Source: Acidimicrobiia bacterium (GTDB lineage Bacteria; Actinomycetota; Acidimicrobiia; Spongiisociales; Spongiisociaceae). From it: a stretch of DNA of 64,000 nucleotides. A program made the position numbers and the translations under genes. Positions within the stretch are counted from its first letter, which is position 1. Each line of letters begins with the position of its first letter. Below, piece by piece: positions 1 to 64,000 of the stretch. Location: positions 2,563,286 through 2,627,285 of the forward strand of contig OZ241390.1 in assembly GCA_965200835.1 (NCBI GenBank), in the 5' to 3' direction. The notes below the pieces were generated by a model. It searched no databases. It had not been told where the DNA came from and saw nothing but the letters and a program-made list of their open reading frames with translations.

Positions 1-187
1 CGATGATGTCGGTTGCTACGGCCGACCAGGTGGAAGGTACCTCGGCGCCGTCCATCTCGAACACCACCGACCCGTCCGGGTTGGTGATCCGGGACTTTCG
101 GTGAGCCCAGTCCAGACTTTCGTACGGATCCTGGTCTTCGGTGGTGAACTTGCGCTCGATCCGAAGTCCTCGATCCGTTTGTGGCAT
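1..187 (-). CDS. nrdJ: Class II (B12-dependent) ribonucleotide reductase, N-terminal fragment running off the window
   Basis: Not in the ORF track because it is truncated. Reverse-strand ATG at 187-185 is preceded by GGAGGG. My translation MPQTDRGLRIERKFTTEDQDPYESLDWAHRKSRITNPDGSVVFEMDGAEVPSTWSAVATDII fits the conserved NrdJ N-terminus. Confidence 0.6.
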   Translation of the reverse strand, partial: MPQTDRGLRIERKFTTEDQDPYESLDWAHRKSRITNPDGSVVFEMDGAEVPSTWSAVATDII

Positions 188-240
188 GCCACCCTCCCCG
201 CGTGTCCACCCTACTGGACGACTGCCGCGCCATAGCTCCT

Positions 241-268
241 GATCCCATTCCCGTACGGGAATGGGATC
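241..268. promoter_or_regulatory. Perfect 28-bp palindrome in the divergent nrdJ / hisA-like intergenic region (operator or hairpin candidate)
   Basis: GATCCCATTCCCGT/ACGGGAATGGGATC reads identically on both strands. It lies 54 nt upstream of the nrdJ ATG. Confidence 0.5.
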
Positions 269-430
269 CGTGAGTGTAGTTACATCCTTGTAGTTTCTGC
301 GGCTTTCTATCTACCGCTGTCCAGGGGAAGAGGGTCGGACCGACCCGAGGAAGTGGGGCAGAGGATAGCCATCCCGCGCCGTCCGCGTCACTCCCGCCCG
401 CCCGCCTCCCGCCTCGTGTAGACTGAATAT

Positions 431-1585
431 GTGGATCTTTACGCCCGGGTGAACATTCTCGAAGGGCGCGCCGTCCGCCTCGGGCGGGGGAGCCTCGAAG
501 ATGTTACGTCCCTCGACGCCGATCCACTCGACCGGGCCCGAGGCTGGGTCGACAAGGGCGTAGACCACCTGCTGGTAGTCGACCTCGACGCCGCCGCCTA
601 CGGCTCGTATCGCAACCGTCCCCTCATAGACCGGATGCTCGAAGCGCTGGAGTTGCCGGTGGTGGTGGCAGGCGGGATCCGCTCCGAGCGGGAAGCAGCC
701 CGGTTGATCGGGCGAGGCGCCTGTAAGATAGTGATGGGCACCGCCGCTATCGAGAGCCCCACCATGGTGTGGGACCTGTGCCGTGACTACCCGGACCGGA
801 TGATGGTTTCCATCGACGTGCTGGAGAACGAGGAGCTGGTCACCCGCGGCTGGACCTCCGACTCAGGCCGCTTTCTGGAAGAGGTCATGCTCGAGATGGC
901 TTCGTGCGGGGTGAGCGGGTTCTTCGTAGCCGATGCCCGGCGAGACGTGCTCACCGAGGCACCCGACTTGGAGATCCTCCGCACCGCCCTCGAGTACGTG
1001 GACGAGCCGGTCATCGCCTCAGGGGGAGTCCGGCACCTGGACGATCTGCGCATGCTCACCTCGATCGAGGTGGATGGACGCTCCCTCGCCGGTCTGGTGG
1101 TCGGGCGGGAGGTGACCGAGGGCCGGTTCACGGTCGGCGAGGCGAAGGCCGTGCTCAGCGGGCCTGCCCGGCCCAAGTCGACGGTGCAGCAGCTGAGGGT
1201 GGTTCTGCCCTGCCGGGACATAGAGCGGAGCATCTACTTCTATAACCAGGTTGTTGGACTTCCCCGCATCGACCTGTTCGAGCAGGAGGCCATGGGCGAG
1301 GCTCCGGCCGATCGGGGTGTGTTGCTGGACATGGGGGACGGGCGGATGCTGGAGTTGACCTCATCGAGCGAGGTCGACGGTGCGGCGGATGGGTATAGAT
1401 GCGAACTGGTCCTAGTGGTCGACGAGGTCGAGATGTGGCGTGACCGCATCCGGCGGTTGAGTGACTATCCCGTTCCGCCGTTCGAACAGTCGCCTGCCGG
1501 TTTCTCGGTAGATGCTCCCGACGGTGTTACCGTAACGATCGCAGGTCCGCTCGGTCTGCTGTCCTCGGCGACCGGGGAAAGATAA
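431..1585 (+). CDS. HisA/PriA-like (beta/alpha)8 isomerase-fold protein fused to a C-terminal VOC/glyoxalase-like domain
   Basis: GTG start. The first ~245 aa are colinear with HisA/PriA (ILEGRAVRL, LLVVDLDAA, VVAGGIRS, VIASGGV, LVVGREV). The last ~135 aa (LRVVLPCRDIERSIYFYNQVVGL...) resemble a glyoxalase/VOC fold. Confidence 0.7.
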   Translation: MDLYARVNILEGRAVRLGRGSLEDVTSLDADPLDRARGWVDKGVDHLLVVDLDAAAYGSYRNRPLIDRMLEALELPVVVAGGIRSEREAARLIGRGACKIVMGTAAIESPTMVWDLCRDYPDRMMVSIDVLENEELVTRGWTSDSGRFLEEVMLEMASCGVSGFFVADARRDVLTEAPDLEILRTALEYVDEPVIASGGVRHLDDLRMLTSIEVDGRSLAGLVVGREVTEGRFTVGEAKAVLSGPARPKSTVQQLRVVLPCRDIERSIYFYNQVVGLPRIDLFEQEAMGEAPADRGVLLDMGDGRMLELTSSSEVDGAADGYRCELVLVVDEVEMWRDRIRRLSDYPVPPFEQSPAGFSVDAPDGVTVTIAGPLGLLSSATGER

Positions 1586-1622
1586 GTCGGCAGTCGACGA
1601 CGAGCAAAGGTAGGGGTAACAC

Positions 1623-2420
1623 ATGAAGGTCCGACGGCTCAGCAACTGGTTGATCATCGGCGTAGCCGTTCTCGTGCTGGCTGCTTGCGAGCTGCGGGTC
1701 CACACCGACCTGATGATCGAGGAGGACGGGAGCGGAAGGCTATCGATCGAGCTTTCGGTGGACGAGGAGCTGGCCATGCTGGCCGGTGGAGCTTTGGGTG
1801 GTGAGCAGGCGATCGATGACGAGATGACTCCCGCCGGATGGCAGGCGGAGGTGGTTACGGGTGGCGGTTACGAAGGGGTGCGCGCATGGAAGGACTTCGA
1901 GACACTCGAAGATCTCCACCAGATAGTCGCCCTGCCGGCCCTGGTCGGTGACTTCCCGGGCGCTGACCTGTTCTCTTTCCTCACCGATATCGCACCCGAC
2001 CGGGAAGACGACACCTTCACCTTCCAACTCGTGATCCCCGACGACCTGGCCGGCCTGGTCCAGGAGGAGATGCAAGCCAGCCCGATGCCCCTGGATCTGG
2101 CGATGCTGGACGAGATCTTCGACATTCGCCTCACTGTGGTGCTACCCGGTGATCTGGTGATCAGCAACGCCAATACCGAAGTCGGCAACACCCTGGTGTG
2201 GAACATCTCGCTGGGCGATGGTGGCCGGGAGTTGCACGCCGTGTCGGAACTTCCGGGTCCGGATCGCAGCAGGTTCTTCGTGTGGGGAGCGATCGTCCTG
2301 GCAGTTCTGGTGGCGGCCTACATGATCTTCGTCCTACTCAGGCGGCGCAGGCAGAAGGCCGAGGAGCCGGACCCGGCCGGCCCGACCGAGTCCACCGTAG
2401 ACCACCCACCGGATACGTAA
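1623..2420 (+). CDS. Putative lipoprotein with C-terminal transmembrane anchor (LppM/DUF3153-like)
   Basis: Signal peptide with lipobox (VLVLAAC). C-terminal hydrophobic helix FFVWGAIVLAVLVAAYMIFVLL followed by RRRRQ. The family assignment is tentative. Confidence 0.5.
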   Translation: MKVRRLSNWLIIGVAVLVLAACELRVHTDLMIEEDGSGRLSIELSVDEELAMLAGGALGGEQAIDDEMTPAGWQAEVVTGGGYEGVRAWKDFETLEDLHQIVALPALVGDFPGADLFSFLTDIAPDREDDTFTFQLVIPDDLAGLVQEEMQASPMPLDLAMLDEIFDIRLTVVLPGDLVISNANTEVGNTLVWNISLGDGGRELHAVSELPGPDRSRFFVWGAIVLAVLVAAYMIFVLLRRRRQKAEEPDPAGPTESTVDHPPDT

Positions 2421-2482
2421 GTCACCGACCGGGGCTTACGCTTGTGACATACTGAGACTGGACGCGCGCCGCGGGAGGCTAC

Positions 2483-3922
2483 TTGCGGTTCATCAACGAT
2501 CCGTTACCCGGACACGACCTCACCTACGCCGATGTCTTCCTAGCGCCCTCCTATTCCGAGGTGGGATCCCGCCTCGACGTGGATCTCAGCCCGCCCGACG
2601 GCGTGGGTACCAGCACTCCGGTGGTGGTGGCCAACATGACCGCCGTAGCAGGCCGGCGCATGGCGGAGACCGTCGCCCGCCGGGGTGGGGTGGCGGTACT
2701 GCCTCAGGACGTGGAGATAGAGGCTATCGCCGATATGGTGGCGACCGTGAAGCAGGCTCATCGAGTGGTCGACACCGCCCTGACGCTCAGCCCGCACGAC
2801 AACATCCACACGGCTCGAGCCTTTATCAACAAGCGTTCCCACGGGGCAGTGATCGTGGTGGACGCGCTGGACCGTCCGGTCGGGATCGTCACCAAGATCG
2901 ACCTGGAGGGGGCTGATCCCTTCACGCCACTGAGCGAGGTGATGTCCGAGGACCCCATCGTTCTCTCGACGCAGCTGGATCCGGAGGCGATGTACAACGC
3001 GCTGGCCGAGCGCCGGGTTCACCTCGCCCCGGTGGTCGATGCCCAAGGTGGGCTGGTCGGGGTGATCACCGAGCAGGGCGCCATCCGGTCCACCCTCTAC
3101 GATCCGGCCACCGATAGTCACGGCCGGTTGCTGGTGGCAGCCGCGGTCGAGATAAGTGGCGATGCCGGTGCCAAGGCGGCCAAGCTGGCCGCGGTCGGGG
3201 TGGACATCCTGGTGGTCGATACCGCTCACGGGCACCAGGGTCGGATGATGGAGGCCCTCGGCGAGGTCCGGGCTGCGGTCGACGATCTCCCGCTGGTGGC
3301 GGGCAACGTGGTGACCGCCTGGGGGGTCAACGACCTGCTGGACGCCGGGGCCGACATAGTGAAGGTGGGGGTCGGTCCGGGAGCGATGTGTACGACCCGC
3401 ATGATGACCGGGGTCGGGCGTCCGCAGTTCTCCGCGGTGGTGGAGTGTGCCGCGGCAGCCCGAGCGCGGGGTGCCCACATCTGGGCCGACGGCGGGCTGC
3501 GACATCCCCGTGACGTGGCACTGGCCCTGGCGGGAGGCGCGGCCAGCGCGATGATCGGAACCTGGTTTGCCGGCACCTACGAATCGGCGGCCGAGGCGAT
3601 GCGCGACTCGCAGGGGCGGGTCTACAAGGAGAACTACGGGATGGCTTCCAGACGGGCCGTCCGGCGGCGCACCCGGAACGACACGCCCTACCAGCGAGCA
3701 CTCAAGACCATGTTCGAGGAGGGGATTTCCGGTTCGCGGATGTATCTCGACCGGGAGGTACCGGGCGTGGAGGATCTGATCGACCGGGTGGTGGCTGGGG
3801 TCCGTTCGGCCTGCACCTATATGGGGGCGCGCAACATCGACGAGTTCCATGAGCGGGCTCTGGTGGGGGTGCAATCGGCAGCCGGATACTCCGAGGGCAA
3901 ACCGGCTCCGCAAGGTTGGTAG
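2483..3922 (+). CDS. IMP dehydrogenase / GMP reductase family protein with CBS pair (GuaB1-like)
   Basis: TTG start. N-terminus LTYADVFLAP. CBS region, active-site loop GVGPGAMCTTRMMTGVGRPQ, and ADGGLRHPRD. Confidence 0.85.
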   Translation: MRFINDPLPGHDLTYADVFLAPSYSEVGSRLDVDLSPPDGVGTSTPVVVANMTAVAGRRMAETVARRGGVAVLPQDVEIEAIADMVATVKQAHRVVDTALTLSPHDNIHTARAFINKRSHGAVIVVDALDRPVGIVTKIDLEGADPFTPLSEVMSEDPIVLSTQLDPEAMYNALAERRVHLAPVVDAQGGLVGVITEQGAIRSTLYDPATDSHGRLLVAAAVEISGDAGAKAAKLAAVGVDILVVDTAHGHQGRMMEALGEVRAAVDDLPLVAGNVVTAWGVNDLLDAGADIVKVGVGPGAMCTTRMMTGVGRPQFSAVVECAAAARARGAHIWADGGLRHPRDVALALAGGAASAMIGTWFAGTYESAAEAMRDSQGRVYKENYGMASRRAVRRRTRNDTPYQRALKTMFEEGISGSRMYLDREVPGVEDLIDRVVAGVRSACTYMGARNIDEFHERALVGVQSAAGYSEGKPAPQGW

Positions 3923-4014
3923 TACGGACTGCTCCGTAACCGCCGGGCCGGTGCTTCATCTACGGTGGACGGTGCGCATGGGTGGGTACCCAAGAGATGG
4001 AGGAGAATGAGTAT

Positions 4015-4365
4015 ATGAAACCGGTAGAGATCACGGTCACCTGCGGCACTCGGGCGGAGGCTAGGCAGATAATGGAGGCGCTGGTGGAGGATCGTCTGGC
4101 GGCCTGCGCGCAGACCTGGCCCATCTTGAGCTGCTTTCGATGGGGTGGTGAGGTGGAGACCGACTTTGAGCATGCGGTACTCGTGAAGTCGGTGGACACC
4201 AACTTCGAAGCGATCTGCGAAGTTATCCGGCGGCTGCACAGTTATGAACTGCCATCCATCGTGATGATCCCTCTGGAGGGAACTGGTCCTGGCTACCTGG
4301 AGTGGTTGCTCGATGCCACTGGCGGGCCGGACCGTGCCGGGCGGGATGGAGCAGCGCAACCGTGA
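4015..4365 (+). CDS. cutA: Divalent-cation tolerance protein CutA
   Basis: MKPVEITVTCG...LAACAQ...RWGGEVE...HSYELPSIV is the typical CutA1 pattern. GGAGGAG lies 9 nt upstream of the ATG at 4015. The track ORF starts earlier, at 3982. Confidence 0.8.
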   Translation: MKPVEITVTCGTRAEARQIMEALVEDRLAACAQTWPILSCFRWGGEVETDFEHAVLVKSVDTNFEAICEVIRRLHSYELPSIVMIPLEGTGPGYLEWLLDATGGPDRAGRDGAAQP

Positions 4366-4427
4366 CCGTCCGGCGCGGCGGGCATGAATGGCGCGCGCCT
4401 GCCAAGAATGCGAGTAGCCTTTAGCCG

Positions 4428-5423
4428 ATGGCGAGAGTAAGACTTTTCGCGAACCTCCGCGAGGTTGCGGGGACCACACAGGTAGACATCGACGGAGGCA
4501 CGGTCGGAGAGGTCGTGGATGGCTTGGTGGCGCGTTACGGCGCGGACTTCCAGCAGCACCTGGGGACCGCTCGGATCTGGAAGAACGGACTCGAGGGGGT
4601 GGCGGGCGACCCGGTCACGGACGATGACGAGTTGGCGGTGATACCCCCGGTGTCGGGAGGCCAGACGATGTCGGCGATGGAAGGGGGAGGGGGGCTGGAG
4701 ACCCTGAAACTGGCCGGTGTGACCCTGCTGCTCCTGGGGGCGAACGTTCTGGGGCCCGGCTATCTCGTGGCGCTGTGGGTCGGGGTGGCGGCCATGTGGA
4801 TCATGGATCTGGCGATGTCCTCCTCCGACGGAGACTTCCGCATCGATTACCCGCCGCTGCTGGCTGCGGTGCTGGTGTCGATGGCGGCCAGTAGCACCTT
4901 CGGACTGGCTGGACTGGGCATTGGTGCCGCCCTCTCGGTGGCGATGGTCATGGGCTGCGCAATTGCGCGGCCCTCAGCCCGGGATCTGACCATGCTGGCT
5001 GCTTCGTCGGTGGCCGCGCTGATCGCCTCGCTGTCGGTGTCCTCCATCCTGCTGGCCCGGGTGGTTGCCAGCAACGGGGAGCGCACCATAGCCGGCTTGC
5101 TGATCATCACCATCCTGGGTGCCGTCATCGGGCAAGTCACCGACCGCAGCCGGTCCCGTTTGATCAGCCCTTATACGATGGCGTCGATAGTGATGGTGCT
5201 GGCAGCCCTGGCAGTGGCCAACCTCTCGGACCTTCCGAGCTTCGGTTACCTACGATGGTTCTTCATCGGGTTGGTCATGGCCTTCTCGGTCATCGCCGGC
5301 CGGGGAATCGGCTCTGCCTTCCGAACCGGGCAGATACAGATGGCTGCCCGGCCCGGTGGCGCACTGGCTTCCTTCGACGGTCCGATGTTGGCGGTAGCTG
5401 CTTTCTTCCCACTGGTGGGTTGA
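4428..5423 (+). CDS. MoaD/ThiS-like ubiquitin-fold domain fused to a polytopic membrane domain
   Basis: Residues 1-78 look like MoaD and end in the hallmark VIPPVSGG. The frame then continues with no stop into ~250 aa of hydrophobic helices. Confidence 0.6.
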   Translation: MARVRLFANLREVAGTTQVDIDGGTVGEVVDGLVARYGADFQQHLGTARIWKNGLEGVAGDPVTDDDELAVIPPVSGGQTMSAMEGGGGLETLKLAGVTLLLLGANVLGPGYLVALWVGVAAMWIMDLAMSSSDGDFRIDYPPLLAAVLVSMAASSTFGLAGLGIGAALSVAMVMGCAIARPSARDLTMLAASSVAALIASLSVSSILLARVVASNGERTIAGLLIITILGAVIGQVTDRSRSRLISPYTMASIVMVLAALAVANLSDLPSFGYLRWFFIGLVMAFSVIAGRGIGSAFRTGQIQMAARPGGALASFDGPMLAVAAFFPLVG

Positions 5424-5522
5424 GCCGGGGTCCGACCGCTCGACTCGCCTCGACGGCCGACTCGTAGCTCCCGGTCGGTCTCGGATTGAGTTTGAGTCCA
5501 TAGAACGCCTAGCCTCGGTGCG

Positions 5523-6629
5523 ATGCCTAAGAGCTTCCCCCGGATCCTGTTGATAGTGCTGCTGGTTACCGCCACCGTCCTTCCGCCTTCTCCTTCTGTT
5601 GCGGTCGCCGAGGCGGAGGTCGACGCGGCGTGTGCTGACTATCGGGAGTCGAAAGAGAGGCTCGACGCAGCGATCGAGGAGCGAGACGCCGCCCAGGCAC
5701 AGTATGCGATGCTCTACTCGGACCGGGAGGTCATGTCGGACCGGGCCGGCCGCTTGTTCGATCAGATAGCGGAACGCAACGAGGAGATCGAAGCCCTGCA
5801 TGATCAGGTGGTGGCATGGGCGGTGGAAGCGTACATGGCGGCCGACACGGAGATGAGCGGCATCGCCCTGCTCACCCGATCCGTCGATCAGTTGCTAACC
5901 GGCCAGGAGTTCCTGAACTCGATCACCAACGAGCGGGCGGCGGCGGTCGACCGGCTGGTGATCGTCGTGGCCGAGACCGAGGCGATGCAGGAGGAGTTGG
6001 ATGATCAGACCACCCAACTGTTGCTGCTGGAGGCAGAGGCGCACCAGGTGGCGCAGGTTCTGGCCGGGGCCACCGATGAAGCTCTGGATGCCGCCCGCCA
6101 GCTGAAGGGCGAGTGCCAGCGGCTCTACCAGCAGCGCCAGGCCGAGCAAGCCCGGATCCTCGCTCTGGAAGCTGCCCGCCGCTCGGGCGGGGCCGGTGGG
6201 GTTGCATTCTCGGTCACGCCCGGGTTCGTCTGCCCCATGGACCCGGCGGCCACCTCCTTCATCAACGACTGGGGCTTCCCGAGGTCCGGTGGCCGCAGAC
6301 ACAAGGGCACCGATCTGTTCGCTCCCAGGGGCCAGCCGGTGCTGGCGGTGAGCAACGGTTCGATCCTGCTCAGGAACGGGGGATTGGGTGGCATCGCCCT
6401 GTGGCTATCGGCCAACAACGGGGTGGACTACTACTACGCACACCTCGACGGCTATGCGCCGGGAATCGCCACCGGGTCGCGAGTCACCCGCGGCCAGGTC
6501 ATCGCCTACAACGGCGACACTGGAAATGCCCGCGGGACCCCTCCGCACGTGCACTTCCAGCTTCACCCGAACGGCCGGACTAGTGCGGCGGTCAACCCTT
6601 ATCCCACCATCAGCCGGGTCTGCCGGTAG
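5523..6629 (+). CDS. Secreted M23 family metallopeptidase with coiled-coil N-terminal region
   Basis: Signal peptide, long heptad-like region, and M23 motifs HKGTDLFAP and PHVHFQLHP. Confidence 0.85.
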   Translation: MPKSFPRILLIVLLVTATVLPPSPSVAVAEAEVDAACADYRESKERLDAAIEERDAAQAQYAMLYSDREVMSDRAGRLFDQIAERNEEIEALHDQVVAWAVEAYMAADTEMSGIALLTRSVDQLLTGQEFLNSITNERAAAVDRLVIVVAETEAMQEELDDQTTQLLLLEAEAHQVAQVLAGATDEALDAARQLKGECQRLYQQRQAEQARILALEAARRSGGAGGVAFSVTPGFVCPMDPAATSFINDWGFPRSGGRRHKGTDLFAPRGQPVLAVSNGSILLRNGGLGGIALWLSANNGVDYYYAHLDGYAPGIATGSRVTRGQVIAYNGDTGNARGTPPHVHFQLHPNGRTSAAVNPYPTISRVCR

Positions 6630-6698
6630 GAGGAGGCGGCTCGTGACAGGTCGGTGTCGGATCCGACCCACCTGGCAGCCGGATCATGACGGAGCGGG

Positions 6699-7628
6699 AT
6701 GGTAAGCCCGACCTCTCCGGCCCGTGAGCCGCTGGCGTTCACGACGGCCGATGACCACCAACCGGCTGCACCGAGGATCGGGCCGTTCGCCGACCGGCAC
6801 TTCCTGAGCACCATCTGGCGGCACACGGCCGCTCCCGGCCACAGGCCCGAAGTGCTGGCCGATGGGCGCGGGGAAGTGGTGCTGGTGGAAGGCCCCGACG
6901 GCCTCGGGTTACTCGGTCACGAGAACCTGGTCGACTACCGGTCTCCAAAGGGGGACAGCCTGGACTTGCTGGCCGATCGGTTCGGGAGGTTGGCCCCCGG
7001 GGCGAGGTTCCGGTTCGACTCCCTACCTGCGACGGCGGCCGAGGTCGTTGGCAGGGCACTGGCACGGGCGGGGGTGGCTTACCGGCGAGACCTGCACACC
7101 ACCACCATGGTGCTCCACCTGCCGGACTCTTTCGACGCCTACCTATCGATGCTCGGCAAGAAGCAGAGGCACGAGACCCGCCGCAAGGGCAGGCGGTTCG
7201 AGGCATCCCTGGGCGTGCCCCGCCTAGTCAGCTTCGACCGGCCCGGACCGGCCCTGGAGGACTTCTTCCGGCTGCATAGGCTTGCCAAGGGCCGCAAGGG
7301 TAGGTTCATGACCGATCGGATGGCCGCCCTCTTCGCGGATCTGCTTGCGGGAGACGGCTGGCGACTAGATGCGCTCTACGGTGACGACTCTGCCCTGGCC
7401 GCAGCAGCAGTCAGCTACGCGGATGACACCGGCTACTACCTGTACAACTCGGCCTACGATCCGGGCCTGAGCCACGCCTCGCCCGGTGTCGTGATGCTCA
7501 GCGAAATGGTCCGGATGGCCATCGACCAGGGTCTGGCGGTTTTCGACTTCCTGAAGGGTGACGAGATCTACAAGTACCGGATGGGCGCCCGTCCCCGGTC
7601 CGTCTATCTGGTCGAGGGTGCCGGATGA
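6699..7628 (+). CDS. GNAT-fold acetyltransferase, FemAB/CelD-like (Acetyltransf_6 type)
   Basis: C-terminal FDFLKGDEIYKYRMGA motif typical of this family. Its stop overlaps the mshA start (ATGA). Confidence 0.6.
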   Translation: MVSPTSPAREPLAFTTADDHQPAAPRIGPFADRHFLSTIWRHTAAPGHRPEVLADGRGEVVLVEGPDGLGLLGHENLVDYRSPKGDSLDLLADRFGRLAPGARFRFDSLPATAAEVVGRALARAGVAYRRDLHTTTMVLHLPDSFDAYLSMLGKKQRHETRRKGRRFEASLGVPRLVSFDRPGPALEDFFRLHRLAKGRKGRFMTDRMAALFADLLAGDGWRLDALYGDDSALAAAAVSYADDTGYYLYNSAYDPGLSHASPGVVMLSEMVRMAIDQGLAVFDFLKGDEIYKYRMGARPRSVYLVEGAG

Positions 7629-8860
7629 TCGGCCGGGTGGCCTTCCTGTCCATGCACACCTCACCGCTCGACCGTCCAGGAGCAGGCGATGCCGGTGGGA
7701 TGAACGTCTACATCGACGGTCTGGCGACCAGCCTGGTTCGCCGGGGGGTGGACGTCACGGTGTTCACCAGGCGCGCCGACCAGTCGTCACCTGAGGTGGT
7801 CGACGCGCCCACCGGGTATCGGGTGGTACACACCACCGCCGGTCCGCCCCGACCGATGCCCCTCAGCAGGCTGGACAACTTCGTGGAGGACTTCGCCGCC
7901 CAGGTCACCATCGCCATGGATGATTCCCGGCCCGGCCACGATCGGTTCGACCTGGTCCATAGCCACTATTGGCTGTCCGGCTGGGCCGGGCTGATCGTCA
8001 AGCAGTTGACCGGGTTACCGCTGGCCAACTCCTTCCACACCCTCGGCCGGGTCAAGGACGCCACCCGCCGCCCCGGGCAACCGCCCGAACCGCTGCTGCG
8101 GATCGCGGCCGAGGAGGAGGTGATCGACCTCTCGGACTGCGTGATCGCCTCTACCGACAACGAGGCGGTCGAGCTGATCGACCATTACGGAGCCCATCCG
8201 GGTCGGGTGTGCGTCAACCCGCCCGGGGTCGACCTCGAGCTGTTCGCACCGGGAGACCGGCGAGAGGCCCGCCGCGCCCTGGGAATGGACGATGCTCCGA
8301 CGGTGCTGTTCGTGGGACGCATCCAAGCGCTCAAAGGCCTGGACGTGGCCGTGGAAGCGCTGGCGATGGTCCGAGACCGGATTCCGGCTGTTCGCCTGCA
8401 CGTGGTGGGCGGGCCGAGCGGTCCTTCGGGCGAGGCCGAATATCGGCTGGTACGCAAGGCGGTGGAGGGTCTGGGGTTGTCTGAGGCGGTGACCTGGTGG
8501 AATGTCCAACCTCATGGCCGCCTTCCGGTCTTCTACCAGGCGGCGGACGTCCTGATCGTACCCTCCCGTAGCGAGTCGTTCGGACTGGTAGCGGCCGAAG
8601 CCCAATCCACCGGCCTCCCGGTAGTAGCCGCCAACGTGGGAGGTCTCCGACATGTGGTGCGCGACTCCACCTCAGGCCTGCTAGTGGATGGCTGGGAACC
8701 GGTCGACTACGGCAAGGCCCTGCTGAGGATTCTCGAATCCCCGACGGAACGTGCCCGGCTGGCGGAGGGTGCCCGGGCGGCAGGCCGGCGCTTCGGCTGG
8801 GACATGGCCACCGATCGTCTCCTGGAGCTCTATCAGGGTGTTACGCATGCTACGGACTGA
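7625..8860 (+). CDS. mshA: D-inositol-3-phosphate glycosyltransferase (mycothiol biosynthesis, GT4)
   Basis: VAFLSMHTSPLDRPGAGDAGGMNVY N-terminus, HSHYWLSG motif, and C-terminal GT4 core (PSRSESFGLVAAEAQSTGLPVVA). Confidence 0.85.
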   Translation: MIGRVAFLSMHTSPLDRPGAGDAGGMNVYIDGLATSLVRRGVDVTVFTRRADQSSPEVVDAPTGYRVVHTTAGPPRPMPLSRLDNFVEDFAAQVTIAMDDSRPGHDRFDLVHSHYWLSGWAGLIVKQLTGLPLANSFHTLGRVKDATRRPGQPPEPLLRIAAEEEVIDLSDCVIASTDNEAVELIDHYGAHPGRVCVNPPGVDLELFAPGDRREARRALGMDDAPTVLFVGRIQALKGLDVAVEALAMVRDRIPAVRLHVVGGPSGPSGEAEYRLVRKAVEGLGLSEAVTWWNVQPHGRLPVFYQAADVLIVPSRSESFGLVAAEAQSTGLPVVAANVGGLRHVVRDSTSGLLVDGWEPVDYGKALLRILESPTERARLAEGARAAGRRFGWDMATDRLLELYQGVTHATD

Positions 8861-9269
8861 CCTCTCCCGCCGCTTGGGAAAGATATTCGAGACCTGGGTC
8901 GAGGACCCGGAGTCGGATGTGGTGGCCGCCGAGCTGGTGGAGGAGCGCTGGGCAGTTCGCATGGCCCAGCAGACCCGGGACTTCACTACGGTCTGGGTGA
9001 CTCCCGGGGATCTGACCGTGGCCTTCGAGGCGTACGTGTTGCCGGCCCCCAGGCACCGGGTGGGGGAGGTACATCGCCAGATCCTGTTCCGCAATCAACG
9101 ATCCTGGCGGGTTCACTTCGCCATCGACCGGGACGGCGCCATCTACCTGTTCGGACGGGTGGACGTCGACCAAGCCACCGAGGAGACCTTCCAGTATGTG
9201 TTCGCTGAGATATACGAGCTGGTGGATCTCTCATTCCGGCCGCTGGTCCGGACCGGATTCGGACGCTGA
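8847..9269 (+). CDS. YbjN-domain protein
   Basis: Internal ATG at 8847 overlaps the end of mshA. 140 aa. In my experience a YbjN-like gene commonly follows mshA in actinobacteria. The track ORF start at 8751 would lie inside mshA. Confidence 0.55.
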   Translation: MLRTDLSRRLGKIFETWVEDPESDVVAAELVEERWAVRMAQQTRDFTTVWVTPGDLTVAFEAYVLPAPRHRVGEVHRQILFRNQRSWRVHFAIDRDGAIYLFGRVDVDQATEETFQYVFAEIYELVDLSFRPLVRTGFGR

Positions 9270-9318
9270 GGGGCTGGCCCCGCTGCCAAAAAACCCTTGG
9301 AATCTTCTCTACGGTGCC

Positions 9319-9351
9319 TGTGGATAACCGCTGGGGATTCAGTGGATAACC
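9319..9351 (+). promoter_or_regulatory. Two DnaA-box-like 9-mers in direct orientation
   Basis: TGTGGATAA at 9319-9327 is the exact reverse complement of TTATCCACA. AGTGGATAA at 9341-9349 has one mismatch. They are 22 bp apart and each is followed by CC. The adjacent stretch is A/T-rich. Confidence 0.5.
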
Positions 9352-9591
9352 ACCTTCGGGGCTCCTTTTGCCTAATGTTTACATTGGGAAAAAAATGATG
9401 ATGATGGTCGGGAGGATACTTGATGCCAGCCCGGAGACAGGGTAGATTTCTACGTGAAAGCCCGAGGTGCTGGAGCCGAGCGAATCCGTCAGGGGAAGTG
9501 CGGTGGAATTCGGTGAAGGTTCCTCGGGCTTTTCATCGTTCTCAGGCTGCCCCAGATCGGGTACGGCACCCGCCGGAGCCCGCCGTGGCAG

Positions 9592-10497
9592 TTACCCGAC
9601 CGTAGGGAGCTGCTCGAGCCCGAACATCACTTCCCTGAGGCTGACATCGGTGGTGTGGAAGCGTTCCGGATCGAGATGCGCCGAACCGAGGCGGAGTCCG
9701 GCCATTCCCTCCCCGAAGGCGGTTCGTACCCGCAGGCCGGTCCCTTCGAACTCCAGCACACCCAGCCCCAGGCAGCGTCCGGTCCGGTCATGTACCCCGA
9801 CGATCAGCCGGTCGAGTCGGGAGAGGTCGAACCCGGCCGGGAGGCTGGGGGAGAAAACGGTCGGCCGGACCTGCCAGCGCCGCAGAGGTTCCGCGAGGGC
9901 CTCCAGGAACCGGGCAGCCCGCAGGTCCATGCGTTCCTCGGGGCCCATGGGTATCACACCGCTGGGAGCAGCCACCGTAGTGACTTCCACGGAGAGGAAC
10001 CGCCGGAGTAGCCCCGCCAGCGGTTCCATCTCGGATCCTCTCTGGAAGGCCACGACGGCGTCTGGGCGGGTCAGTTCTACCTTGTGGTATTTGAGGGTCT
10101 GGCCAGTGACCCCGGATACGGTCCCGCTGGTATCGATGACTACCAAGTCCGCCTCCACTCGGGCCGAATCGACTAGCGCGGCTACCCCGGCCACCTGGGG
10201 TAGCAGGAATCGTTCCGGAGAGATAGCTCCCACGAAACGCAGATCGTCGGCTAGCTGCAAGCCGGCCAGATCGCCGTCGGAGCGAAGCCACTTGATGCTC
10301 ACACAGGTAGGGGGCCCCACCGTCGGATGGGCCAGTTCGCTGTCGATATAAGCGACGGTGCCCCCGATGGCCAGGGCCGACCTGATGAGGGTGGCGGCGA
10401 AGGTCGACTTACCGGTGTCGAAGCCTCCGATCACCATCACCACCCCACCGGCTGTGGCGAGGCGTCCGGCAAGGTCACAGTGGATGGGATCGCCCAT
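9592..10497 (-). CDS. Clp1/Grc3-like P-loop polynucleotide 5'-kinase family protein
   Basis: P-loop GGFDTGKST. YIDSELAHPTVGPPTC corresponds to the Clp1 D.D.GQ...PG segment. VIDTSGTVSG corresponds to INT.GW..G. Confidence 0.6.
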   Translation of the reverse strand: MGDPIHCDLAGRLATAGGVVMVIGGFDTGKSTFAATLIRSALAIGGTVAYIDSELAHPTVGPPTCVSIKWLRSDGDLAGLQLADDLRFVGAISPERFLLPQVAGVAALVDSARVEADLVVIDTSGTVSGVTGQTLKYHKVELTRPDAVVAFQRGSEMEPLAGLLRRFLSVEVTTVAAPSGVIPMGPEERMDLRAARFLEALAEPLRRWQVRPTVFSPSLPAGFDLSRLDRLIVGVHDRTGRCLGLGVLEFEGTGLRVRTAFGEGMAGLRLGSAHLDPERFHTTDVSLREVMFGLEQLPTVG

Positions 10498-10635
10498 GAT
10501 CCCATGCTATACCGGTGCCCTACTCCCCATCCGGTAGGAACCTGTCAGGAAGGGCTCCGCGGAAGGTTGCCCACCCCGGGAGGCATGCGCCCGGGTTAGG
10601 CTTACGGAAATCTGCCGAGAACGGGAAGAGTGAGG

Positions 10636-10890
10636 ATGCAGGCTGACATCACCATTACCAACCCGGCCGGGCTCCACGCTCGACCGGCGGCCGAGTTCGT
10701 CAAGCGGGCCAAGGCCTCTCCGTCGACCATCACCGTGACTGCCCGTGGCAAGACGGTGAATGCCAAGAGCATGCTCGGGATCCTCAAACTGGGGGCAACT
10801 AGTGGCACCACCATCTCGGTGGAGGTGGAGGGTGACGACGGCGAGGCCGTCATCGCCGACTTTCGAGCCCTCCTGTCGGTCGAGGGGTGA
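10636..10890 (+). CDS. ptsH: Phosphocarrier protein HPr
   Basis: GLHARPA (His15 site) and AKSMLGIL (Ser46 region). 84 aa from the ATG at 10636. Confidence 0.9.
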   Translation: MQADITITNPAGLHARPAAEFVKRAKASPSTITVTARGKTVNAKSMLGILKLGATSGTTISVEVEGDDGEAVIADFRALLSVEG

Positions 10891-10920
10891 CGGCCGGACC
10901 TACCCCCTAGCCCCGCCTGA

Positions 10921-12615
10921 TCACATCTCGCTCAGGAGACGCCGTACTTCCTGGCCGTCCGCAGCCGCCAGACATCGGGTAGCCACCTCCCGGCAGCTCT
11001 CGACGTTCAGAGCGCGCACCCGGTCCTTGATAGTAGCCACGGACGGAATCGCCACCGACAGCTCCTCGACGCCCAGTCCGATGAGCACCGGAGCTGCCAG
11101 GGGATCGCCCGCCATCTCGCCACACACCCCTACCCAGCGACCGTGGGACCGGGCGGCGGTGGCGGTTTCCGAGATGAGCCGGAGGACTGCCGGATCGTAG
11201 GAGTCGGCGCGGGCGGCGACCGATGCGTTCGTCCGGTCCACCGCCAGGGTGTATTGGGTGAGGTCGTTGGTCCCTATGGAGAAGAAGTCCACAAGCGGGG
11301 CTAGCCGAGACGCTACCAGCGCGGCTGAGGGAACCTCGATCATGATCCCCACCTGGTAACCGGTGGCATGCGCCAAGCCGTCGGAGGTCAGGGACTGCTC
11401 GGCCTCGGCCAGCGCCCCGCGGAAGTCCATCAGATCACCCAAGCCGGAGACCATGGGAGCCATGATCGCCAGCCTCCCCGCAGTACCGGCTCTGAGCAAG
11501 GCCCTCAGCTGGGCTTGCATCAGGGCGGGCCTGGCCAGCGTGAGCCGGATCCCTCGCAGGCCGAGGAAGGGGTTGAGTTCCTCGCCGATCTCGATGCCGG
11601 GAACCTGCTTGTCGCCCCCCACGTCGAGGGTGCGGACCACTACCAGCTGGTCACCGAAGCTGGATAGCACCAGGCGGTAGGCTTCGTACTGCTCCTCCTC
11701 GGACACTGGACCAGTGCGGTCGAGGAACAGGAACTCGGTGCGGAACAGGCCCACTCCTTCCGCTCCTGCTTCCACCGCTCGGGCGGCGTCGGTATCGGAG
11801 CCGATGTTGGCCGCCACCTCCACTCTGGTCCCGTCCTGGGTGAGTGCGGGTTCATGGGACCGGCCGGCGGCGCTGGCCATCGCCTGTCGCTGCTCCTCCT
11901 GCCGGCCGCGAAGGTGGCTGATCACCTCGTCGGAGGGGTCTATCCAGACCTTCCCGGTGTCGCCGTCGAAGGCCAGCGTGGTTCCGTCCCGGAGCTCGGG
12001 CAAGTCGACTCCCACCACGGCGGGAAGGCCCATTCCCCTGGCAAAGACGGCAATGTGAGAAGTGGGGCTGCCCTCCTCGGTACACAGGCCGAGGGCCATG
12101 CCGGGCGGAATGGTGGCCGTCTCGGACGGGAAGAAGTCGGTCGCTACCAGCACCGACGGAACTGCCAAGTCGTCCCAGGTGTCGAGAGGCAGCCCCAGCA
12201 CCGATTTCAGTAGCTGGGTTCCCACGTCGCGAATGTCGGCCGCCCGGGCCGCTAGATACTCGTCATCGAGAGACTCCAGCAGGGTGGCCGACTCCTCCGT
12301 CACCTGCTGGACGACCACTTCGCCGCACAGCCGCTCGGATCCGATCCGTTCCCGGATCTCGCCGGTGAACTCCGGGTCGTCGAGCAGTAGCAGGTGGGCG
12401 CCGATGACCTCGGCCTCGTCCGATCCTTCGGGATGCGATTGCCGGAGCCGCTCGAGCCGATCGGTGACAGAGGCCTGGCTGCGCGCTACCTTCTCGATCT
12501 CACTCTCCGGATCCTGGATCCGGCGGGCCTGAATGTCGGGAAGGCTGGAGACGTGCAGGTAGGCAGGGCCGATGGCAATGCCGGGCGAGGCCCCGATCCC
12601 GGCGCGTTCCATCAT
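10921..12615 (-). CDS. ptsI: Phosphoenolpyruvate-protein phosphotransferase (PTS enzyme I)
   Basis: 564 aa. GSPTSHIAVFARGMGLPAVVG phospho-His region. C-terminal PEP-utilising TIM barrel (FFSIGTNDLTQY, GVCGEMAGDP). Confidence 0.9.
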   Translation of the reverse strand: MMERAGIGASPGIAIGPAYLHVSSLPDIQARRIQDPESEIEKVARSQASVTDRLERLRQSHPEGSDEAEVIGAHLLLLDDPEFTGEIRERIGSERLCGEVVVQQVTEESATLLESLDDEYLAARAADIRDVGTQLLKSVLGLPLDTWDDLAVPSVLVATDFFPSETATIPPGMALGLCTEEGSPTSHIAVFARGMGLPAVVGVDLPELRDGTTLAFDGDTGKVWIDPSDEVISHLRGRQEEQRQAMASAAGRSHEPALTQDGTRVEVAANIGSDTDAARAVEAGAEGVGLFRTEFLFLDRTGPVSEEEQYEAYRLVLSSFGDQLVVVRTLDVGGDKQVPGIEIGEELNPFLGLRGIRLTLARPALMQAQLRALLRAGTAGRLAIMAPMVSGLGDLMDFRGALAEAEQSLTSDGLAHATGYQVGIMIEVPSAALVASRLAPLVDFFSIGTNDLTQYTLAVDRTNASVAARADSYDPAVLRLISETATAARSHGRWVGVCGEMAGDPLAAPVLIGLGVEELSVAIPSVATIKDRVRALNVESCREVATRCLAAADGQEVRRLLSEM

Positions 12616-12786
12616 GGTGAGAATCTCCGGGTTGGGTCCGGTAGGGCCTGGAGGTTTGCCGCCGTTAGGAGTCCTGCCACGATTATCTTCCTGGTTGCCT
12701 TCGGGTTACCGGCTCCAACGGTAGTAACTGCCAAGCCGGACGCGCCGCACTGAACCTTGCTTTCCCGACCGGTTGACCACCTCGGA

Positions 12787-13566
12787 TCAGGAACCATCGC
12801 CTCCCAACGTGTCCAGGAACTGCTGGTGCAGGATTCCGTTGCTGGCCGCCACGAACTGTTCCGAAACCGTCAGTGGCCTGCCCAGGCGATCGGTGACCGT
12901 CCCCCCGGCCTCCAATACCAGGAGGACTCCTGCTGCCATGTCCCATGGGGAGAGATCCTCCTCCCAGTAGGCGTCCAGCTTCCCGTATGCCACCATGCAC
13001 AGATCCAGCGCGGCCGATCCCATGCGCCGGATGCCCTGGGCGGTCCCCAGCACCCGCTGGAACCGGGTCTCACAGATCGCCATCCTCTCCCGCCGGTCGT
13101 AGGGGAATCCGGTGGCCACCAGCCCGTCACGGAGGTTGCTCACCGAGCTGACCCCGAGTCTGGAACCGTTGACGAACCCCCCCTCGCCGGCCGCCGCCGT
13201 GTATTCGTCCCCGGTGATGACATCCAGCACCACCGCTACCTGCGGAACGTCATCGATCCATAGTGCCACCGACACGCTCATCCAGGGGAAGCCGTGGGTG
13301 AAGTTGGTAGTGCCGTCGAGCGGGTCAACCAGCCACACCCGTCCACTATCGGGAAGGCGGCCGCCCCTTTCCTCGGCCACTACCGGATCGTGCTCCCGGT
13401 GCCGGGCGAGGACTTCGAAGATCGCCTGTTCCGAGCGGTGATCCACCTCGGTGACCGGATCGGCGTCCGCTTTGTAGCTCACCTCCACCCGGCGGGCAGA
13501 TCCGAGCAACACTTGCCGGGCGCCGGCCCGGGCCGACTCCAGGGCCACCGCCAGATCCGTCGCCAT
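12787..13566 (-). CDS. Inositol monophosphatase family protein
   Basis: WLVDPLDGTTNF and AALDLCMVAYGKLDAYWE motifs. Confidence 0.85.
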   Translation of the reverse strand: MATDLAVALESARAGARQVLLGSARRVEVSYKADADPVTEVDHRSEQAIFEVLARHREHDPVVAEERGGRLPDSGRVWLVDPLDGTTNFTHGFPWMSVSVALWIDDVPQVAVVLDVITGDEYTAAAGEGGFVNGSRLGVSSVSNLRDGLVATGFPYDRRERMAICETRFQRVLGTAQGIRRMGSAALDLCMVAYGKLDAYWEEDLSPWDMAAGVLLVLEAGGTVTDRLGRPLTVSEQFVAASNGILHQQFLDTLGGDGS

Positions 13567-13604
13567 CGATCTGACCGGGCGGGGACCCCGCGGTAACTTC
13601 CCCG

Positions 13605-13904
13605 CTAGCGGCGGCGGGGGAGGTCGGCCGCCTTCAGCAACCCACCATTGGCATCGAGGATGCCGATCTTGGTCCCGATGGTGGCGGGACTGGCTGAGAA
13701 GAGATCCGCCCGGTTTATGATCAGGAATCGGTAGCCGTCGAGCGGCCGCAGTCGCTTGACCACCTTCTTGATCTGCTTGCGGTCGGCCGCGATGCCCAGG
13801 GCCCCCTTGGAGCAGATCAGATCGGCTTTCCCAGTGGGGTCAGGCTCGGCGGACAGTTTGGCGGAAATCGCTTGTTGCAGTTGGTCGTGGTTCAGACGCG
13901 ACAT
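13605..13904 (-). CDS. Small hypothetical protein downstream of mtlD
   Basis: ATG at 13904 with GGGAGAG upstream. ~99 aa with no recognisable motif. The longer track ORF (to 13976) would overlap mtlD. Confidence 0.35.
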   Translation of the reverse strand: MSRLNHDQLQQAISAKLSAEPDPTGKADLICSKGALGIAADRKQIKKVVKRLRPLDGYRFLIINRADLFSASPATIGTKIGILDANGGLLKAADLPRRR

Positions 13905-13941
13905 TGCTCTCCCGGAGTGGACAGGCTGGGGAAGATCATAT

Positions 13942-15072
13942 CTACCGATCGGGCGCCGGGCACTCCAGTCGGGCACCTATCAGGCGGATCAGGGCGCCGT
14001 CATGCTGGTCTTCGAGGCCGAGTACCGCTTGCCAGCCTTCGGAGTCCAGGGCTTCTCGCAGCTCGGGCAACCCTGGCACTTGAGGGTCGGTCACCGACAG
14101 GCCGGCCGCAATGGCATCGCACAGGGCTCCGATCGGCAAGCCCCGCCGGGCCGCCGCCCGGGCGGGACCCGTCAGGCGCTCGGCGGGACCGAGTTTGCGG
14201 AGAGGATGGCGCCCTACCCGATGGACCGGATCCACCAGGGTGGTCCCGGCGAAGCGCTCCAGGTTGGCCCGCCCGTGGGCTCCCAGGTCAGCGGCTGTCC
14301 AGCCGGAGTACTCCGAGGACAGGACTTCAGCCATCGTGGCGGCCGCTTCCTCCAGACGGGTCCGGATGGCTGGATCGGTGACCGCTGCGGCAATCGTGCG
14401 GTGTCCGGCTTGCATGCCCAGATAGGCCGCCGCGGCGTGGAGCCCGTTGACCAGCCATAGTTTCCGCTTGCGGTAGATGGGCAGGTCGTCCACCAATTCC
14501 ACCCCCGGTACTCCGGGGTGGTCCCCTCTCCAGCCTTTGGCGGCCACCTTGAAGTCGAAGAGCGATTCCACTTCCACCGACAGACCATCGCCGGTGGTGC
14601 CGGGGACCATCCGATCGACCAGAGTCTCGGGAAACCCCACTGTGTCAGTTCCTTCTCCTATCAGATGCTCGACATGGCGGCGAAGGCGGGCAGTGTTGGG
14701 GTCCGCGTTCTCGCAGGCTATGACGTTGGCGATCCGGTGGTCGTCTCTGGAGAGGGCGGCGGCGATGGTGGGAGCGATCCGATCGAGCACCCCGGCCCCC
14801 ACTGCCGTACACACCAAATCGGCCGAAGCGGTGGCTTCCGCCGCTCGATCCAGGGAGGTCCCGTCGACGGCCCGGATCCCACCGATGGACCGCGATGAAC
14901 GACCGGCGCCCGACACCTCGACTACCTGGTACGCGCCCTCACGGTTCAGTCTCTTCACCAGCTCGCACGAGATGTCTATGAAAACCACCTCCCAGCCGGC
15001 CCGGCCGAACAGCCAGCCCAGGAGCCCCCTGCCTATGTTGCCGGCGCCGAATACGGCGACCCGCCGGGTCAT
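13942..15072 (-). CDS. mtlD: Mannitol-1-phosphate 5-dehydrogenase
   Basis: N-terminal Rossmann fold VAVFGAGNIGRG, mannitol dehydrogenase family length (376 aa), and position in a mannitol PTS operon. Confidence 0.8.
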   Translation of the reverse strand: MTRRVAVFGAGNIGRGLLGWLFGRAGWEVVFIDISCELVKRLNREGAYQVVEVSGAGRSSRSIGGIRAVDGTSLDRAAEATASADLVCTAVGAGVLDRIAPTIAAALSRDDHRIANVIACENADPNTARLRRHVEHLIGEGTDTVGFPETLVDRMVPGTTGDGLSVEVESLFDFKVAAKGWRGDHPGVPGVELVDDLPIYRKRKLWLVNGLHAAAAYLGMQAGHRTIAAAVTDPAIRTRLEEAAATMAEVLSSEYSGWTAADLGAHGRANLERFAGTTLVDPVHRVGRHPLRKLGPAERLTGPARAAARRGLPIGALCDAIAAGLSVTDPQVPGLPELREALDSEGWQAVLGLEDQHDGALIRLIGARLECPAPDR

Positions 15073-15515
15073 CCTCCTGATACGGCCAGGATGTCCGTTA
15101 CGTAGCCGGCGTCGGTGGTGGTCGCCAGCCGCTCACATAGCTCTTCGTCGTCGAGCACGTCAGCCAGATGCGACATCACCTGCAGGTGTTCGTCGCCCAC
15201 CGCCGCCAGGCCGAATACCAGGTAGGCCCGATCGTCGTCGTCACCCCACGGGACACCCGCGGGATACTGGGCCAGTACCAGGGCGGTGCGTTTGATCAGA
15301 TCACGGTCTTCGTAGGTGCAGTGCGGCAGAGCGATCCCGTTGCCCAGGTAGGTCGAGATTACGGTCTCCCGGGCCAGCATCGACTGTCCGTATCCATCCT
15401 CGACCGCCCCGAGCTCGGATAGCATCCCTGACACCCGCTCGATGGCTTCCTCACGGGTGCTCCCCGTCTCTCCCAGGCTGATGGCTTCTACCGAAGCGAC
15501 CGATTTACCCTCCAT
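15069..15515 (-). CDS. PTS EIIA component, mannitol/fructose class (stand-alone)
   Basis: NGIALPHC active-site His context and typical EIIA-2 length. Its stop overlaps the mtlD start. Confidence 0.8.
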   Translation of the reverse strand: MEGKSVASVEAISLGETGSTREEAIERVSGMLSELGAVEDGYGQSMLARETVISTYLGNGIALPHCTYEDRDLIKRTALVLAQYPAGVPWGDDDDRAYLVFGLAAVGDEHLQVMSHLADVLDDEELCERLATTTDAGYVTDILAVSGG

Positions 15516-15523
15516 GGTCAGCC

Positions 15524-15847
15524 TCAGATCCCTACCACGTCCGAGCCGCTGGACAGCGACTTCACCAGCTTGGTAAGGGCCGGATCCTTCAGGAAGGTTC
15601 GGAACGGAACCACCGCCGCGTGGGGCGCCACCTGCTTGACCCGGGTGGCTAGACCAGCATGGGTAACCACCACGTCGGCGCCGGCCGGTATGTCGTGGAC
15701 GGGGGAGTGGGTGACCTTGACCTTGAGTTTCGCCTTCTTGAGCATCTTCTTCAGGTAGTTGGTCACCATGAGGCTCGATCCCATTCCGGCTTCACATGCC
15801 AGAACTATCCATTGCACTTCGCTTGCGGCTTTCGTTACCGAGCTCAT
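15524..15847 (-). CDS. PTS EIIB component, mannitol class (stand-alone)
   Basis: IVLACEAGMGSSLM contains the phospho-Cys motif. Confidence 0.8.
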   Translation of the reverse strand: MSSVTKAASEVQWIVLACEAGMGSSLMVTNYLKKMLKKAKLKVKVTHSPVHDIPAGADVVVTHAGLATRVKQVAPHAAVVPFRTFLKDPALTKLVKSLSSGSDVVGI

Positions 15848-15935
15848 ATGTGCGTCCCTTCTGATACGAGTAGTGGGAAGAGCCTCTGACGGAGACCCTT
15901 CCCACCACCTGAAATGGTTGTTGTAGCTGCTTGGT

Positions 15936-17030
15936 TCAGCCGGTCGGAACGGCGGGCATGGTGCCGATCATGTCCTCGGTTCCTTCCTTCTCCCGGACAG
16001 GATAGATTCGCAGCAGCAGCGAACCCACTAGGAAGGCCGCAACTGCCGCTACCAGTACCCCTAGCAGCACCGGGAAGTGTTGCCCTCTGGGCATCACCGC
16101 CAGGTAAGCAAAGATAGAACCCGGGGATGGCGTCGCTGACAACCCGGCATCGAACAGCACAAAGATGATGTCGGCCAGGATGCCTCCTGCCCACACCGAA
16201 AGGATCATGATGGGATGCATCAGGATGTACGGGAAGTAGATCTCGTGGATCCCACCGAAGAAGTGGATGATGACCGCGCCGGGTGCTGACAACTTGGCCA
16301 GGCCCTTACCCGCGAACCAGTAGGCCAGCAGCAGGCCCAGTCCCGGTCCCGGGTTGGTCTCGAGCAGGAAGTAGATCGAGCGCCCGGTCTCGGCGGCCTC
16401 CGCCGCACCAAGCGGTCCCAGGATCCCGTGGTTGATCGCGTTGTTGAGGAACAACACCTTCCCCACTTCGATGGGAATGTCAGCCAGTGGCAGGAATCCC
16501 GAGTCGGCAACCCCGTTCACGATGTTCCCGAAGAAGCTGGCGATAGCGGCCATGATCGGTCCGATGATCAGCTTGCCGAGGATGGCCAGCACGAAGCCCA
16601 GTATTCCGGCCGAGAAGTTGTTGTACAACATCTCGAACCCGACCGGGACCCGCTCCTCGAAGGCGTCGTCGATCTTCATCAGTATCCAGGCGGAGAGCGG
16701 TCCGACCACCATGGCGCCCAGGAACTGAGGGGGGTCTCCGGCCGCACCACTGTCGAGGACGAAGTCGGCCCCGATGACGATGCCCATCGTGGCGATGGCG
16801 CCGATTACGCCTCCCCGGTGCCCGTAGACCATCTTGCCGCCGGTGTATCCAATCAATACCGGTAGCAGGTAGACGATGATCGGTCCGACCAGCTCGGAGA
16901 GGTTTTCGTTTGGAATCCATCCGGTGGGAATGAAAAAGGCGGTGATCAGTCCCCAGGCGATAAATGCGCCGATGTTGGGAATGACCATACCCGCCATAAA
17001 TCCGCCGAACTTCTGAAGGCGTGCAAGCAT
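15936..17030 (-). CDS. mtlA: PTS EIIC component, mannitol-specific permease
   Basis: LQKFGGFMAGMVIPNIGAFIAWGLITAFFIPTGWIPN is the conserved MtlA EIIC N-terminus. The protein is polytopic. Confidence 0.85.
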   Translation of the reverse strand: MLARLQKFGGFMAGMVIPNIGAFIAWGLITAFFIPTGWIPNENLSELVGPIIVYLLPVLIGYTGGKMVYGHRGGVIGAIATMGIVIGADFVLDSGAAGDPPQFLGAMVVGPLSAWILMKIDDAFEERVPVGFEMLYNNFSAGILGFVLAILGKLIIGPIMAAIASFFGNIVNGVADSGFLPLADIPIEVGKVLFLNNAINHGILGPLGAAEAAETGRSIYFLLETNPGPGLGLLLAYWFAGKGLAKLSAPGAVIIHFFGGIHEIYFPYILMHPIMILSVWAGGILADIIFVLFDAGLSATPSPGSIFAYLAVMPRGQHFPVLLGVLVAAVAAFLVGSLLLRIYPVREKEGTEDMIGTMPAVPTG

Positions 17031-17266
17031 CCGACCTCCTCGGATTGCAGATAGTTAGTCAAGGGAGGTTAGACGGAGTCGGATACCCGCTGCAACTATT
17101 TCGCGTTCTGGAAGTGGACTAATCGGTCCGTCCGGTAGCCATCTAAGGCGGTGCCATGATGAGGTTGTTATCTAAACGCTGAGTATTGTTCCAACATACT
17201 AGTCGGATCGGAGGTCGGCCAAGCACGCTCGGGGGACTCCGGTTTGACCGTGCGTCGGCGGCTTGC

Positions 17267-17911
17267 TCAGGCGCGGGCTATTGCCCTATACGCGGCGGCC
17301 ATGGTGGTGAAGGAAGCGGCGAGCGCCGGAATGCCTAGTAACCAGAAGCCGAGTGTGACCAGCGGGCCGGGATCCCATAGGTACAGCGTCGCCCCGGCCG
17401 GGACGAAGAAGCACATACAGACGAGGATCAGGCCCAACAACCTCATCCGGTTGCCTCTGCTCAGCCCTGAACTGAGGGCGAGTGCTTGCAGCCCTTTTGC
17501 CTTCTTCTCCACTATCACAAACGGGTAAAGGCTGTAGATCATCAGCACCATGACTCCCGGAACGAATAGGAACACGGTCCCGACCGCGGCCGTCAGCAGG
17601 AAGATCGCGGTAGCCCGTACGAAGCCATCGCGTACCCACCAGTCGTCTCCCCGACGCTGGGAGTTGGAGACGGCCGCCAGCGCGGTGCGGGCCAGGGGCC
17701 AGGCCGAGTACCCGGCTAGCACCAGGCTCAGCAACCAGATGGCCAGGCCGAGCCAGAAGTTGAAGTCCGCGGCCTGGATAAATAGGACCATGGCCGGCAC
17801 TGCCATGGCCAGGGCGGAGCCAGTCAGAAGGCTGCCGGTGTGTGCTCGAAACCCGGCCGATCCTGCGGCTATCACCCTCCCGATGCTGATGGGGGGTCTC
17901 TTACCCGACAT
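17267..17911 (-). CDS. Hypothetical polytopic membrane protein
   Basis: About 6 hydrophobic helices. ATG at 17911 with GAGG upstream. Confidence 0.5.
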   Translation of the reverse strand: MSGKRPPISIGRVIAAGSAGFRAHTGSLLTGSALAMAVPAMVLFIQAADFNFWLGLAIWLLSLVLAGYSAWPLARTALAAVSNSQRRGDDWWVRDGFVRATAIFLLTAAVGTVFLFVPGVMVLMIYSLYPFVIVEKKAKGLQALALSSGLSRGNRMRLLGLILVCMCFFVPAGATLYLWDPGPLVTLGFWLLGIPALAASFTTMAAAYRAIARA

Positions 17912-18015
17912 ATCCAAACCTCGGTGGCTAGCCCAGCCAGGCTACCCACCTATCGCCCGACCCGGAGGTAGCGACCGCTGGTAGATCGGCCGGTACCTTC
18001 CTAGGCTTGCTCGCC

Positions 18016-18849
18016 ATGGTTGCTTCCACCACTCGACCGGTCGCCTTCCTGTCCGACTTCGGGTGGGAGGACGAGTTCGTGGGGGTCGTCCACGGGGTGA
18101 TCGCCACACTGGCGCCGGACTGCCGGGTGATCGACCTCAACCACCGGATCCCGAGGGGGGATGTCCGCTCGGGTGCTCTCGGGCTGCTGCGAGCCATCCA
18201 GTACCTGCCGCCCGGTGTGGTCCTAGCGGTGGTGGACCCGGGGGTGGGAACCGAGCGCCGCCCCGTAGTGGTGGAAACGGGTTGGGGATACATGGTGGGT
18301 CCCGACAACGGCCTCCTGTCGCCGGCCGCCGCCCTGGTCGGAGGAGTGACGCGCGCCTTCGCCATCGAGAACCCCGAGGTGATCCTGCCGTCCCCAGGGC
18401 GGACCTTCGAGGGGCGGGACCGGTTCGCTCCAGCCGCCGCGGTGCTGGCGGCGGGGGAGGCGGAGCCCCACGAGCTGGGTCCCCGGATCGATCCGCACAC
18501 CCTCGAGCCCCTCCTGCTTCCCCTGCCGGAGGTATCGGATGGTCAGGTGGCCGGCCAAGCCTGGTGGGTCGATACCTACGGGAACGTGCAGACCAACATC
18601 TCGCCCGAGAACCTGGCGGAGGCCGGAGTTTCCCCGCATGACCGGGTCACGGTGCGGGTCGGTCTGATGAACTATCAGGTTCCCTGGGTGGGAACCTATG
18701 GAGAGGTGGGGGAGGGGCGCCCGCTCCTGCATGTCGACTCGGCCGGACTGATGGCCCTGGCGGTAAGGGGAGGCCGGGCCGATGAGCACTTCACCCTGTG
18801 CGCTGGAACATCGGTGATCATCGCCGCTACTGGCCCGGCTACAGGCTGA
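18016..18849 (+). CDS. SAM hydroxide adenosyltransferase / SAM hydrolase family protein (DUF62)
   Basis: VAFLSDFG, VVDPGVGT and YGNVQTNI motifs. Confidence 0.8.
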   Translation: MVASTTRPVAFLSDFGWEDEFVGVVHGVIATLAPDCRVIDLNHRIPRGDVRSGALGLLRAIQYLPPGVVLAVVDPGVGTERRPVVVETGWGYMVGPDNGLLSPAAALVGGVTRAFAIENPEVILPSPGRTFEGRDRFAPAAAVLAAGEAEPHELGPRIDPHTLEPLLLPLPEVSDGQVAGQAWWVDTYGNVQTNISPENLAEAGVSPHDRVTVRVGLMNYQVPWVGTYGEVGEGRPLLHVDSAGLMALAVRGGRADEHFTLCAGTSVIIAATGPATG

Positions 18850-18948
18850 GCAGCTGGATCACGAACACGATCCCGGCCAGCCCGATCACTCCGAGCAGGA
18901 CGAGCAGGGTGATGGCGGTTCCGGGCCTCACACCTACTGGCCTACCTG

Positions 18949-19962
18949 CTACCCCGCCAGTGCTTCGGTGGTGTCCTCCTCGGGCACTGCATCACCGCCT
19001 TCTTCCTCGGGTTCGGCGAAGCCGCAGTCGAAGACTGCCTCCTCGACATCCTGGCCTCCGAATACCACCCGCTCGTAGAAGACGACCGCGGCGATCTCGT
19101 CAGGGGTCAACGTCTCCTGGAAGGAAGGCATCTGGCCTCCGGACCCGACCGCAATGGCGGTGTCCCCATAGGTATCCCGGCCGGCATCCTGGAAGCCGGT
19201 AGTGCCGAGTGAGACCCACTCGATGTGGTCCGTACACATTGAGAACGTGGTCAGGACCCCTCCGGCCAGGGCCGGTCCCGAGCCTCCCTCCCCGCCCGCA
19301 CCATGACATGAAGCACAGCTGGATGGCTCGGTGTAGACCACACTTCCAACGCCCACCAGGGCGCGCACATCCACCCCGCCAGCCCCGCCCCCGGCGGAGA
19401 ACTCGGAGCCGTCGCAGTTCTCCACCCCTCCGGTGAGCCGATCCACCGCCAGCTGGCCGCCGGTCCCGCAGCTGGGGCCGTTGGCGAACGTGATCAGATA
19501 GGTCAGGCCGACCAGCGGCACGGCGAAGAACAGCCCCATGAGCCAGCGCGGGATAGCAGCCGCGATCCGCTCGGTCAGCCCGGCGGTGGGGCCGGTGATC
19601 ACCGCTTCGAAGTCGAGGGCATCGGCGATCGTGACCCGCTCGGGTGGTGGCGGCATGGCGGTGACTTCACTGGTCTCCGGCGCCGCGCCGGCATCGTCCA
19701 CGTCCGGAAGGGTCGCCAGGGCGGCCTCGGGAGGGGCTTCAGTGGCCACGATTGGGGACGCCGGCGGAGTAGGCGCAGGGGTGGCGGTCTCCTGGCGATC
19801 CGCAGGAGCTGATCCGGTGGGTGCGACCCCGCCCCCGGCCCAGGCGGCCAGCACGTCCTCCACCGACAGACCATCGGCGGCCGCTCGAGCCTCGGCGGAC
19901 CGCTCCACCAGATGTTCGGGGCTTCCCATCCGGGCAGCTGCGGCGGCTAGCAGCTCGCTCAT
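18949..19962 (-). CDS. Membrane-anchored monohaem cytochrome c (CcoP-like position)
   Basis: ATG at 19962 with GAGGAG upstream. N-terminal soluble module, Ala/Pro linker and one TM helix. CASCH haem site and GGQMPSF. Confidence 0.75.
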   Translation of the reverse strand: MSELLAAAAARMGSPEHLVERSAEARAAADGLSVEDVLAAWAGGGVAPTGSAPADRQETATPAPTPPASPIVATEAPPEAALATLPDVDDAGAAPETSEVTAMPPPPERVTIADALDFEAVITGPTAGLTERIAAAIPRWLMGLFFAVPLVGLTYLITFANGPSCGTGGQLAVDRLTGGVENCDGSEFSAGGGAGGVDVRALVGVGSVVYTEPSSCASCHGAGGEGGSGPALAGGVLTTFSMCTDHIEWVSLGTTGFQDAGRDTYGDTAIAVGSGGQMPSFQETLTPDEIAAVVFYERVVFGGQDVEEAVFDCGFAEPEEEGGDAVPEEDTTEALAG

Positions 19963-19999
19963 CGGATCTCCTCGTAGCTCGTGGCCATTCCCGGATACC

Positions 20000-20818
20000 T
20001 CATAGTGACTCGGCCAGATAGTTAGCCAGCGCGTCGAGGTCCTGCTGCGACAGGTGAGCATAGGACGGATGGATACCGTCGGGGAAGATCTGTTCCGGGT
20101 TGATGAGGAATGCAACGAACTCGCCGTCGGTCACCGGATCGTCGGGGTCTCCATACGATGGGCGAGCGCCGATGTGGGCCAGGTCCGGGCCGATCCGCTG
20201 CACCCCGAAAGTTCCTGCGCCCAGGGCGTCCGAGAACGTCTCGGTGACCGGCCCCAGGCCGACATCGGCCAGCACCGGCCGCACCAGCTGGGTGTGGCAG
20301 TAGCCGCAGCCCTGGTTCAGATAGACGGCCCGGCCCGCCTCGCCCAGCTCGCTCAGCGAGGCGTCCGGAACGAGATGGCGGTAGTCGCCTCCGGTGTTGA
20401 ACGGTCCGATCAGCGCGATGATCAGGCCAAGCAGGAAGAAACCGGCCATCATCAGCCAGGTCCGTAACGGATGGAACCTGCGGCCCTCCAGGATGGGAGT
20501 TGCCTTGCTACGGGACGGGGTCACCACCACCGGTGGGCTGGCTGCAGGAGGAAGGGTGGCCACGGCCGTGGCGGCCGCGAGGGCCGGGGCGGTCACCCCG
20601 GGAACGGCCGGAGCCGGTCCCGGGTCCGCAACCTGGGAGGCCGGCTTCTCGACGGCCGCGGGAGCAGCTGCGGCGGGAGGGGGTGCCCCGCCGGTCCAAG
20701 CGCTCAGGATCGCTTCGTAGCTGGTGCCGTCGGCCTCCGCGCGGGCCTCAGCCGATCGCTCCACCAGATGCTCGGGCGCGCCGAGAGCGGCCGCGGCTGC
20801 GGCCAGAAGATCACTCAT
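20000..20818 (-). CDS. CcoO (FixO)-like monohaem cytochrome c subunit
   Basis: GRAVYLNQGCGYCHTQLVRP, QRIGPDLAHIGAR and NPEQIFPDGIHPSY are colinear with the CcoO signature. It carries an extra N-terminal module. Confidence 0.7.
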   Translation of the reverse strand: MSDLLAAAAAALGAPEHLVERSAEARAEADGTSYEAILSAWTGGAPPPAAAAPAAVEKPASQVADPGPAPAVPGVTAPALAAATAVATLPPAASPPVVVTPSRSKATPILEGRRFHPLRTWLMMAGFFLLGLIIALIGPFNTGGDYRHLVPDASLSELGEAGRAVYLNQGCGYCHTQLVRPVLADVGLGPVTETFSDALGAGTFGVQRIGPDLAHIGARPSYGDPDDPVTDGEFVAFLINPEQIFPDGIHPSYAHLSQQDLDALANYLAESL

Positions 20819-22268
20819 CCCCGGACTCCGATCGGTCGGTGCTGGACACCGGCAACAATATCTCCACCGCCCTGGCAGGGCCGGCCACGTAAGTTCCCAC
20901 CGCGGTCCAGGCCAGCAGGGCTATTCCGGTGGCAGCTACCACCGCGCCGAGTGCGGCGATCGTGAAAAGCACATCCACTCCGGCGAGGGTCTCGGAGAAG
21001 CCGGTCCCGGCATTGGCGCGGGCACCCGAGGCGCGAGCCCAGTTCCAGGTGAGGCCGGTCACCAGGCCGGTGATCGACAGAGCACCAGCCGCCGTGCCTC
21101 CGCCCCACAGGGTGAGACGAAGGCCCCGCTGGGCGGTGTCAGTTGCGGCGAGCTCGCGTCCCGTGGTGCGCGGGAAAGCGTAGAACACCAGACCGAGCCC
21201 GAGGATCGGGATCGCCACCAGCATCGAGCCGGTAGCCAGCCCGTCGTACCAGGTGGTGAGACCGACCACTGCCGCCACCGACCGGAAGCCGGAGGCGCCC
21301 ATCAGGAGGGTCACGAGGGCATAGGCGACCGTGCCGGCCAGGATCATCCTGGTTATCAGGCTCTCGCCGGTGGTCTCCCACTCACCCGATACGGTAAGCC
21401 AGATATTGGTCAGCACTGTCAGGGCCGATAGGGCCAGTCCCATGGAGGCCATGACCACCACGCTCTCCGTCCAGTCGGGTGCCGGGCCTCCCAGAAAGCG
21501 AGCCGGAGCAGCGAGCAGGCCAGCCCCGGCCAGGGTCCAGAACCCTGCCCTGGCCATCGGTCCGGAGAAGAGAGGCCGGCCACTCTCCTTCACCACCACG
21601 TAATAGGCGCCTGCGAGCGCGGCGGCCGGGAAGGCCAGCACCAGCATCCCGCCGGATACCAGGCTGGTCTGCAGGAACCCTCCGATGTTGGGCAGGCCAG
21701 GAAGGCTGCCGGTGATGTAGAGCGCCGGATACCACCAGACCCCCCCGATGACGTACAGGAGGGAGACATAGGTCCCCGCTTCGGTGCGCTCCCTGATCAT
21801 GGCGGTCACCAGCAAGGCCGGTACCACGGACGCAGCGGCCAACGGCCAGTCCAGCAGGGGGGGGAACTCGGCCAGTTCCGGTCCCGCCGGACCGCGGAAC
21901 AAAATAACGAGCACTCCGAGCAACACCAGCGCGCCGTATCCCGCCCCGGACAGCAGGGCGATGTGCTGGTGCCTGAGGGGAGCGCCCACCAGCCGGGGAG
22001 TCAGGTAGTAAGCGGCAGCCTGGGTAAGCGTTCCTCCGAATCCGTAAACCAGCAGGGACACGGCCGCCGGTCGCAGGCGCCCATAGGACAGGAAGGTGGT
22101 GTCGGCGAAAAGGGTGGGTACCGCGAGCTTGATCAGCATCACGGAGAACAGCACCGCGCCGATCATCAGGAGGAGGCAGGCGATCATCATGAGGCCGGCC
22201 ACCGCCGTCTCGCGGTGGTCTGCACCTATCCCGTTGCCGGATGTGCCGGCGGTCCGGTCCTCAGCCAA
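20811..22268 (-). CDS. CcoN-like haem-copper-oxidase subunit I homologue lacking the canonical His ligands
   Basis: About 12 TM helices. SYGRLRPAAVSLLVYGFGG, VWWYPALY, YYVVVKESGRPLF and PDWTESV are colinear with cbb3 CcoN. The protein has only 3 His in total. Its stop overlaps the CcoO-like start. Confidence 0.65.
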   Translation of the reverse strand: MAEDRTAGTSGNGIGADHRETAVAGLMMIACLLLMIGAVLFSVMLIKLAVPTLFADTTFLSYGRLRPAAVSLLVYGFGGTLTQAAAYYLTPRLVGAPLRHQHIALLSGAGYGALVLLGVLVILFRGPAGPELAEFPPLLDWPLAAASVVPALLVTAMIRERTEAGTYVSLLYVIGGVWWYPALYITGSLPGLPNIGGFLQTSLVSGGMLVLAFPAAALAGAYYVVVKESGRPLFSGPMARAGFWTLAGAGLLAAPARFLGGPAPDWTESVVVMASMGLALSALTVLTNIWLTVSGEWETTGESLITRMILAGTVAYALVTLLMGASGFRSVAAVVGLTTWYDGLATGSMLVAIPILGLGLVFYAFPRTTGRELAATDTAQRGLRLTLWGGGTAAGALSITGLVTGLTWNWARASGARANAGTGFSETLAGVDVLFTIAALGAVVAATGIALLAWTAVGTYVAGPARAVEILLPVSSTDRSESGDE

Positions 22269-22524
22269 GCCGTTCGCTCCTCGTGTCTGCGCCGATTCCG
22301 TAAGGGTAGATTAACGGCCCGGCGGTAGTCCTCATTCCGGTTGGCGGCTCTGCCACCCCGCGTGAGGACTGGTCGACCCTCTCGTTACCCCAGGCTCCTG
22401 GCATCCGGCGGTATTCTGGCAGCGTCCCGCCGGAGGGATGGCGGGTTTAGCGAGTCACTGCCTTTATGCTTCAATGCGGCTTACCCGGCGGCCCGATGGC
22501 GGCGACACGGAGGCGAACTACCGG

Positions 22525-23298
22525 ATGGTGCAACGCAAGCTTCGGCAGATGAGCGGTCAGCAGCGCGCGCTGGCTGGCTGGGGTCTGTTCCTCCTAGGTC
22601 TGGGAGCCCTGGTGGTGGGGGTGTGGTTCAACCACTACTCGAACTTTCCCTCGGTGGAGACGGTCACCATCGCCACGGACGAGGCGGCCACCATGCAGGC
22701 CGGGGATCGGATCAGGTACGACCGGGAGCTCCGGACGGTGGCCCGGACTCCTTCAGTCGATCCCACCCTTCCCCAGGTGCCGGTCGATCTGGCGGTGGAC
22801 GTCGACGTATTCGGGTGGGTGCCCCGGGATTGTCTGGTGCGGGGCGGCGACTGGTGCCTGCCGTGGTCCACCCTGGGTCATCTGGTAGCACTAGGAGGTA
22901 GCCAGCTGATGCTGCTGGGGGTGGCCATCGCGGTCATTCTCGGCAGGAGGATGACCTGGTCACTGGCGGCGCTGGCTGCGTTCCTGGCGATGCTCGAGCT
23001 GGTGCTGCTGCTCGGTAACGTGGCTTCGGAGTGGCTCAACCTCGCTCAGGGACCGCTCAATTGGACCGAGCAGAACGACGCCTTCGGGATCTGGCCCCCC
23101 CTGGTGCTGGGTAACCAGGTCGGGATCAGCTGGGGGGCCATAAAGGACTTCGTGTCGATCAACTACAACATGGGCGCCCTGACCTTTATCATCCTGTTCG
23201 CTCGCTGGATCCAGAGTTTCAGCGGGTCGATGCCGGCCGAGAGGCCGTCCGAGCTGAAGTCCCCCTACGGGCGACCGCTGGTCAAAGGAGTCAAGTAG
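22525..23298 (+). CDS. Hypothetical membrane protein, first gene of the cytochrome bc operon
   Basis: ATG at 22525 with GGAGG upstream. Several TM helices. Its stop abuts the ferredoxin ATG. Confidence 0.5.
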   Translation: MVQRKLRQMSGQQRALAGWGLFLLGLGALVVGVWFNHYSNFPSVETVTIATDEAATMQAGDRIRYDRELRTVARTPSVDPTLPQVPVDLAVDVDVFGWVPRDCLVRGGDWCLPWSTLGHLVALGGSQLMLLGVAIAVILGRRMTWSLAALAAFLAMLELVLLLGNVASEWLNLAQGPLNWTEQNDAFGIWPPLVLGNQVGISWGAIKDFVSINYNMGALTFIILFARWIQSFSGSMPAERPSELKSPYGRPLVKGVK

Positions 23299-23754
23299 AT
23301 GCCCAAGTCGGAGGTGTGGTTCGAAACCCCGCCGTTCCGGGACGACTACCAGCTGGCGATGGTCGAGACCAGTTACGTCCAGAGCCAGGTCCGTCCCAAG
23401 CAGTTCCTCCACATCAATCAGGCCGAGTGCATCCTGTGCGAGGGTTGCGTGGACATCTGCCCGTGGAAGTGCATCCACTACCTGTCCCTGGACGCCATAG
23501 ACGAGGCCCACGGAGTCGACCACCCGGAGGACAGCCCGGACAACGTGGGGTTCTTCGTGGTCGACGAATACGAATGCACCCGCTGCGCGCTCTGTATCGA
23601 TCGCTGCCCCACCAACGTCATTTCCCTCGGCAAGTTCACGGGATCGGTCAGCGACACGGCCATGAACGCCGGGCTGGTGGATCAGGCACCTTGGGACTTG
23701 GACACCGGGGATCGGGATTTCAAGAACGGCTACACCTACGGCATGCGCTGGTAA
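23299..23754 (+). CDS. 2x[4Fe-4S] ferredoxin-domain protein
   Basis: [12 protein letters not shown] and [12 protein letters not shown] cluster motifs. Confidence 0.8.
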
Positions 23755-23767
23755 CGGAGGCTTTTCG

Positions 23768-24541
23768 ATGGCGTTGGGGAATGGATTGAAGCTCAAGGAA
23801 CGGGTGGCCGAGGCGGCCGACGCCTTCCGGGGTAGTGCCTTCTGGGAGTCGATGTTCCGTCCCGGCTCTCCCTTCAAGCGAGGCTACAGCGATAGTCCCA
23901 GGAACCGTTCCTACGTGATCATGAACAACGTTCTCTATCACCTGCACCCGGTGAAGGTCAAGCGGCACGCGGTGCGCCTGTCCTACACCCTGTGCCTGGG
24001 CGGTCTCAGTTTCTTCCTGTTCATCCTGCTTACCATCACCGGCATCTTCCTGATGTTCTATTACCGGCCCACCGCCCCGGCCGCCTACATAGACGTCGAG
24101 GCCCTGTCCACTTCGGTCGCCTTCGGGTCCCTGGTCCGAAACCTCCATCGCTGGGGCGCCCACTTGATGGTGTTGACCGTCTTCCTGCATATGTCCCGGG
24201 TCTTCTATCACGGCGCCTACAAGCCGCCCCGCGAGTTCAACTGGGTGGTCGGGGTAGTCCTGTTACTGCTGACCCTCCTGTTGTCCTTCACCGGTTACCT
24301 GCTGCCCTGGGATCAGCTGGCGCTGTGGGCGGTGACCGTCGGTACCAATATGGCCGGATTCACCCCAGTGTTCGGCAACCAGGTGAAGTTCGCCCTATTG
24401 GGGGGGATCGAGGTGACCGGCAATACCCTGCTGCGTTTCTATGTCCTGCACGTGCTGTTCCTGCCGTTCGTGATCGTGATCTTCATGGCCGTTCACTTCT
24501 GGAGGGTGCGTAAGGACGGCGGAATATCGGGCCCGCTCTAG
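23768..24541 (+). CDS. Cytochrome b6-like subunit (N-terminal half of cytochrome b)
   Basis: Four His in two helix pairs ([20 protein letters not shown] and [23 protein letters not shown]). PWDQLALWA motif. Confidence 0.85.
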
Positions 24542-24557
24542 GAACGGTCGAGGATCG

Positions 24558-25460
24558 ATGGTCGAGATACCGGAACATTTGCTGAGGCGCTCGGCGGAGG
24601 CGAAGGCACGCGCCCTCGGGGTGCCTGTGGAGCAGGTGCTGGCCGAGATGCAGGGTGAGGTGGCCTCGTCCCGGCCCCCGGCGGCTCCCCCGCCGCGCCC
24701 GGTGGTCACCCCTCCGGTGCCGGTGGCCGAGGAACCACCCCCGGAGGCCCGCCCCGAGCCGGCCGCCCCAGCCCCCGAGGCCCCGGTTCCCGTGACCGCC
24801 GAGCTACCAGCGGCCGCTACCGAAGCCTCGGTTGCGGCGGCCACCACCGTGGCTCCGCCCGTGGCCGACAACGGCGCCGGGGCAGCGACCTCGGTGTCAC
24901 CCCGCCCGGTAGCCCCTCCCCAGGAGATTCCGGAGGGAGTGAGGCCGCAGCGCTTGCTCACGGTGGTGAAGGCGAAGGCCATCCAGCAGGTGAAGGCCAC
25001 CCCCACCGACAAGGTGAATACCTGGCCGCATCTGATGATCGCCGAGTTCACCGCCCTGATGGTGGTCACCGCCGTCCTGATCATCCTGTCGGTCATCCTC
25101 CAGGCACCCCTTCTGGAGCTGGCCAACTTCAACGCCACGCCCAACCCGTCGAAGGCGCCCTGGTACTTCCTCGGTCTCCAGGAGCTGCTGTCCTATTACG
25201 ATCCGCAGATAGCCGGGGTCATCATCCCCACCATCACCGGACTGCTCGGGTTCATGGCAATTCCCTACGTGGATCGCAACCCCTCCACCAAGCCATCCGA
25301 TCGGAAGTTCGCCATAATGCTGTTCACGCTGTTCCTGGCCGGCTCGGCGACCCTGACCCTGCTGGGAACCCTGTTCAGAGGCCCGGGCTTCAACTTCACC
25401 TACCCCTGGGCCGACGGGATCTGGTTCGACGACTTGAAGGACTGGGTGCATTTCGAATGA
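24558..25460 (+). CDS. Cytochrome bc subunit IV-like protein (C-terminal half of cytochrome b) with N-terminal extension
   Basis: [15 protein letters not shown] corresponds to the PEWY region. Three TM helices. A ~130-aa N-terminal soluble, Ala/Pro-rich extension. Confidence 0.8.
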
Positions 25461-26371
25461 CCTACCTGCAGTTGCTCATCGTGGGGATCTCGGTCGTGGT
25501 GGTGTTCGGCGTGCTGGGTGCCTTCATGATCGCCTACCGCCGGAGCGGCACGCCCGGGCCGGCGCGCCCCTCCCGTTCATGGAGAAAGTCGGTCTCGCGG
25601 GAGACCCGCAAGGCGGACCGATCGGAGGCCCCGTCGAGGACGGTCGTCAAGGAGGCGCCGGCTCCCGAGCCGTTTCCTACCGAGGAGGATGCCACTCGGG
25701 TTCCGGAGGTCCTACCTGTTCCGGCAGAGCCTGCTCCGGTGCAGGTGGCCGAGGTGGTCCGGTTCGAGGAACTCTCGCCCCAGGAGGCGGGTGTCAACCG
25801 CCGTATGTTCCTGACCAGGGCGCTCGGCATCACCTTCGGTGGTTTCCTGGGGCTGAACGGTATCGCCTACCTGGGATTCCTTTGGCCTCGCCTATCGGGC
25901 GGTTTCGGGTCCGACATCGATGTGGGGGCGGTGGCCGACATCCGGGCGGAGGTGGTGCTGAACGACGGCTCCATCCTCCCCAAGTTCGTGCCCGAGGCAC
26001 GGGCCTACATAGTGCCCTTCGCCGAATCCGACCTGTCCCGCTCACAGTTCGAGGGCCTGCCGGTGGTGGCCGGAGGACTTTCCGCCATCTTCCAGCGGTG
26101 CGTGCATCTCGGATGCCGGGTTCCCTGGTGCGAGACCTCCCAGGGGTTCGAGTGTCCCTGCCATGGTTCCAAGTACAACTACGCGGGGGAGTACGAGGCC
26201 GGACCTGCTCCCCGCAACCTGGATCGGTTCGAAGTAGCCGACGAGAACGGGCGTATGATCGTGAGGACTGGGGAGATCTTCCAGACCCCCCGGGCCATCG
26301 CCAAGACCGTTCCCTACCCGCAGGGTCCCTCCTGCATCGCCCTGACCACTACCGACGAAGCTGAGGCGTAA
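25457..26371 (+). CDS. Rieske [2Fe-2S] subunit
   Basis: CVHLGC and CPCHGS boxes. N-terminal TM helix. Confidence 0.85.
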
Positions 26372-26374
26372 CCG

Positions 26375-27844
26375 GTGGCCACCCTGGTAATCACCCTTGT
26401 CGCGCTGGGGGCGATCGGCTGGTTCGCCTATCTGGTGGGCTCCGGTTCACGGCGAGATCGCAAGGATCCGGTACCGGCCAACCTGTCGGTCTCCCAGACC
26501 GACGACGAGATGGAGACCAAGCGTCTCGACCGGGCCCTGGTGAGCGCGGTGCTGAGCGCGGCCTTCCTCACCCTGGCCATGCCGATCTACTACCTCACCG
26601 AGCTGGATCGCCAGGAGGGGTTTGTGGAGGAGTTCAGCCACGCTTCGGTGGAGCGGGGTCACGAGGTATGGGACGAGTTCGGCTGCGGTGACTGTCACGG
26701 GACGATCGGTGGCGGCGGGGTGGCCGCCTTCCTGGAGGAGCGTTCCCAGGTGGATGTGCCGGGCTGGGCCGCTCCCACACTGGATGACATCTTCTACCGC
26801 TATGACCGAGACGAGGTCCGGTTCTGGATCGCCTATGGCCGGGCCAACACCCCCATGCCGCCTTGGGGCCTGGAGGGAGGAGGGCCTCTGAACAGCCAGC
26901 AGATCGATGATCTGCTCAACTACATCCACTCCTTCGAGGTCGACCAGACCACCGCGCTGCTGAGGATCGAGGGTCTGGTGAACGGAGCGGTCAATCGGAG
27001 GGCCGGGGCAGCCGAAACAGTGGCAGCCCAGGTTTCCGAACAGCAGGAGCTGATCGAGACCATCCGCACCTCGGGAACGTCCTCCGAGGAGGTGGGCGAA
27101 ATTGCCGAGCGGGCCCGTGACCTGCTGGACGGGGCCGGATTGGGGATCGACACCGACGGTGATGGACTGTCCGACGTGGCCGAGACCGGGCTGACCGCCG
27201 TGCTCCAGCAAGCTTTTCTCACCGGCTATGTGGTTACCGAGCTGTCCTTCGATCCCCGTAACGCCGAAACTCTCATCGGCATCAGCGACGCCCGTTCCGC
27301 GGCCCGGGCGGTGGGTGACCTGGAGTCGACCGCCACCTCGCTCAGCATCACTTTCCAGAACCAGGAGGGCCTGATGGACCAGGCCCGGTTCGGGCTCCAG
27401 TTCCTGGAGGACGCCGCTCGCAACGAACGGTGGGTAGTGGACACCGACCGGGTGGCCCAGGCTACGTTCGAGGGTGATATCGACTCAGCTACTAGAGCGG
27501 TGAGCCTGTACGACGCCTACTGCGCTCGTTGCCACACCGCTGGATACTCGGCCGGAGCGGCCTTCCAGCAGGTACAGGCGTCGGGTGGTCTCGGTCCATC
27601 CTTGCGCGATGGCCGCTCTCTCACCCAGTTCCTCACCCATGAAGACATGTACAGCTTCGTGTCCACCGGCTCGGTTTCGGGAGTGGGTTATGGGGTCAAC
27701 GGAGTGGGCTCGGGCCGCATGCCGGGCTTCGGTATGGTGCTCTCCGCCGAAGATCTGGACCTGATAATCCGGTACCTGCGCGGTCCCACCCTCGATGGCC
27801 AGGACTACGTGTCCGGAAGCGAACCCGAGCAGGGGGAGGGATAG
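26375..27844 (+). CDS. Dihaem cytochrome c (QcrC-like)
   Basis: GTG start. CGDCH and CARCH haem sites. GRMPGF. N-terminal TM helix. Confidence 0.8.
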   Translation: MATLVITLVALGAIGWFAYLVGSGSRRDRKDPVPANLSVSQTDDEMETKRLDRALVSAVLSAAFLTLAMPIYYLTELDRQEGFVEEFSHASVERGHEVWDEFGCGDCHGTIGGGGVAAFLEERSQVDVPGWAAPTLDDIFYRYDRDEVRFWIAYGRANTPMPPWGLEGGGPLNSQQIDDLLNYIHSFEVDQTTALLRIEGLVNGAVNRRAGAAETVAAQVSEQQELIETIRTSGTSSEEVGEIAERARDLLDGAGLGIDTDGDGLSDVAETGLTAVLQQAFLTGYVVTELSFDPRNAETLIGISDARSAARAVGDLESTATSLSITFQNQEGLMDQARFGLQFLEDAARNERWVVDTDRVAQATFEGDIDSATRAVSLYDAYCARCHTAGYSAGAAFQQVQASGGLGPSLRDGRSLTQFLTHEDMYSFVSTGSVSGVGYGVNGVGSGRMPGFGMVLSAEDLDLIIRYLRGPTLDGQDYVSGSEPEQGEG

Positions 27845-28197
27845 TGCGAGAGCTGTTCAGAGCCCTTCTTTCCCAGAACCTGCTGTTCACCGGGATCGTG
27901 CTCACCCTGGCGGCCGTGCTGGTGTTCTTCGGCAGCGTCTACCTTCTGCAGTACACCAATCTGGGCAAGCGGCTGGCCATCCTGGTGTCGGGGGCCGGTA
28001 TCTTCGGCTGGACCACCATCAACTCGCTTCTCTTCGTGCTCTATGCCCCGCGGGGACCCCGGCCGGTCGACTTCGAAGGGTTGAACGCGTTCGAGATCAG
28101 GATCATCCCGGGCGCCTTCACGGCCGCATCCGCCATCCTCTTCGCCATGTTCCTGGTAGCGCTGCATCGTTACGAACGGGACCAGGAACGGGAGTGA
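27844..28197 (+). CDS. Small three-helix membrane protein, last gene of the bc operon
   Basis: Its GTG shares 1 nt with the upstream TAG. Three hydrophobic segments. Confidence 0.5.
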   Translation: MRELFRALLSQNLLFTGIVLTLAAVLVFFGSVYLLQYTNLGKRLAILVSGAGIFGWTTINSLLFVLYAPRGPRPVDFEGLNAFEIRIIPGAFTAASAILFAMFLVALHRYERDQERE

Positions 28198-28243
28198 AGC
28201 GGCTGGCTCGTGCCGGCCGACTAAGCCTCCCCATGCCGCAGTC

Positions 28244-29281
28244 TTGAGTGGGATGATGTGGCCGTTGCAGCCTCCGGTGAAGCCCATGAAGGCCCGAGTG
28301 AGGGCCAACCCGCCGCGAGGTGAAGGGTGGCTGTACGAGCCCAAGTGGGACGGGTTCCGGATGATCGCTTACGGCGGTGACGAGGTCCGGCTCGACTCCC
28401 GCAACGGCAAGACCTTGCTGCGCTACTTTCCCGAGCTTCATCCGGCACTCGCTCAGCTCCCGCCCGGAACCATCGTCGACGGCGAAGTGCTGATAGTCGT
28501 GGACGACGTGACCAACTTCGATCTGCTGCAGTTGCGTATCCATCCGGCCCGCTCCCGGATCGAGCACCTGGCCCAGGAGATCCCGGCTCGGCTGGTGGTT
28601 TTCGACCTGCTCGCCGAGCGAGGGGAGAACCTGTCCGACGTTCCCTACGCCACTCGCCGGGTGCGCCTAGAGCACCTGTTCGAGGGGCTGGGGGAGGGCT
28701 GGCACCTGACACCGGTTACCTCGGACTACCAGATGGCCGCCCGCTGGTTCCACGAGTACGAGCCGGCCGGCTGCGATGGGATCATCTGCAAGCGGGCGGA
28801 GGGACTGTACCTCCAGGACAAGCGGGAGTGGATCAAGTGGAAGCATCGCCGGTCGGTGGACTGCGTGATCGGCGGCTACCGGGTCCACAAGGACGGTGAC
28901 AAGGTGGGCTCTATCCTGCTCGGTCTGTACAACGCCGAGGGCAATCTTCACTTCATAGGGCACTGCTCGGGGTTCTCGAATCGGGACCGGGTGACCATCC
29001 TCGAGATGCTCGAGGAGATACGCACCGACGAGAGCTTCGGCGGCGACCAGACGCGGGCGCCGGGAGCTCAGAGTCGCTGGTCGACCGCCCGCTCCGCTCA
29101 GTGGACCCCGGTGGAACCCTGCATCGTGGTGGAGGTGAGTTACGACCAGCTGCAGGGGGGGGAACGGTTCCGGCACGCCACCCGGTTCGAGCGGTGGCGT
29201 ACCGACAAGCCGCCCACCGAGTGCACCATGGACCAGCTGGTACGGCCCACGGGGGCTGGCTTCTCCGAGGTAGTGGCTTGA
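28244..29281 (+). CDS. ATP-dependent DNA ligase (LigC-type, adenylation + OB domains)
   Basis: Motif I EPKWDGFR, motif IV-like DGIICK, and KWKH. Confidence 0.85.
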   Translation: MSGMMWPLQPPVKPMKARVRANPPRGEGWLYEPKWDGFRMIAYGGDEVRLDSRNGKTLLRYFPELHPALAQLPPGTIVDGEVLIVVDDVTNFDLLQLRIHPARSRIEHLAQEIPARLVVFDLLAERGENLSDVPYATRRVRLEHLFEGLGEGWHLTPVTSDYQMAARWFHEYEPAGCDGIICKRAEGLYLQDKREWIKWKHRRSVDCVIGGYRVHKDGDKVGSILLGLYNAEGNLHFIGHCSGFSNRDRVTILEMLEEIRTDESFGGDQTRAPGAQSRWSTARSAQWTPVEPCIVVEVSYDQLQGGERFRHATRFERWRTDKPPTECTMDQLVRPTGAGFSEVVA

Positions 29282-30303
29282 TCCCAAGGGCCGGTGAGGT
29301 CCTTTCCTTGCCGATCTCGGCCAGACATCATGAGACCGCCGATGCGGTGACACTCACCTTCGATGACCCTGAGGGGACGGTCGGAGGAGAGGCGGGACAG
29401 TACGTGATCGTGAGGGTGACGGTCGATGGGGAGGAGCATCTGAGGGTCTTCTCGCTCAGCTCCACACCCGAGTTGGGCCAACCCCCGTCCATCACCGTGA
29501 AGCGTCTCCCCGGGGGAGTGGTCTCCACCTATCTGCTGGAACGAGCCAGGGTGGGAGACGTCATAGGTGTGGAGCCAGCCGCAGGAACCTTCGGAGTGGG
29601 GATCGACCCCGCCAACCGCCGCACCTACTACGCGCTGGCGGCCGGGAGCGGGATCGTCCCGATCATGAGCATCCTGCGAGGCGCGGTGACCCTCGAGTGC
29701 CGCTCAACTGTCCACCTGGCCTACGGCAATCGGCGACCCCAGGATGTGATCTTCCATGATGCGCTGGAGCGATTGGAGCGCAGGTTCCCGGACCGCTTGG
29801 GAGTGTCACACGTGATGAGCGGGATGGGTCAGCGGATCGACTACCGCTACCTGGACGCCTTCCTTATCAGCCATCCGCCCCGAACGGCCGACGTCTGGTA
29901 CCTGCTGTGCGGGCCGCCTGGCATGAACTGGGATCTCTCGGCCCGACTACGGACGCTGGGCGTTCCCGAGGACCGGTTGCGGGTCGAGCACTACCTGCCT
30001 CCCCAGCAGGAGAACGCCCCAGTTCCTTACGACCCGGCCCGAATCCTGCTGGAGGGCCATCACCGGTCGGCCGAGCTGCGAGCTGGAGAAGTGCTGCTGG
30101 CTGCCATGGATCGGATAGGAGCACCGGTTCCCTACGCCTGCCGCTCAGGAGTGTGCGGAACCTGCCGGGTGGAGCTGGTGGAGGGTCAGGTAGACCCGGG
30201 CATACCCTTCGCCCTCACTGCTGCTGACCGGCAAGCAGGCGCCATCCTCACATGTGTAGCAAGGCCCACCAGCCCCGAAGTAATACTCCGCTATCCGTCC
30301 TGA
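29278..30303 (+). CDS. Ferredoxin-NAD(P) reductase-type flavoprotein with C-terminal plant-type 2Fe-2S domain
   Basis: RVFSLSS FAD motif, AAGSGIVPIMS NAD motif, and CRSGVCGTCRV...ILTC cluster. The TTG start overlaps the ligase stop (TTGA). The track ORF start at 29101 lies inside the ligase gene. Confidence 0.7.
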   Translation: MIPRAGEVLSLPISARHHETADAVTLTFDDPEGTVGGEAGQYVIVRVTVDGEEHLRVFSLSSTPELGQPPSITVKRLPGGVVSTYLLERARVGDVIGVEPAAGTFGVGIDPANRRTYYALAAGSGIVPIMSILRGAVTLECRSTVHLAYGNRRPQDVIFHDALERLERRFPDRLGVSHVMSGMGQRIDYRYLDAFLISHPPRTADVWYLLCGPPGMNWDLSARLRTLGVPEDRLRVEHYLPPQQENAPVPYDPARILLEGHHRSAELRAGEVLLAAMDRIGAPVPYACRSGVCGTCRVELVEGQVDPGIPFALTAADRQAGAILTCVARPTSPEVILRYPS

Positions 30304-30647
30304 TTCACAAGGCTTCCTGCCACGCACTTTGCGGGCCTAAGTGTCGGCGCTGAAGAGCCGGGTAACGTGAGATAGGTGATGAGCGAAGAGTGCTTCGTTC
30401 GCCTTCCGGCACAGCGCGCAAACGTGGATTCGGGCACGAGGCTTTCGAAAAGGGCAAAGGTGTAACTACCCACCCGATTTCCGAGTAGCTAGCAGTGGCG
30501 CTTCAGGAAAGTCAGGCGTGGGTGATCTGGCTGGCGGGCTCTCTCGGGAGGGGTTCGGTGGAGTGGTGAGACTTTAGTGATCGGTGCTATCTTGCAGTGC
30601 CGATTTATCATTGACTGTTGTCGGTGTCCCGACGAGAAGGCCTGAGA

Positions 30648-31514
30648 GTGGAGTACCTTCGACCTCGTACCTGGCAGGAAGCCATCGCCCTCAAGACGGA
30701 GTGCCCGTCGGCTGTTCCTATCAATGGAGGCACGGACCTCATGGTCGACATCAACTTCGCCCGGCGGCGACCGGACGCCCTGCTCGATCTGTCCCACCTG
30801 GGGGAGCTGAGGCGGTGGTCCAGGCAGAACGGCGCGGTCGAGCTCGGTGCCGGGGTGACCTACACCGACGTCGTGGAGCATCTGTCGGACGAACTGCCTG
30901 GGCTGGCGATCGCCTCCCGGACGGTCGGATCGCCCCAGATCCGCAACCGGGGCACCATCGCCGGCAACCTGGCTACCGCGTCGCCGGCCGGTGACGCCCA
31001 CCCTCCGTTACTTGCTACGGGCTGCGACATCCGGCTGGAGTCGATGCGGGGTAGCCGGGAAGTTCCGATCGGCCGGTTCTTCACCGGACCGAAGCGCACC
31101 GTGCTCGAGCCCGACGAGCTGATCCGCTCAGTCCGGGTGCCGGTAGCCAGAGGTCCCCAGCAGTTCTCGAAGGTGGGCACTCGGAATGCCATGGTGATTG
31201 CAGTGGTGTCGTTCGCGATTGCCCTGGATGTCGACGCGCGGAGGGTGGGTACGGGCATCGGGTCAGCCGCGCCCACCCCGATCGAGGCAGACGAGGCGTC
31301 TAGTCACTTGGAAACGGAGCTGGCAGCCGGCGAGTACTGGCGCCACCGGCGGGAACTCGATCAGAGGCTGGTCGAGGGCTTTGCCGAGCGGGTGGCCGCA
31401 GTGGCGAGGCCGATCGACGATGTCCGGGGAGCGGCTTCCTACCGGCGCCATGCGCTGGGAGTGATAGCGCGGCGATCCCTGAGGTGGGCGTGGGAAGCGC
31501 TACCGCCCGAGTGA
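30648..31514 (+). CDS. Molybdenum hydroxylase FAD-binding (medium) subunit, CoxM/XdhB-like
   Basis: VEYLRPRTWQEAIAL and INGGTDLMV motifs. GTG at 30648 (track start is 30618). Confidence 0.8.
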   Translation: MEYLRPRTWQEAIALKTECPSAVPINGGTDLMVDINFARRRPDALLDLSHLGELRRWSRQNGAVELGAGVTYTDVVEHLSDELPGLAIASRTVGSPQIRNRGTIAGNLATASPAGDAHPPLLATGCDIRLESMRGSREVPIGRFFTGPKRTVLEPDELIRSVRVPVARGPQQFSKVGTRNAMVIAVVSFAIALDVDARRVGTGIGSAAPTPIEADEASSHLETELAAGEYWRHRRELDQRLVEGFAERVAAVARPIDDVRGAASYRRHALGVIARRSLRWAWEALPPE

Positions 31515-31687
31515 CACGAGCTCTCATCGACTCTGAGCAGAAATCCATCTGCCGGTAGAACAACGAGAGCAACGTAATGTGGACGTGCTGCGGCGGGCTT
31601 CTTATCCCTCCTTCGTGTCAGCCTTAGCAGAGTGGACGTGGTGGGCTGTAGATCACACTGCATCGGCGTCGCCTCCTTTGTGGGACG

Positions 31688-32167
31688 ATGGTGAACATGT
31701 TGGTTGAGCTAGTAGTAAATGGTCGCCCGTGCAGCGTGGAGAACGTGTGGGGCGGCGAGAGCCTCCTCTATCTCCTCCGGGAACGGCTCGGGCTTCGGGG
31801 ATCCAAGAACGCCTGCGAGCAGGGCGAATGCGGTTCGTGTTCCGTCTACCTGGACGGGGAGCTGGTATGCGCCTGCCTGGTGTCGGCCGGCCAGGCCCTG
31901 GGGACCGAGGTGATCACCGTAGAGGGTCTGGCCGAAGGTGACCTGCTGCACCCCATCCAGCAGGCCTACATCGTGGAAGGCGCGGTGCAGTGCGGATTCT
32001 GCACGCCGGGCCTCATCGTCGCTACCCACCAGCTCCTCGCGGCCAATCCGAACCCATCGGACGACCAGATTCGGGAAGCCCTGGCAGGCAACCTGTGCCG
32101 CTGCACCGGATATGAGAAGATCATCGGAGCGGTCCGATTGGCGTCGATGGAGCTGGCCATGTCATGA
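31688..32167 (+). CDS. Molybdenum hydroxylase 2x[2Fe-2S] (small) subunit, CoxS-like
   Basis: CEQGECGSCSV, CGFCTPG and CRCTGY motifs. Confidence 0.9.
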   Translation: MVNMLVELVVNGRPCSVENVWGGESLLYLLRERLGLRGSKNACEQGECGSCSVYLDGELVCACLVSAGQALGTEVITVEGLAEGDLLHPIQQAYIVEGAVQCGFCTPGLIVATHQLLAANPNPSDDQIREALAGNLCRCTGYEKIIGAVRLASMELAMS

Positions 32168-33159
32168 CGGCTGGCACCAATCATCACACGCCCATTCCTC
32201 GGGTCACTGTGATAACCGGGTTCCTCGGCGCCGGAAAGACCACCTTGGTCAACCATCTGCTCACCACCGACCATGGCAGGCGGATCGCGGTGATCGTCAA
32301 CGAGGCGGGGGAGATCGGGATCGACGGTGACCTGATCGTGTCTTCCGACGAGGAGATCATCGAGCTGGCGAACGGATGCGTGTGCTGCACGATCTCGGTC
32401 CGCAGCGACCTCACCAAGGTGATCAAGAAGCTTCTGGCGCGGCCTGTACCGCCCAACTACCTACTGATCGAGGCGAGCGGGCTGGCCGATCCAGCGCCGC
32501 TCACCCAGTCGCTGTTCGTCGACGAGCTGGTCGACTACCTGCGGCTGGACGGAGTGGTCACCATGATCGATGCCAGCAACGCGCAGAGCCATCTCGAGGG
32601 AACAGGCCGGTACGAATCCGGCAACCGGGTGGTGGACCAGATCGTCACAGCCGACCGGATCGTCCTCAACAAGGTCGACCTGGTCACCGAGGAAACCTGT
32701 GCACGCATCGAGCAGCACGTCGAGGAACTCAACAATACGGCTCCGGTGATCAGGACTTGCTATGGGCGGGTCGATCCGGACGCTCTGTTGGGAATCGGCG
32801 CGTTCGATCCTGCCGCGCCGAGCACTGAACCGGACTGGCTTGTTGCCTGGAGTGGAGGTGAGAACGATCCGGGGTTGGTGCCGATCAGTATCGAAGCACA
32901 TGGCGAGTTGGACGAGGACAGGCTCACAGCCTGGCTGGAGGACCTGACCGCGGCTCGGGCGCCGGATCTCTATCGACTCAAGGGGATAATGGCAGTGGAT
33001 GGAAGTCCCGACCAGATCGTCTTGCAGGGAGTGCATGGCCTGTTCGAGACATATCGGGGAGGCCGGTGGTCGGGCCCCCGTACCAGCCGGTTCGTGCTGA
33101 TCGGTCGGGACTTCGACGAAGAGGTACTGCGATCAGGTCTGGAGGGATGTCGAAAGTGA
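32164..33159 (+). CDS. COG0523 / CobW-family G3E GTPase (metallochaperone-like)
   Basis: GFLGAGKTT P-loop, the characteristic NGCVCCT motif, and a C-terminal CobW_C-like region. Confidence 0.85.
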   Translation: MTAGTNHHTPIPRVTVITGFLGAGKTTLVNHLLTTDHGRRIAVIVNEAGEIGIDGDLIVSSDEEIIELANGCVCCTISVRSDLTKVIKKLLARPVPPNYLLIEASGLADPAPLTQSLFVDELVDYLRLDGVVTMIDASNAQSHLEGTGRYESGNRVVDQIVTADRIVLNKVDLVTEETCARIEQHVEELNNTAPVIRTCYGRVDPDALLGIGAFDPAAPSTEPDWLVAWSGGENDPGLVPISIEAHGELDEDRLTAWLEDLTAARAPDLYRLKGIMAVDGSPDQIVLQGVHGLFETYRGGRWSGPRTSRFVLIGRDFDEEVLRSGLEGCRK

Positions 33160-35489
33160 GCCTGCCTCGCCAGCAAATGGGGACCATAACCCGGGACCGA
33201 GTCACCCACCGCCGGGGGGTCGGTACGTCGCCACCCCGCCCGGATGCCCCTCTGAAGGTCCAGGGCCGCTTCGCCTTCTCATCCGATCTCTACCTCGATG
33301 GAATGCTTTGGGGAGCGACCGTTCGCAGCCCGCATCCCCGAGCGCACATCGTGTCCATCGAGGTGTCCGAAGCCCTCATGATCAGGGGTGTGGCCACCGT
33401 GCTGACCGCCGAGGACATACCCGGGCACAAATACTTCGGGATAAAGGTCCCTGATCAGCCGATCCTGGCTGACCAGGAAATTCGTTACCTGGGCGAGCCG
33501 GTCGCCATCGTGGCCGCCGACCATCCTGAGACCGCCCGCCGAGCAGTCGAGGCCGTACGGGTCGAGTACCGGATCGAAGCTCCGCTCACCGATCCCGAAG
33601 CAGCCCTGGCCGGCCAGAGTGGGCTGGTCGATCCGGGAGGCAACGTGGCCCGCCACGTCCGGATCCGCCACGGCAACCTGGCTGCTGCCCGGCCGGCGGC
33701 CGAGGTGATCATCGAGGGCGAGTACCGGACCGGTGTGCAGGACCCGGCCTTCCTGGGACCCGAGTCGGGCCTGGCGGTGCCGGACGGCAGCGGAGGAGTC
33801 GATCTCTATGTTGCCTCACAGTGGATCCACGACGATCAGCGCCAGATCGCCGCGGCCCTCGGTCTCGACCCCAGCCGGGTACGGCTCACTCTGAGCGGGG
33901 TAGGGGGTGCGTTCGGAGGCCGGGAGGACCTGTCCGTTCATATCCACGCCTGCCTGCTGGCCCTGCGGATGGGTCGTCCCGTCAAGATGTCATACCACCG
34001 CGAGGAGTCGTTCGTCGGGCACGTCCATCGGCATCCTTCCCGTATCCGGGTCGAGTTGGGTGCCCGCCAAGACGGGACCCTGGTCTACTCGAAGGTCAGG
34101 CTGCTACTCGATGGCGGCGCCTACACGTCCACTTCCAAGATCGTGATCGCCAACGCCTGCTACTTCGCGGCCGGTGCCTATCGGGTCGACCATGTGGAGA
34201 TAGACGGGTATGCCGTGTATACCAACAACCCCCCACGGGGCGCCATGCGGGGTTTCGGAGCCGTCCAGTCCTGCTACGCCATCGAATCAGCCATGGACAA
34301 GCTGGCCCGGGCGCTGGAGATGGACCCGGTGAAGCTGCGGATGATCAACGCCATCCGGGTCGGGGACCGGCTTCCTACCGGCCAGGCTGTGGACGGTCCG
34401 GCCCCGGCGCGGGAACTGCTCGAATACCTCCGGGATCTTCCGCTGCCGACCGGATCCACCGGAGGTGGGACCAACGGCGGTCGCCTCCCGGGGGGTGTGA
34501 ACAACACCACCCGCGGGGAGGGGGTTGTGCGAGGGGTCGGCTATGCGCTGGGCATGAAGGCGATCGGGTTCTCGGGTGGGGTGGACGATATCTCCACGGC
34601 GAGGGTCTCCCTCTCGATGGTGGGCGGCAAACCGGTCGCCGAGGTCTACAGCGCGGCTGCCGAGTGCGGGCAGGGGATCGTGGCCGTCCAGGCCCAGATC
34701 GTCCGGACCGAGCTCGGGGTCGACTCGGTAGTGGTACGTCCGGCGGACACGGACATCGGGGACGCCGGATCGTCGGCCGCGTCCCGCCAGACCTGGATGA
34801 CCGGGGGAGCGGTGAAGGGCGCCTGCGACGGAGTTCGTCACCAGGTGAAGGGACGGGCGGCAGACGGGTTGGGCTGCGCGGCCGATGACCTGCTCCTGGC
34901 CGGTGACCGCATCGAGCTGGCCGCAACGGGTGAACCGCTCCTGACACTGGCGGATCTACTGGGCAACGAGTCGATCGAGTCGACCTTCGTCTATCGCCAT
35001 CGACCGACGGAGGGGATCGACGACGTAACGGGCCAGGGAAACGCCCACGTCGCGTTCGCCTACGCCACTCATCGGGCAGTAGTGGACGTGGACACCGAAC
35101 TCGGCCTGGTGAGGGTGGTGGAGCTGGCCACCGCCCAGGATGTGGGCAAGGCGATCAATCCACAGGCGGTCGAGGGCCAGATCGAGGGTGGCACGGCCCA
35201 AGGTCTCGGCCTAGCCCTCCTCGAAGAGGTGCAGATCAGCGATGGGGAGATCCGGAACGCATCCTTCACCGACTACCTGATTCCCACCATCCTCGACATG
35301 CCTCCCATGAACGTACGGATCTTCGAGTTTCCCCACCCCGACTCGCCCTATGGTCTCAATGGGGTAGGAGAGCCGCCCAACCTGTCCTCGACACCGGCCA
35401 TCGTCAACGCACTTCGCATGGCGACCGGTCTCGAACTGCCCAGGGCTCCCGTCCGGCCTATCGACCTGATCCCCACCCTCAGCGGCTAA
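33147..35489 (+). CDS. Molybdopterin-binding (large) subunit of a xanthine dehydrogenase/aldehyde oxidase family hydroxylase
   Basis: GVGGAFGGRED, GAMRGFG and GVGEPP motifs. The ATG at 33147 overlaps the end of the CobW-like gene. Confidence 0.85.
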   Translation: MSKVSLPRQQMGTITRDRVTHRRGVGTSPPRPDAPLKVQGRFAFSSDLYLDGMLWGATVRSPHPRAHIVSIEVSEALMIRGVATVLTAEDIPGHKYFGIKVPDQPILADQEIRYLGEPVAIVAADHPETARRAVEAVRVEYRIEAPLTDPEAALAGQSGLVDPGGNVARHVRIRHGNLAAARPAAEVIIEGEYRTGVQDPAFLGPESGLAVPDGSGGVDLYVASQWIHDDQRQIAAALGLDPSRVRLTLSGVGGAFGGREDLSVHIHACLLALRMGRPVKMSYHREESFVGHVHRHPSRIRVELGARQDGTLVYSKVRLLLDGGAYTSTSKIVIANACYFAAGAYRVDHVEIDGYAVYTNNPPRGAMRGFGAVQSCYAIESAMDKLARALEMDPVKLRMINAIRVGDRLPTGQAVDGPAPARELLEYLRDLPLPTGSTGGGTNGGRLPGGVNNTTRGEGVVRGVGYALGMKAIGFSGGVDDISTARVSLSMVGGKPVAEVYSAAAECGQGIVAVQAQIVRTELGVDSVVVRPADTDIGDAGSSAASRQTWMTGGAVKGACDGVRHQVKGRAADGLGCAADDLLLAGDRIELAATGEPLLTLADLLGNESIESTFVYRHRPTEGIDDVTGQGNAHVAFAYATHRAVVDVDTELGLVRVVELATAQDVGKAINPQAVEGQIEGGTAQGLGLALLEEVQISDGEIRNASFTDYLIPTILDMPPMNVRIFEFPHPDSPYGLNGVGEPPNLSSTPAIVNALRMATGLELPRAPVRPIDLIPTLSG

Positions 35490-35630
35490 CCCCTCAGAAT
35501 CCGCCGCTTATGCCTCCCGGTTGAGACTGCCAGAGCCTCCTTACGGTCAGGCAGACAGTGCGGGTTGTCCGGCAGGGTAAGCTTGCTCGGGATCGAGCGA
35601 TAACACTCCCCCGACGGTTAGGAGATAGCC

Positions 35631-37001
35631 TTGGATAGGAAGATTACTGACCCGCGCCTCTTCTCTCGCCGCCAGGTACTGGGCGGCGGCTCTGCTCTCA
35701 TGGCGTTCGCGGCTATGGGAGGTCTCACCGGACTCCTGGCGGCCTGCTCGGAGGGAGATCCGATCGATGAAGGATCCGAACCGGGCGAGGACTTCACCGG
35801 CACGCTGGGGGTGCTCATCGGCACCCATATGGATCCCATCAAGCAGCTGCTCGAACAGCATGAGGCGGCTGTCGGATTCGCTCCCAGTGTCGAGGAGGTA
35901 ACCACCCCCGATCTGCGCAGCAAGCTCACCACTTCGTTCCTGGCGCAGAGTTCGCCCTGGGATGCGGTATTCGTCACTGCGGAGCTGGGGGCCGAGCTCG
36001 GAACCCGCGGATGGCTCACCAACGCCAGCACCTTCATGGACGAGCGGGTACGCCCCGAAGGCGACCTGCTGACCAGGGGAATGGGTGCGGTGGAAGTCGG
36101 TGACAACACGCTGGCGGTCCCCTGGACCATGGGTAGCCAGCTCCTGCACTGGAACAAGCAGCTCATGGAGCAGGCCGGACTGGATCCCGATGCTCCCCTC
36201 GACTGGCATTCCACTCCCAACTCATGGGACACCTTCGTGGAGTACGCCAAGGCCATGACCGGGGAACGGGATGGTGTGCAGTACTACGGATACACCGACG
36301 CCTGGGCGGACAAGCACGTGCTGTGGACCTGGGGCGGCATGCTCAACATGCACGGCGGCAGCTTCCTCGACGAGGAGGGGCAGCCGTCCTGGAACTCGGA
36401 GGCTGGGGTGGAGGCCCTCCAGAAGCTCTATGACCTGCTGCACACCCACCAGGTGATCGACCCGGCGGTGAGCACCTACACCTGGGTGTTCGACGCCACC
36501 CCCGGTTTCTTCGAAGGCACCCGGGGCATGTTCATCTCCTGGCCGTTCGTGGCCGGGGTGGCAGCCATTCCCGAAGCGTCCCAGATCGCCGGGCACAGCG
36601 CCTTCGCGCCCAACCCGGCGGTGGTCACCAGCGGCTCGGTGGACGGGTCGGAGTTCTTCGGCGTCCCGGTGTACTCGGAGAACAAGGACGAGGCCTGGCG
36701 CCTGCTGGATCTGATCTCCTCCCGCGAGGGCCAGCGGGTGGTCGCCATGGGTGGTTGGGGCTCCATATACAACGGGGTGCTGCAGGAGCCCGACATCGTG
36801 GAGGCTTTCCCGTTCTATCCGGCGCTGGCCAAGGCCTACGAATACCCCGTGGACGGTGGCTGGTCCGAGGACCGGCCTCGCTGGACCCAGATGCTGGCCG
36901 ACGAGATCCATGAGGTGCTGGCCGACCGCAAGTCGCCCCGCCAGGCCCTGGACGACGCAGCCGCGGCCGCCGTGGAAGCCCGGAGGCAGGACGAGTCCTA
37001 G
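35631..37001 (+). CDS. ABC transporter substrate-binding lipoprotein, carbohydrate-type (family 1)
   Basis: TTG start. Tat-like SRRQVLGGG motif plus lipobox LLAAC. Confidence 0.75.
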   Translation: MDRKITDPRLFSRRQVLGGGSALMAFAAMGGLTGLLAACSEGDPIDEGSEPGEDFTGTLGVLIGTHMDPIKQLLEQHEAAVGFAPSVEEVTTPDLRSKLTTSFLAQSSPWDAVFVTAELGAELGTRGWLTNASTFMDERVRPEGDLLTRGMGAVEVGDNTLAVPWTMGSQLLHWNKQLMEQAGLDPDAPLDWHSTPNSWDTFVEYAKAMTGERDGVQYYGYTDAWADKHVLWTWGGMLNMHGGSFLDEEGQPSWNSEAGVEALQKLYDLLHTHQVIDPAVSTYTWVFDATPGFFEGTRGMFISWPFVAGVAAIPEASQIAGHSAFAPNPAVVTSGSVDGSEFFGVPVYSENKDEAWRLLDLISSREGQRVVAMGGWGSIYNGVLQEPDIVEAFPFYPALAKAYEYPVDGGWSEDRPRWTQMLADEIHEVLADRKSPRQALDDAAAAAVEARRQDES

Positions 37002-37020
37002 CAGGCACCCTCCCGACTCC

Positions 37021-37947
37021 ATGACCGGGGCCGTAGGGGAGGACGGGAGGACCGGGCGAGCGCGCAAGCGGGGTCGCCGGGTTGCCCTGACCCTGGTGGC
37101 CCCGGCCGTGTTGCTGGTGGCCGGAGTGTATGCCTATCCGGCCATCTCCACCGTCGTCTACAGCCTGGCTTCCATCGACCTGTCCCCCCGGTTCCGAATC
37201 TCGGGGTTCGTGGGGCTGCAGAACTTCGCCCGCCAGCTGGCCAGCCCGTCTTTCTGGGAAGCGACCGGGGTCACCGTCTACTTCGGAGCGATGCTGTGTG
37301 TGGTGACGGTGGTGCTTTCGTTCCTGATCGCGCTGCTGCTCAACCAGACCTTCCTCGGCAGGGGACTGGTCAGGGTTACCGTGCTGCTGCCCTGGGCGGT
37401 TCCCCCGGTGGCTTCCGGAGTGCTGTGGGTGCAGATGTTCCACGCCGAGTTCGGCTTTCTCAACGGCCTGATCAGAGCCTTCGGAGGCGAAGGCAATGTG
37501 ATCTGGTTGGGTGGGCAGGTGCTCGCTCTCCACTCGGTACTCATCGCCGAGGTGTGGCGCTGGATCCCCTTCGCCACCCTGTTCCTGCTGGCTGGGCTGC
37601 AGGTGGTTCCGAGGACGGTTATCGAAGCGGCGGCAATCGACGGGGCAGGTTCCTGGCGTACCTTCCGCCATGTCACCTTCCCTCTGATGCTGCCGGTGGT
37701 GGTCCCGGTGGTGATCTTCCTGTTCGTGTGGGCCATGAAAGTGTTCGACACCATCTTCGTGCTCACCCGGGGAGGACCCAGCCGAGCCACCACCACGCTC
37801 AACTTTCTGGTGTACCGGCAGGGATTCGAGCAGTTCGACTTCGGAAGCGCGGCGGCCACCGCCTACCTCCTATCAGCTCTAACCGTGCTGGCTATCGCCG
37901 GTCTCGGATGGATGCTGGTGCGGGCCCGCCGGCTCGCCCACGGATAG
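37021..37947 (+). CDS. ABC transporter permease (MalF/UgpA-like)
   Basis: ATG at 37021. Six TM helices. EAA-loop region IEAAAIDGAGSWRTFRHVTFPLM. Confidence 0.8.
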   Translation: MTGAVGEDGRTGRARKRGRRVALTLVAPAVLLVAGVYAYPAISTVVYSLASIDLSPRFRISGFVGLQNFARQLASPSFWEATGVTVYFGAMLCVVTVVLSFLIALLLNQTFLGRGLVRVTVLLPWAVPPVASGVLWVQMFHAEFGFLNGLIRAFGGEGNVIWLGGQVLALHSVLIAEVWRWIPFATLFLLAGLQVVPRTVIEAAAIDGAGSWRTFRHVTFPLMLPVVVPVVIFLFVWAMKVFDTIFVLTRGGPSRATTTLNFLVYRQGFEQFDFGSAAATAYLLSALTVLAIAGLGWMLVRARRLAHG

Positions 37948-37951
37948 CGGC

Positions 37952-38791
37952 ATGTACGGGAGGTTCCGATCCCGGTTCAGGCAGGTAGTCACCTATGGCC
38001 TGGCCGCACTGGTGCTCGTAGTCATGGCCTTTCCGCTGTATGGCATCTTCCTGACCAGCGTGCAGACGGAGCGGGACATCCGCTCCCGGGATGTGGCCTT
38101 CGCTCCCTCCTATATCACCACCGAGCACTACCGCCAGATCTTCTCGGCCGATTCCGGCGTTCCGGTGACCGAGTCGATGATCAACAGCCTGATAGTGGCG
38201 GTGGCCACGGCAGTGGTTACGATGGTGATCGCAGTACCGGCGGCATATGCGATCAACCGGTTGCAGGTCCCCGGTAAGCGGATCATTCTGGGAGGATTCG
38301 CGGCTATATATGTGCTGCCTACCCTGCTGTTCGTGCTCCCGCTGTTCATAACGGTGGTCCAGCTCGGTCTTTACGACACCTATGTAGGTCTGGTGCTTCC
38401 TTATGTCGCGTTCACCCTGCCGTTCATGGTGTGGATCATGGGGTCCTTCGTGCGTTCGATCCCGGTTTCGGTCGAGGAAATGGCCCGGATCGACGGGGCC
38501 AATCTTGCCCAACTCATCTTCCGGATAGTTCTACCGCTGCTGAGGCCGGGTATCTTCGCCGGGTTGCTGCTCGGTTTCGTCCTGGCCTGGATCGAGTTCC
38601 TGACCCCGCTGCTCTTCACCAGCGACCTGTCGATGCTCACCGTCACGCTCGGCCTGTTCCGCTCTACCATGGACATCGCCATCGGTCAGCTAGCGGCCGC
38701 CACGGTGGTGACCGCCCTGCCGGTTATTCTCATTACTGCCCTGTTCCAGAAGAACATCACTCAGGTGATCACCGCCGGAGTGGAGAGATGA
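37952..38791 (+). CDS. ABC transporter permease (MalG/UgpE-like)
   Basis: EEMARIDGANLAQLIFRIVLPLLRP EAA loop. Confidence 0.8.
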   Translation: MYGRFRSRFRQVVTYGLAALVLVVMAFPLYGIFLTSVQTERDIRSRDVAFAPSYITTEHYRQIFSADSGVPVTESMINSLIVAVATAVVTMVIAVPAAYAINRLQVPGKRIILGGFAAIYVLPTLLFVLPLFITVVQLGLYDTYVGLVLPYVAFTLPFMVWIMGSFVRSIPVSVEEMARIDGANLAQLIFRIVLPLLRPGIFAGLLLGFVLAWIEFLTPLLFTSDLSMLTVTLGLFRSTMDIAIGQLAAATVVTALPVILITALFQKNITQVITAGVER

Positions 38792-38836
38792 TGGGTCCGG
38801 TCTTGGCGGGTGAGACCTCCGGAAGGATGTGACGTT

Positions 38837-39604
38837 ATGGCAAATCGGATAGATGTGGTCATCCAGCCGGTGGTGCTGAGGTTCTCCCTATCGGACGATG
38901 AGGTGGTCTACTACTTCGCCTCGGACACCGAAGCGATGCTGGACCGGATGGAGACGATGATGGGGATCGATCCGGCTCGCCATGCCCTATTCGACTCCAA
39001 TCTAGGGTTCCTGCCGGTATCGACCACCGTCCTAATCAGGGGAGAGCGGAACGTGCTGGTGGATCCGGGCAGCCACCACACCGGATTCTACGGGCAGCTG
39101 GCCATCGGGCTGTCCCGCTTCTCGGTTACCCCCGCGGACATCGATGTGGTGGTATGTACTCATTGCCATCACGACCACATGGGCAGTGCTTTCCGGATCC
39201 CCGGAGCCGAGCTGGTCATGGGCCAGGGGGAGGCCGACTTCTGCGAGGAACTGTACGGGCCGGAGGAGACCGCTGCTCGTCTGGCGGTGATGGGGAAGCT
39301 TACCGAGGTGCCCCGGGGAGGGGAGCTCGAGCTGATGCCCGGCGTAGTGGCGATCTCGACACCGGGCCACACCCCCGGCCATATCAGCGTGCTGGCGGAG
39401 TCCGATTCGGGCGAGCGGGTGATCGTGGCGGGCGACACGGTGATGACCCGCCGGGAATACTCGGAGAGGACCTTCTCCCACTGGTACTCGCAGGACCAGC
39501 TGGACGGCCTCCACTCCAGCCTCGACCGCCTCCATGCCCTGGAGCCGACCACCGTACTACCAGGCCATGACCGGGCCTTTACCCCTCCGGGGGGGTTGGT
39601 ATGA
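38837..39604 (+). CDS. MBL-fold metallo-hydrolase
   Basis: HCHHDHMG (the HxHxDH motif) and TPGHTPGH. Confidence 0.8.
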   Translation: MANRIDVVIQPVVLRFSLSDDEVVYYFASDTEAMLDRMETMMGIDPARHALFDSNLGFLPVSTTVLIRGERNVLVDPGSHHTGFYGQLAIGLSRFSVTPADIDVVVCTHCHHDHMGSAFRIPGAELVMGQGEADFCEELYGPEETAARLAVMGKLTEVPRGGELELMPGVVAISTPGHTPGHISVLAESDSGERVIVAGDTVMTRREYSERTFSHWYSQDQLDGLHSSLDRLHALEPTTVLPGHDRAFTPPGGLV

Positions 39605-40611
39605 CCGCCCTCCGGACCGCCGCGGTGGGGGTGGGGGCGATCGGGTCCTTGCACGCCCGCATCTACCAGGAACATCCGCTGGCCGAGCTGGTCGGGGTGG
39701 TCGACGTCGATCCTCAGAAGGCTCGGGCAGTGGGCGAATCGCTCGAGGTTCCCTGGTTCACCGAGGTCGATCAGCTGCTCCAAGCCTGTGACTTGGCGGC
39801 TGCCTCGGTGGCGGTTCCCGAGCACTACCGCCACGCCGTCGCCCTGCCTCTCGCCCGGGCCGGCAAGCATCTACTGCTGGAGAAGCCGCTCGCCCCATCT
39901 CTGGCCGAGACCGACCGATTGATAGCCGACCTGGCAAGTACGGGCGTGCTAACCATGGTGAACTTCATCCTGCGGTTCGACCCCCGCTACCTGGAGGCTC
40001 ACACCGCCGCCTCCTCCGGGCGCCTGGGCGACATCCACACCCTGTTCGTGCGCCGCCGCGGATCGTCCCTGGGAGCGGACATCTACGGAGTGTGGACCGA
40101 CCTCCTCATCTCCACCGGCATCCACGATCTCGACATCATGGCCTGGCTGGCCGCCTCCCCGGTGACCCGGGTCTACGCGGAAACCATTTCCCGCCGCTCC
40201 GCGCCCTACGGCCACGACGACGCCGCTATGGTGCTGGTCCGCTTCGAGAACGGCATCATCGGATCCCTCGAAACCAGCTGGGTGCTGCCTCCCACCCTCC
40301 CGGCACCGCTCGACGCCTCCCTGCAGGTGGTCGGCACTACGGGAGGGGTGTTCGTGGACGGGGCGAACCAGGGACTGACGATGGTGGATACTGAGGGGCT
40401 GTTCTTGCCCGATCTCACCCACTGGCCGGACATAGCAGGCCGGGTGGGGGGTGATCTGGCCACCTCGCTCGACCATTTCATCCGCTCGGTGCTGGCCGGG
40501 AAGCCGCCGCTGGTCACCCTGGCCGATGCCCGGCGCGCCCATGCCATGGTGGACGCCGCCAAACGTTCGGCCGCCCGGAACCTTCCGATGGCCCTCACCC
40601 CGCCTCCCTGA
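39601..40611 (+). CDS. Gfo/Idh/MocA family oxidoreductase
   Basis: N-terminal Rossmann fold AAVGVGAIGSLH. EKPLAP motif. Confidence 0.8.
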   Translation: MTALRTAAVGVGAIGSLHARIYQEHPLAELVGVVDVDPQKARAVGESLEVPWFTEVDQLLQACDLAAASVAVPEHYRHAVALPLARAGKHLLLEKPLAPSLAETDRLIADLASTGVLTMVNFILRFDPRYLEAHTAASSGRLGDIHTLFVRRRGSSLGADIYGVWTDLLISTGIHDLDIMAWLAASPVTRVYAETISRRSAPYGHDDAAMVLVRFENGIIGSLETSWVLPPTLPAPLDASLQVVGTTGGVFVDGANQGLTMVDTEGLFLPDLTHWPDIAGRVGGDLATSLDHFIRSVLAGKPPLVTLADARRAHAMVDAAKRSAARNLPMALTPPP

Positions 40612-40633
40612 ACCTCGGAGCATCGCCAACCGC

Positions 40634-42097
40634 ATGCCTAGGCCACGGATCGGGGTTGCTTCCCTCGTCCAGGAGACCAACACCTTCAGCCCCAAGCCCA
40701 CCCGGTGGGACGACTTCAACATCCTGGTAGGCAACAATGCGGTCACCTCCCTGGCAGGCACCAACACCGAGTTCGCTGGCGCGTTCCACGAGCTTGAGCA
40801 GCAGGCGACCGATCCGGTCCCGCTGCTGGCCGCCTGGGCACTGCCATCAGGTGGGATAGCCCCGGAGGACTTCGAGCGCCTGGTCGAGCTGCTGGACAAC
40901 CGGCTGGTCGAGGCCGGTCCGCTAGACGGACTGATCCTGTCCCTGCACGGGGCGATGGCGGCCGGATCGGTGTTCGACGCCGACTCGGCCCTGATGGAAG
41001 CCGCTCGGCGCCGCATCGGGAATGCTCCCCTGGGTGTCTGCCTGGATCTCCATGCCAACGTGACAGCTCGGATGGTGGAGCTCTGTGATGTGATGGTCGG
41101 ATACCGGACCGAGCCTCACATCGACATGGCCGCTACCGGGGCGCGGATCGCCCGCCTGCTGGCCATGGTTCTGCGCAAGGAGGTGTCGCCAACTATGGCG
41201 CTGGCCAAGCGTCCCCTGCTGATTCCGGCCGAAGGTATGCGCACTGATGTGGGTCCGATGTCCGAAGTCCGGGTGCTGGCCGACTCCCTCATCGGATCCC
41301 GGGTACTCGACATCTCGCTCTTCCCGGTCCAGCCCTGGCTGGATGTTCCCGAGCTGGGTCTGGGAGTCCTGGCGGTGACCGATGCCGATTTGCCGGGAGC
41401 CCGATCGTTAGCCGAACGACTGGCCAACGAGGTCTGGAGTCGCCGGACGCAGATGGTCACGCCCCGCCTCATGGCTCCGAAGGAGGCCTTCGAGGCGGCT
41501 CGGAGGTCGGCCACTCGCCCCTTCCTGATGGCTCACTCGGCCGATTGCCCTACTGCCGGGGCCGCGGGTGACGATCCGATCATGGTCACCGAAGCCGCCG
41601 CCCACGCGGCCGATCTGATGGTGATGGACACCGTGGTGGACCCCGAAGCGGCCCGGCGATGCCGCTCGGCAGTGGGCGAGCGGGTCCGGGTCCGGCTGGG
41701 AGGAAGTTTCAACCCCGCAGCGGCTCCGGTGCAGGTGGAAGGGAGGGTGCGCCGGGCCGGTGCCGGCGACTACCGACTGGCCGGCCGGTCGTTCACCGGT
41801 AGGCGGGTCACGATGGGGGAGTGGGGGGTGGTGGAAACGGGCCTTCATCGGCTGCTGATCTCATCGCGGCCGGCCATCAGCGCCGATCCGGCCACGTGGC
41901 GGCACGCCGGTCTCGATCCTGACCGGGCCGATGTGCTGATCGTCCGCTCCTGCAGCGACTACCGGGCCAACTTTCCTTCATCCGTTGCGGAGGCGATCAC
42001 CCTCGACCTGCCCGGGGCCAGCACCCCCAGACTCCAGAACCTCCGCTTCCGTCACGCTCCCCGTCCCCTCTACCCACTCGATCCGGTCGTGATCTGA
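40634..42097 (+). CDS. M81 (MlrC-like) family metallopeptidase
   Basis: RIGVASLVQETNTFSP N-terminus is typical of MlrC family proteins. ATG at 40634. Confidence 0.7.
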   Translation: MPRPRIGVASLVQETNTFSPKPTRWDDFNILVGNNAVTSLAGTNTEFAGAFHELEQQATDPVPLLAAWALPSGGIAPEDFERLVELLDNRLVEAGPLDGLILSLHGAMAAGSVFDADSALMEAARRRIGNAPLGVCLDLHANVTARMVELCDVMVGYRTEPHIDMAATGARIARLLAMVLRKEVSPTMALAKRPLLIPAEGMRTDVGPMSEVRVLADSLIGSRVLDISLFPVQPWLDVPELGLGVLAVTDADLPGARSLAERLANEVWSRRTQMVTPRLMAPKEAFEAARRSATRPFLMAHSADCPTAGAAGDDPIMVTEAAAHAADLMVMDTVVDPEAARRCRSAVGERVRVRLGGSFNPAAAPVQVEGRVRRAGAGDYRLAGRSFTGRRVTMGEWGVVETGLHRLLISSRPAISADPATWRHAGLDPDRADVLIVRSCSDYRANFPSSVAEAITLDLPGASTPRLQNLRFRHAPRPLYPLDPVVI

Positions 42098-42098
42098 C

Positions 42099-43379
42099 AT
42101 GGCGGTCACTCAGGGAGGTGGAGTGGCAGGAGAGCCGGAGCGGGCGAATCACGATCCGGTCCGGCAGGAGATACTCGGCTTCCTCGAACGCACCGAGGGC
42201 GATCAGCTGAAGTTCGCTCGGGAGCTGATCGCCACCCCCAGTCCCAACCCACCCGGGGATGAGCGGGCGGTGGTTGAGCTGATCCGGCAGCGGTTGGCCG
42301 GATTGGGGATCACCGACTTCCGGTCGCTGGCAGCCCAACCGGCCAGGCCCAACCTGGTGGCTCGCCTGCCAGGACGCCGACCCGGCCGCAAGCTGATCCT
42401 GTCCGGCCACACCGACACCAAACCTCCGGGCGACCGGTCCCGCTGGCGGACCGACCCTTGGGATCCGATCATCTTGGAAGGCCGGCTGTACGGGTTGGGG
42501 TCCGGGGACATGAAGGCGGCGTTGGCCGCCATGATCTACGCCGCCGCTGCTCTGGCCCGCTCCGGAGGCTGGGAGGGTCAGCTGGAGCTGGTGTTCACCG
42601 CTGACGAGGAGGGTGGATCCACCCTGGGGTCGAAGTGGCTGGCCGACCAGGGTCACCTGGCAGCGGATGCCGCCATCATCGGCGAGCCATGCGGGATCGC
42701 CCGGGAGTGGGAGAGCATCGGTGCCATCTGCCGGGGGTCGGCCCTGTTCGACATCGAGGTCGTGGGCACCCAGATGCACTCCAGCATCTCCGATCGCTTC
42801 GACCCGGTCAACGCCACGCTCGAGATGGCCGGGCTGATCGGCCGCATGCACCGGGAGCTGCTCGACCACCTGACCTTCACACCCCATCCTCCGGATGGTG
42901 TGGTGCCGACCGTGAACATCGGGGTGATGGCCGAGGCGGGGGTGTACTACGGCGTGTATCCCGGCCGAGCGCGCTTCTCCTCTGACATCCGCCTGGTGCC
43001 CGGCATGACCGCCGAGAGTGTCACCGCCGACCTGCAGCGGTTTCTCGACCGAACGATGGCCGCCAACCCGCGCCTGGAAGCCGAACTGCACATGGTGGGA
43101 TGCAGCGAAGCGACGGGGATCCCATTCGAGCATCCGGCGGTAGTGGCCCTCCAGCGAGCAGCCGGCCAGGTCCTGGGCAGGCAGGTAGAACCGGCCATCT
43201 TTCCTGGCGCGACCGACGCTCTCAGCTTCCAGGGCATCGCCGGTGTTCCGACCGTGGCCGCCTTCGGACCGGGCTATTTGACCAGGGCCCACGCGCCCAA
43301 CGAGTGGCTGGGTGCCGGGGGAGTCAACCAGGCCGCCCGGATCTATGCCCTAGCCGCCCTCGAGTACTTGTCCGCCTGA
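42099..43379 (+). CDS. M20 family peptidase / ArgE-DapE-type deacylase
   Basis: LSGHTDTKPPGD and GSGDMKAALAAM metal-binding motifs. Confidence 0.8.
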   Translation: MAVTQGGGVAGEPERANHDPVRQEILGFLERTEGDQLKFARELIATPSPNPPGDERAVVELIRQRLAGLGITDFRSLAAQPARPNLVARLPGRRPGRKLILSGHTDTKPPGDRSRWRTDPWDPIILEGRLYGLGSGDMKAALAAMIYAAAALARSGGWEGQLELVFTADEEGGSTLGSKWLADQGHLAADAAIIGEPCGIAREWESIGAICRGSALFDIEVVGTQMHSSISDRFDPVNATLEMAGLIGRMHRELLDHLTFTPHPPDGVVPTVNIGVMAEAGVYYGVYPGRARFSSDIRLVPGMTAESVTADLQRFLDRTMAANPRLEAELHMVGCSEATGIPFEHPAVVALQRAAGQVLGRQVEPAIFPGATDALSFQGIAGVPTVAAFGPGYLTRAHAPNEWLGAGGVNQAARIYALAALEYLSA

Positions 43380-43493
43380 GAAGTGGGGGAGGGCGCTCGT
43401 ACTTGAATCGAGTCATGGGCGTCCGCAGCGGGTCCGCAGCAACGGATATCATCAGGCCAGGCAGGTGATGGACCAACCAGGAGACGCTCTCGC

Positions 43494-44414
43494 ATGATCA
43501 TCGACACCCATCTCCATCCGACCAACGTGGTCGACGAAGCCTGGAGGCACACCGGTGAACCTTTCACGGGGGAGCGAATGCTCAAGCTGATGGACGGTCC
43601 GTACTGGATCAACGGGAAACCCCGCCGCATCGACATGGGGTTCATCCAGCCACCACCCGGCAACACCGCCTGGCGGGACGGTGGTCGGGGAGGCCGTGAA
43701 GGGGTCCGGGACTACATGGCCTACATCACGGAGCTCACCCAGAAGTACCCTGACCGGTTCATCGGAAACTTCAACTACAACCCCCGCTTCGGTCCGGACA
43801 ACGGCGCCGCCGAGCTCGAGTTCCATGTCAAGGAGTACGGCTTCAAGATGATGAAGCTCCACGCCAACATGCACGCCTACCGGCCGGATCGGGCCCTGGA
43901 CTGGCTGCGGCCCGCCCTCCGCAAGTGTGACGAGCTGGGGGTGGTGGTCCTGCTCCACACCGGTGACGGTCCCTACTCGATCCCGACACAGTTCTATCCG
44001 ATCATCCGAGAGTTTCCGAACGTGAAGTTCATCATCGGGCACTTCGGGGTCCAGACCGGCGGGGTCTACTGCTTCGAGGCCTTTTGGATGATCATGGACT
44101 CGCCCAATGTCTACGGTGAGTCGGGCTGGTTGCTCCAGTCCCGGATCGTAGAGTTCGCCAAGGAGATGCCCAGGGATCGCCTGGTCTTCGGCACCGACTC
44201 GCCCCCCAACGATCCCGGAATGTGGCTTACCCACCTGGAGGTGCTGTGCCACGAACCTCCGCAGGGTCTCGGGATCGGGGAGGATCAGCTGGAGGACTAC
44301 ATGGGCAACAACATCGCACGCCTGGTGGGGATCCAGCCGACCGCTCCACCCGCCAACCTGGAGGACGCCAAAGCACAGCTGGCCGAGGGATCTTACGGGC
44401 GCCCAGTCGATTAG
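43494..44414 (+). CDS. Amidohydrolase-2 family TIM-barrel metal-dependent hydrolase
   Basis: IIDTHLHP start motif, LLHTGDG and IIGHFG. Confidence 0.75.
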   Translation: MIIDTHLHPTNVVDEAWRHTGEPFTGERMLKLMDGPYWINGKPRRIDMGFIQPPPGNTAWRDGGRGGREGVRDYMAYITELTQKYPDRFIGNFNYNPRFGPDNGAAELEFHVKEYGFKMMKLHANMHAYRPDRALDWLRPALRKCDELGVVVLLHTGDGPYSIPTQFYPIIREFPNVKFIIGHFGVQTGGVYCFEAFWMIMDSPNVYGESGWLLQSRIVEFAKEMPRDRLVFGTDSPPNDPGMWLTHLEVLCHEPPQGLGIGEDQLEDYMGNNIARLVGIQPTAPPANLEDAKAQLAEGSYGRPVD

Positions 44415-44804
44415 GCCCTGATCTGATGCCCGACTCCATACCAGGTGGCTCAGCACCGGAGTGCCATCCCGAGAGGCGACGGATCGTCCGGGGCCCGAGA
44501 GGATCGAGAATCCTGGGCAAAACTGTCACACCCATGGTGCATAATGACAGTTAACCGTAAACACCATCGGTCCGTGGCTGACGTCGAGCGGACCGCCGGA
44601 GGGATCACACTTCGAAACGGGACCCGCAGGGTAGGGGGAGCCGCGTTTCGAACCAAGGAGGTGGCGGCCGGGGGAGGGCCCAGCGGGCGAAGGGTCGGCG
44701 GCGTTTTTCGCGTTCTCGCCACCCTCGAGCATGCCACCGGCTCCTACCTGAGACCAGGGGCCGCCTGGTTCATGGCCGGCCGGCTTGCCTGCCCGAGGTG
44801 AGAC

Positions 44805-46220
44805 ATGACCGCACCTAACTACACCGGCAGCCAGGATCTGCACGACTTCCTGGCCTCCTACACGGCTGATCACCCCCACGATGTCCTGCGCATCTCCGAC
44901 CGGGTTCCCGATTCCCAGGATGTGGCCAGCCTGGTCTGGACCATGGCCTCCACGAACCGTCGGGAGATGCTCCGCTTCGAGAGGATCGCCGGAATCCCCC
45001 ATGAGGTAGTAACCAACGTGTTCGCCTGCCGTCGCCGGATCGCTCGCATTCTGGGGGCCGAGAGCCACGATGACCTCCATACGACCTACCAAGCTCGCAC
45101 CCGCCATCTGATCCCACCGGTCGAGGTTGGGGAAGGTCCGGTGTTCGACCGGACGACCGAAGCGGATCGGATCGACCTCCGGACGTTCCCGCTCATAACC
45201 CACTTCGCCACCGACCGGGCTCCCTATGTGACCAGCGGCATCATGGTGGCGGAGGGCGAAGACGGCGTCGGCAATCTCAGCTACCAGCGAGCAATGGTCC
45301 ATTCCCCCACCGAGTTCGCCACCAGCCTCCACTCCCGGGGAGACCTGTGGCGCATGCTGGGAGCCGCAGCCGCCCGAGGCCGATCCCTGCCGGTAGCCCT
45401 GGTGATGGGTGGCCACCCCCTGTTCATGCTGGCCGCCTCCGCCCGGGTCCCGATGAACGTCGACGAACGCCAGGTGGCGGGAGGTCTGTTCGGCTCCCCG
45501 CTCGAAGTAGTCAGGACCCCGCTCTACGGCATCGCCATTCCGGCAACCACCGATTTCGTGTTCGAAGGGGTGATCGATCCGTCCGAAACCGTGGAGGAAG
45601 GCCCGTTCGGCGAATTCACCGGCTACTCCTCCGATCGGTCCACCAACAGCTTGTTCCGGGTCGAAGGAATCTACTCCCGGAGCGATCCCGTACTGATCGA
45701 CATCGTGGGCGGCAACTCGGATGAGCATCTCAACCTGGGCCGGATTCCCCGAGAAGCAGAGATGGCCGAGAAGCTCAAGGACCGCTTTCCCGATGTGGTC
45801 GCCCTCCACTACCCGAACTCGGGCAGCCACTTCCACTGCTATGTGAAGTTGCGTCCGGGGCGGGCCGGCCAGGCGCGCCAGGTGATGCTGGGACTGCTCG
45901 GCTGGGACCCGTATGTCAAGACGGTGATCGCCGTCGACGACGACATCGACATGACCAACGATGCCGAGGTGCTGTGGGCGCTGGCTGCCCACTTCCAGCC
46001 GGCCACCGATCTGTTCGTTATCGACGGCCTGCCGGGCAGCCCGCTCGATCCGTCCTCCTCCCTGGCCGGAACCACCTCCCGCCTGGCTCTGGACGCCACG
46101 AGGGGTCCGAACTTCAACGGCATCCGGATCGGGTTCGATGAGGAATCCCTGGCACGGGCTAGGGCCCTACTAGCCGGTGGCTATCCTCTGTTCGACAGGA
46201 TCCAGCCGGACAGGAGGTAA
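44805..46220 (+). CDS. UbiD family (prFMN-dependent) decarboxylase
   Basis: EEGPFGEFTGYSS signature. 471 aa. Confidence 0.8.
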   Translation: MTAPNYTGSQDLHDFLASYTADHPHDVLRISDRVPDSQDVASLVWTMASTNRREMLRFERIAGIPHEVVTNVFACRRRIARILGAESHDDLHTTYQARTRHLIPPVEVGEGPVFDRTTEADRIDLRTFPLITHFATDRAPYVTSGIMVAEGEDGVGNLSYQRAMVHSPTEFATSLHSRGDLWRMLGAAAARGRSLPVALVMGGHPLFMLAASARVPMNVDERQVAGGLFGSPLEVVRTPLYGIAIPATTDFVFEGVIDPSETVEEGPFGEFTGYSSDRSTNSLFRVEGIYSRSDPVLIDIVGGNSDEHLNLGRIPREAEMAEKLKDRFPDVVALHYPNSGSHFHCYVKLRPGRAGQARQVMLGLLGWDPYVKTVIAVDDDIDMTNDAEVLWALAAHFQPATDLFVIDGLPGSPLDPSSSLAGTTSRLALDATRGPNFNGIRIGFDEESLARARALLAGGYPLFDRIQPDRR

Positions 46221-46231
46221 CGATTCCAATT

Positions 46232-47236
46232 TTGACCCAACTCAGAAACGCCGCCCGCCACTCCTGGGTGGTCGGAATGCTGCTCCTCGCGCTAGTCGTA
46301 TCTGCGTAGGCGGAGGAGGAAACGGCCGGCCGCTCGGCGGACGATCCGATCCGGATCGCCATGGTGGGTCCCAGCGCCTCGAACGACCTGGCCTTCACCC
46401 AGAGCATGGTGGACTCGCTGGGTCGGCTGGGCGAGATGCACAACATCACGGTCGATGTCACCGACGGGACCTTCGTGATCGAGGACGCCGCTTTGGCCAT
46501 CCGCGGTTATGCCGAGGACGGGTTCGACATCGTGCTCGCCCACGGCTCACAGTTCGGTGGTTCGCTCTCCGAGATGGCCCCGGACTTTCCCGACACGGTG
46601 TTTGCCTGGGGGACCAGCCGCGACACCTTCGACCTGCCGAACGTCTACTCGTACAGTGTCAAGGCCGACGAGGGCGGCTTCCTGAACGGAACCATCGCCG
46701 CCCGCATGACCGAGTCGAACATTATCGGTGTAGTGGGTCCCATCGAAGTAGGTGACATCAAGGCCTATATAGACGGTTTCCTGGCCGGGGTGGCCTCGGT
46801 GGATCCGTCGATAACCGTGAACGTCAACTACATCGACTCGTTCAGTGATGTGGCCCTGGCGGCGGAGGCAGCCCAGGCCCATGTCGAGGCCGGCGCCGAC
46901 GTGATGACCGGAGTGTCCCAGATGGTGGTCGGAGCAACCGGGGTGGCCCGGGAACATGGGGTCCTGTGGTTCGGTTCCCAGTCCGATCAGGTTCCCCTCG
47001 GCGAGGACATTGTGGTGGCTTCCAAGATCTACCACTGGGACTACCAGCTGAACCAGATCGTCGAGGACTTTCTCGCCGGTGAGGTGAACGGCCGGGTAAT
47101 CGTGGCCGACTTCGCGAACGGCGGTCTCAGCATGGCATACAACCCGGGCCTGCCGCTCTCCGATGACCTTCAGGCGGCGGCTGATGCGGTCGAAGCCGGT
47201 CTCAAGGACGGTTCGATCACCACCGGAGTCGAGTAG
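46232..47236 (+). pseudogene. BMP-family (PnrA/Med-like) ABC substrate-binding lipoprotein interrupted by an in-frame TAG after the signal peptide
   Basis: The same frame reads MTQLRNAARHSWVVGMLLLALVVSA, then TAG (46307-46309), then AEEETAGRSADDPIRIAMVGPSASNDLAFTQSM and onward. The track only shows the portion from 46361. Confidence 0.6.
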
Positions 47237-47350
47237 GCGAGGATCAGACCAACAGGTGTCCATCCGCTGGTGAGACCCGCCCCGTTGCATCCCCCGGTCG
47301 ACAACCGGCCGGGGGGTGGGTTGGGCTTCGTGGCCGGCCGCTAGGAAGTC

Positions 47351-48450
47351 GTGCTGAAGCCGGACTGGAAACGGATCGCCGGCCGTCTGGCCGGACCGGG
47401 CGTGTTGGTAGGCGCGGTGTTGGCGGCCGCCGTCATCGGGGCGATCATGCTGGCGATCCTGGGTGCCAACCCGCTCACCGGTTACGCCGCTCTCATCGAT
47501 GGAGCCTTCGGAGGTGGCAAGAACCTAGCCAATAGCGCTCTCAAGTCGATGCCGCTCCTGCTGGTCGGGGTTGGGATCACCGTCGCTTTCCGAGCCGGCG
47601 TCATCAATATCGGGGGCGAGGGTCAGATCATCGCCGGGGCCATCCTGTCCACCCTGGTGGTCCTGGCACTGCCCGATGTTCCGCGGTTCGGTCTGATACC
47701 GCTGGCGTTTGTCATCGGTGCGCTGGGCGGCGCCATGTGGGGAGGTCTGGCCGGGGTCCTGAAGGCGTATGCCGGGGTGAACGAGATCCTGAGCACCATC
47801 ATGCTCAACGTCATCGCGGTCCAGATCCTCAACCTGTTGCTGCGGGGACCACTCATGGATCCGGGCGAGATCGAACGGGGATCGCGGTTCCCCACACCGA
47901 ACGGCTCAGTACCAACGCGGACCTCCCCATCCTACCCGGTGGGACCCGGCTCCATCTGGGGGTAGTGGTAGCGGTGCTGATGGCGGTCGCCTGCTACTAC
48001 CTGCTGTTCCGCACCACCCAGGGGCTGCGACTCAGAGCCGTCGGTCACAACCTGTTCGCCTCGCGATATGCCGGGATGTCGGTGGAACGCAACGTAGTCC
48101 TGGCCTTCGTATACAGCGGCGCCATGTGCTGTATCGCCGGCGTGGTGCTGGTCTTCGGCAGCGAAGGACACCGCCTGGCCACCGATGGGGGCGCCACCAC
48201 CTTCACCGGCGCGGCCGGATTCAACGGGATCGTGGCGGCGCTGTTCGGCGGTCTCCATCCGCTCTGGACTATCCCCGCCTCGTTCCTGTTCGGGAGCCTG
48301 CTGGTGGGGGCTATTGCCATGCAACGGGCAGTACAGGTTCCGGCCGCTCTCATCCTGGCCCTCAACGGGTTGGTGGTGGTGTTCGTGGTGGGAAGCATGC
48401 AAGCCCGCATCTGGCTGGCGAGAGCCAGCCAACCGGAGCACGGCCGTTGA
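47351..48450 (+). pseudogene. ABC permease (BMP/nucleoside-type, first of two) with a frameshift
   Basis: Track ORFs 47351..47965 and 47737..48450 are the two halves of one permease. The reading frame changes at the GGGG run 47877-47880. Confidence 0.7.
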
Positions 48451-48516
48451 GGAGGGCGGCTCCGACCAGGCCGGGAGCGATCCCACCCCCGACGACCCCG
48501 GCCGGGAAGGTCTGCC

Positions 48517-49451
48517 TTGAGCGACTTCCTGACCGTCTCGGTGCTGCTGGCCACCGTGGCCTCCGGAATCCGGCTGGCCACCCCCTTCCTGCTGGGGCTG
48601 CCCTGGGCGAGACGTTGGGACAGCGCAGCGGCGTCCTCAACCTGGGTGTGGAGGGAGTCATGCTGCTCGGGGCCTACGGCGCTTATTTCGCCACCCTGCG
48701 CACCGAGAGCGTCCCACTCGGGATCCTGGTCGGCCTGCTGATCGGCGGGCTAATGGGAATCGTCTACGGGGCGGTAACGCTGGCTCTCCAAGCCCAGCAG
48801 GGCATCAGCGGGATAGGTATTTTCATCTTCGGCCTCGGCCTCAGCGATCTGCTCTTCCAGAAACAGGTGGGGACGCCCACCCCGATCGATGGTCTGGCAG
48901 ATGTGGCTGTGCCCCTGCTGGGGGACCTTCCCTGGGTGGGTGAGGTCTTCTTCCACCACAATGTGTTGGTGTATACGGCCTTTCTCCTAGTACCGGTGAT
49001 GTGGTTCGTGATCAACCGGACTCCTTTCGGCCTGGCGGTGCGGGCGGTGGGGGAGACTCCCGAGGCGGCCGACAGCCTGGGAGTCAGCGTCGAGCGGACC
49101 CGTTACGTGAACATCTTCTTCGGCAACGCCCTAGCCGGGCTGGCCGGTGCTGCCCTAGCCTTGGAGCTCGGGATCTTCCAGCAGAACCTGACCGCTGGTC
49201 ACGGATTCATCGCCGTGGCGCTGGTCTATTTCGGAGCTTGGCGGCCGGTCGGCGTGATGGCAGGAGCGTTGGTATTCGGTCTGGTGTCGGCCACCGTCCT
49301 GCAGTGGAAGACCCTCGGCATCGTGGTAGGCACCACCGCCAGCATCGTGGGCATGTTCCCGGCGGTGCTGACGATCCTGGTGCTGGTGCTGGTCTCCCGC
49401 CGCACCGGGGCACCCTCTGCCCTCACCCGTCCCTTCGAGCGCGGGCACTGA
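48517..49451 (+). pseudogene. ABC permease (BMP/nucleoside-type, second) with a frameshift
   Basis: LSDFLTVSVLLATVASGIRLATPFLL (frame of 48517) continues as AALGETLGQRSGVLNLGVEG in the frame of ORF 48126..49451. The switch is at the GGGG run 48594-48597. Confidence 0.7.
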
Positions 49452-49453
49452 TC

Positions 49454-50989
49454 ATGGGTTCGACCACTCTTGCTCCTCCCTTGCTGGAGATGGAAGGGAT
49501 CACCAAGCGGTTCCCCGGGGTCATCGCTAACGACCAGGTCGACTTCGACGTAAGGGCCGGGGAGGTCCACACTCTGCTGGGCGAGAACGGGGCCGGCAAG
49601 AGCACCCTCATGAAGATCCTCTACGGCCTCTATCAGGCCGATGCCGGTGAGCTGCGGATCCGGGGTGAGCCGGTGACGATCAGCTCCCCTTCGGACGCTA
49701 TCGAACACGGGATCGGAATGATCCACCAGCACTTCATGCTGGTGCCGACCGTGACCGTGGCGGAGAACGTTGCGCTGGGGCTTCCGTCCGGGCGGCGCCT
49801 GGTGCAGGACCTCGGGCCGGTCCGCAAACGGATCCGGGAACTGTCCGGGATCTACGGTCTCCAGGTCGATCCCGACGCCTACATCTGGCAGCTGGCGGTT
49901 GGGGAACGCCAGCGGGTGGAGATCATGAAGGCCATCTACCGCGACGTGTCCCTGCTGGTCCTCGACGAGCCGACCTCGGTGCTGACCCCGGCCGAGGTAG
50001 AGGACCTGTTCATCACCCTGCGCCAGATGACCGATGGAGGCCGCGGTCTGGTGTTCATCTCCCACAAGCTGCCTGGGGTGATGACCCTTTCCGACCGGAT
50101 CACCGTGTTGCGGGGCGGTCGGGTGACCGGCCGGACGGTCCCGGCGGAAACCAGCCGCGAGCAGCTGGCCCACATGATGGTGGGCCGCGAGGTCCGGCTG
50201 GCGCCCCGCCGGACCGAATCGACCGTGGGTGGGCCTCGCATCACCATCCAGGATCTGGAGGTGCTGGGCGATCGGGGTACTCCGGCGATCAGCGGCCTGG
50301 ACCTGGAAGTGTGCAGCGGAGAGGTGCTAGGCGTGGCCGGGGTATCCGGCAACGGCCAGCGGGAGCTGGCGGAAGCCCTGGCCGGCCTCCGCCCGGTCGC
50401 CTCGGGCAAGGTCGTGATGAACGGGGTGGAGGCCACCGGCAAGACCCCCAAGGCGATCCGCCGGCTGGGCGTTTCCTACATCCCGGAGGAGCGGATGCGG
50501 GACGGCGCCATCGGTGAGTTCAGCGTGGCCGAGAACCTGATCCTGACCTACCATGACCTGCCTCCCACCAGCCGGCGCGGGTTCCTCGACTTCGGCCAGA
50601 TAGAGTCCGGATGCTCCGACCTGGTGGAGCGTTTCACCGTCAAGACCCCGTCGCTGGACACCCCCACTGCCAACCTGTCGGGCAGCAACATCCAGAAGCT
50701 CATAATCGCCCGCGAGCTGTCCGGAGATCCCGAGGTTTTGATCGCTTCCCAGCCCACCAGAGGGGTCGATATAGGTGCTGCCGAATACATTCATTCGGTG
50801 TTGATGGAGCGCCGGGCCACAGGAACCGCCATCCTCCTCATCTCGGAAGACCTGGACGAGGTGATGGCCTTGTCGGATCGGATCGCGGTGATGTTCGAAG
50901 GCCGGGTTATGGACACTCTCCCCCGCGACGAGGCAACCATCCACCGGCTCGGTCTCCTCATGGCCGGCGTCAGCGAAGATACAGGATAG
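49454..50989 (+). CDS. ABC transporter ATP-binding protein with duplicated NBDs
   Basis: ATG at 49454. Walker A GENGAGKST, then a second NBD GVSGNGQRE. LSGSNIQK signature. Confidence 0.85.
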   Translation: MGSTTLAPPLLEMEGITKRFPGVIANDQVDFDVRAGEVHTLLGENGAGKSTLMKILYGLYQADAGELRIRGEPVTISSPSDAIEHGIGMIHQHFMLVPTVTVAENVALGLPSGRRLVQDLGPVRKRIRELSGIYGLQVDPDAYIWQLAVGERQRVEIMKAIYRDVSLLVLDEPTSVLTPAEVEDLFITLRQMTDGGRGLVFISHKLPGVMTLSDRITVLRGGRVTGRTVPAETSREQLAHMMVGREVRLAPRRTESTVGGPRITIQDLEVLGDRGTPAISGLDLEVCSGEVLGVAGVSGNGQRELAEALAGLRPVASGKVVMNGVEATGKTPKAIRRLGVSYIPEERMRDGAIGEFSVAENLILTYHDLPPTSRRGFLDFGQIESGCSDLVERFTVKTPSLDTPTANLSGSNIQKLIIARELSGDPEVLIASQPTRGVDIGAAEYIHSVLMERRATGTAILLISEDLDEVMALSDRIAVMFEGRVMDTLPRDEATIHRLGLLMAGVSEDTG

Positions 50990-51005
50990 AGATCTAGGGG
51001 AAGCT

Positions 51006-53966
51006 GTGAGCCGCTTCAAACCTGGTGATCGAGTGCGGCGGATAGCTGGGGGCGACGACGGCATCATCATAGGTTCCCAACCAGGCCTCGGATACCCGGT
51101 GTTCTTTTCCTCCGGGTCCCAGTTTCTAAGCGAGTCCGCAGTTCGACTCCTACCACCCGAACCGGATGATGCGCTCCGCCAGGGGAAACTCAGCACGGCG
51201 GAACTCTATGGGCTTCGTATGCAGGCCCTGTATCTCCAGCATGCGTATCGCTATGACACCCTTGCCGGGCTCTCCAATGCTCGTATCGAGCCGACTCTTC
51301 ACCAAGTGATGACCGCCCTGCGTGTACTGTCCAAGAACCAGCCCCGTATGATTCTGGCTGATGAGGTCGGCTTGGGAAAGACTATCGAGTCCGGGCTTAT
51401 CCTGAAGGAGTTACGGGCTCGCCGGGTAGTCGATAGAGCCCTGATAGTCGTTCCTGCTTCCCTCCAATGGCAATGGAAGCAGGAGCTCCGTTCCAAGTTC
51501 AACGAGCACTTCGAGGTACTCGATGGGGACCGCCTGAAGTAGCTTGCCAAAGGAGGCAGCAACCCCTGGTCCCGCTACAGCAGCGTCATCTGCTCTCTCA
51601 ACCTCGCTCGTGTCGAGCGCCATGCTGAACAGATCGTCGAAGCCGGATGGGACCTGGTGGTATTCGATGAGGCTCACCGTGTTCGACGTACCAAGGCATC
51701 CACCACCTTGGGTTACCGGCTGGCTAACCGGCTCAAGGACCAGGTCGATGGGATGCTGCTGCTCACGGCTACCCCCATGCAGTTACATCCATACGAGCTG
51801 TACTCACTGATCGAGCTGGTCGAACCTGGAGTCTGCGGTTCTTTCGCCGAATACGAACGGAGACGCCGCGAGCTGCCTGATCTCGTCCAGAAGGCGAAAG
51901 ACTTGGAACAGTGGGACTTGCTGACCTCCAAGCAACGCGATTCCCTGAGTCACTCCTTCCGCAGACGTGATGTAGATCTGAAGACCAAGAGTGGCCGTGC
52001 GGCTGCCCTGGCCATTCTCGAACGGCGACATCCGTTCGCCCTCACGATGATCAGGAACCGCAAGGCCGACATCGGGGGTTTCACCCAACGGCGCCCGGTG
52101 ACCGTTTCGGTCCAGCTGGAGCCGGATGAGATCCAGCTATATAAGGACGTGAGTCGTTACCTCCGTGAACAATACAATCATGCCCAAGAAACTCAGCAGA
52201 AGGCCGTCGGGTTCTTGATGGTGACCTATCAGAAGATGTTGGCGTCGAGCTCTCATGCCGTTAGGACTGCTCTGCAAAGGCGGATGGCGAAGCTGACCGG
52301 CAGGACGGAACCATCGGAAGACGATGCCACGTCGCCCGCTGTGCAGGGCCCCTGGCGCGATCCGCGAGAACTCAGCAAGGCCATCGAAGGAAGTGACCAC
52401 GTTCCTGTGGCCTCCTATCCACGTCCTCTCGATCACGAGTTGAGTAGGTTGGCCAACCTGGTCGCACGGTTGGGTCGAGTACGTGATTCCAAGGCCAGGT
52501 ATCTACTCGATACGCTCCGAGATTCGATAGGTGATAAGAAGGTCATCATCTTCACCCAGTTCATCGAAACCCAGATGTTCTTGAAGAATACGCTTGAGTA
52601 CCATGGCTACTCTGTAGAGATCTTCAATGGCACGATGAAACACCAGGGCAAGGACAGCGCAGTCAGACGGTTTAGGACCATGTCGGACATCCTGATATCG
52701 ACGGAGGCAGGAGGGGAAGGACGCAATTTTCAGTTCGCCAACGTGATGATCAACTACGACCTTCCCTGGAATCCGATGAAGGTCGAGCAGCGGATCGGTC
52801 GATTGGATCGGATCGGACAGCAACAAGATGTGTACATCTACAACTTCTTCTGTACTGGAACGATTGAAGAGCGGATTATCGATGTGCTCGACAGGCGGAT
52901 CCAGCTTTTCGAGGAATCAGTAGGCTCCCTCGATCCAATTCTCGGCGCCATCGAAGAGGAGGTTACCAGCCTCATATTCGGATCAGGTCACTCGACTGAT
53001 GAGATTGAGAAGGATATCGAACAGCGTGTAAAGAGCGCCCGGCTGCTCGAAGCCAAGACTAAACAACTGACGTTAGATCTCACTATCTTCCAACCAAATG
53101 AGGCTAATAGGGTAGTGGCAGAACGATCAAAGACTGGCCCGTCGAATCTACAGAGGTATGTAGCGGAGGTGTTGGAGTCCTATGGCGGTCGGCTAACGGA
53201 GCATCCAGAAGGTGGGTTCGCTATCCTTCTCTCCCAGGACTTGCAGAGCCTGTTGGGTGCTGAGGCAGGATCCTGTCGTGGTGTCTTCGACTATAGGGAA
53301 GCACTGGAATATGAGGAGCTGGACTTCTTCGCCTTTGGCCATGACTTGATCGATGGGATAGTGGAACTACCACTGAAACAGGATGCTCCATCTGCCTGCC
53401 ATCGGAGGATCAGAGGTCATCGAGGGGGACCGGTCGTTGAGTTGTTCTACATGATCGAGGCCAAAGGTCCCATCCGGCTCGGCAGGTTCATCCAGCATCT
53501 AGTCGATAAACGTGGGACAGTGAGAGAGAAGCTGGTGTCCTCGATGCCCGAGCTCGGTCCAGAGGTCGTGGAATCGAAGATGGACTCTGACTGGATCGAT
53601 GAAGCATTGGCGATCAGCCGGCGCAAGCTCTCATCGACGCGTAACGTGTTGGAGGCGGAGGCAAGGAAGCTCCACCTCAAGTGGAGTGATGAGGAGCTTG
53701 ATCGAACTGAACGTATCTATAGGTACCGAAGGCGTTATCTTGAGCGGCGTATTGAAGCTGATGAGCAGCTGGTACAGAAGTTGGAAACTTCGGATGCCCC
53801 TGGAGACCTGAGGGTGCTGCCAGCGATACGTGGGCGTGTGGCAAAGAACACTGGACGTCTGTCTACCCTCGACAGAGGCCATGAGATGGCAAAGGAAGTA
53901 ATAAGGGGGCGAAGATCTGACATATCTGTCAGGATGGTGGCGGCCGCATTGGTGGTGGGCAATTGA
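51006..53966 (+). CDS. RapA/HepA-like SWI2/SNF2 ATPase, single reading frame interrupted by one in-frame TAG (51540-51542)
   Basis: GTG start. N-terminal SH3/Tudor-like FKPGDRV. LADEVGLGKT, VVFDEAH, LLLTATPMQ and QRIGRLDRIGQ motifs. Track ORFs 51006..51542 and 51657..53966 are in the same frame. Confidence 0.8.
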
Positions 53967-55258
53967 GGGCGGATGTTGCCTATGGAATCGACTATGGAAC
54001 TACCAACAGTTCTATCTCCTTAGCATATCGCGATCATGTGGAAGTACTATCGACCGGCGGTTATCGGACTTCGTCGGCAGCCTTCCCCTCATTGGTCTAC
54101 CTTCACAGGAACGGGCTGAGGCTAGCTGGTCGCCAGGCGGCAGAGAGTTTCTCTATCACCGGCAATCAACAGACCCGATGTAACAGCTGTGAGCTAGTAG
54201 TTGGCTGTGAGCAGTTCAGCCGGGGAGGAGGCTGTCTCGACTCCCGGTTGATGGGTGAGATCAAGAGCACGCTCACAGATAGAGAGTTCCAGCATACCCA
54301 CTCATGGGGGACCGACTTTCAACTGGAGGATCTGGTTGCAGTCATCATGTCCTACCTCAAACGGCTCGCCGATCGCCGGACCGGCCAGCATGTAACCCGG
54401 GCGGTCATCGGTTACCCGATTGCCTTCTTCGGGGCAACCGGCGAAGGGTCCCGAGCGAAGCAGTTGGTGGCCGAGGAGCGGGTCGAGGAGGCAGCCCGGA
54501 GGTCAGGATTCACAGAAGTAGAACTCTATCCGGAGCCTGCTGCCGTAGTACTGGATGAGGTGCTGGACGATGCGTATGTGGTGGCGGTTGACTTCGGTGG
54601 TGGAACATTCGATGTGGCTGTCACCTCGGTGTTCGGAGGAGAGGGGGAAGTATTGAGCCTGGCGGGAGCGGCTGTAGGGGGCGCCATTCTCGACCGGTTG
54701 ATCTTCGAGGAGAAAGTAGCGGAGTGCCTCGGATTGAATGAGCCCTTCGTTCCGGCTTGGTTCCGCAGTGGTTTGGCGAGTCTGGAGAGTTTCAAGTATA
54801 TAATGAACCACCGATATTCGTTTAGTATTCTCGACCTTAGTAAATGACTGCCAGCTCAGAGTGCTTTGCTACAGTCGATAATCACGGGTGGCCAAGCCTA
54901 TCGATTCTACAAAGCGATCGAGGACGCCAAGATCAGGTTGTCGACGGCTGAGCGAACCTCGATCGAGTTCCATCCCCCTCAGGGTGACCTATCGATAGAT
55001 CTGAGTCGAGCTGAGCTGGATCGGATGGTGGCGCCTCAGCTCGAGGTGGTCGAGCAGCAGATAGTGAAGGCGCTGGATGAGGCCGGTGTCATGCCTGAAG
55101 AGGTCACTGTCGTCTTGCGTACCGGTGGGTCGTCGCAACTCAGTGCTTTCGGCACGATGCTGGATCGGATGTTCGGGGTCGAAAAGGTACGGAAGCGGCC
55201 CCCTTTCACAACCGTCGCCTATGGTTTAGGGGTAGTGGCACAGAAGACCTGGTTATGA
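53963..55258 (+). CDS. Hsp70/actin-fold ATPase with nucleotide-binding domain only, interrupted by one in-frame TGA (54845-54847)
   Basis: AYGIDYGTTNS, VAVDFGGGTFDV and VLRTGGSSQL motifs. Cys-rich insert RCNSCELVVGCEQFSRGGGC. Track ORFs 53963..54847 and 54866..55258 share one frame. The start overlaps the SNF2 stop (TTGA). Confidence 0.75.
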
Positions 55259-56082
55259 CCGAGGACGATCCGAACCGAGAGCGGGACCGGCATTATGTCC
55301 CAACCCCTGAGGAGCTGGAAGCAGGTCTGGGGTCGGGACGTGGCAAGCGGCGACGTGGCGGGTCCAAGCGGGGCTTGGGTAGAAAGCAGACGCGGGCAAG
55401 ACGAGCTCGGGGACTGTTCCGACTACTTCGAGGGGTTGGCCGGAAGAGAACCGAGGCAGTCGCCCCTAGTCCGACTCAGCCCCGTCCCAGGTCGTCGCCC
55501 TCTGTCCCGCCCGAGGATCGGCTCGATGATCCTGGGAAGGGTCCTCCGCCGCCGACTGCGCCGGTAAGGAAGCAGGTACCTCCCTCCGAGGTTCCCCGAG
55601 CGAGATCGAAGCGTGTGGTGAAGGGAGTCGATGGTGGTGGACCGCCTTCGACCACCACCTCCCGGCAGCGTGTTCGCCAGGTCCATAGTCCCGAGCCTAA
55701 GCCTCCTTCGGTAGGGACACCAGCAAGGCGGGCCGGCGAGCCTGCTGATCGTGGCGGGCGGTCCTTATCCGCTGCCTCCGGGCAGCGTGTAAGGCGAGTC
55801 CGCCTTCCCGAACGCAAACCTCCGCCAGTAAAGAAACCTCATGGACCCGTTCCAAAGGACAAACTGAAGAAGCTCGCCGAACTCGGACATAGCGTCGGTC
55901 AGTTCGAAGAGATACGCACACATACGCTTCAGGAGAATCGGTATCAAGCCAAGTGTCGAGTCTGCGGTTTGAAGGCGATCGCTCGGCATGCCGCCCCCGA
56001 TGGATGGGCCCTTCAAGATGCGGGTAACTGGGATCTCCAAGGTAAGGCTTCCGAGACCTCATGCTCAACCGATGGTCGTTGA
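55255..56082 (+). CDS. Highly basic, Pro-rich hypothetical protein with internal repeat and C-terminal CxxC module
   Basis: ATGA overlap with the Hsp70-like gene. 275 aa rich in R, K and P. QRVRxV..PE.KPP.V motif occurs twice. C-terminal KCRVCG. Confidence 0.55.
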   Translation: MTEDDPNRERDRHYVPTPEELEAGLGSGRGKRRRGGSKRGLGRKQTRARRARGLFRLLRGVGRKRTEAVAPSPTQPRPRSSPSVPPEDRLDDPGKGPPPPTAPVRKQVPPSEVPRARSKRVVKGVDGGGPPSTTTSRQRVRQVHSPEPKPPSVGTPARRAGEPADRGGRSLSAASGQRVRRVRLPERKPPPVKKPHGPVPKDKLKKLAELGHSVGQFEEIRTHTLQENRYQAKCRVCGLKAIARHAAPDGWALQDAGNWDLQGKASETSCSTDGR

Positions 56083-56132
56083 GGACCACCGGGATCGATC
56101 ACCTCTCAGGTCCGATCTCCCAAGGGCACTAG

Positions 56133-56189
56133 CACTCCGGGGTTGAGGACTCCTTTGGGGGTCGAGATGGGCCTTGGCTCTGGCGAGGA
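56133..56189. repeat. Copy A of a ~57-bp direct repeat (degenerate duplicate of the 3' end of the FAD-linked oxidase gene)
   Basis: CACTCCGGGGTTGAGGACTCCTTTGGGGGTCGAGATGGGCCTTGGCTCTGGCGAGGA differs from 59950-60005 by 2 substitutions and 1 extra G. Confidence 0.85.
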
Positions 56190-56192
56190 GTG

Positions 56193-56850
56193 ACTCGCGA
56201 GGTGACCAGATCAGGTGCTACCACCACTTCTGGGTTTCTGGTGATAGCGACCTCTCTGGGGTGGCAACACCCTGGATGCCGGTTTGGCGCATGAGGCGGG
56301 CTACCTGTTTGCGACCCATACATGTACCGTTGAAGCCAGTTCCGCATGAACATGGGGAGCACCATAAGTACCGCTCGACATACGATGAATGTCGACGAGG
56401 AGACACCCATGCACCACCCCGGAACCTCGGCCTCGTTTGCCTTCACGAACCCACGCCGCCTGGGTGTCGATCGAGTCTCCGCACGCGAACCCGGCCGCCG
56501 CCTCAGCCCAGAATCTCTTTCTCCTCCCGAATCCGGCACTCCTCCCTAGGCGTAGCTCCTGACGCTCAGACGTAGTCAGCCCCTCCACCGTCCGGCATTC
56601 ACATCAGCTTGGTTCGCTCAACTTGCGGACGGTCTCATCCGACGGCTTGAACTCCCGGCTCAACTCGCCCGTACTACGACCCCTACGACCCGTCCGCACC
56701 AGACGACCGTCGCAGCCCGGAACTCGTACACGGTACGGCCTGTCGATCTCGACACACTTCTGACACTCCTCTGTAGGAACAATGGTCCCAAGCCTTAGAA
56801 GTGTCCACCAAACCGGGTCAACCTCAGAGAAACCCTCCGTTAACACTCGA
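56193..56850 (-). mobile_element. IS3-family transposase remnant (multiply frameshifted, integrase core missing)
   Basis: Fragments spread over three frames: ELSREFKPSDETVRK (HTH), GLTTSERQELR (zipper), SGTYGAPHVHAEL, GRKQVARLMRQTGIQG and APDLVTSR. No rve domain follows. Confidence 0.6.
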
Positions 56851-56859
56851 TCCCAAAGG

Positions 56860-59708
56860 TCAGCTTACCTTAGTTCCAGCCACACTTGAGTCTAAGGGCG
56901 TGCGTACTATATCGTCGGGTGAGAGGGCCCAGCAGGTGATAGCGTTATCCAGGTTGACGGCACAACGCGTGTATAAGAAGAATTGTTTGTATTCCCCCTC
57001 AGGAGGACGACTCGAGCCCAGGGCGGCCCTTCCACAGTCAATAGTATTGTCTAGGCGGATAGCACACATCGATGATACATCTAACGTTTTGTACTTACCA
57101 TCAAAATATTCGCTATAACTTTGAGCGGTCGGATCTTAACAAGTGATGGTGTCATCTCGGCCGATAGCACATGGAGCAATCCAACCTCCAATCATTACTT
57201 GTTAATACTCGCCTTCAGGAGTGAACGTTCCACCGAAGAGGCCTTTACCAAAGCTGTCTTTGCCCCAGCATCTGATATTGTCATTCAGACTGATGGCACA
57301 CCCATAGTCACTTCCCAAAACAATTTGTTTGTATCTGCCTTCAGGAGCATCAGCCGCTATGCGACTATTCAAGGTACCCCAGCAGTTGATGGTGTCGTCG
57401 AGACTGATGGCACACCAATCATCGCCGCCCCAATTAAAGACTACTTGTTTATATCTACCATCAGGAGCATCTGACGGACGGTAAGTGTGATGGCCCCAGC
57501 AGGTAATAGTGTCGTCTAGACCAAGAGCACACGCAATACCAGGATCAGCTACAAATAGTTCTTTGAATTTGCCACCTGGACTATCAGTTATAAGCGGAGT
57601 GTCATCGTGACCCCAGCAAGTGATAGTATCATCCAGACCGATAGCACACCCTAAGCGACTGAGGTGGGGTGTTAGACCTATTTGTTTGTATTCACCTTCA
57701 GGAGTGTTGGACAGACCACTGAATTCGGCGGCGTTACCCCAACAAGTAATTGTGTTGTCTAGACTGATTGCACAGGCTGAGGAGTCACCTCCCATCACAA
57801 TCTGTTTGTATTCGCCTTCAGGAGCACCCGTTACAAGGCGAAGCCCCAACAGATAATGTTGTTATCCAGGTCAATCGCACAAGCACTACGGTGAGTACCT
57901 AAGACCACGTGCTTATATTTGCCGTCAGGAGTGCCCCAGCACGTGATAGTACGTTTACCCGGACCTACAGCACATGAGTCAGTCCATTCACTTGAAACGG
58001 TGTACTTAACCTCTCGGTCAGGACCATCACTCTCACCGTGGTAGTCGGTACCCACACAGGCCACGTTACCGTCTAGAGTGAGAGCACACATATAGCCAGT
58101 ACGTATACCATCCTCGCCCATAGTCACTTGTTTGTACTTGCCATCAAAGAACCTACTATCTCCGGGCCAGCAGGTGACAGAGTCGTCAACACCAAGAGCG
58201 CACCCCCAATGGTGTGCCAATTCGATATGTTTGTACTTCCCTTCAGGTGTGTCCTTGACTCGATTACGGTCGTTCTGACCCCAGCAGGTGATGGTATCGT
58301 CAACAGCGATAGCACACGACCAAGAACCACCGCTGGCGATGAACTTATACCTGCCATCGGGACTATCAGTCTGCGTGCCAGCGTTGCTGGTACCCCAGCA
58401 GGTAATGTTTCCAGCTAGGCCAAGTGCACAGAAGTAGTCTAGCCACGAATTTCCTCCGTAGATTAGTTGTTTATATTTGCCTTCAGGGGCATTAGCTACC
58501 ATAGGACTATTCCAGGCGCTGGCCCAGCAGGTGATGGTGTCGTCCAAGCGGATACGACAGTCGGGAGAACCTAATACGACCTGTTTGAACTTACCTTCAG
58601 GCGCATATTCTATGGCTTTTAAGTGGTTCCAGCAATCAATAGTGTCGTCCAGGCTTATAGCACACCACTTATAATGGGTGGGGCTCGCGATCAATTGTTT
58701 ATATTTGCCCTCAGGGATTTGATCTAGACGGGACCAGGAGCCCCAGCAGTCAATAGTATCATCAATGGCAAGTGCACAAGCATTAAGCGGGCCTAAGGCG
58801 ATCTGGGTATATTTTCCTTCAGGAGCCTCCGTCTGACCCTGGTCATTTTTGCCCCAGCAGGCGATGGTCTGATCAGAACGGATGGCGCATGAATAATTGT
58901 CGTAGCTGCTGGCGATGTGGGTGTAGGTAACGGTGGGACTGTCTGAGGGTACGGTGGCAGCGGTCGGTTCGGAAATGGGCTCCAGTTCAAGGGCACGGGC
59001 CAGGAATGTGGCCATCTGAGCTCGGGTTACGCGCTGCTGCGGACAGAATCTGGGCGGATCAAGCTGGCATCCAGCAGTGATATCGGAGGCAGCCAGGGTG
59101 TTGATACTGTCGGTGTGCGTATCGTCATCGTTGATGTCAACGAAGTCCCGTACCCCATCGGTGGATGGCTCGAGTTGGAAACTACGGACGAGAAAGCTGG
59201 CCATCTGAGCTCGGCTGACGGGACGGTCTGGACAGTAACGAAGCGGTCCTGTGGCACAGCCCGACATTACCCCGATCTCAGCGAGACGTACCACATAGGG
59301 TGCCCACCACTCGCCGTCATCGACATCGGCGAACGGATTGACAGCTTGCGACGGTTCCTCATCCAACGAACGAATGACCCACACTGCCATCGTGGAACGC
59401 AGGATCGGCTCATCGGGGCAGAACAAGTTCTCACCACACTCACTACCCGTAACTATCCCTTAAGCGGTAAGAGCATTGATCCACGGTGCTAACGTCCCTC
59501 CACTCACGTCGCCGAAGCCGACCACACTCCCATCCGCAGGCTCGATGCCCTCGCCTGCGACCGGACCCGGCGGCAGCAGGCCCACCACAATAACCACAGT
59601 CACCCACAGCAACCACAGCCGCCGAACAACCGGTAGGAAACCCCAACGCACAACTAACCTCCCAACCCGTTGCCGATCCAGAACACCATCAAGCCTAAAA
59701 CAACTCAA
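56860..59708 (-). pseudogene. Secreted SLH-domain / RCC1-like beta-propeller repeat protein, decayed (three in-frame TAA, one frameshift)
   Basis: Signal peptide and SLH repeats (FGDVSGG..., FADVDDGEWWAPYV, FVDINDD...TRAQMATFLARAL). About 16 repeats of CA..LDDTI.CWG....PEGKYKQ. Stops at 59460, 57202 and 57136. Frame change at 57844-57847. Confidence 0.7.
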
Positions 59709-59922
59709 CCCCCGCCAGAATCCCGACCTAGGTAGACCAAGGAGCTATCCCGGGTGAGCACTCCTTCAAACCACCTTCCGTCTTCAAACTTCACTAACCA
59801 CTAAACCGAACCCCGTGGTGTGTAGACCAAACCGACTGGAACCTTACTCCAATAAGCCGCCGGATCTGGAGGCCTCATACTTGGTCGCCGACCGGTGAGA
59901 CAATTCTAAAAGTGGCTACCTT

Positions 59923-61533
59923 TCAGCTCGGTTGTGGCATAGGTACTATCACACCGGGGTTGAGGACTCCTTTGGGGTCGAGATGGGCCTTGGCTCTGGT
60001 GAGGATGTCGCCGAAGAGTGGAGGGCGCTGCTGGTGGTACCAGGCTTGGTGATCGCGGCCGATGGCGTGGTGGTGGGTGATGGTGCCTTCGTTGTCCAGC
60101 ACGGCATCCGATACGGCGCGCTTGATCTCCCGCCACTGCTCCAGCATCGATCCGGGCCGGGCAGCACGGTGGAAGGCGAAGTAAGGAGCGGGGCCGTCCG
60201 GGTAAGTGTGGCTGAACCGGCATGACACGGCCCCTTCCTGCCCGGTGACCGTCCGGATGGCCTCCTGGGTGGCACTCGTTACCGCGTGATAGAACGACTC
60301 GAACCGGTCCCAGGTGATGGCCGACTCGAAGGTATCGGAGATGATGCCGAGCGGGGTGAGGATCTCCCGGTTGTAGGGCATCCTGATGAATGCCTCCCGC
60401 CACGCACCGACCGTTCCCAGCAGGTGAGCACCTGAGCCCGTATGCCCCTCCAGGTCGGGTGTTCCGCCATGATCGAGCACACACTGTTCGGCCAGGTCCA
60501 TCCAGGCATCGACCGGACGATCTGCCGACTCGAAGGACACCACCATTAGCGAGAACGTACCGTCTCCCGCACCGTTGACTTGCAGCTCCACTCCGTCGAC
60601 GATTCGCACGTTGGCCGGGAACAGACCAGCCTGGGAGATAGCCCTCACTGCCCGGGCAGCCTGCAGGAAGTCCGGGAACCGGAAGCCAGAGGTGGCCTTG
60701 AAACGGACCCGGCCCTGGACCCGCACCCAGGCTTCGGTGATGACGCCCAGCGAACCCTCCGAGCCGATAACCAAGCGGTCCGGGCTGGGACCGGCGCCCG
60801 ACGCGGGAAGGCGCCGGGACTCCATCCGACCGGCCGGGGTGACCAGGGTGACGCTCTCGACCAGGTCGTCTATGTGGGTGTAGAGGGTGGCGAAGTGGCC
60901 CCCGGATCGGGTGGCGATCCAACCGCCCAGCGTCGAGTGCTGGAAGGATTGGGGAAAATGCCGCAGTGTCACACCGTGAGGCTTCAGGGCCGCTTCGAGT
61001 TCCGGCCCGCGGGCTCCGCCCTGGATCCGGGCCACCGTCGAGATGGGATCGACTTCTAGGACCCGGTTCATTCTGGTGGTGTCGAGGGTTACCGTTCCGG
61101 CGTACCCGTCACCGATATCGGGGGTGACGCCTCCCACGACCGACGAACCACCACCATAGGGGATGAGGGCCGCACCCTGTTCACCCGCCCATTCCATCAA
61201 CGCCACCAGGTCGGACTCGTCGCGCGGATAGGCAACGACATCGGGAGCGTGGTCGAAGTCGTTGGCGAAGATCCGGATCGAATCGGGCTGGGATTGGCCA
61301 AAGCTATGCAGGACCCGCTCGTACGGATCCTGGGTGCAGATCGCCGTGACGCCTTCGGGCGGACTCAGGCGAGGTTTCGGAAGCGAGACCCGGTCGACAG
61401 TAGGTGTCCACGCCTCTCCGGAGCCGCGTATACCGAAGTCTTCGGCCAGGGTACGGAGCAACGTTTCCCTGTCACAGGACGCCAAACCATCGCCCTCGTA
61501 TCCCCATCCCCAGAACTTGAGCCGTTTTCCCAA
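59923..61533 (-). CDS. FAD-linked oxidase (alkyl-DHAP synthase / GlcD-like family)
   Basis: MGKRLKFWGWGYEG N-terminus, PCMH-type FAD domain (IPYGGGSSVVGG), and C-terminal HHHAIGRDH. Confidence 0.8.
   Translation of the reverse strand: MGKRLKFWGWGYEGDGLASCDRETLLRTLAEDFGIRGSGEAWTPTVDRVSLPKPRLSPPEGVTAICTQDPYERVLHSFGQSQPDSIRIFANDFDHAPDVVAYPRDESDLVALMEWAGEQGAALIPYGGGSSVVGGVTPDIGDGYAGTVTLDTTRMNRVLEVDPISTVARIQGGARGPELEAALKPHGVTLRHFPQSFQHSTLGGWIATRSGGHFATLYTHIDDLVESVTLVTPAGRMESRRLPASGAGPSPDRLVIGSEGSLGVITEAWVRVQGRVRFKATSGFRFPDFLQAARAVRAISQAGLFPANVRIVDGVELQVNGAGDGTFSLMVVSFESADRPVDAWMDLAEQCVLDHGGTPDLEGHTGSGAHLLGTVGAWREAFIRMPYNREILTPLGIISDTFESAITWDRFESFYHAVTSATQEAIRTVTGQEGAVSCRFSHTYPDGPAPYFAFHRAARPGSMLEQWREIKRAVSDAVLDNEGTITHHHAIGRDHQAWYHQQRPPLFGDILTRAKAHLDPKGVLNPGVIVPMPQPS
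59950..60005. repeat. Copy B of the ~57-bp direct repeat (inside the intact 3' end of the FAD-linked oxidase gene)
   Basis: Encodes ...ILTRAKAHLDPKGVLNPGV on the minus strand. It matches 56133-56189. Confidence 0.85.
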
Positions 61534-61892
61534 GGATTCCTGAACCTTATAGTAAAGGTAGTAGGTAAGTCACGGCACTACCCGGTTGTCGGAGCACGAA
61601 GTGAGTAGCCGTATGTTGCTGGCGGGAGATGGGATAGAAAGAGTTATGGGACAGATATCGTGAGACAGTGTTCACTTTACTCACCCATCACGGACAAGTT
61701 TCATCATCGATCATCATGGCCACTGAAGTTACCGGAATCGTCTCCACACAACCTCACCGGATAGGCTGCGTTCTCGGGAAGGAGGTCCTCAGATACCATC
61801 AACGATGACCTTAACCGGCGGAGCAGATCGAGGTGGCCAACCTGAGAGCTAACCCGGCCGGGTCGGAGCATTTCCATCGCTAGATCCCCTCG

Positions 61893-62822
61893 ATGACGGG
61901 CACCGAAGCCCGGATTTCTGACCGCACCGTATGGATGCTGGTGCTGGTCATCAGTGCTGGATGGGGGACCGGCACCGTGGTGATCCGGGTCGCCCTGCGG
62001 GAGGGGCTGGGCCCGATTACGACCGCCGCAGCCTCCTCCCTGATCGCGGCAGTCGGGGTGACGGCGTTGCTGGTAGGGCGCCGGAAAGGGATGGAGCTGG
62101 GCCCGGCCGAATGGAGGATCGGAGCGGTGCTGTCGGTCCTGAGCGTGCTGCTTCCTTACCAAGTCCGTAACCTGGGATTGCAATACGCTTCGGCAGGCTT
62201 CATCAGCCTGATCAGTTCCCTGGTTCCGCTGGTCACCGCCGTGGTGGCGCACTTCAGCCTGGCCGGCGAACGACTGAAGATGGTCACCGTGGCCAGCTTG
62301 CTGATCGGGCTCGCCGGGGTGGCCGTGTTGTTGCTCGGCGGGGACTCCGGTCTGGCCGAGGGTGGTAACCCGGTACTGGCCGGTTCGCTTTGTCTGATCA
62401 GCGTCGTATCCGTGTCCTTCGCGGCTGTGTATGCCAAGCGTTACGCCGGCAGCTATTCGGTGCTGGCGGTCACGCTGGTCCAGCTAGCGCTCGGATCCTT
62501 CGGGCTGATACTGGTGGCACTGGCCGTCGAAGGGGTTCCAGAAAGCCTGTCCCTGCTGGGCGGTGCCAGCCTGGTTTACATCGGTCTGGTCGGCAACTTC
62601 CTCCCGCTCGCTCTCTACTTCTTCCTGATCCGGTACGTGACTGTTACCTATTCCACCATCGTCGGTTACATAGTTCCGTTCATCGCGGCCTTCGCCGGTG
62701 TCTGGCTCCTCGACGAGCAGATCCAGCCTGGCATCGTATTGGGGGGCGCGCTCGTCTTGGGAGGAGTGGTGGTGACCGATCTGGTCCGGATCCGGGACTC
62801 CCGCCGGGAGCTATCGACGTAG
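61893..62822 (+). CDS. EamA/DMT family transporter
   Basis: Ten predicted TM helices in a 5+5 arrangement. Typical EamA length. Confidence 0.75.
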   Translation: MTGTEARISDRTVWMLVLVISAGWGTGTVVIRVALREGLGPITTAAASSLIAAVGVTALLVGRRKGMELGPAEWRIGAVLSVLSVLLPYQVRNLGLQYASAGFISLISSLVPLVTAVVAHFSLAGERLKMVTVASLLIGLAGVAVLLLGGDSGLAEGGNPVLAGSLCLISVVSVSFAAVYAKRYAGSYSVLAVTLVQLALGSFGLILVALAVEGVPESLSLLGGASLVYIGLVGNFLPLALYFFLIRYVTVTYSTIVGYIVPFIAAFAGVWLLDEQIQPGIVLGGALVLGGVVVTDLVRIRDSRRELST

Positions 62823-62934
62823 TCACCCACCGCGGCCGGCCGCCCAGTTCCCGAGGGTGGTACGGTCAGCTTCCAGCCAAGGATGTCCGGCCGGAGCGTT
62901 GCTCTGTTCCGGTGTCGACCATCCGGGAGGGGCT

Positions 62935-63954
62935 GTGCGAGTAGCGGTCATCACTGGACCGGGCCAGGTCGAGATTCGTCATGAGGACTACCCGAAACCG
63001 GGGAAGGACCAAGTGCTGGTCGATCTGGCCGCCTGCGGGGTCTGTACGTTCGAACGCCGCCTGTTCGCCGGGGAGAACCACTGGTACCCGGTGTCGGCCG
63101 GTCACGAAGCGGCCGCAACCATCGTCGCAGCGGGGGAGGCGGTGGATGGGCTGGCCGGATCTCCCCAGGTCGGTAACCGGGTAACCCTGGATCTGCTGAC
63201 CAGATGCCTCACCTGCGGACCCTGCCGGAGGGGCAGGACCGCCTTGTGCCAGTACCAGCAGGGTCGCACCCTGTCCGACGGTACGGTCGCCCTCGGCGGT
63301 TTCGTCGAGACCATCACCATCGATGCCCGCTCGGTCCATCCGGTAGGCGAGGCATCCATGGTCCATGCCGCCATGGGTGAGCCGCTTGCCTGCTGCCTCC
63401 ATTCCCTCCGCCGGGGCGGGTTCCGTGCCGGTGATCGGGTGGCGATCATCGGGGGTGGGCTGATGGGGCGGCTCCATCTGGCGCTGACCCGCCTGGGGGG
63501 AGCGTCTCGGACCGGCGTGGTCGATCCATCCTCCGAGCGACGCCGCCAGGCCACGGGGGCGGGTGCCGACTGGGTGGCGACCCCCGAGAGGGCCGGCGGG
63601 TTGGCCGGGACACAGGATGTGGTGTTCGTGGCAGCCATGGGAGGCGTGGATCTGGCTCTCGAGCTGGCCGATACCGGTGGCACCGTGGTGCTCTTCAGCG
63701 CGTTCGATCCCCAGGTCAGGGCTTCGATCGGCGCTGACCGGTCCCATCGCCGGGAGATCTCGATCGTCGGCGCCTACAACCAGGAACCGGAGGACTGGCG
63801 CCTAGCTGCCAACCTCATCCGCTCCGGCGTTCTGGCCCCAGATCTGGATCGGCTGGTCACCGCCCGATACCCGTTCGACCGGGTGAGCGACGCCCTGACT
63901 CGAGTGACCACCCAACCCACCTTCCGAGTGTTCGTAGAGTATGACCGCCTCTGA
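62935..63954 (+). CDS. Zinc-dependent medium-chain dehydrogenase/reductase
   Basis: GTG at 62935 with GGGAGGGG upstream. ACGVCTFE and GHEAAATIV zinc-site motifs. IIGGGLMG Rossmann fold. Confidence 0.8.
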   Translation: MRVAVITGPGQVEIRHEDYPKPGKDQVLVDLAACGVCTFERRLFAGENHWYPVSAGHEAAATIVAAGEAVDGLAGSPQVGNRVTLDLLTRCLTCGPCRRGRTALCQYQQGRTLSDGTVALGGFVETITIDARSVHPVGEASMVHAAMGEPLACCLHSLRRGGFRAGDRVAIIGGGLMGRLHLALTRLGGASRTGVVDPSSERRRQATGAGADWVATPERAGGLAGTQDVVFVAAMGGVDLALELADTGGTVVLFSAFDPQVRASIGADRSHRREISIVGAYNQEPEDWRLAANLIRSGVLAPDLDRLVTARYPFDRVSDALTRVTTQPTFRVFVEYDRL

Positions 63955-63964
63955 TGGCCGTCCG

Positions 63965-64000
63965 GTGGCGGTCGGGGTCGACATCGGTACCGGCTCGGCG
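63965..64000 (+). CDS. Possible 5' end of an FGGY-type carbohydrate kinase (runs off the window)
   Basis: GTG then AVGVDIGTGSA resembles the sugar-kinase phosphate-1 motif. Only 12 codons are visible. Confidence 0.3.
   Translation, partial: MAVGVDIGTGSA

Follow-up and report, generated by a model that had tools for sequence, protein, structure and literature searches.

The 64-kb stretch of Acidimicrobiia DNA analyzed here as a whole (hereinafter the window) encodes a protein that, by profile alignment and structural modeling, is a descendant of the catalytic subunit of C-family (cbb3) haem-copper oxidases, with the 12-helix fold and the CcoN-conserved loops retained. As inferred from the alignment, it has lost the ability to bind haem b, haem b3 and CuB. 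The gene is not a pseudogene. The protein, denoted ligand-less CcoN below, probably serves as a scaffold for cytochromes c in the membrane and has been mis-annotated as an oxidase (Table 1); all public names other than 'hypothetical protein' that we saw (PGAP, IMG) are 'cbb3-type cytochrome c oxidase subunit I'.

Membership of the haem-copper oxidoreductase superfamily is taken to be defined by six invariant histidines in subunit I, and a 2024 survey describes them as completely conserved, one substitution excepted (PMC11214002). The preliminary description of this DNA, made from the sequence alone, knew of no described ligand-less CcoN, and our full-text literature searches found none either; subscription literature was outside the search, and a prior mention remains possible.

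Table 1. Features of the locus encoding the ligand-less CcoN and of the divergent operon
Feature	Coordinates	Strand	Description	Evidence or remarks
CcoP-like monohaem cytochrome c	18949..19962	-	337 aa; CASCH, QMPSF; same N-terminal motif as the CcoO-like subunit	Pfam Cytochrome_CBB3/Cytochrom_C
ccoO-like gene	20000..20818	-	272 aa; CcoO/FixO-like monohaem cytochrome c	Pfam FixO, PDB, ortholog alignment, junction, TM
ccoN-like gene (ligand-less CcoN)	20811..22268	-	485 aa; 12-TM cbb3 subunit I homolog	Pfam COX1, 3MK7_A profile, AF2/Foldseek, ligand table, omega
Divergent intergenic region	22269..22437	.	signals upstream of the ccoN-like gene	alignment with L001-L007
Membrane protein, no family	22438..23298	+	first gene of the bc operon	orthologs 203-286 aa
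2x[4Fe-4S] ferredoxin-like subunit	23299..23754	+	soluble, no TM	Pfam Fer4 families; 87-92% identity in L001-L008
Cytochrome b6-type N-terminal half (ExtP-like)	23768..24541	+	Cys in TLCLGG	Pfam Cytochrome_B, 163 bits; 93-98% identity in relatives
Cytochrome b C-terminal/subunit-IV-like	24558..25460	+	carries the shared N-terminal motif	Pfam Cytochrom_B_C
Rieske [2Fe-2S] subunit	25457..26371	+		Pfam Rieske; PetC-like NCBIfam matches
Membrane-anchored dihaem cytochrome c	26375..27844	+	CGDCH, CARCH	
117-aa two-TM protein	27844..28197	+	last gene of the bc operon	92-98% identical in relatives

Relationship to the catalytic subunit of cbb3 oxidases

The Pfam family COX1 (PF00115) spans the protein end to end (E = 3e-22, profile positions 6-436 of 436), with a score of 79.5 bits that is above the curated gathering cut-off of 34.8, and the score with the NCBIfam equivalog model for ccoN (TIGR00780), 110.1 bits, is far under the cut-off of 583.15. 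The best solved relatives are the cbb3 CcoN chains, and the family profile matches Pseudomonas stutzeri CcoN (3MK7_A) with an E-value of 8.6e-59, in agreement with the colinearity of the product with CcoN claimed in the preliminary description. The AlphaFold2 (AF2) model (pLDDT 86, pTM 0.87) consists of 12 long helices, and the Foldseek search with this model ranked 3MK7_A first (TM-scores 0.86/0.89, rmsd 2.9 A), the order of the matches being cbb3 CcoN (TM 0.84-0.90), then the weaker NOR chains (E = 3e-9), then A- and B-family oxidases; chains of bc1-cbb3 supercomplexes are within the top 7. By the model and the structural matches, the protein thus possesses the 12-TM subunit I fold of the superfamily. 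Almost all residues that are conserved in at least 75% of the ligand-less clade are also conserved in canonical CcoN, among them YGR..P, R92, E134, YY222/223, FW243/244, P262/P264/W266, R329 and T338. An unrelated 12-TM family, an outcome that would have refuted the original claim, is ruled out by the Pfam match, the profile comparison with PDB and the Foldseek alignment (TM 0.86-0.89 to 3MK7_A).

Fate of the cofactor-binding positions

In the superfamily, two of the six invariant histidines bind the low-spin haem, one the high-spin haem and three CuB or FeB. The profile alignment to P. stutzeri CcoN indicates that all six, together with the cross-linked Tyr251 and with Glu323, are replaced in the window protein, namely H60 by A69, H207 by G206, H257 by A256, H258 by R257, H345 by L344, H347 by T346, Y251 by G250 and E323 by L322. 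The preliminary description had claimed a difference at every ligand position, and the alignment recovers its pairs YGRLRPAAV for FGRLRPLHT (haem b), APARFLG for GPHHLHY (two CuB ligands) and GLAT for GHVH (haem b3 and haem b). The fourth pair was right only in that the CuB histidine of WWYGHNAVGF is absent: the proposed counterpart, VWWYPALY (residues 177-184), sits in helix 5, about 25 residues upstream of the true one, SLVSGGMLVL (about 201-210). Neither segment contains a histidine, and the conclusion is unaffected by the misalignment.

Exactly three histidines are present in the protein, at positions 18, 100 and 102, as had been noted (H18 and RHQH); none is conserved, and some relatives have one histidine and no cysteine altogether. 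Ligands at shifted positions, another possible refutation, are thereby ruled out. All six ligands are absent in 147 of the 187 aligned relatives and all are present in 18 canonical sequences. When the ligand columns were surveyed in about 70 non-redundant Acidimicrobiia-type sequences and 21 ligand-less sequences associated with Alternative Complex III (ACIII-type, see below), the top residue accounted for 16-73% of the sequences, compared to 100% His or Tyr in the 18 canonical ones; Tyr251, present in 18/18 of the latter, is replaced by W, G or A. These columns are among the most variable of the ligand-less alignment, and the cofactor-shell residues R57, W203 and H337 are likewise less conserved. 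Given this variability, no new active site is apparent. The cNOR/qNOR pattern, that is, six histidines and a Glu ligand of FeB, is not met either, as there is no histidine at the ligand columns. Without sites for haem b, haem b3 and CuB, the protein can be inferred not to reduce O2 or NO.

Could the protein still be a redox enzyme, through non-histidine ligation or a new active site? The superfamily tolerates some ligand changes, including His/Met and His/Lys low-spin haems and an Asp in place of one CuB histidine in gNOR (PMC11214002), and the replacements are mostly small (Ala or Gly), leaving room in the pockets. Nevertheless, the ligand-less alignment shows no conserved Met, Lys, Tyr, Cys, Asp or Glu at any of the six positions or in their vicinity, and neither the high variability of these columns nor the members with one histidine and no cysteine fit such an enzyme, which we consider improbable. 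A new conserved ligand set was rejected, and so was the generality of a buried R257/D342 ion pair: R257 and D/E342 are frequent among the close family members, but Arg occupies the former H258 column in only 33-39% of the clade, and specific conservation was found for no other polar residue.

The preliminary description also suggested a proton-channel module. The single K-analogue proton channel of CcoN consists of Y223, S240, Y317 and Y251, with Glu323 hydrogen-bonded to His345. The window protein retains Y222 and Y316 but has A239, G250 and L322 in place of S240, Y251 and E323, so that the channel pattern is not met. A subunit that has turned from a pump into a redox-independent channel or gated leak, modulating the proton-motive force around the bc complex, would be consistent with the intact fold, with the retention of Y223 in 67-83% of the ligand-less sequences and, in part, of Y317 (Tyr in 20% of the Acidimicrobiia-type and 52% of the ACIII-type sequences), and with the frequent R257 and D/E342 in the close family. 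What weakens the proton-channel role is the loss of the counterparts of S240, Y251 and E323 without compensation by any conserved charged residue: every charged or polar membrane position that is conserved throughout the ligand-less clade is conserved in canonical CcoN as well. We therefore regard such a conduit as quite unlikely.

Purifying selection and conserved gene neighborhood

Intact full-length relatives of the ligand-less CcoN form more than 70 clusters; several are on contigs of 1.1-3.8 Mb, and 4 of the 8 related genome loci are on chromosome-scale records of 3.0-5.1 Mb. The omega values are in the range of 0.14 to 0.30 (0.14 and 0.24 at dS of 0.23-0.27), similar to those of the neighboring Rieske and dihaem cytochrome c genes; a value of 1.7 for the bc operon membrane protein compared to L003 was disregarded as an artefact of alignment or frame. 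The gene evolves faster than that for cytochrome b6 (66-75% vs 96-98% identity; omega of the latter 0.02-0.07), as might be expected of a decaying pseudogene or an assembly artefact. This reading is barely conceivable against the full-length ORFs on large contigs, the selection comparable to that on functional neighbors, the conserved ribosome-binding site and start codon, and the confident AF2 model, and the decay that would have undone the original claim is ruled out.

In the seven Acidimicrobiia-type lineages examined, over 27-77% identity, the gene is found beside the same divergent cluster (membrane protein, Fer4, cytochrome b6, subunit IV, Rieske, dihaem c and small TM protein). The cluster is complete in the related loci L001-L007 and in P0067 (32% identity) and P0065 (37%); it is cut by the contig end in L008 and separated by ccm genes in P0073 (29%), and only its first gene or genes are visible on the short contigs of P0071 (30%) and P0075 (27%). 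The family thus combines lost catalytic residues, purifying selection and a conserved context, the features of a pseudoenzyme. That a diverse clade lacks all six histidines and is nonetheless under selection implies a second, non-catalytic use of the scaffold.

The partner cytochromes and the divergent operon

The CcoO-like subunit consists of an N-terminal cytoplasmic motif, a Pro/Ala linker, one TM segment, CGYCH (171-175) and HPSY. It matches Pfam FixO with 47.3 bits (cut-off 29.6) and the CcoO chains in PDB with an E-value of 2e-10, and so satisfies the expectation that a cbb3 complex includes an adjacent CcoO/FixO monohaem subunit with CxxCH. The axial-Met motif MPSY of CcoO is retained in the distant ligand-less relatives L011 and L013; the window, L001-L005 and L007 have HPSY instead. 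The end of the ccoN-like gene and the start of the ccoO-like gene overlap by 8 nt (ATGAGTGA, 20818-20811). The third ORF extends over 18949-20115(-), the likely start being the ATG at 19962, as orthologs begin with MSELL or MSDLL; its product carries a single TM anchor and one CASCH motif, and its C-terminal part matches ccoP only weakly (25 bits vs 180), so that it does not qualify as a dihaem CcoP. The reading of all three genes in the preliminary description (overlap, retained CxxCH with altered MPSY, anchored monohaem cytochrome) was accurate. The ccoN-like and ccoO-like genes are co-translated, and both cytochromes keep their haem-c sites and membrane anchors. Upstream of the ccoN-like gene, the alignment with L001-L007 revealed a conserved TTAATCTAC at 22314-22306 as well as a conserved RBS, GAGGAG (22282-22277), and TTG start (22268-22266); a scan of 18700-22600 for consensus promoters and terminators yielded nothing above chance.

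The divergent operon encodes a Rieske/cytochrome b complex according to Pfam and NCBIfam, the cytochrome b6 gene scoring 308 bits with NF040969, above the cut-off. The true start of the first gene is probably downstream of that listed because orthologs align from residue 18-25 (19-25 in L001-L007). The subunit IV, the CcoO-like subunit and the third cytochrome share an N-terminal cytoplasmic motif of about 45 residues, which occurs in products of both operons at 12 loci but is missing from both operons in L013. No Pfam family corresponds to this motif, and a profile search with it retrieved only short fragments of Acidimicrobiia/Actinomarina proteins, which give no indication of the further protein types that bear it. 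No terminal oxidase was found in the window. In L013, a caa3 operon lies 8 kb from the ccoO-like gene, and thus a ligand-less module and a separate oxidase can coexist.

Repeated loss of the ligands

Another ligand-less protein, P0235, is encoded directly after ActA-G of ACIII and before FixO and a cytochrome c, in the same arrangement as the canonical six-His P0324, which is 48% identical to it. The ACIII-type lineage shows no more than 27-30% identity to the window protein; its sisters with the canonical six-His pattern are 48-51% identical to it, and in a neighbor-joining tree, the ACIII-type clade (bootstrap 99) includes both six-His and zero-His members. Ligand loss is therefore inferred from these comparisons to have occurred at least twice, independently in the ACIII-type and window lineages. 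In the ACIII-type family, none of the six ligands is present in 90 of the 117 closest clusters.

Possible role of the ligand-less CcoN

The reading that we favor, with slightly better than even confidence, is that the cofactor-free CcoN scaffold anchors CcoO- and CcoP-like cytochromes c to the quinol:cytochrome c oxidoreductase, a role that is inferred, in part by analogy, and not demonstrated. The three proteins would form a CcoNOP-like membrane complex, with the ligand-less CcoN serving as scaffold only, and this module would dock onto the divergently encoded b6c-type oxidoreductase by analogy with the solved bc1-cbb3 supercomplexes. The c-haems of the module would be reduced by the dihaem cytochrome c and would in turn reduce a separate acceptor, for example an aa3 or caa3 oxidase encoded elsewhere, and the shared N-terminal motif may tether both halves. 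Docking is inferred solely from gene order and the shared motif, without direct protein, complex or cofactor evidence. A scaffold docked to the adjacent bc complex was among the roles proposed in the preliminary description and is the one that the context supports, the function itself remaining an inference.

Alternatively, the cytochromes could be free membrane carriers that share regulation with the bc complex without docking to it, the ligand-less CcoN being kept only because the CcoO-like subunit still depends on its former partner for insertion or stability. The translational coupling of the two genes and the conserved CcoN-type loops are compatible with such a stand-alone complex, and gene adjacency alone is no proof of contact; the persistence of the adjacency over 27-77% identity, its recurrence with ACIII and the occurrence of the N-terminal motif on subunit IV of the bc operon make this possibility unlikely.

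Several observations sit uneasily with a scaffold. Twelve helices are a high price for anchoring a cytochrome that has its own TM helix; the pockets, with mostly Ala and Gly replacements, are not obviously filled; and the histidine in place of the axial Met of the CcoO-like subunit would probably lower the haem potential, so that a simple high-potential exit wire fits less well.

Implications and comparison with known systems

A broader proposition, to which we give somewhat less than even credence, is that cofactor-free descendants of the cbb3 catalytic subunit comprise a large, unrecognized class of respiratory pseudoenzymes that arose at least twice and are obligatory structural subunits of complex-III-type quinol:cytochrome c oxidoreductases, holding CcoO/CcoP-type cytochromes as the electron exit; the hosts would be the Fer4-containing b6c complex in Acidimicrobiia and ACIII in Verrucomicrobiota, Methylomirabilota and others. 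If so, 'cbb3 oxidase' annotations from genomic and metagenomic data on these groups are, in substantial part, no indication of high-affinity O2 respiration. The ccoN gene is a standard marker for micro-aerobic respiration, and considering the prevalence of ligand-less members among the closest ACIII-type clusters, marine, sponge-associated and soil reconstructions may over-call this capacity. The double loss, each time in a gene set tied to a quinol:cytochrome c oxidoreductase, yields a testable prediction on the architecture of bacterial III-IV-type supercomplexes and bears on what CcoN contributes besides catalysis.

The window module shares with the cbb3 CcoNOP complex (P. stutzeri 3MK7/5DJQ) the 12-TM fold, a colinear subunit I, a CcoO-like partner with CxxCH, and the gene order N then O with overlapping start and stop, followed by a membrane-anchored cytochrome c. 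It differs in the absence of the six histidines, Tyr251 and Glu323 (hence far below the equivalog cut-off, 110 vs 583 bits), in the histidine replacing the CcoO axial Met within the clade, in the monohaem rather than dihaem third subunit, and in the long N-terminal cytoplasmic extensions of both cytochromes. The ACIII clusters with haem-copper oxidase genes resemble the window in the placement of a ligand-less subunit before FixO and a cytochrome c, but the window encodes a bc-type complex instead of ACIII. To our knowledge, the genes for the solved bc1-cbb3 supercomplexes are not linked as they are in the window. In these supercomplexes (Rhodobacter capsulatus 6XKW; P. aeruginosa 8SMR), a C-family subunit I and its CcoO/CcoP-type cytochromes likewise work next to a Rieske/cytochrome b complex; their CcoN is catalytically active, whereas the oxidase half in the window is predicted to lack cofactors, the bc half belongs to the b6 type and includes an additional Fer4 subunit, and the association is inferred, not observed.

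Inactive enzyme homologs also serve as structural subunits in mitochondrial bc1, namely its peptidase-derived core proteins. The analogy extends to the retention of a catalytic ancestor as a non-catalytic subunit under purifying selection; the fold and lineage are unrelated, and a structural role of the ligand-less CcoN has not been shown. Within the superfamily, gNOR, NOD, eNOR and nNOR similarly departed from O2 reduction via ligand changes but altered one ligand or lost the Tyr while keeping both haems and a metal (Murali et al. 2024, PMC11214002), in contrast to the ligand-less CcoN, in which all six histidines are gone with no conserved replacement.

Identity and gene organization of the ligand-less CcoN homologue

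Judged by its sequence, the 485-aa protein is a homologue of haem-copper oxidase subunit I of the cbb3 (C-family) type. The Pfam COX1 domain spans it end to end with a score above the gathering cut-off, the only relatives of solved structure that are found by sequence are CcoN chains of cbb3 oxidases, and a profile built from 33 family members matches Pseudomonas stutzeri CcoN (3MK7_A) with an E-value of 8.6e-59 over residues 12-466. The best NCBIfam match is the ccoN equivalog model, yet at 110 bits it stays well below the 583-bit cut-off. An AlphaFold2 model computed with the family alignment as input is confident (pLDDT 86, pTM 0.87) and has a CcoN-like fold of twelve long helices; in a Foldseek search with this model, 3MK7_A ranked first (TM-scores 0.86/0.89, rmsd 2.9 A), followed by CcoN chains of bc1-cbb3 supercomplexes, NOR and then A- and B-family oxidases. 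Membership of an unrelated family is excluded by the COX1, profile and structural matches.

The gene belongs to a set of three in the same orientation, in DNA of high GC content (about 0.65) whose nearest relatives in public data are MAGs of sponge-associated Acidimicrobiia that bear the label Candidatus Spongiisociaceae. The stop/start overlap with the ccoO-like gene, previously cited as a sign of coupling, was found to span 8 nt (ATGAGTGA). The RBS GAGGAG 8 nt ahead of the TTG start of the ccoN homologue is kept in relatives, as is the start itself, and the upstream region also holds a conserved element, TTAATCTAC. The start of the third gene was set at 19962 (the mechanical ORF extends to 20115) because its orthologs start at an MSELL/MSDLL Met.

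The divergent seven-gene bc operon would encode an unusual b6c-type complex with an Fe-S subunit, a membrane protein of no known family and a split subunit IV. Its cytochrome b6 carries a Cys within TLCLGG, which we take to be the haem ci/cn cysteine position, and the soluble Fe-S subunit is assigned to the cytoplasmic side of the complex. In the dihaem cytochrome c, the two haem domains are separated by a long insert with an Asp-rich DTDGDGLSD segment, and the orthologue of this protein in one related locus (L009) gives a faint Pfam match to thrombospondin-type-3, a calcium-binding repeat. The 117-aa protein is 92-98% identical between relatives (omega 0.01-0.10).

Elsewhere in the window, the ferredoxin-reductase-type gene probably starts downstream of its mechanical ORF start because this ORF overlaps the ligase gene by 180 nt. 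The low-GC island (0.53-0.59 versus about 0.65), which also encodes two minus-strand RCC1-repeat proteins, one with an SLH domain, may represent acquired DNA that carries frameshifted genes.

Features of the window and of two related loci
Feature	Position	Strand	Product or remark
Three-gene set	18949-22268	-	
ccoN homologue	20811-22268	-	485 aa
VWWYPALY segment	about 21717-21740	-	residues 177-184 of the ccoN product
ccoO-like gene	20000-20818	-	272 aa
Third gene	18949-19962	-	CcoP-like monohaem cytochrome c, 337 aa
bc operon	22438-28197	+	seven genes
bc operon gene 1		+	membrane protein, no family
bc operon gene 2		+	soluble 2x[4Fe-4S] ferredoxin-like protein
bc operon gene 3		+	cytochrome b6 (NCBIfam ExtP-type, 308 bits)
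bc operon gene 4		+	subunit-IV-like C-terminal half of cytochrome b
bc operon gene 5		+	Rieske protein
bc operon gene 6	26375-27844	+	membrane-anchored dihaem cytochrome c
bc operon gene 7		+	117-aa two-helix (two-TM) protein
N-terminal motif, copy 1	20684-20818	-	
N-terminal motif, copy 2	19828-19962	-	
N-terminal motif, copy 3	24558-24680	+	
DNA ligase gene	28244-29281	+	ATP-dependent; directly after the bc operon
Ferredoxin-reductase-type gene	29101-30303	+	FAD/NAD/[2Fe-2S]
Xanthine dehydrogenase/CO dehydrogenase family set	30618-35489	+	FAD, [2Fe-2S] and molybdopterin subunits; CobW-type GTPase between small and large subunits
Low-GC island	51006-59426		
SNF2-family helicase	51006-51542, 51657-53966		split in two ORFs
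Hsp70-like ATPase	53963-54847, 54866-55258		split in two ORFs
Second-family set, locus L015	8001-11022		directly downstream of Alternative Complex III
Second-family set, locus L017	8001-10966		directly downstream of Alternative Complex III

Loss of the cofactor ligands

The protein contains only three His residues, at positions 18, 100 and 102. When the ligand positions were mapped by profile alignment and by insertion of the P. stutzeri sequence into a 187-sequence alignment, the six ligand columns H60, H207, H257, H258, H345 and H347 were found to be occupied by A69, G206, A256, R257, L344 and T346, respectively, in agreement with the earlier inference that all haem and copper His ligands are lost; Y251 and E323 correspond to G250 and L322. 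One pairing used in that inference has to be corrected: VWWYPALY, which had been set against WWYGHNAVGF, lies in helix 5, and the segment that truly matches WWYGHNAVGF is SLVSGGMLVL. The conclusion on ligand loss is unaffected. The VWWYPALY segment is strongly conserved in the close family and, given that it belongs to helix 5 rather than to the CuB His207 site, the oxidase template offers no explanation for this conservation.

Among about 70 non-redundant proteins of the window-like family (Acidimicrobiia-type), the residues that reach at least 75% conservation are nearly all shared with canonical, six-His CcoN; these are Gly, Pro, aromatic and loop Arg/Glu/Thr residues (the Y/F-G-R..P loop, R92, E134, YY222/223, FW243/244, P262/P264/W266, R329 and T338). 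At the seven positions where canonical sequences have 100% His or Tyr, residues vary both here and in a second ligand-less group (most frequent residue, 16-73%), and conservation is also lost at R57, W203 and H337 of the cofactor shell. An enzyme with non-His ligation appears decidedly improbable: in neither ligand-less group is a Met, Lys, Tyr, Cys or acidic residue conserved at the former ligand positions, and this speaks against both alternative ligation and a new active site. It is also rather improbable that the protein serves as a redox-independent ion conduit. Among the presumed channel residues (reportedly assigned, as was E122 to a Ca2+ site, in the P. stutzeri structure paper), Y223 persists in most sequences and Y317 in some (Tyr at 20% and 52% in the two groups), but nothing equivalent to S240, Y251 or E323 remains, which weakens the case for a proton channel along the known pathway.

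Selective constraint and partner cytochromes

A word-indexed search with the protein yielded at least 75 clusters, nearly all full length, with 77% to 27% identity; almost all contain 1-7 His residues in total, and His is absent from the ligand columns throughout. Contigs of 1.1-3.8 Mb carry several of these relatives, and chromosome-scale records (3.0-5.1 Mb) hold four of the eight related genome loci. The omega values for the gene are 0.18-0.30 against seven orthologous loci, with dS near saturation, and 0.14 and 0.24 in two closely related pairs (dS 0.23-0.27). These are within the range of the Rieske (0.08-0.32) and dihaem cytochrome c (0.09-0.26) genes of the neighbouring operon; cytochrome b6 is under far tighter constraint (0.02-0.07). 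Thus, the survey proposed at the outset points to purifying rather than relaxed selection, and the possibility of a pseudogene is practically untenable given the low omega, the intact relatives and the conserved RBS and TTG start; decay of the gene was rejected on these grounds.

The ccoO-like product passes the Pfam FixO model and aligns with CcoO chains. As originally described, it keeps CxxCH (CGYCH) and has HPSY for the axial-Met motif MPSY, and the third gene encodes a membrane-anchored monohaem cytochrome c, with one anchor helix and one CASCH; the latter also has a QMPSF Met motif. The His-for-Met replacement is limited to the sponge-associated clade and would be expected to lower the haem potential; the predicted haem ligation is His/His here and His/Met in distant relatives.

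Spread and independent loss

HMMER, run exhaustively against 1.84 billion representatives, identified 650 proteins at E<=1e-3, and 187 full-length sequences, comprising the family and the best representatives, were aligned. At least 147 of these have no His in any ligand column, 23 retain one to three, and 17 retain the full six; the ligand-less cluster counts are lower bounds. The ligand-less proteins comprise several groups, including FixO-domain fusions (about 640-690 aa) and the second family (about 490 aa; at least 1285 clusters at E<=1e-10), which is much larger than the window-like family and has its members in Verrucomicrobiota, Methylomirabilota and unnamed metagenomic bacteria. Of the 117 closest members of full length, at least 90 lack ligand His and 10 carry the complete set; the family also includes forms with one to three His. 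Two ligand-less proteins, P0132 and P0235, show 48-51% identity to the canonical P0324 and only 27-30% to the window protein. In a simple neighbour-joining tree from which the ligand columns were left out, the second family is a clade (bootstrap 99) with both six-His and zero-His members, and the Acidimicrobiia-type sequences fall outside it. Because six-His and zero-His sequences are found on either side of this split, the C-family subunit I has, as far as alignment and tree can tell, lost its ligands at least twice.

Genetic linkage to quinol:cytochrome c oxidoreductases

The same Rieske/cytochrome b cluster adjoins the ccoN homologue in every Acidimicrobiia-type relative examined, that is, in eight genome loci and in the loci of five further relatives: P0065, P0067 and P0073 (37%, 32% and 29% identity to the window protein, respectively) and the fused N-O proteins P0071 and P0075 (30% and 27%). 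The complete cluster was seen in L001-L007, P0067 and P0065; at P0073, ccm genes intervene, and the short contigs that carry P0071 and P0075 show no more than its first gene or genes. Also at P0073, an entire caa3 oxidase operon lies 8 kb away, and therefore a true oxidase can coexist with this module. In the second family, the ligand-less P0235 and the canonical P0324 are each encoded directly after the seven Alternative Complex III genes and are followed by FixO and cytochrome c with the CxxCH motifs kept; the six-His sisters (48-51% identity) have the same gene order as the ligand-less members. In two independent lineages, a C-family set that is genetically tied to a quinol:cytochrome c oxidoreductase has lost its catalytic centre and is still kept.

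The sole sequence feature found to link the products of the two operons is a motif of about 45 residues, PEHL[VL]xRSAEA[RK]A..G.S.E..L..W.GG, which is followed by a Pro/Ala-rich linker and precedes the membrane anchor in the ccoO-like protein, the third cytochrome and the subunit-IV-like protein, with no other occurrence in the 64 kb. It has the same distribution in 12 related loci (listed as L001-L012, L019 and L020), with two tandem copies in the L020 cytochrome; the pattern missed the subunit-IV copy in L003, L005 and L007. Neither gene set of L013 has the motif, nor do the loci beside Alternative Complex III, and no Pfam family corresponds to it. We hypothesize that it tethers the products of the two operons.

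Proposed role and relation to known oxidases

In the predicted structure the fold is retained; the cofactor sites have been lost and are free of constraint, haem-c sites and anchors persist in the partner cytochromes, and the genes evolve under purifying selection, always linked to a complex-III-type operon in the relatives examined. We infer that the protein may be a cofactor-free scaffold that assembles with the CcoO-like and CcoP-like cytochromes as CcoN does with CcoO and CcoP; that the module would dock to the b6c complex, as cbb3 docks to bc1 in solved supercomplexes; and that its c-haems could take electrons from the dihaem cytochrome c and pass them to an acceptor whose gene lies elsewhere. 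Taken as a whole, this model is wholly inferred and, in our assessment, probable by a modest measure. The same proteins might instead form a stand-alone anchored cytochrome complex that is not docked to the bc complex, which is unlikely but not negligible.

No report of a ligand-less CcoN was found in the open full-text literature (subscription literature was outside the scope). In the source databases, these proteins are mostly named 'cbb3-type cytochrome c oxidase subunit I', with a few listed as 'hypothetical protein'. Within the haem-copper oxidase superfamily, the protein is closest to C-family CcoN by both sequence and fold, but it falls short of what defines C-family oxidases and NOR, since it lacks the ligands and the Tyr and misses the equivalog score, and for this reason it should not be filed as a cbb3 oxidase. 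We regard it as a non-catalytic branch of the C-family. The window gene belongs to a large clade that has not been described.

Follow-up and report, generated by a model that had tools for sequence, protein, structure and literature searches.

The three adjacent genes at positions 51006 to 56082 of the window, that is, of the whole 64,000-nucleotide stretch of DNA analysed here, are confirmed as a real, widely conserved and translationally coupled module, in which a SNF2-family ATPase is combined with an Hsp70 nucleotide-binding domain and a basic, largely disordered protein. This combination is previously undescribed. The module's most likely role, held with moderate confidence, is defence against phages or other mobile DNA, which it would exercise by itself or jointly with effectors encoded nearby. 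With equal confidence, we place it in the pool of accessory, conflict-related genes found in Actinomycetota and in other, mainly uncultured, bacteria. In the window it is a recent pseudogene, each of the two ATPase genes carrying one nonsense codon. The features of the locus are as follows.

51006-59917, no strand: low-GC accessory region, 54-57% GC against ~65% in the flanks
51006-53966, + strand: gene 1, RapA/BrxHII-type SNF2 ATPase, 987 codons, ~986 aa; pseudogene here
51540-51542, + strand: in-frame TAG, gene 1 codon 179, between SNF2 motifs I and II
53963-53966, + strand: TTGA overlap of the gene 2 TTG start and the gene 1 TGA stop; translational coupling
53963-55258, + strand: gene 2, Hsp70 nucleotide-binding domain only, 432 codons, 431 aa; pseudogene here
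54179-54235, + strand: four-Cys insert of gene 2 (C73, C76, C82, C91)
54845-54847, + strand: in-frame TGA, gene 2 codon 295
55255-55258, + strand: ATGA overlap of the gene 3 ATG start and the gene 2 TGA stop
55255-56082, + strand: gene 3, basic Pro/Arg-rich, mostly disordered, adaptor-like protein, 275 aa
55294-55320, + strand: gene 3 N-terminal motif YVPTPEELE, residues 14-22, the family-wide conserved part
55855-56079, + strand: small C-terminal domain of gene 3, GH...F...CxxC...W...G...C, found by alignment and shared with P0249

The two 4-nt overlaps pointed out in the initial annotation, TTGA and ATGA, are confirmed by the open reading frame coordinates, and the translations contain a single in-frame TAG in gene 1 and a single in-frame TGA in gene 2. 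In the alignment, the TAG column of gene 1 is occupied by Ser in four close orthologues, so that one TCG-to-TAG change would suffice, and by Phe, Ser or Arg in the other seven; it pairs with a Glu of E. coli RapA. The TGA of gene 2 falls in a variable column at which the homologues carry no Cys. Reading through these codons by selenocysteine insertion or other recoding was considered and rejected: no fold of a selenocysteine insertion element was seen 3' of the gene 2 TGA (z=-0.15), and both TAG and TGA serve as true stops in genes nearby, which identifies the in-frame stops as nonsense codons and bears out the earlier suspicion that this copy may be inactive. Apart from the two stops, the catalytic motifs and reading frames of the window copy are all intact. 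The intergenic gap 5' of gene 1 measures 16 nt here, compared with 246 nt in locus L001 and 126 nt in L088.

Whether the three families occur together elsewhere had been posed as a check, and they do so in more than 35 loci from genomes and metagenomes. In ten contexts inspected around Hsp70 homologues, nine of them retrieved by protein and one from a genome scan, the SNF2 gene lies upstream of the Hsp70 gene every time, and the 4-nt start/stop overlap between the two is present in nine (L001-L003 and L084-L089). Of the 29 informative hits of a motif-based metagenome scan, 28 have SNF2 immediately 5' of Hsp70, and in most family loci the start of a gene 3-like frame overlaps or abuts the Hsp70 stop. 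Given homology E-values down to 1e-190 and such repeated occurrence, the arrangement is not due to chance. The initial annotation had not recognised the combination among known systems; likewise, none of the PADLOC models match genes 2 or 3, and no description of a SNF2, Hsp70 and basic-protein combination was found in the searchable literature.

Gene 1 matches the Pfam families SNF2-rel_dom (1.2e-25), Helicase_C (4.3e-22) and RapA_C (1.9e-10), and all SNF2 motifs are present according to the N-terminal alignment and Pfam. E. coli RapA (PDB 6BOG) is colinear with it from residue 106 to ~837 (E=5e-64), as the initial annotation had proposed, and the alignment includes the RapA stretch quoted there, which ends in WDLLVVDEAH. 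The SH3/Tudor-like N-terminus foreseen in the same annotation is there as a single Tudor-like domain, where alignment gives RapA a tandem pair, but the architecture as a whole is to be corrected to that of the known defence helicase BrxHII (PMC12839542). The best PADLOC models are BrxHI|BrxHII (5.5e-111; 370 and 251 bits) and DrmD (258 bits), and these matches, together with the BrxHII-like architecture, argue for a defence-type motor. In NCBIfam, gene 1 scores 352 bits against a cut-off of 576 for the RapA equivalog and 311 against 610 for the DrmD equivalog. Whether the gene is simply the housekeeping RapA with unrelated neighbours was asked directly, and the answer is no: the score below the RapA cut-off, the single Tudor-like domain and the patchy presence of the gene, which is absent from the corresponding locus of close relatives, rule out a plain RapA orthologue.

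The expectation that gene 2 would lack a substrate-binding domain and carry a four-Cys insert is borne out. The Pfam HSP70 match covers only positions 2-235 of the 599 in the profile, and the AlphaFold2 model of an intact orthologue, obtained with a pLDDT of 90.4, retrieves with Foldseek only nucleotide-binding domains of Hsp70/DnaK. The catalytic residues are invariant in the family alignment (D10, K101, E191, DFGGGTFD at 210-217 and TGG at 387-389), from which the protein is predicted to be an active ATPase. Equally invariant, in family sets of 34 and of 50 members, are C73, C76, C82 and C91; the insert that bears them, modelled with lower confidence (pLDDT 56-65) than the domain around it, is a probable zinc-binding module inside the Hsp70 domain. 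The best NCBIfam match, over residues 121-430 and with 119 bits against a cut-off of 331, is PRK11678, labelled there only as 'molecular chaperone' and which we take to be a YegD-type model. A Pfam search found no DnaJ or GrpE domain in the three proteins, in line with the missing J-domain and GrpE remarked upon before.

Gene 3 was described at the outset as basic, Pro-rich and disordered with a C-terminal CxxC module, and its properties agree: a pI of 11.3, 15% Arg and 13% Pro, mostly disordered by prediction (AlphaFold2 pLDDT 51.8), and the module recovered by alignment. Its relatives number only 29 among 1.84 billion representative proteins. The conserved core consists of Φ-P-T/S-x-x-E-Φ-E, in which Φ is hydrophobic, and of a basic LxRLFR stretch after it. 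As the regular expression [IVL]P[TS]xxE[LFI][ED], this motif was found in 27 of 39 scorable loci, and near variants were seen by eye in about six further ones (L098, L100/L104/L106/L114 and L119); in each such case the motif-bearing frame overlaps or abuts the Hsp70 stop. The small C-terminal domain, modelled as a helix and four strands with a pLDDT of 56-69, is probably zinc-binding and is restricted in lineage, being missing from the gene 3 proteins of the L085 and L087 types.

The accessory region that houses the operon is flanked by a conserved Bmp-type ABC transporter operon and a FAD-oxidase gene, between which related Acidimicrobiia carry different cargo or lack the operon. In 9 of 11 loci the operon has a GC content of 44-57% against 62-69% in the flanks, and it diverges 2-3 times faster than the flanking genes, the identities of three syntenic pairs being 58-62% against 79-85%, 79-84% against 91-95%, and 49% against 70-89%, with gene 3 the fastest at 36-54%. 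Operon identity follows flank identity, as vertical inheritance would give, and the same chromosomal position is retained across diverged relatives. The operon has long resided in a variable hotspot of the window's lineage and did not enter it recently. This corrects the initial annotation, which had placed it in a foreign island beside an IS remnant; the remnant belongs to a separate 3.8-kb insertion 3' of gene 3.

RapA is a transcription factor, and the module could be a transcription-associated, housekeeping-like remodeller with no immune role, in which a RapA paralogue would recycle or rescue RNA polymerase, aided by a dedicated cofactor of Hsp70 type and by a basic partner that binds nucleic acid. 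We consider this unlikely. The strongly atypical GC content and fast divergence, the absence of the operon from the same locus in close relatives, and a score under the RapA equivalog cut-off all speak against it, even though gene 1 has its nearest solved structure in RapA, to which it is colinear, and carries the RapA_C domain. Within the window's own lineage, the operon does sit among metabolic genes with an identity that tracks its flanks, and it has no effector nuclease, points in favour of such a remodeller; however, the window copy has been inactivated with no replacement visible in the window, and elsewhere the module is repeatedly coupled to defence genes.

This coupling emerged from a qualitative survey of ~20 distinct neighbourhoods, counted without a statistical background model. 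A complete Azaca system (ZacA, ZacB and ZacC) lies directly upstream of the module in L115 and L117, the stop of ZacC overlapping the SNF2 start in the latter, and PDC-S68 (E=0) immediately follows the module in L085 and L124, its start overlapping the gene 3 stop in L124. In L085 there is also an upstream UvrD/GajB-like helicase gene that overlaps the SNF2 start. McrB and McrC follow directly the module of a distant family member in L005, MmeI-type methyltransferase, OLD nuclease, GmrSD and SLFN-type genes are neighbours in L087, and a GmrSD-like HEC-06 protein, DarT and a BrxL-PLD fusion occur in L100, L114 and L125, respectively. From the Azaca, PDC-S68, McrBC, GmrSD, OLD, DarT and BrxL-PLD neighbours we infer support for the conflict or defence role suggested initially.

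The overlaps with ZacC, PDC-S68 and the UvrD-like gene would also suit a module that is no stand-alone system but an auxiliary sensor or loader for whichever effectors adjoin it (Azaca, PDC-S68, McrBC) and that is orphaned or decays without them, as might be the case in the window; a core without an effector and the pseudogene state of the window copy point the same way. This alternative is judged quite improbable, as most loci consist of the three genes alone beside unrelated neighbours, with intact copies in relatives of the window's lineage and in L002, L003, L084, L086 and L089, while the partner systems vary by locus and clustering in defence islands would account for them equally well. 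Cargo that serves a mobile element itself, in maintenance, anti-defence or transfer, and not the host, is very improbable despite the low GC, the hotspot location, a TrwC relaxase ~7 kb from the module in L124, an ISL3 transposase near it in L005 and toxin-antitoxin pairs nearby in L084, L135 and L136, since the module is not phage- or plasmid-borne (no family members in 72,556 plasmids, 50,697 phage records and 2.9 million viral contigs of phage and plasmid collections and IMG/VR), the window shows neither an integrase nor a tRNA gene nor terminal repeats around the operon, and its chromosomal position is constant across diverged relatives.

Under the preferred reading, action against phages or other mobile DNA, the SNF2 protein would be the motor, translocating on double-stranded DNA, with its Tudor-like and RapA-like C-terminal domains engaging the target, perhaps RNA polymerase, perhaps a nucleoprotein complex of foreign origin. 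To the Hsp70 nucleotide-binding domain we would ascribe the part of a switch or sensor subunit driven by ATP. The adaptor could be gene 3: its conserved acidic peptide at the N-terminus, with the basic helix next to it, might, purely by conjecture, dock to one of the ATPases, and its long basic disordered tail would bind nucleic acid, as would the small Cys/His domain in the window's lineage. The core module holds no nuclease or other recognisable effector, which suggests as its output either remodelling or eviction, for example by keeping the invader from being transcribed or replicated, or the activation of adjacent effectors. Points that count against a defensive role are this lack of an effector in the core, the metabolic neighbours in the window's own lineage and the identity that tracks the flanks.

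Among known systems, the closest in domain plan to gene 1, and the source of its top PADLOC models, is BrxHII, the Swi2/Snf2 helicase from BREX systems of type 3 and, in some cases, of type 5, with a single N-terminal Tudor domain, a Swi2/Snf2 core and RapA-like C-terminal alpha+beta domains (PMC12839542). The BREX components BrxC, PglZ, PglXI methyltransferase, BrxA and BrxF, however, adjoin the module in no locus examined, and its actual partners, the products of genes 2 and 3, are not mentioned for BREX in that work (PMC12839542). RapA/HepA, the RNA-polymerase recycling ATPase of E. coli, shares colinearity, RapA_C and all SNF2 motifs with gene 1, but has the tandem Tudor pair and an equivalog cut-off that gene 1 does not reach, whereas gene 1 is accessory, low in GC, fast-evolving and joined in an operon to two more genes. 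DrmD of DISARM, ZorD, DpdE and ietH are, like gene 1, SNF2-family ATPases, in their case anti-phage motors; DISARM differs in its partners, the module being without DrmA, DrmB, DrmC, a methyltransferase, Mrr or a PLD fusion.

For gene 2, a parallel is offered by McrBC-type systems, where an Hsp70-fold ATPase, as CnuD of CoCoNuT or in Hsp70-McrB fusions, forms part of a predicted conflict system (PMC11090510), and the distant family member directly upstream of McrB and McrC in L005 adds to the likeness. The CoCoNuT proteins, however, have both nucleotide- and substrate-binding domains, HEAT repeats and degenerate Walker A-like motifs (PMC11090510), whereas gene 2 has the nucleotide-binding domain only, with invariant catalytic residues, a four-Cys insert and a SNF2 partner instead of McrB. 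YegD-type and other short Hsp70 paralogues provide the best NCBIfam match, yet one under its cut-off, and the YegD-like loci L006-L083 have neither the four-Cys insert nor an obligate SNF2 neighbour. Arps and Hsp70 nucleotide-binding domains are different families of one superfamily, and the module may be likened, by analogy only and with no homology of the pairing implied, to the actin/Arp modules of the eukaryotic remodellers SWI/SNF, RSC and INO80. In those complexes, a Snf2-family motor is stably paired with actin/Arp subunits of the actin/Hsp70/sugar-kinase fold.

The SNF2-type ATPase, the Hsp70-fold ATPase and the small basic protein that the initial annotation had grouped into a candidate three-gene system form a compact operon, whose order is shared by a family of loci in other genomes and metagenomes. 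In the window, the ORF table and translation place the three genes as follows:

51006-53966, plus strand: gene 1, RapA/BrxHII-type SNF2 ATPase
53963-55258, plus strand: gene 2, Hsp70 nucleotide-binding domain with a four-Cys insert
55255-56082, plus strand: gene 3, basic disordered protein

The 4-nt overlaps noticed at both junctions, TTGA at 53963-53966 and ATGA at 55255-55258, were confirmed in the ORF table. The proposal implied that the three families would be found together elsewhere, and this was borne out: the SNF2 gene lies upstream in all 10 contexts recovered around Hsp70 homologues (nine by protein and one by genome scan), with a start/stop overlap of 4 nt in nine of them. For metagenomes, a degenerate DNA pattern targeting the Cys-insert region was written by hand; the scan returned 45 loci, 31 of them family members and 14 chance matches. 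Where upstream sequence was included, the SNF2 gene was directly upstream in 28 of 29 metagenome loci, the sole exception (L123) being a locus whose Hsp70 gene is 5'-truncated. In most loci, the start of an ORF bearing the gene 3 motif is a few bases away from the Hsp70 stop. Family members are frequent in uncultured Actinomycetota and in metagenomes from soil, freshwater and sponges. When genomes were scanned with the complete Hsp70 alignment, generic Hsp70 motifs dominated the result; family members came up only at two loci (L004 and L005), and the scan does not amount to a phyletic census. Variants of the module were also seen. The clade of loci L085 (2705-13262) and L124 (483-7499) has a short gene 3 of 134 aa that lacks the Cys domain, and the locus L005 (1-7602), from a Nocardioides sp. 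MAG, has a distant variant Hsp70 of 412 aa, 37% identical and devoid of the four-Cys insert.

The neighbourhoods of these other loci were surveyed qualitatively and include the following genes:

L117 (66-9355) and L115 (245-8677): complete Azaca (ZacA, ZacB, ZacC) directly upstream of, and co-directional with, the SNF2 and Hsp70 genes
L085 and L124: PDC-S68 candidate defence helicase, full-length, downstream of gene 3; in L124 the two genes overlap at the gene 3 stop
L085: UvrD/GajB-like helicase upstream, overlapping the SNF2 start
L087: MmeI-type methyltransferase, OLD-family nuclease, GmrSD and Schlafen/AlbA genes
L005: McrB and McrC (McrB-like, McrC-like) after the module; ISL3 transposase
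L100: GmrSD-like HEC-06 protein and T5orf172 protein
L114: DarT
L125: BrxL-ATPase/PLD fusion
L124: TrwC relaxase

Taken by gene content, these neighbourhoods point to conflict functions; in the window's own lineage, by contrast, the neighbours are metabolic. The Azaca components in L117 and L115 scored 409 bits for ZacA, 539 and 497 bits for ZacB, and 1130 and 1075 bits for ZacC, and 4 nt are shared by the end of ZacC and the beginning of the SNF2 gene in L117. A purely auxiliary role, in which the module serves neighbouring systems, is a possible explanation of the module. The set that defines Azaca (ZacA/DUF6361, ZacB and ZacC) is absent from the window and from most other loci, no Zac model is found among the best 25 of the 47 PADLOC matches of gene 1, and genes 2 and 3 have no PADLOC matches. 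The module is accordingly a neighbour of Azaca and not a member.

The host, an acidimicrobial actinobacterium, is a near relative of the sponge symbiont Candidatus Spongiisocius. In the window and in two syntenic relatives (L001 and L088), the operon shares its flanking genes, an ABC-transporter operon on one side and a FAD-oxidase gene on the other. In L136, a methyltransferase stands in place of the operon between these two flanking genes, while the same ABC-transporter operon is followed in L135 by other genes, including a PIN/VapB pair, and in L137 by unrelated genes. The locus is a variable hotspot, because these three relatives differ there; the variable region lies downstream of the Bmp-type ABC transporter, at about 10.5-12.5 kb in each. 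Past the FAD oxidase, L136 carries a PIN/FitA pair and an N6_N4 methyltransferase.

The operon behaves like an accessory region that evolves fast. Its GC content is 44-57%, in comparison with 62-69% for the flanks, in 9 of 11 genomes. Against the host genome as a whole, the operon lies 8-22 GC points lower in 9 of 11 genomes, though its identity follows that of the flanking genes. Comparison of three independent syntenic pairs showed the divergence of the operon proteins to be 2-3 times that of their flanking counterparts, gene 3 being the most diverged. Operon identity tracks flank identity, which speaks for a long-resident operon under accelerated evolution and against its repeated replacement. 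Another possible explanation is that the module serves a mobile element; no family members were found on sequenced plasmids, phages or IMG/VR contigs. Elsewhere in the window, strong AT-skew excursions are seen at 20001-22000 and 37001-39000 (+0.17 and -0.22, respectively), and GC falls to 0.61 at 15-18 kb.

The product of gene 1 carries the Pfam domains SNF2-related, Helicase_C and RapA_C (40.7 bits, cut-off 26.8), and it therefore has both the SNF2 core and the RapA_C C-terminal domains expected of a RapA protein. Its Walker A motif is GLGKT, it carries a DEAH motif, and the N-terminal signature of the SNF2 proteins is LRLQALYLxHAYRYDxxxGLSNARIEP. The colinearity with E. coli RapA described in the initial annotation holds: RapA is the nearest solved relative (E=5e-64), and the alignment runs from RapA residue 106, corresponding to gene 1 residue 48, to approximately residue 837, including the stretch that had been quoted. 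The Tudor-like N-terminus described there stands as one short domain, but not as a tandem pair of the RapA type, for the 47-residue N-terminus aligns with the second RapA Tudor repeat and not with the first; by this sequence-based comparison, gene 1 has a single Tudor-like domain where RapA has a tandem N-terminal pair. A RapA-like housekeeping role is a possible explanation that agrees with the shared core. Its simplest form, that gene 1 is a plain RapA orthologue, had been named as an outcome fatal to the proposal; it fails by the NCBI criterion, as the score against the RapA equivalog (NCBIfam NF003426) is 352.2 bits and the cut-off is 576.

Gene 2 was described as an Hsp70 nucleotide-binding domain with a four-Cys insert and without J-domain or GrpE partners, and each element of this description was reproduced. 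The Pfam match is confined to the nucleotide-binding half of Hsp70, the substrate-binding domain being absent; all four cysteines (C73, C76, C82 and C91) are invariant across the family alignment; and Pfam searches found neither DnaJ nor GrpE domains in the operon. The catalytic and nucleotide-binding positions, namely the residues D10, K101 and E191 and the motifs DFGGGTFD and TGG, are likewise invariant. When the intact ortholog P0009 (59% identical) was modelled with AlphaFold2, the model was confident, with a pLDDT of 90.4, and its top Foldseek matches in the PDB are nucleotide-binding domains of Hsp70/DnaK. In two further loci, L088 (8767-10092) and L089 (8893-10218), the public calls begin the Hsp70 at a later ATG (P0023 and P0019, respectively). 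The reading of these two proteins as truncated Hsp70 pseudogenes was rejected, as they are gene-calling artefacts in which TTG/GTG starts were missed; the true TTG/GTG start overlaps the SNF2 stop in both loci, and both genes are intact.

Gene 3 returned no matches in Pfam, NCBIfam or PADLOC, and a search of 1.84 billion representative proteins found only 29 relatives. The protein has a pI of 11.3 and is predicted to be largely disordered, the AF2 model being of low confidence and built with one usable homologue. Two parts of it are conserved across loci, namely an acidic N-terminal motif, Φ-P-T/S-x-x-E-Φ-E (Φ, hydrophobic; YVPTPEELE in the window), and a basic LxRLFR-like stretch, while the Pro-rich linker is variable. 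The C-terminal Cys module that had been claimed is present as a His/Cys domain, but only in some lineages. The Y-V-P-T-P of the N-terminal motif resembles D-V-T-P-L, the DnaK sequence after the interdomain linker; this resemblance was set aside as too weak to use.

The sequence comparisons show the domain make-up of the proteins, ATPase motifs that are intact in the family, tight translational coupling, the accessory character of the operon and its defence-island settings at other loci, and a mechanism can be sketched from these parts. The SNF2 protein would be a DNA-translocating motor and the Hsp70 domain an ATP-dependent switch or sensor, while gene 3 would tether the complex by means of its conserved N-terminal peptide and basic tail. 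As the module has no nuclease, its output is proposed to be the remodelling or eviction of polymerases on foreign DNA, or the licensing of adjacent effectors. A tentative reading of the whole, which we put forward as an outside candidate, is that the trio represents a stand-alone, previously unrecognised family of anti-phage/anti-plasmid systems. It would combine a BrxHII/RapA-type Snf2 remodeller, an Hsp70-fold ATPase as regulatory subunit and a fast-evolving disordered adaptor for target recognition or tethering, would act by nuclease-free eviction or stalling of polymerases on foreign DNA, and would be a convergent bacterial counterpart of the eukaryotic Snf2-plus-actin/Arp remodellers.

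The window copy had been suspected of being inactive, with one in-frame stop in each ATPase gene. Both stops are present, a TAG at 51540-51542 in gene 1 and a TGA at 54845-54847 in gene 2; the two frames are otherwise unbroken and can be aligned over their full length to orthologues. TAG also terminates the upstream ABC-transporter gene and TGA terminates genes 1 and 2 themselves, so both codons are ordinary stops in the host genome. The column of the gene 2 TGA is variable and holds Cys in no homologue, and no SECIS-like fold was found 3' of it, where RNA folding does not exceed that of shuffled sequences (z=-0.15). Recoding of the stops was rejected on these grounds. Barring consensus errors in the assembly at two single bases, the window copy is consequently a pseudogenised operon. 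The two nonsense codons aside, all its motifs are intact, and the operon/flank divergence ratio on the window branch is no higher than that between L001 and L088, which indicates that the inactivation is recent. As a separate observation, the gene calls of L001 (18403-18855) and L088 (17262-17714) split GrdA (glycine reductase selenoprotein A) into ORFs of 42 and 102 aa, the usual signature of TGA-encoded Sec, and the lineage probably uses Sec.

The spacer that separates gene 1 from the stop of the ABC-transporter gene is 16 nt long in the window (50990-51005), in comparison with 246 nt in L001 (listed span 6772-7016) and 126 nt in L088 (listed span 5658-5782). So short a gap may mean that the operon has lost a promoter region of its own. 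A scan found no promoter-like site at the window copy, and tRNA and Rfam scans around the operon gave nothing useful.

Gene 3 is parted from the FAD-oxidase gene by a separate low-GC insertion of 3.8 kb (56101-59917), which is missing from the syntenic loci L001 and L088. At its borders, the 3' end of the FAD-oxidase gene recurs as direct repeats of approximately 90 nt (56101-56189 and 59918-60005, 80-94% identical), and the insertion contains:

56129-56846, minus strand: weak IS3-type HTH_21 fragment (E=1.7e-4, below cut-off)
57831-59426 and 57202-57849, minus strand: SLH protein rich in RCC1-like repeats, its gene divided between two overlapping ORFs

The insertion contains no intact transposase. 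It accounts for the IS remnant reported beside the operon, for which the weak IS3-type match is the only support, and it lies outside the module. The DNA of the RCC1/SLH gene shows about 15 copies of a unit of approximately 114-129 nt, and this split gene (57202-59426) may be another disrupted gene.

RapA/BrxHII-type SNF2 motors are core parts of BREX and DISARM. Here, such a motor is accompanied by minimal and quite different partners, an apparently ATPase-competent Hsp70 domain with a predicted zinc insert and a putative short-motif adaptor. Should the trio prove active, it would offer a three-protein system for studying how such motors are targeted and switched, and Hsp70-fold ATPases would count among the dedicated immune regulators. 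Lacking models for genes 2 and 3, current defence finders miss the family. For the window genome, the practical message is that its copy is dead.

Among known systems, gene 2 shares with canonical Hsp70s (DnaK, HscA) the nucleotide-binding domain with its catalytic residues, but the protein stops at the end of that domain, without the substrate-binding domain or the J-domain/GrpE partners, and scores 104 bits against DnaK (cut-off 822). It is also below the YegD-type family (NCBIfam PRK11678; 119.1 bits, cut-off 331). Hsp70-like proteins have been described in predicted conflict systems with McrBC (PMC11090510) and in GTPase/tubulin conflict systems (PMC7159879), with domain content and partners unlike those of the module. 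CnuD of CoCoNuT has a nucleotide-binding domain, a substrate-binding domain and HEAT repeats, and occurs with an NxD-type McrB GTPase, whereas gene 2 lacks the latter two domains, the window has no McrB, and McrBC adjoins only the distant L005 variant.

Genes 2 and 3 had no match in PADLOC-DB v2.0.0 at E<=0.01, and no single system of that database was matched in all components. The best PADLOC matches of gene 1 were BrxHI|BrxHII (370.7 bits), with BrxHII (251.2 bits) and DrmD also among the best. A 2026 comparative study (PMC12839542) describes BrxHII of type 3 BREX as "paralleling RapA" save that its Tudor domain is single; a Swi2/Snf2 core and a pair of RapA-like domains at the C-terminus complete it, and gene 1 shares this published plan. 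However, the BrxC ATPase, PglZ and the PglX/PglXI methyltransferase of BREX are absent from the window and about 25 related neighbourhoods. Against DrmD of DISARM (NCBIfam NF038317), gene 1 scored 311.4 bits with a cut-off of 610, and DrmA, DrmB and DrmC were present in none of the loci examined. The searchable literature yielded no description of an SNF2 and Hsp70 module, including with RapA-like, YegD, Azaca or PDC-S68, in agreement with the initial view that the combination was unrecognised. Judged from sequence, the motor is of a known kind, that of the BrxHII/RapA-type SNF2 defence helicases, and its set of partners is new.
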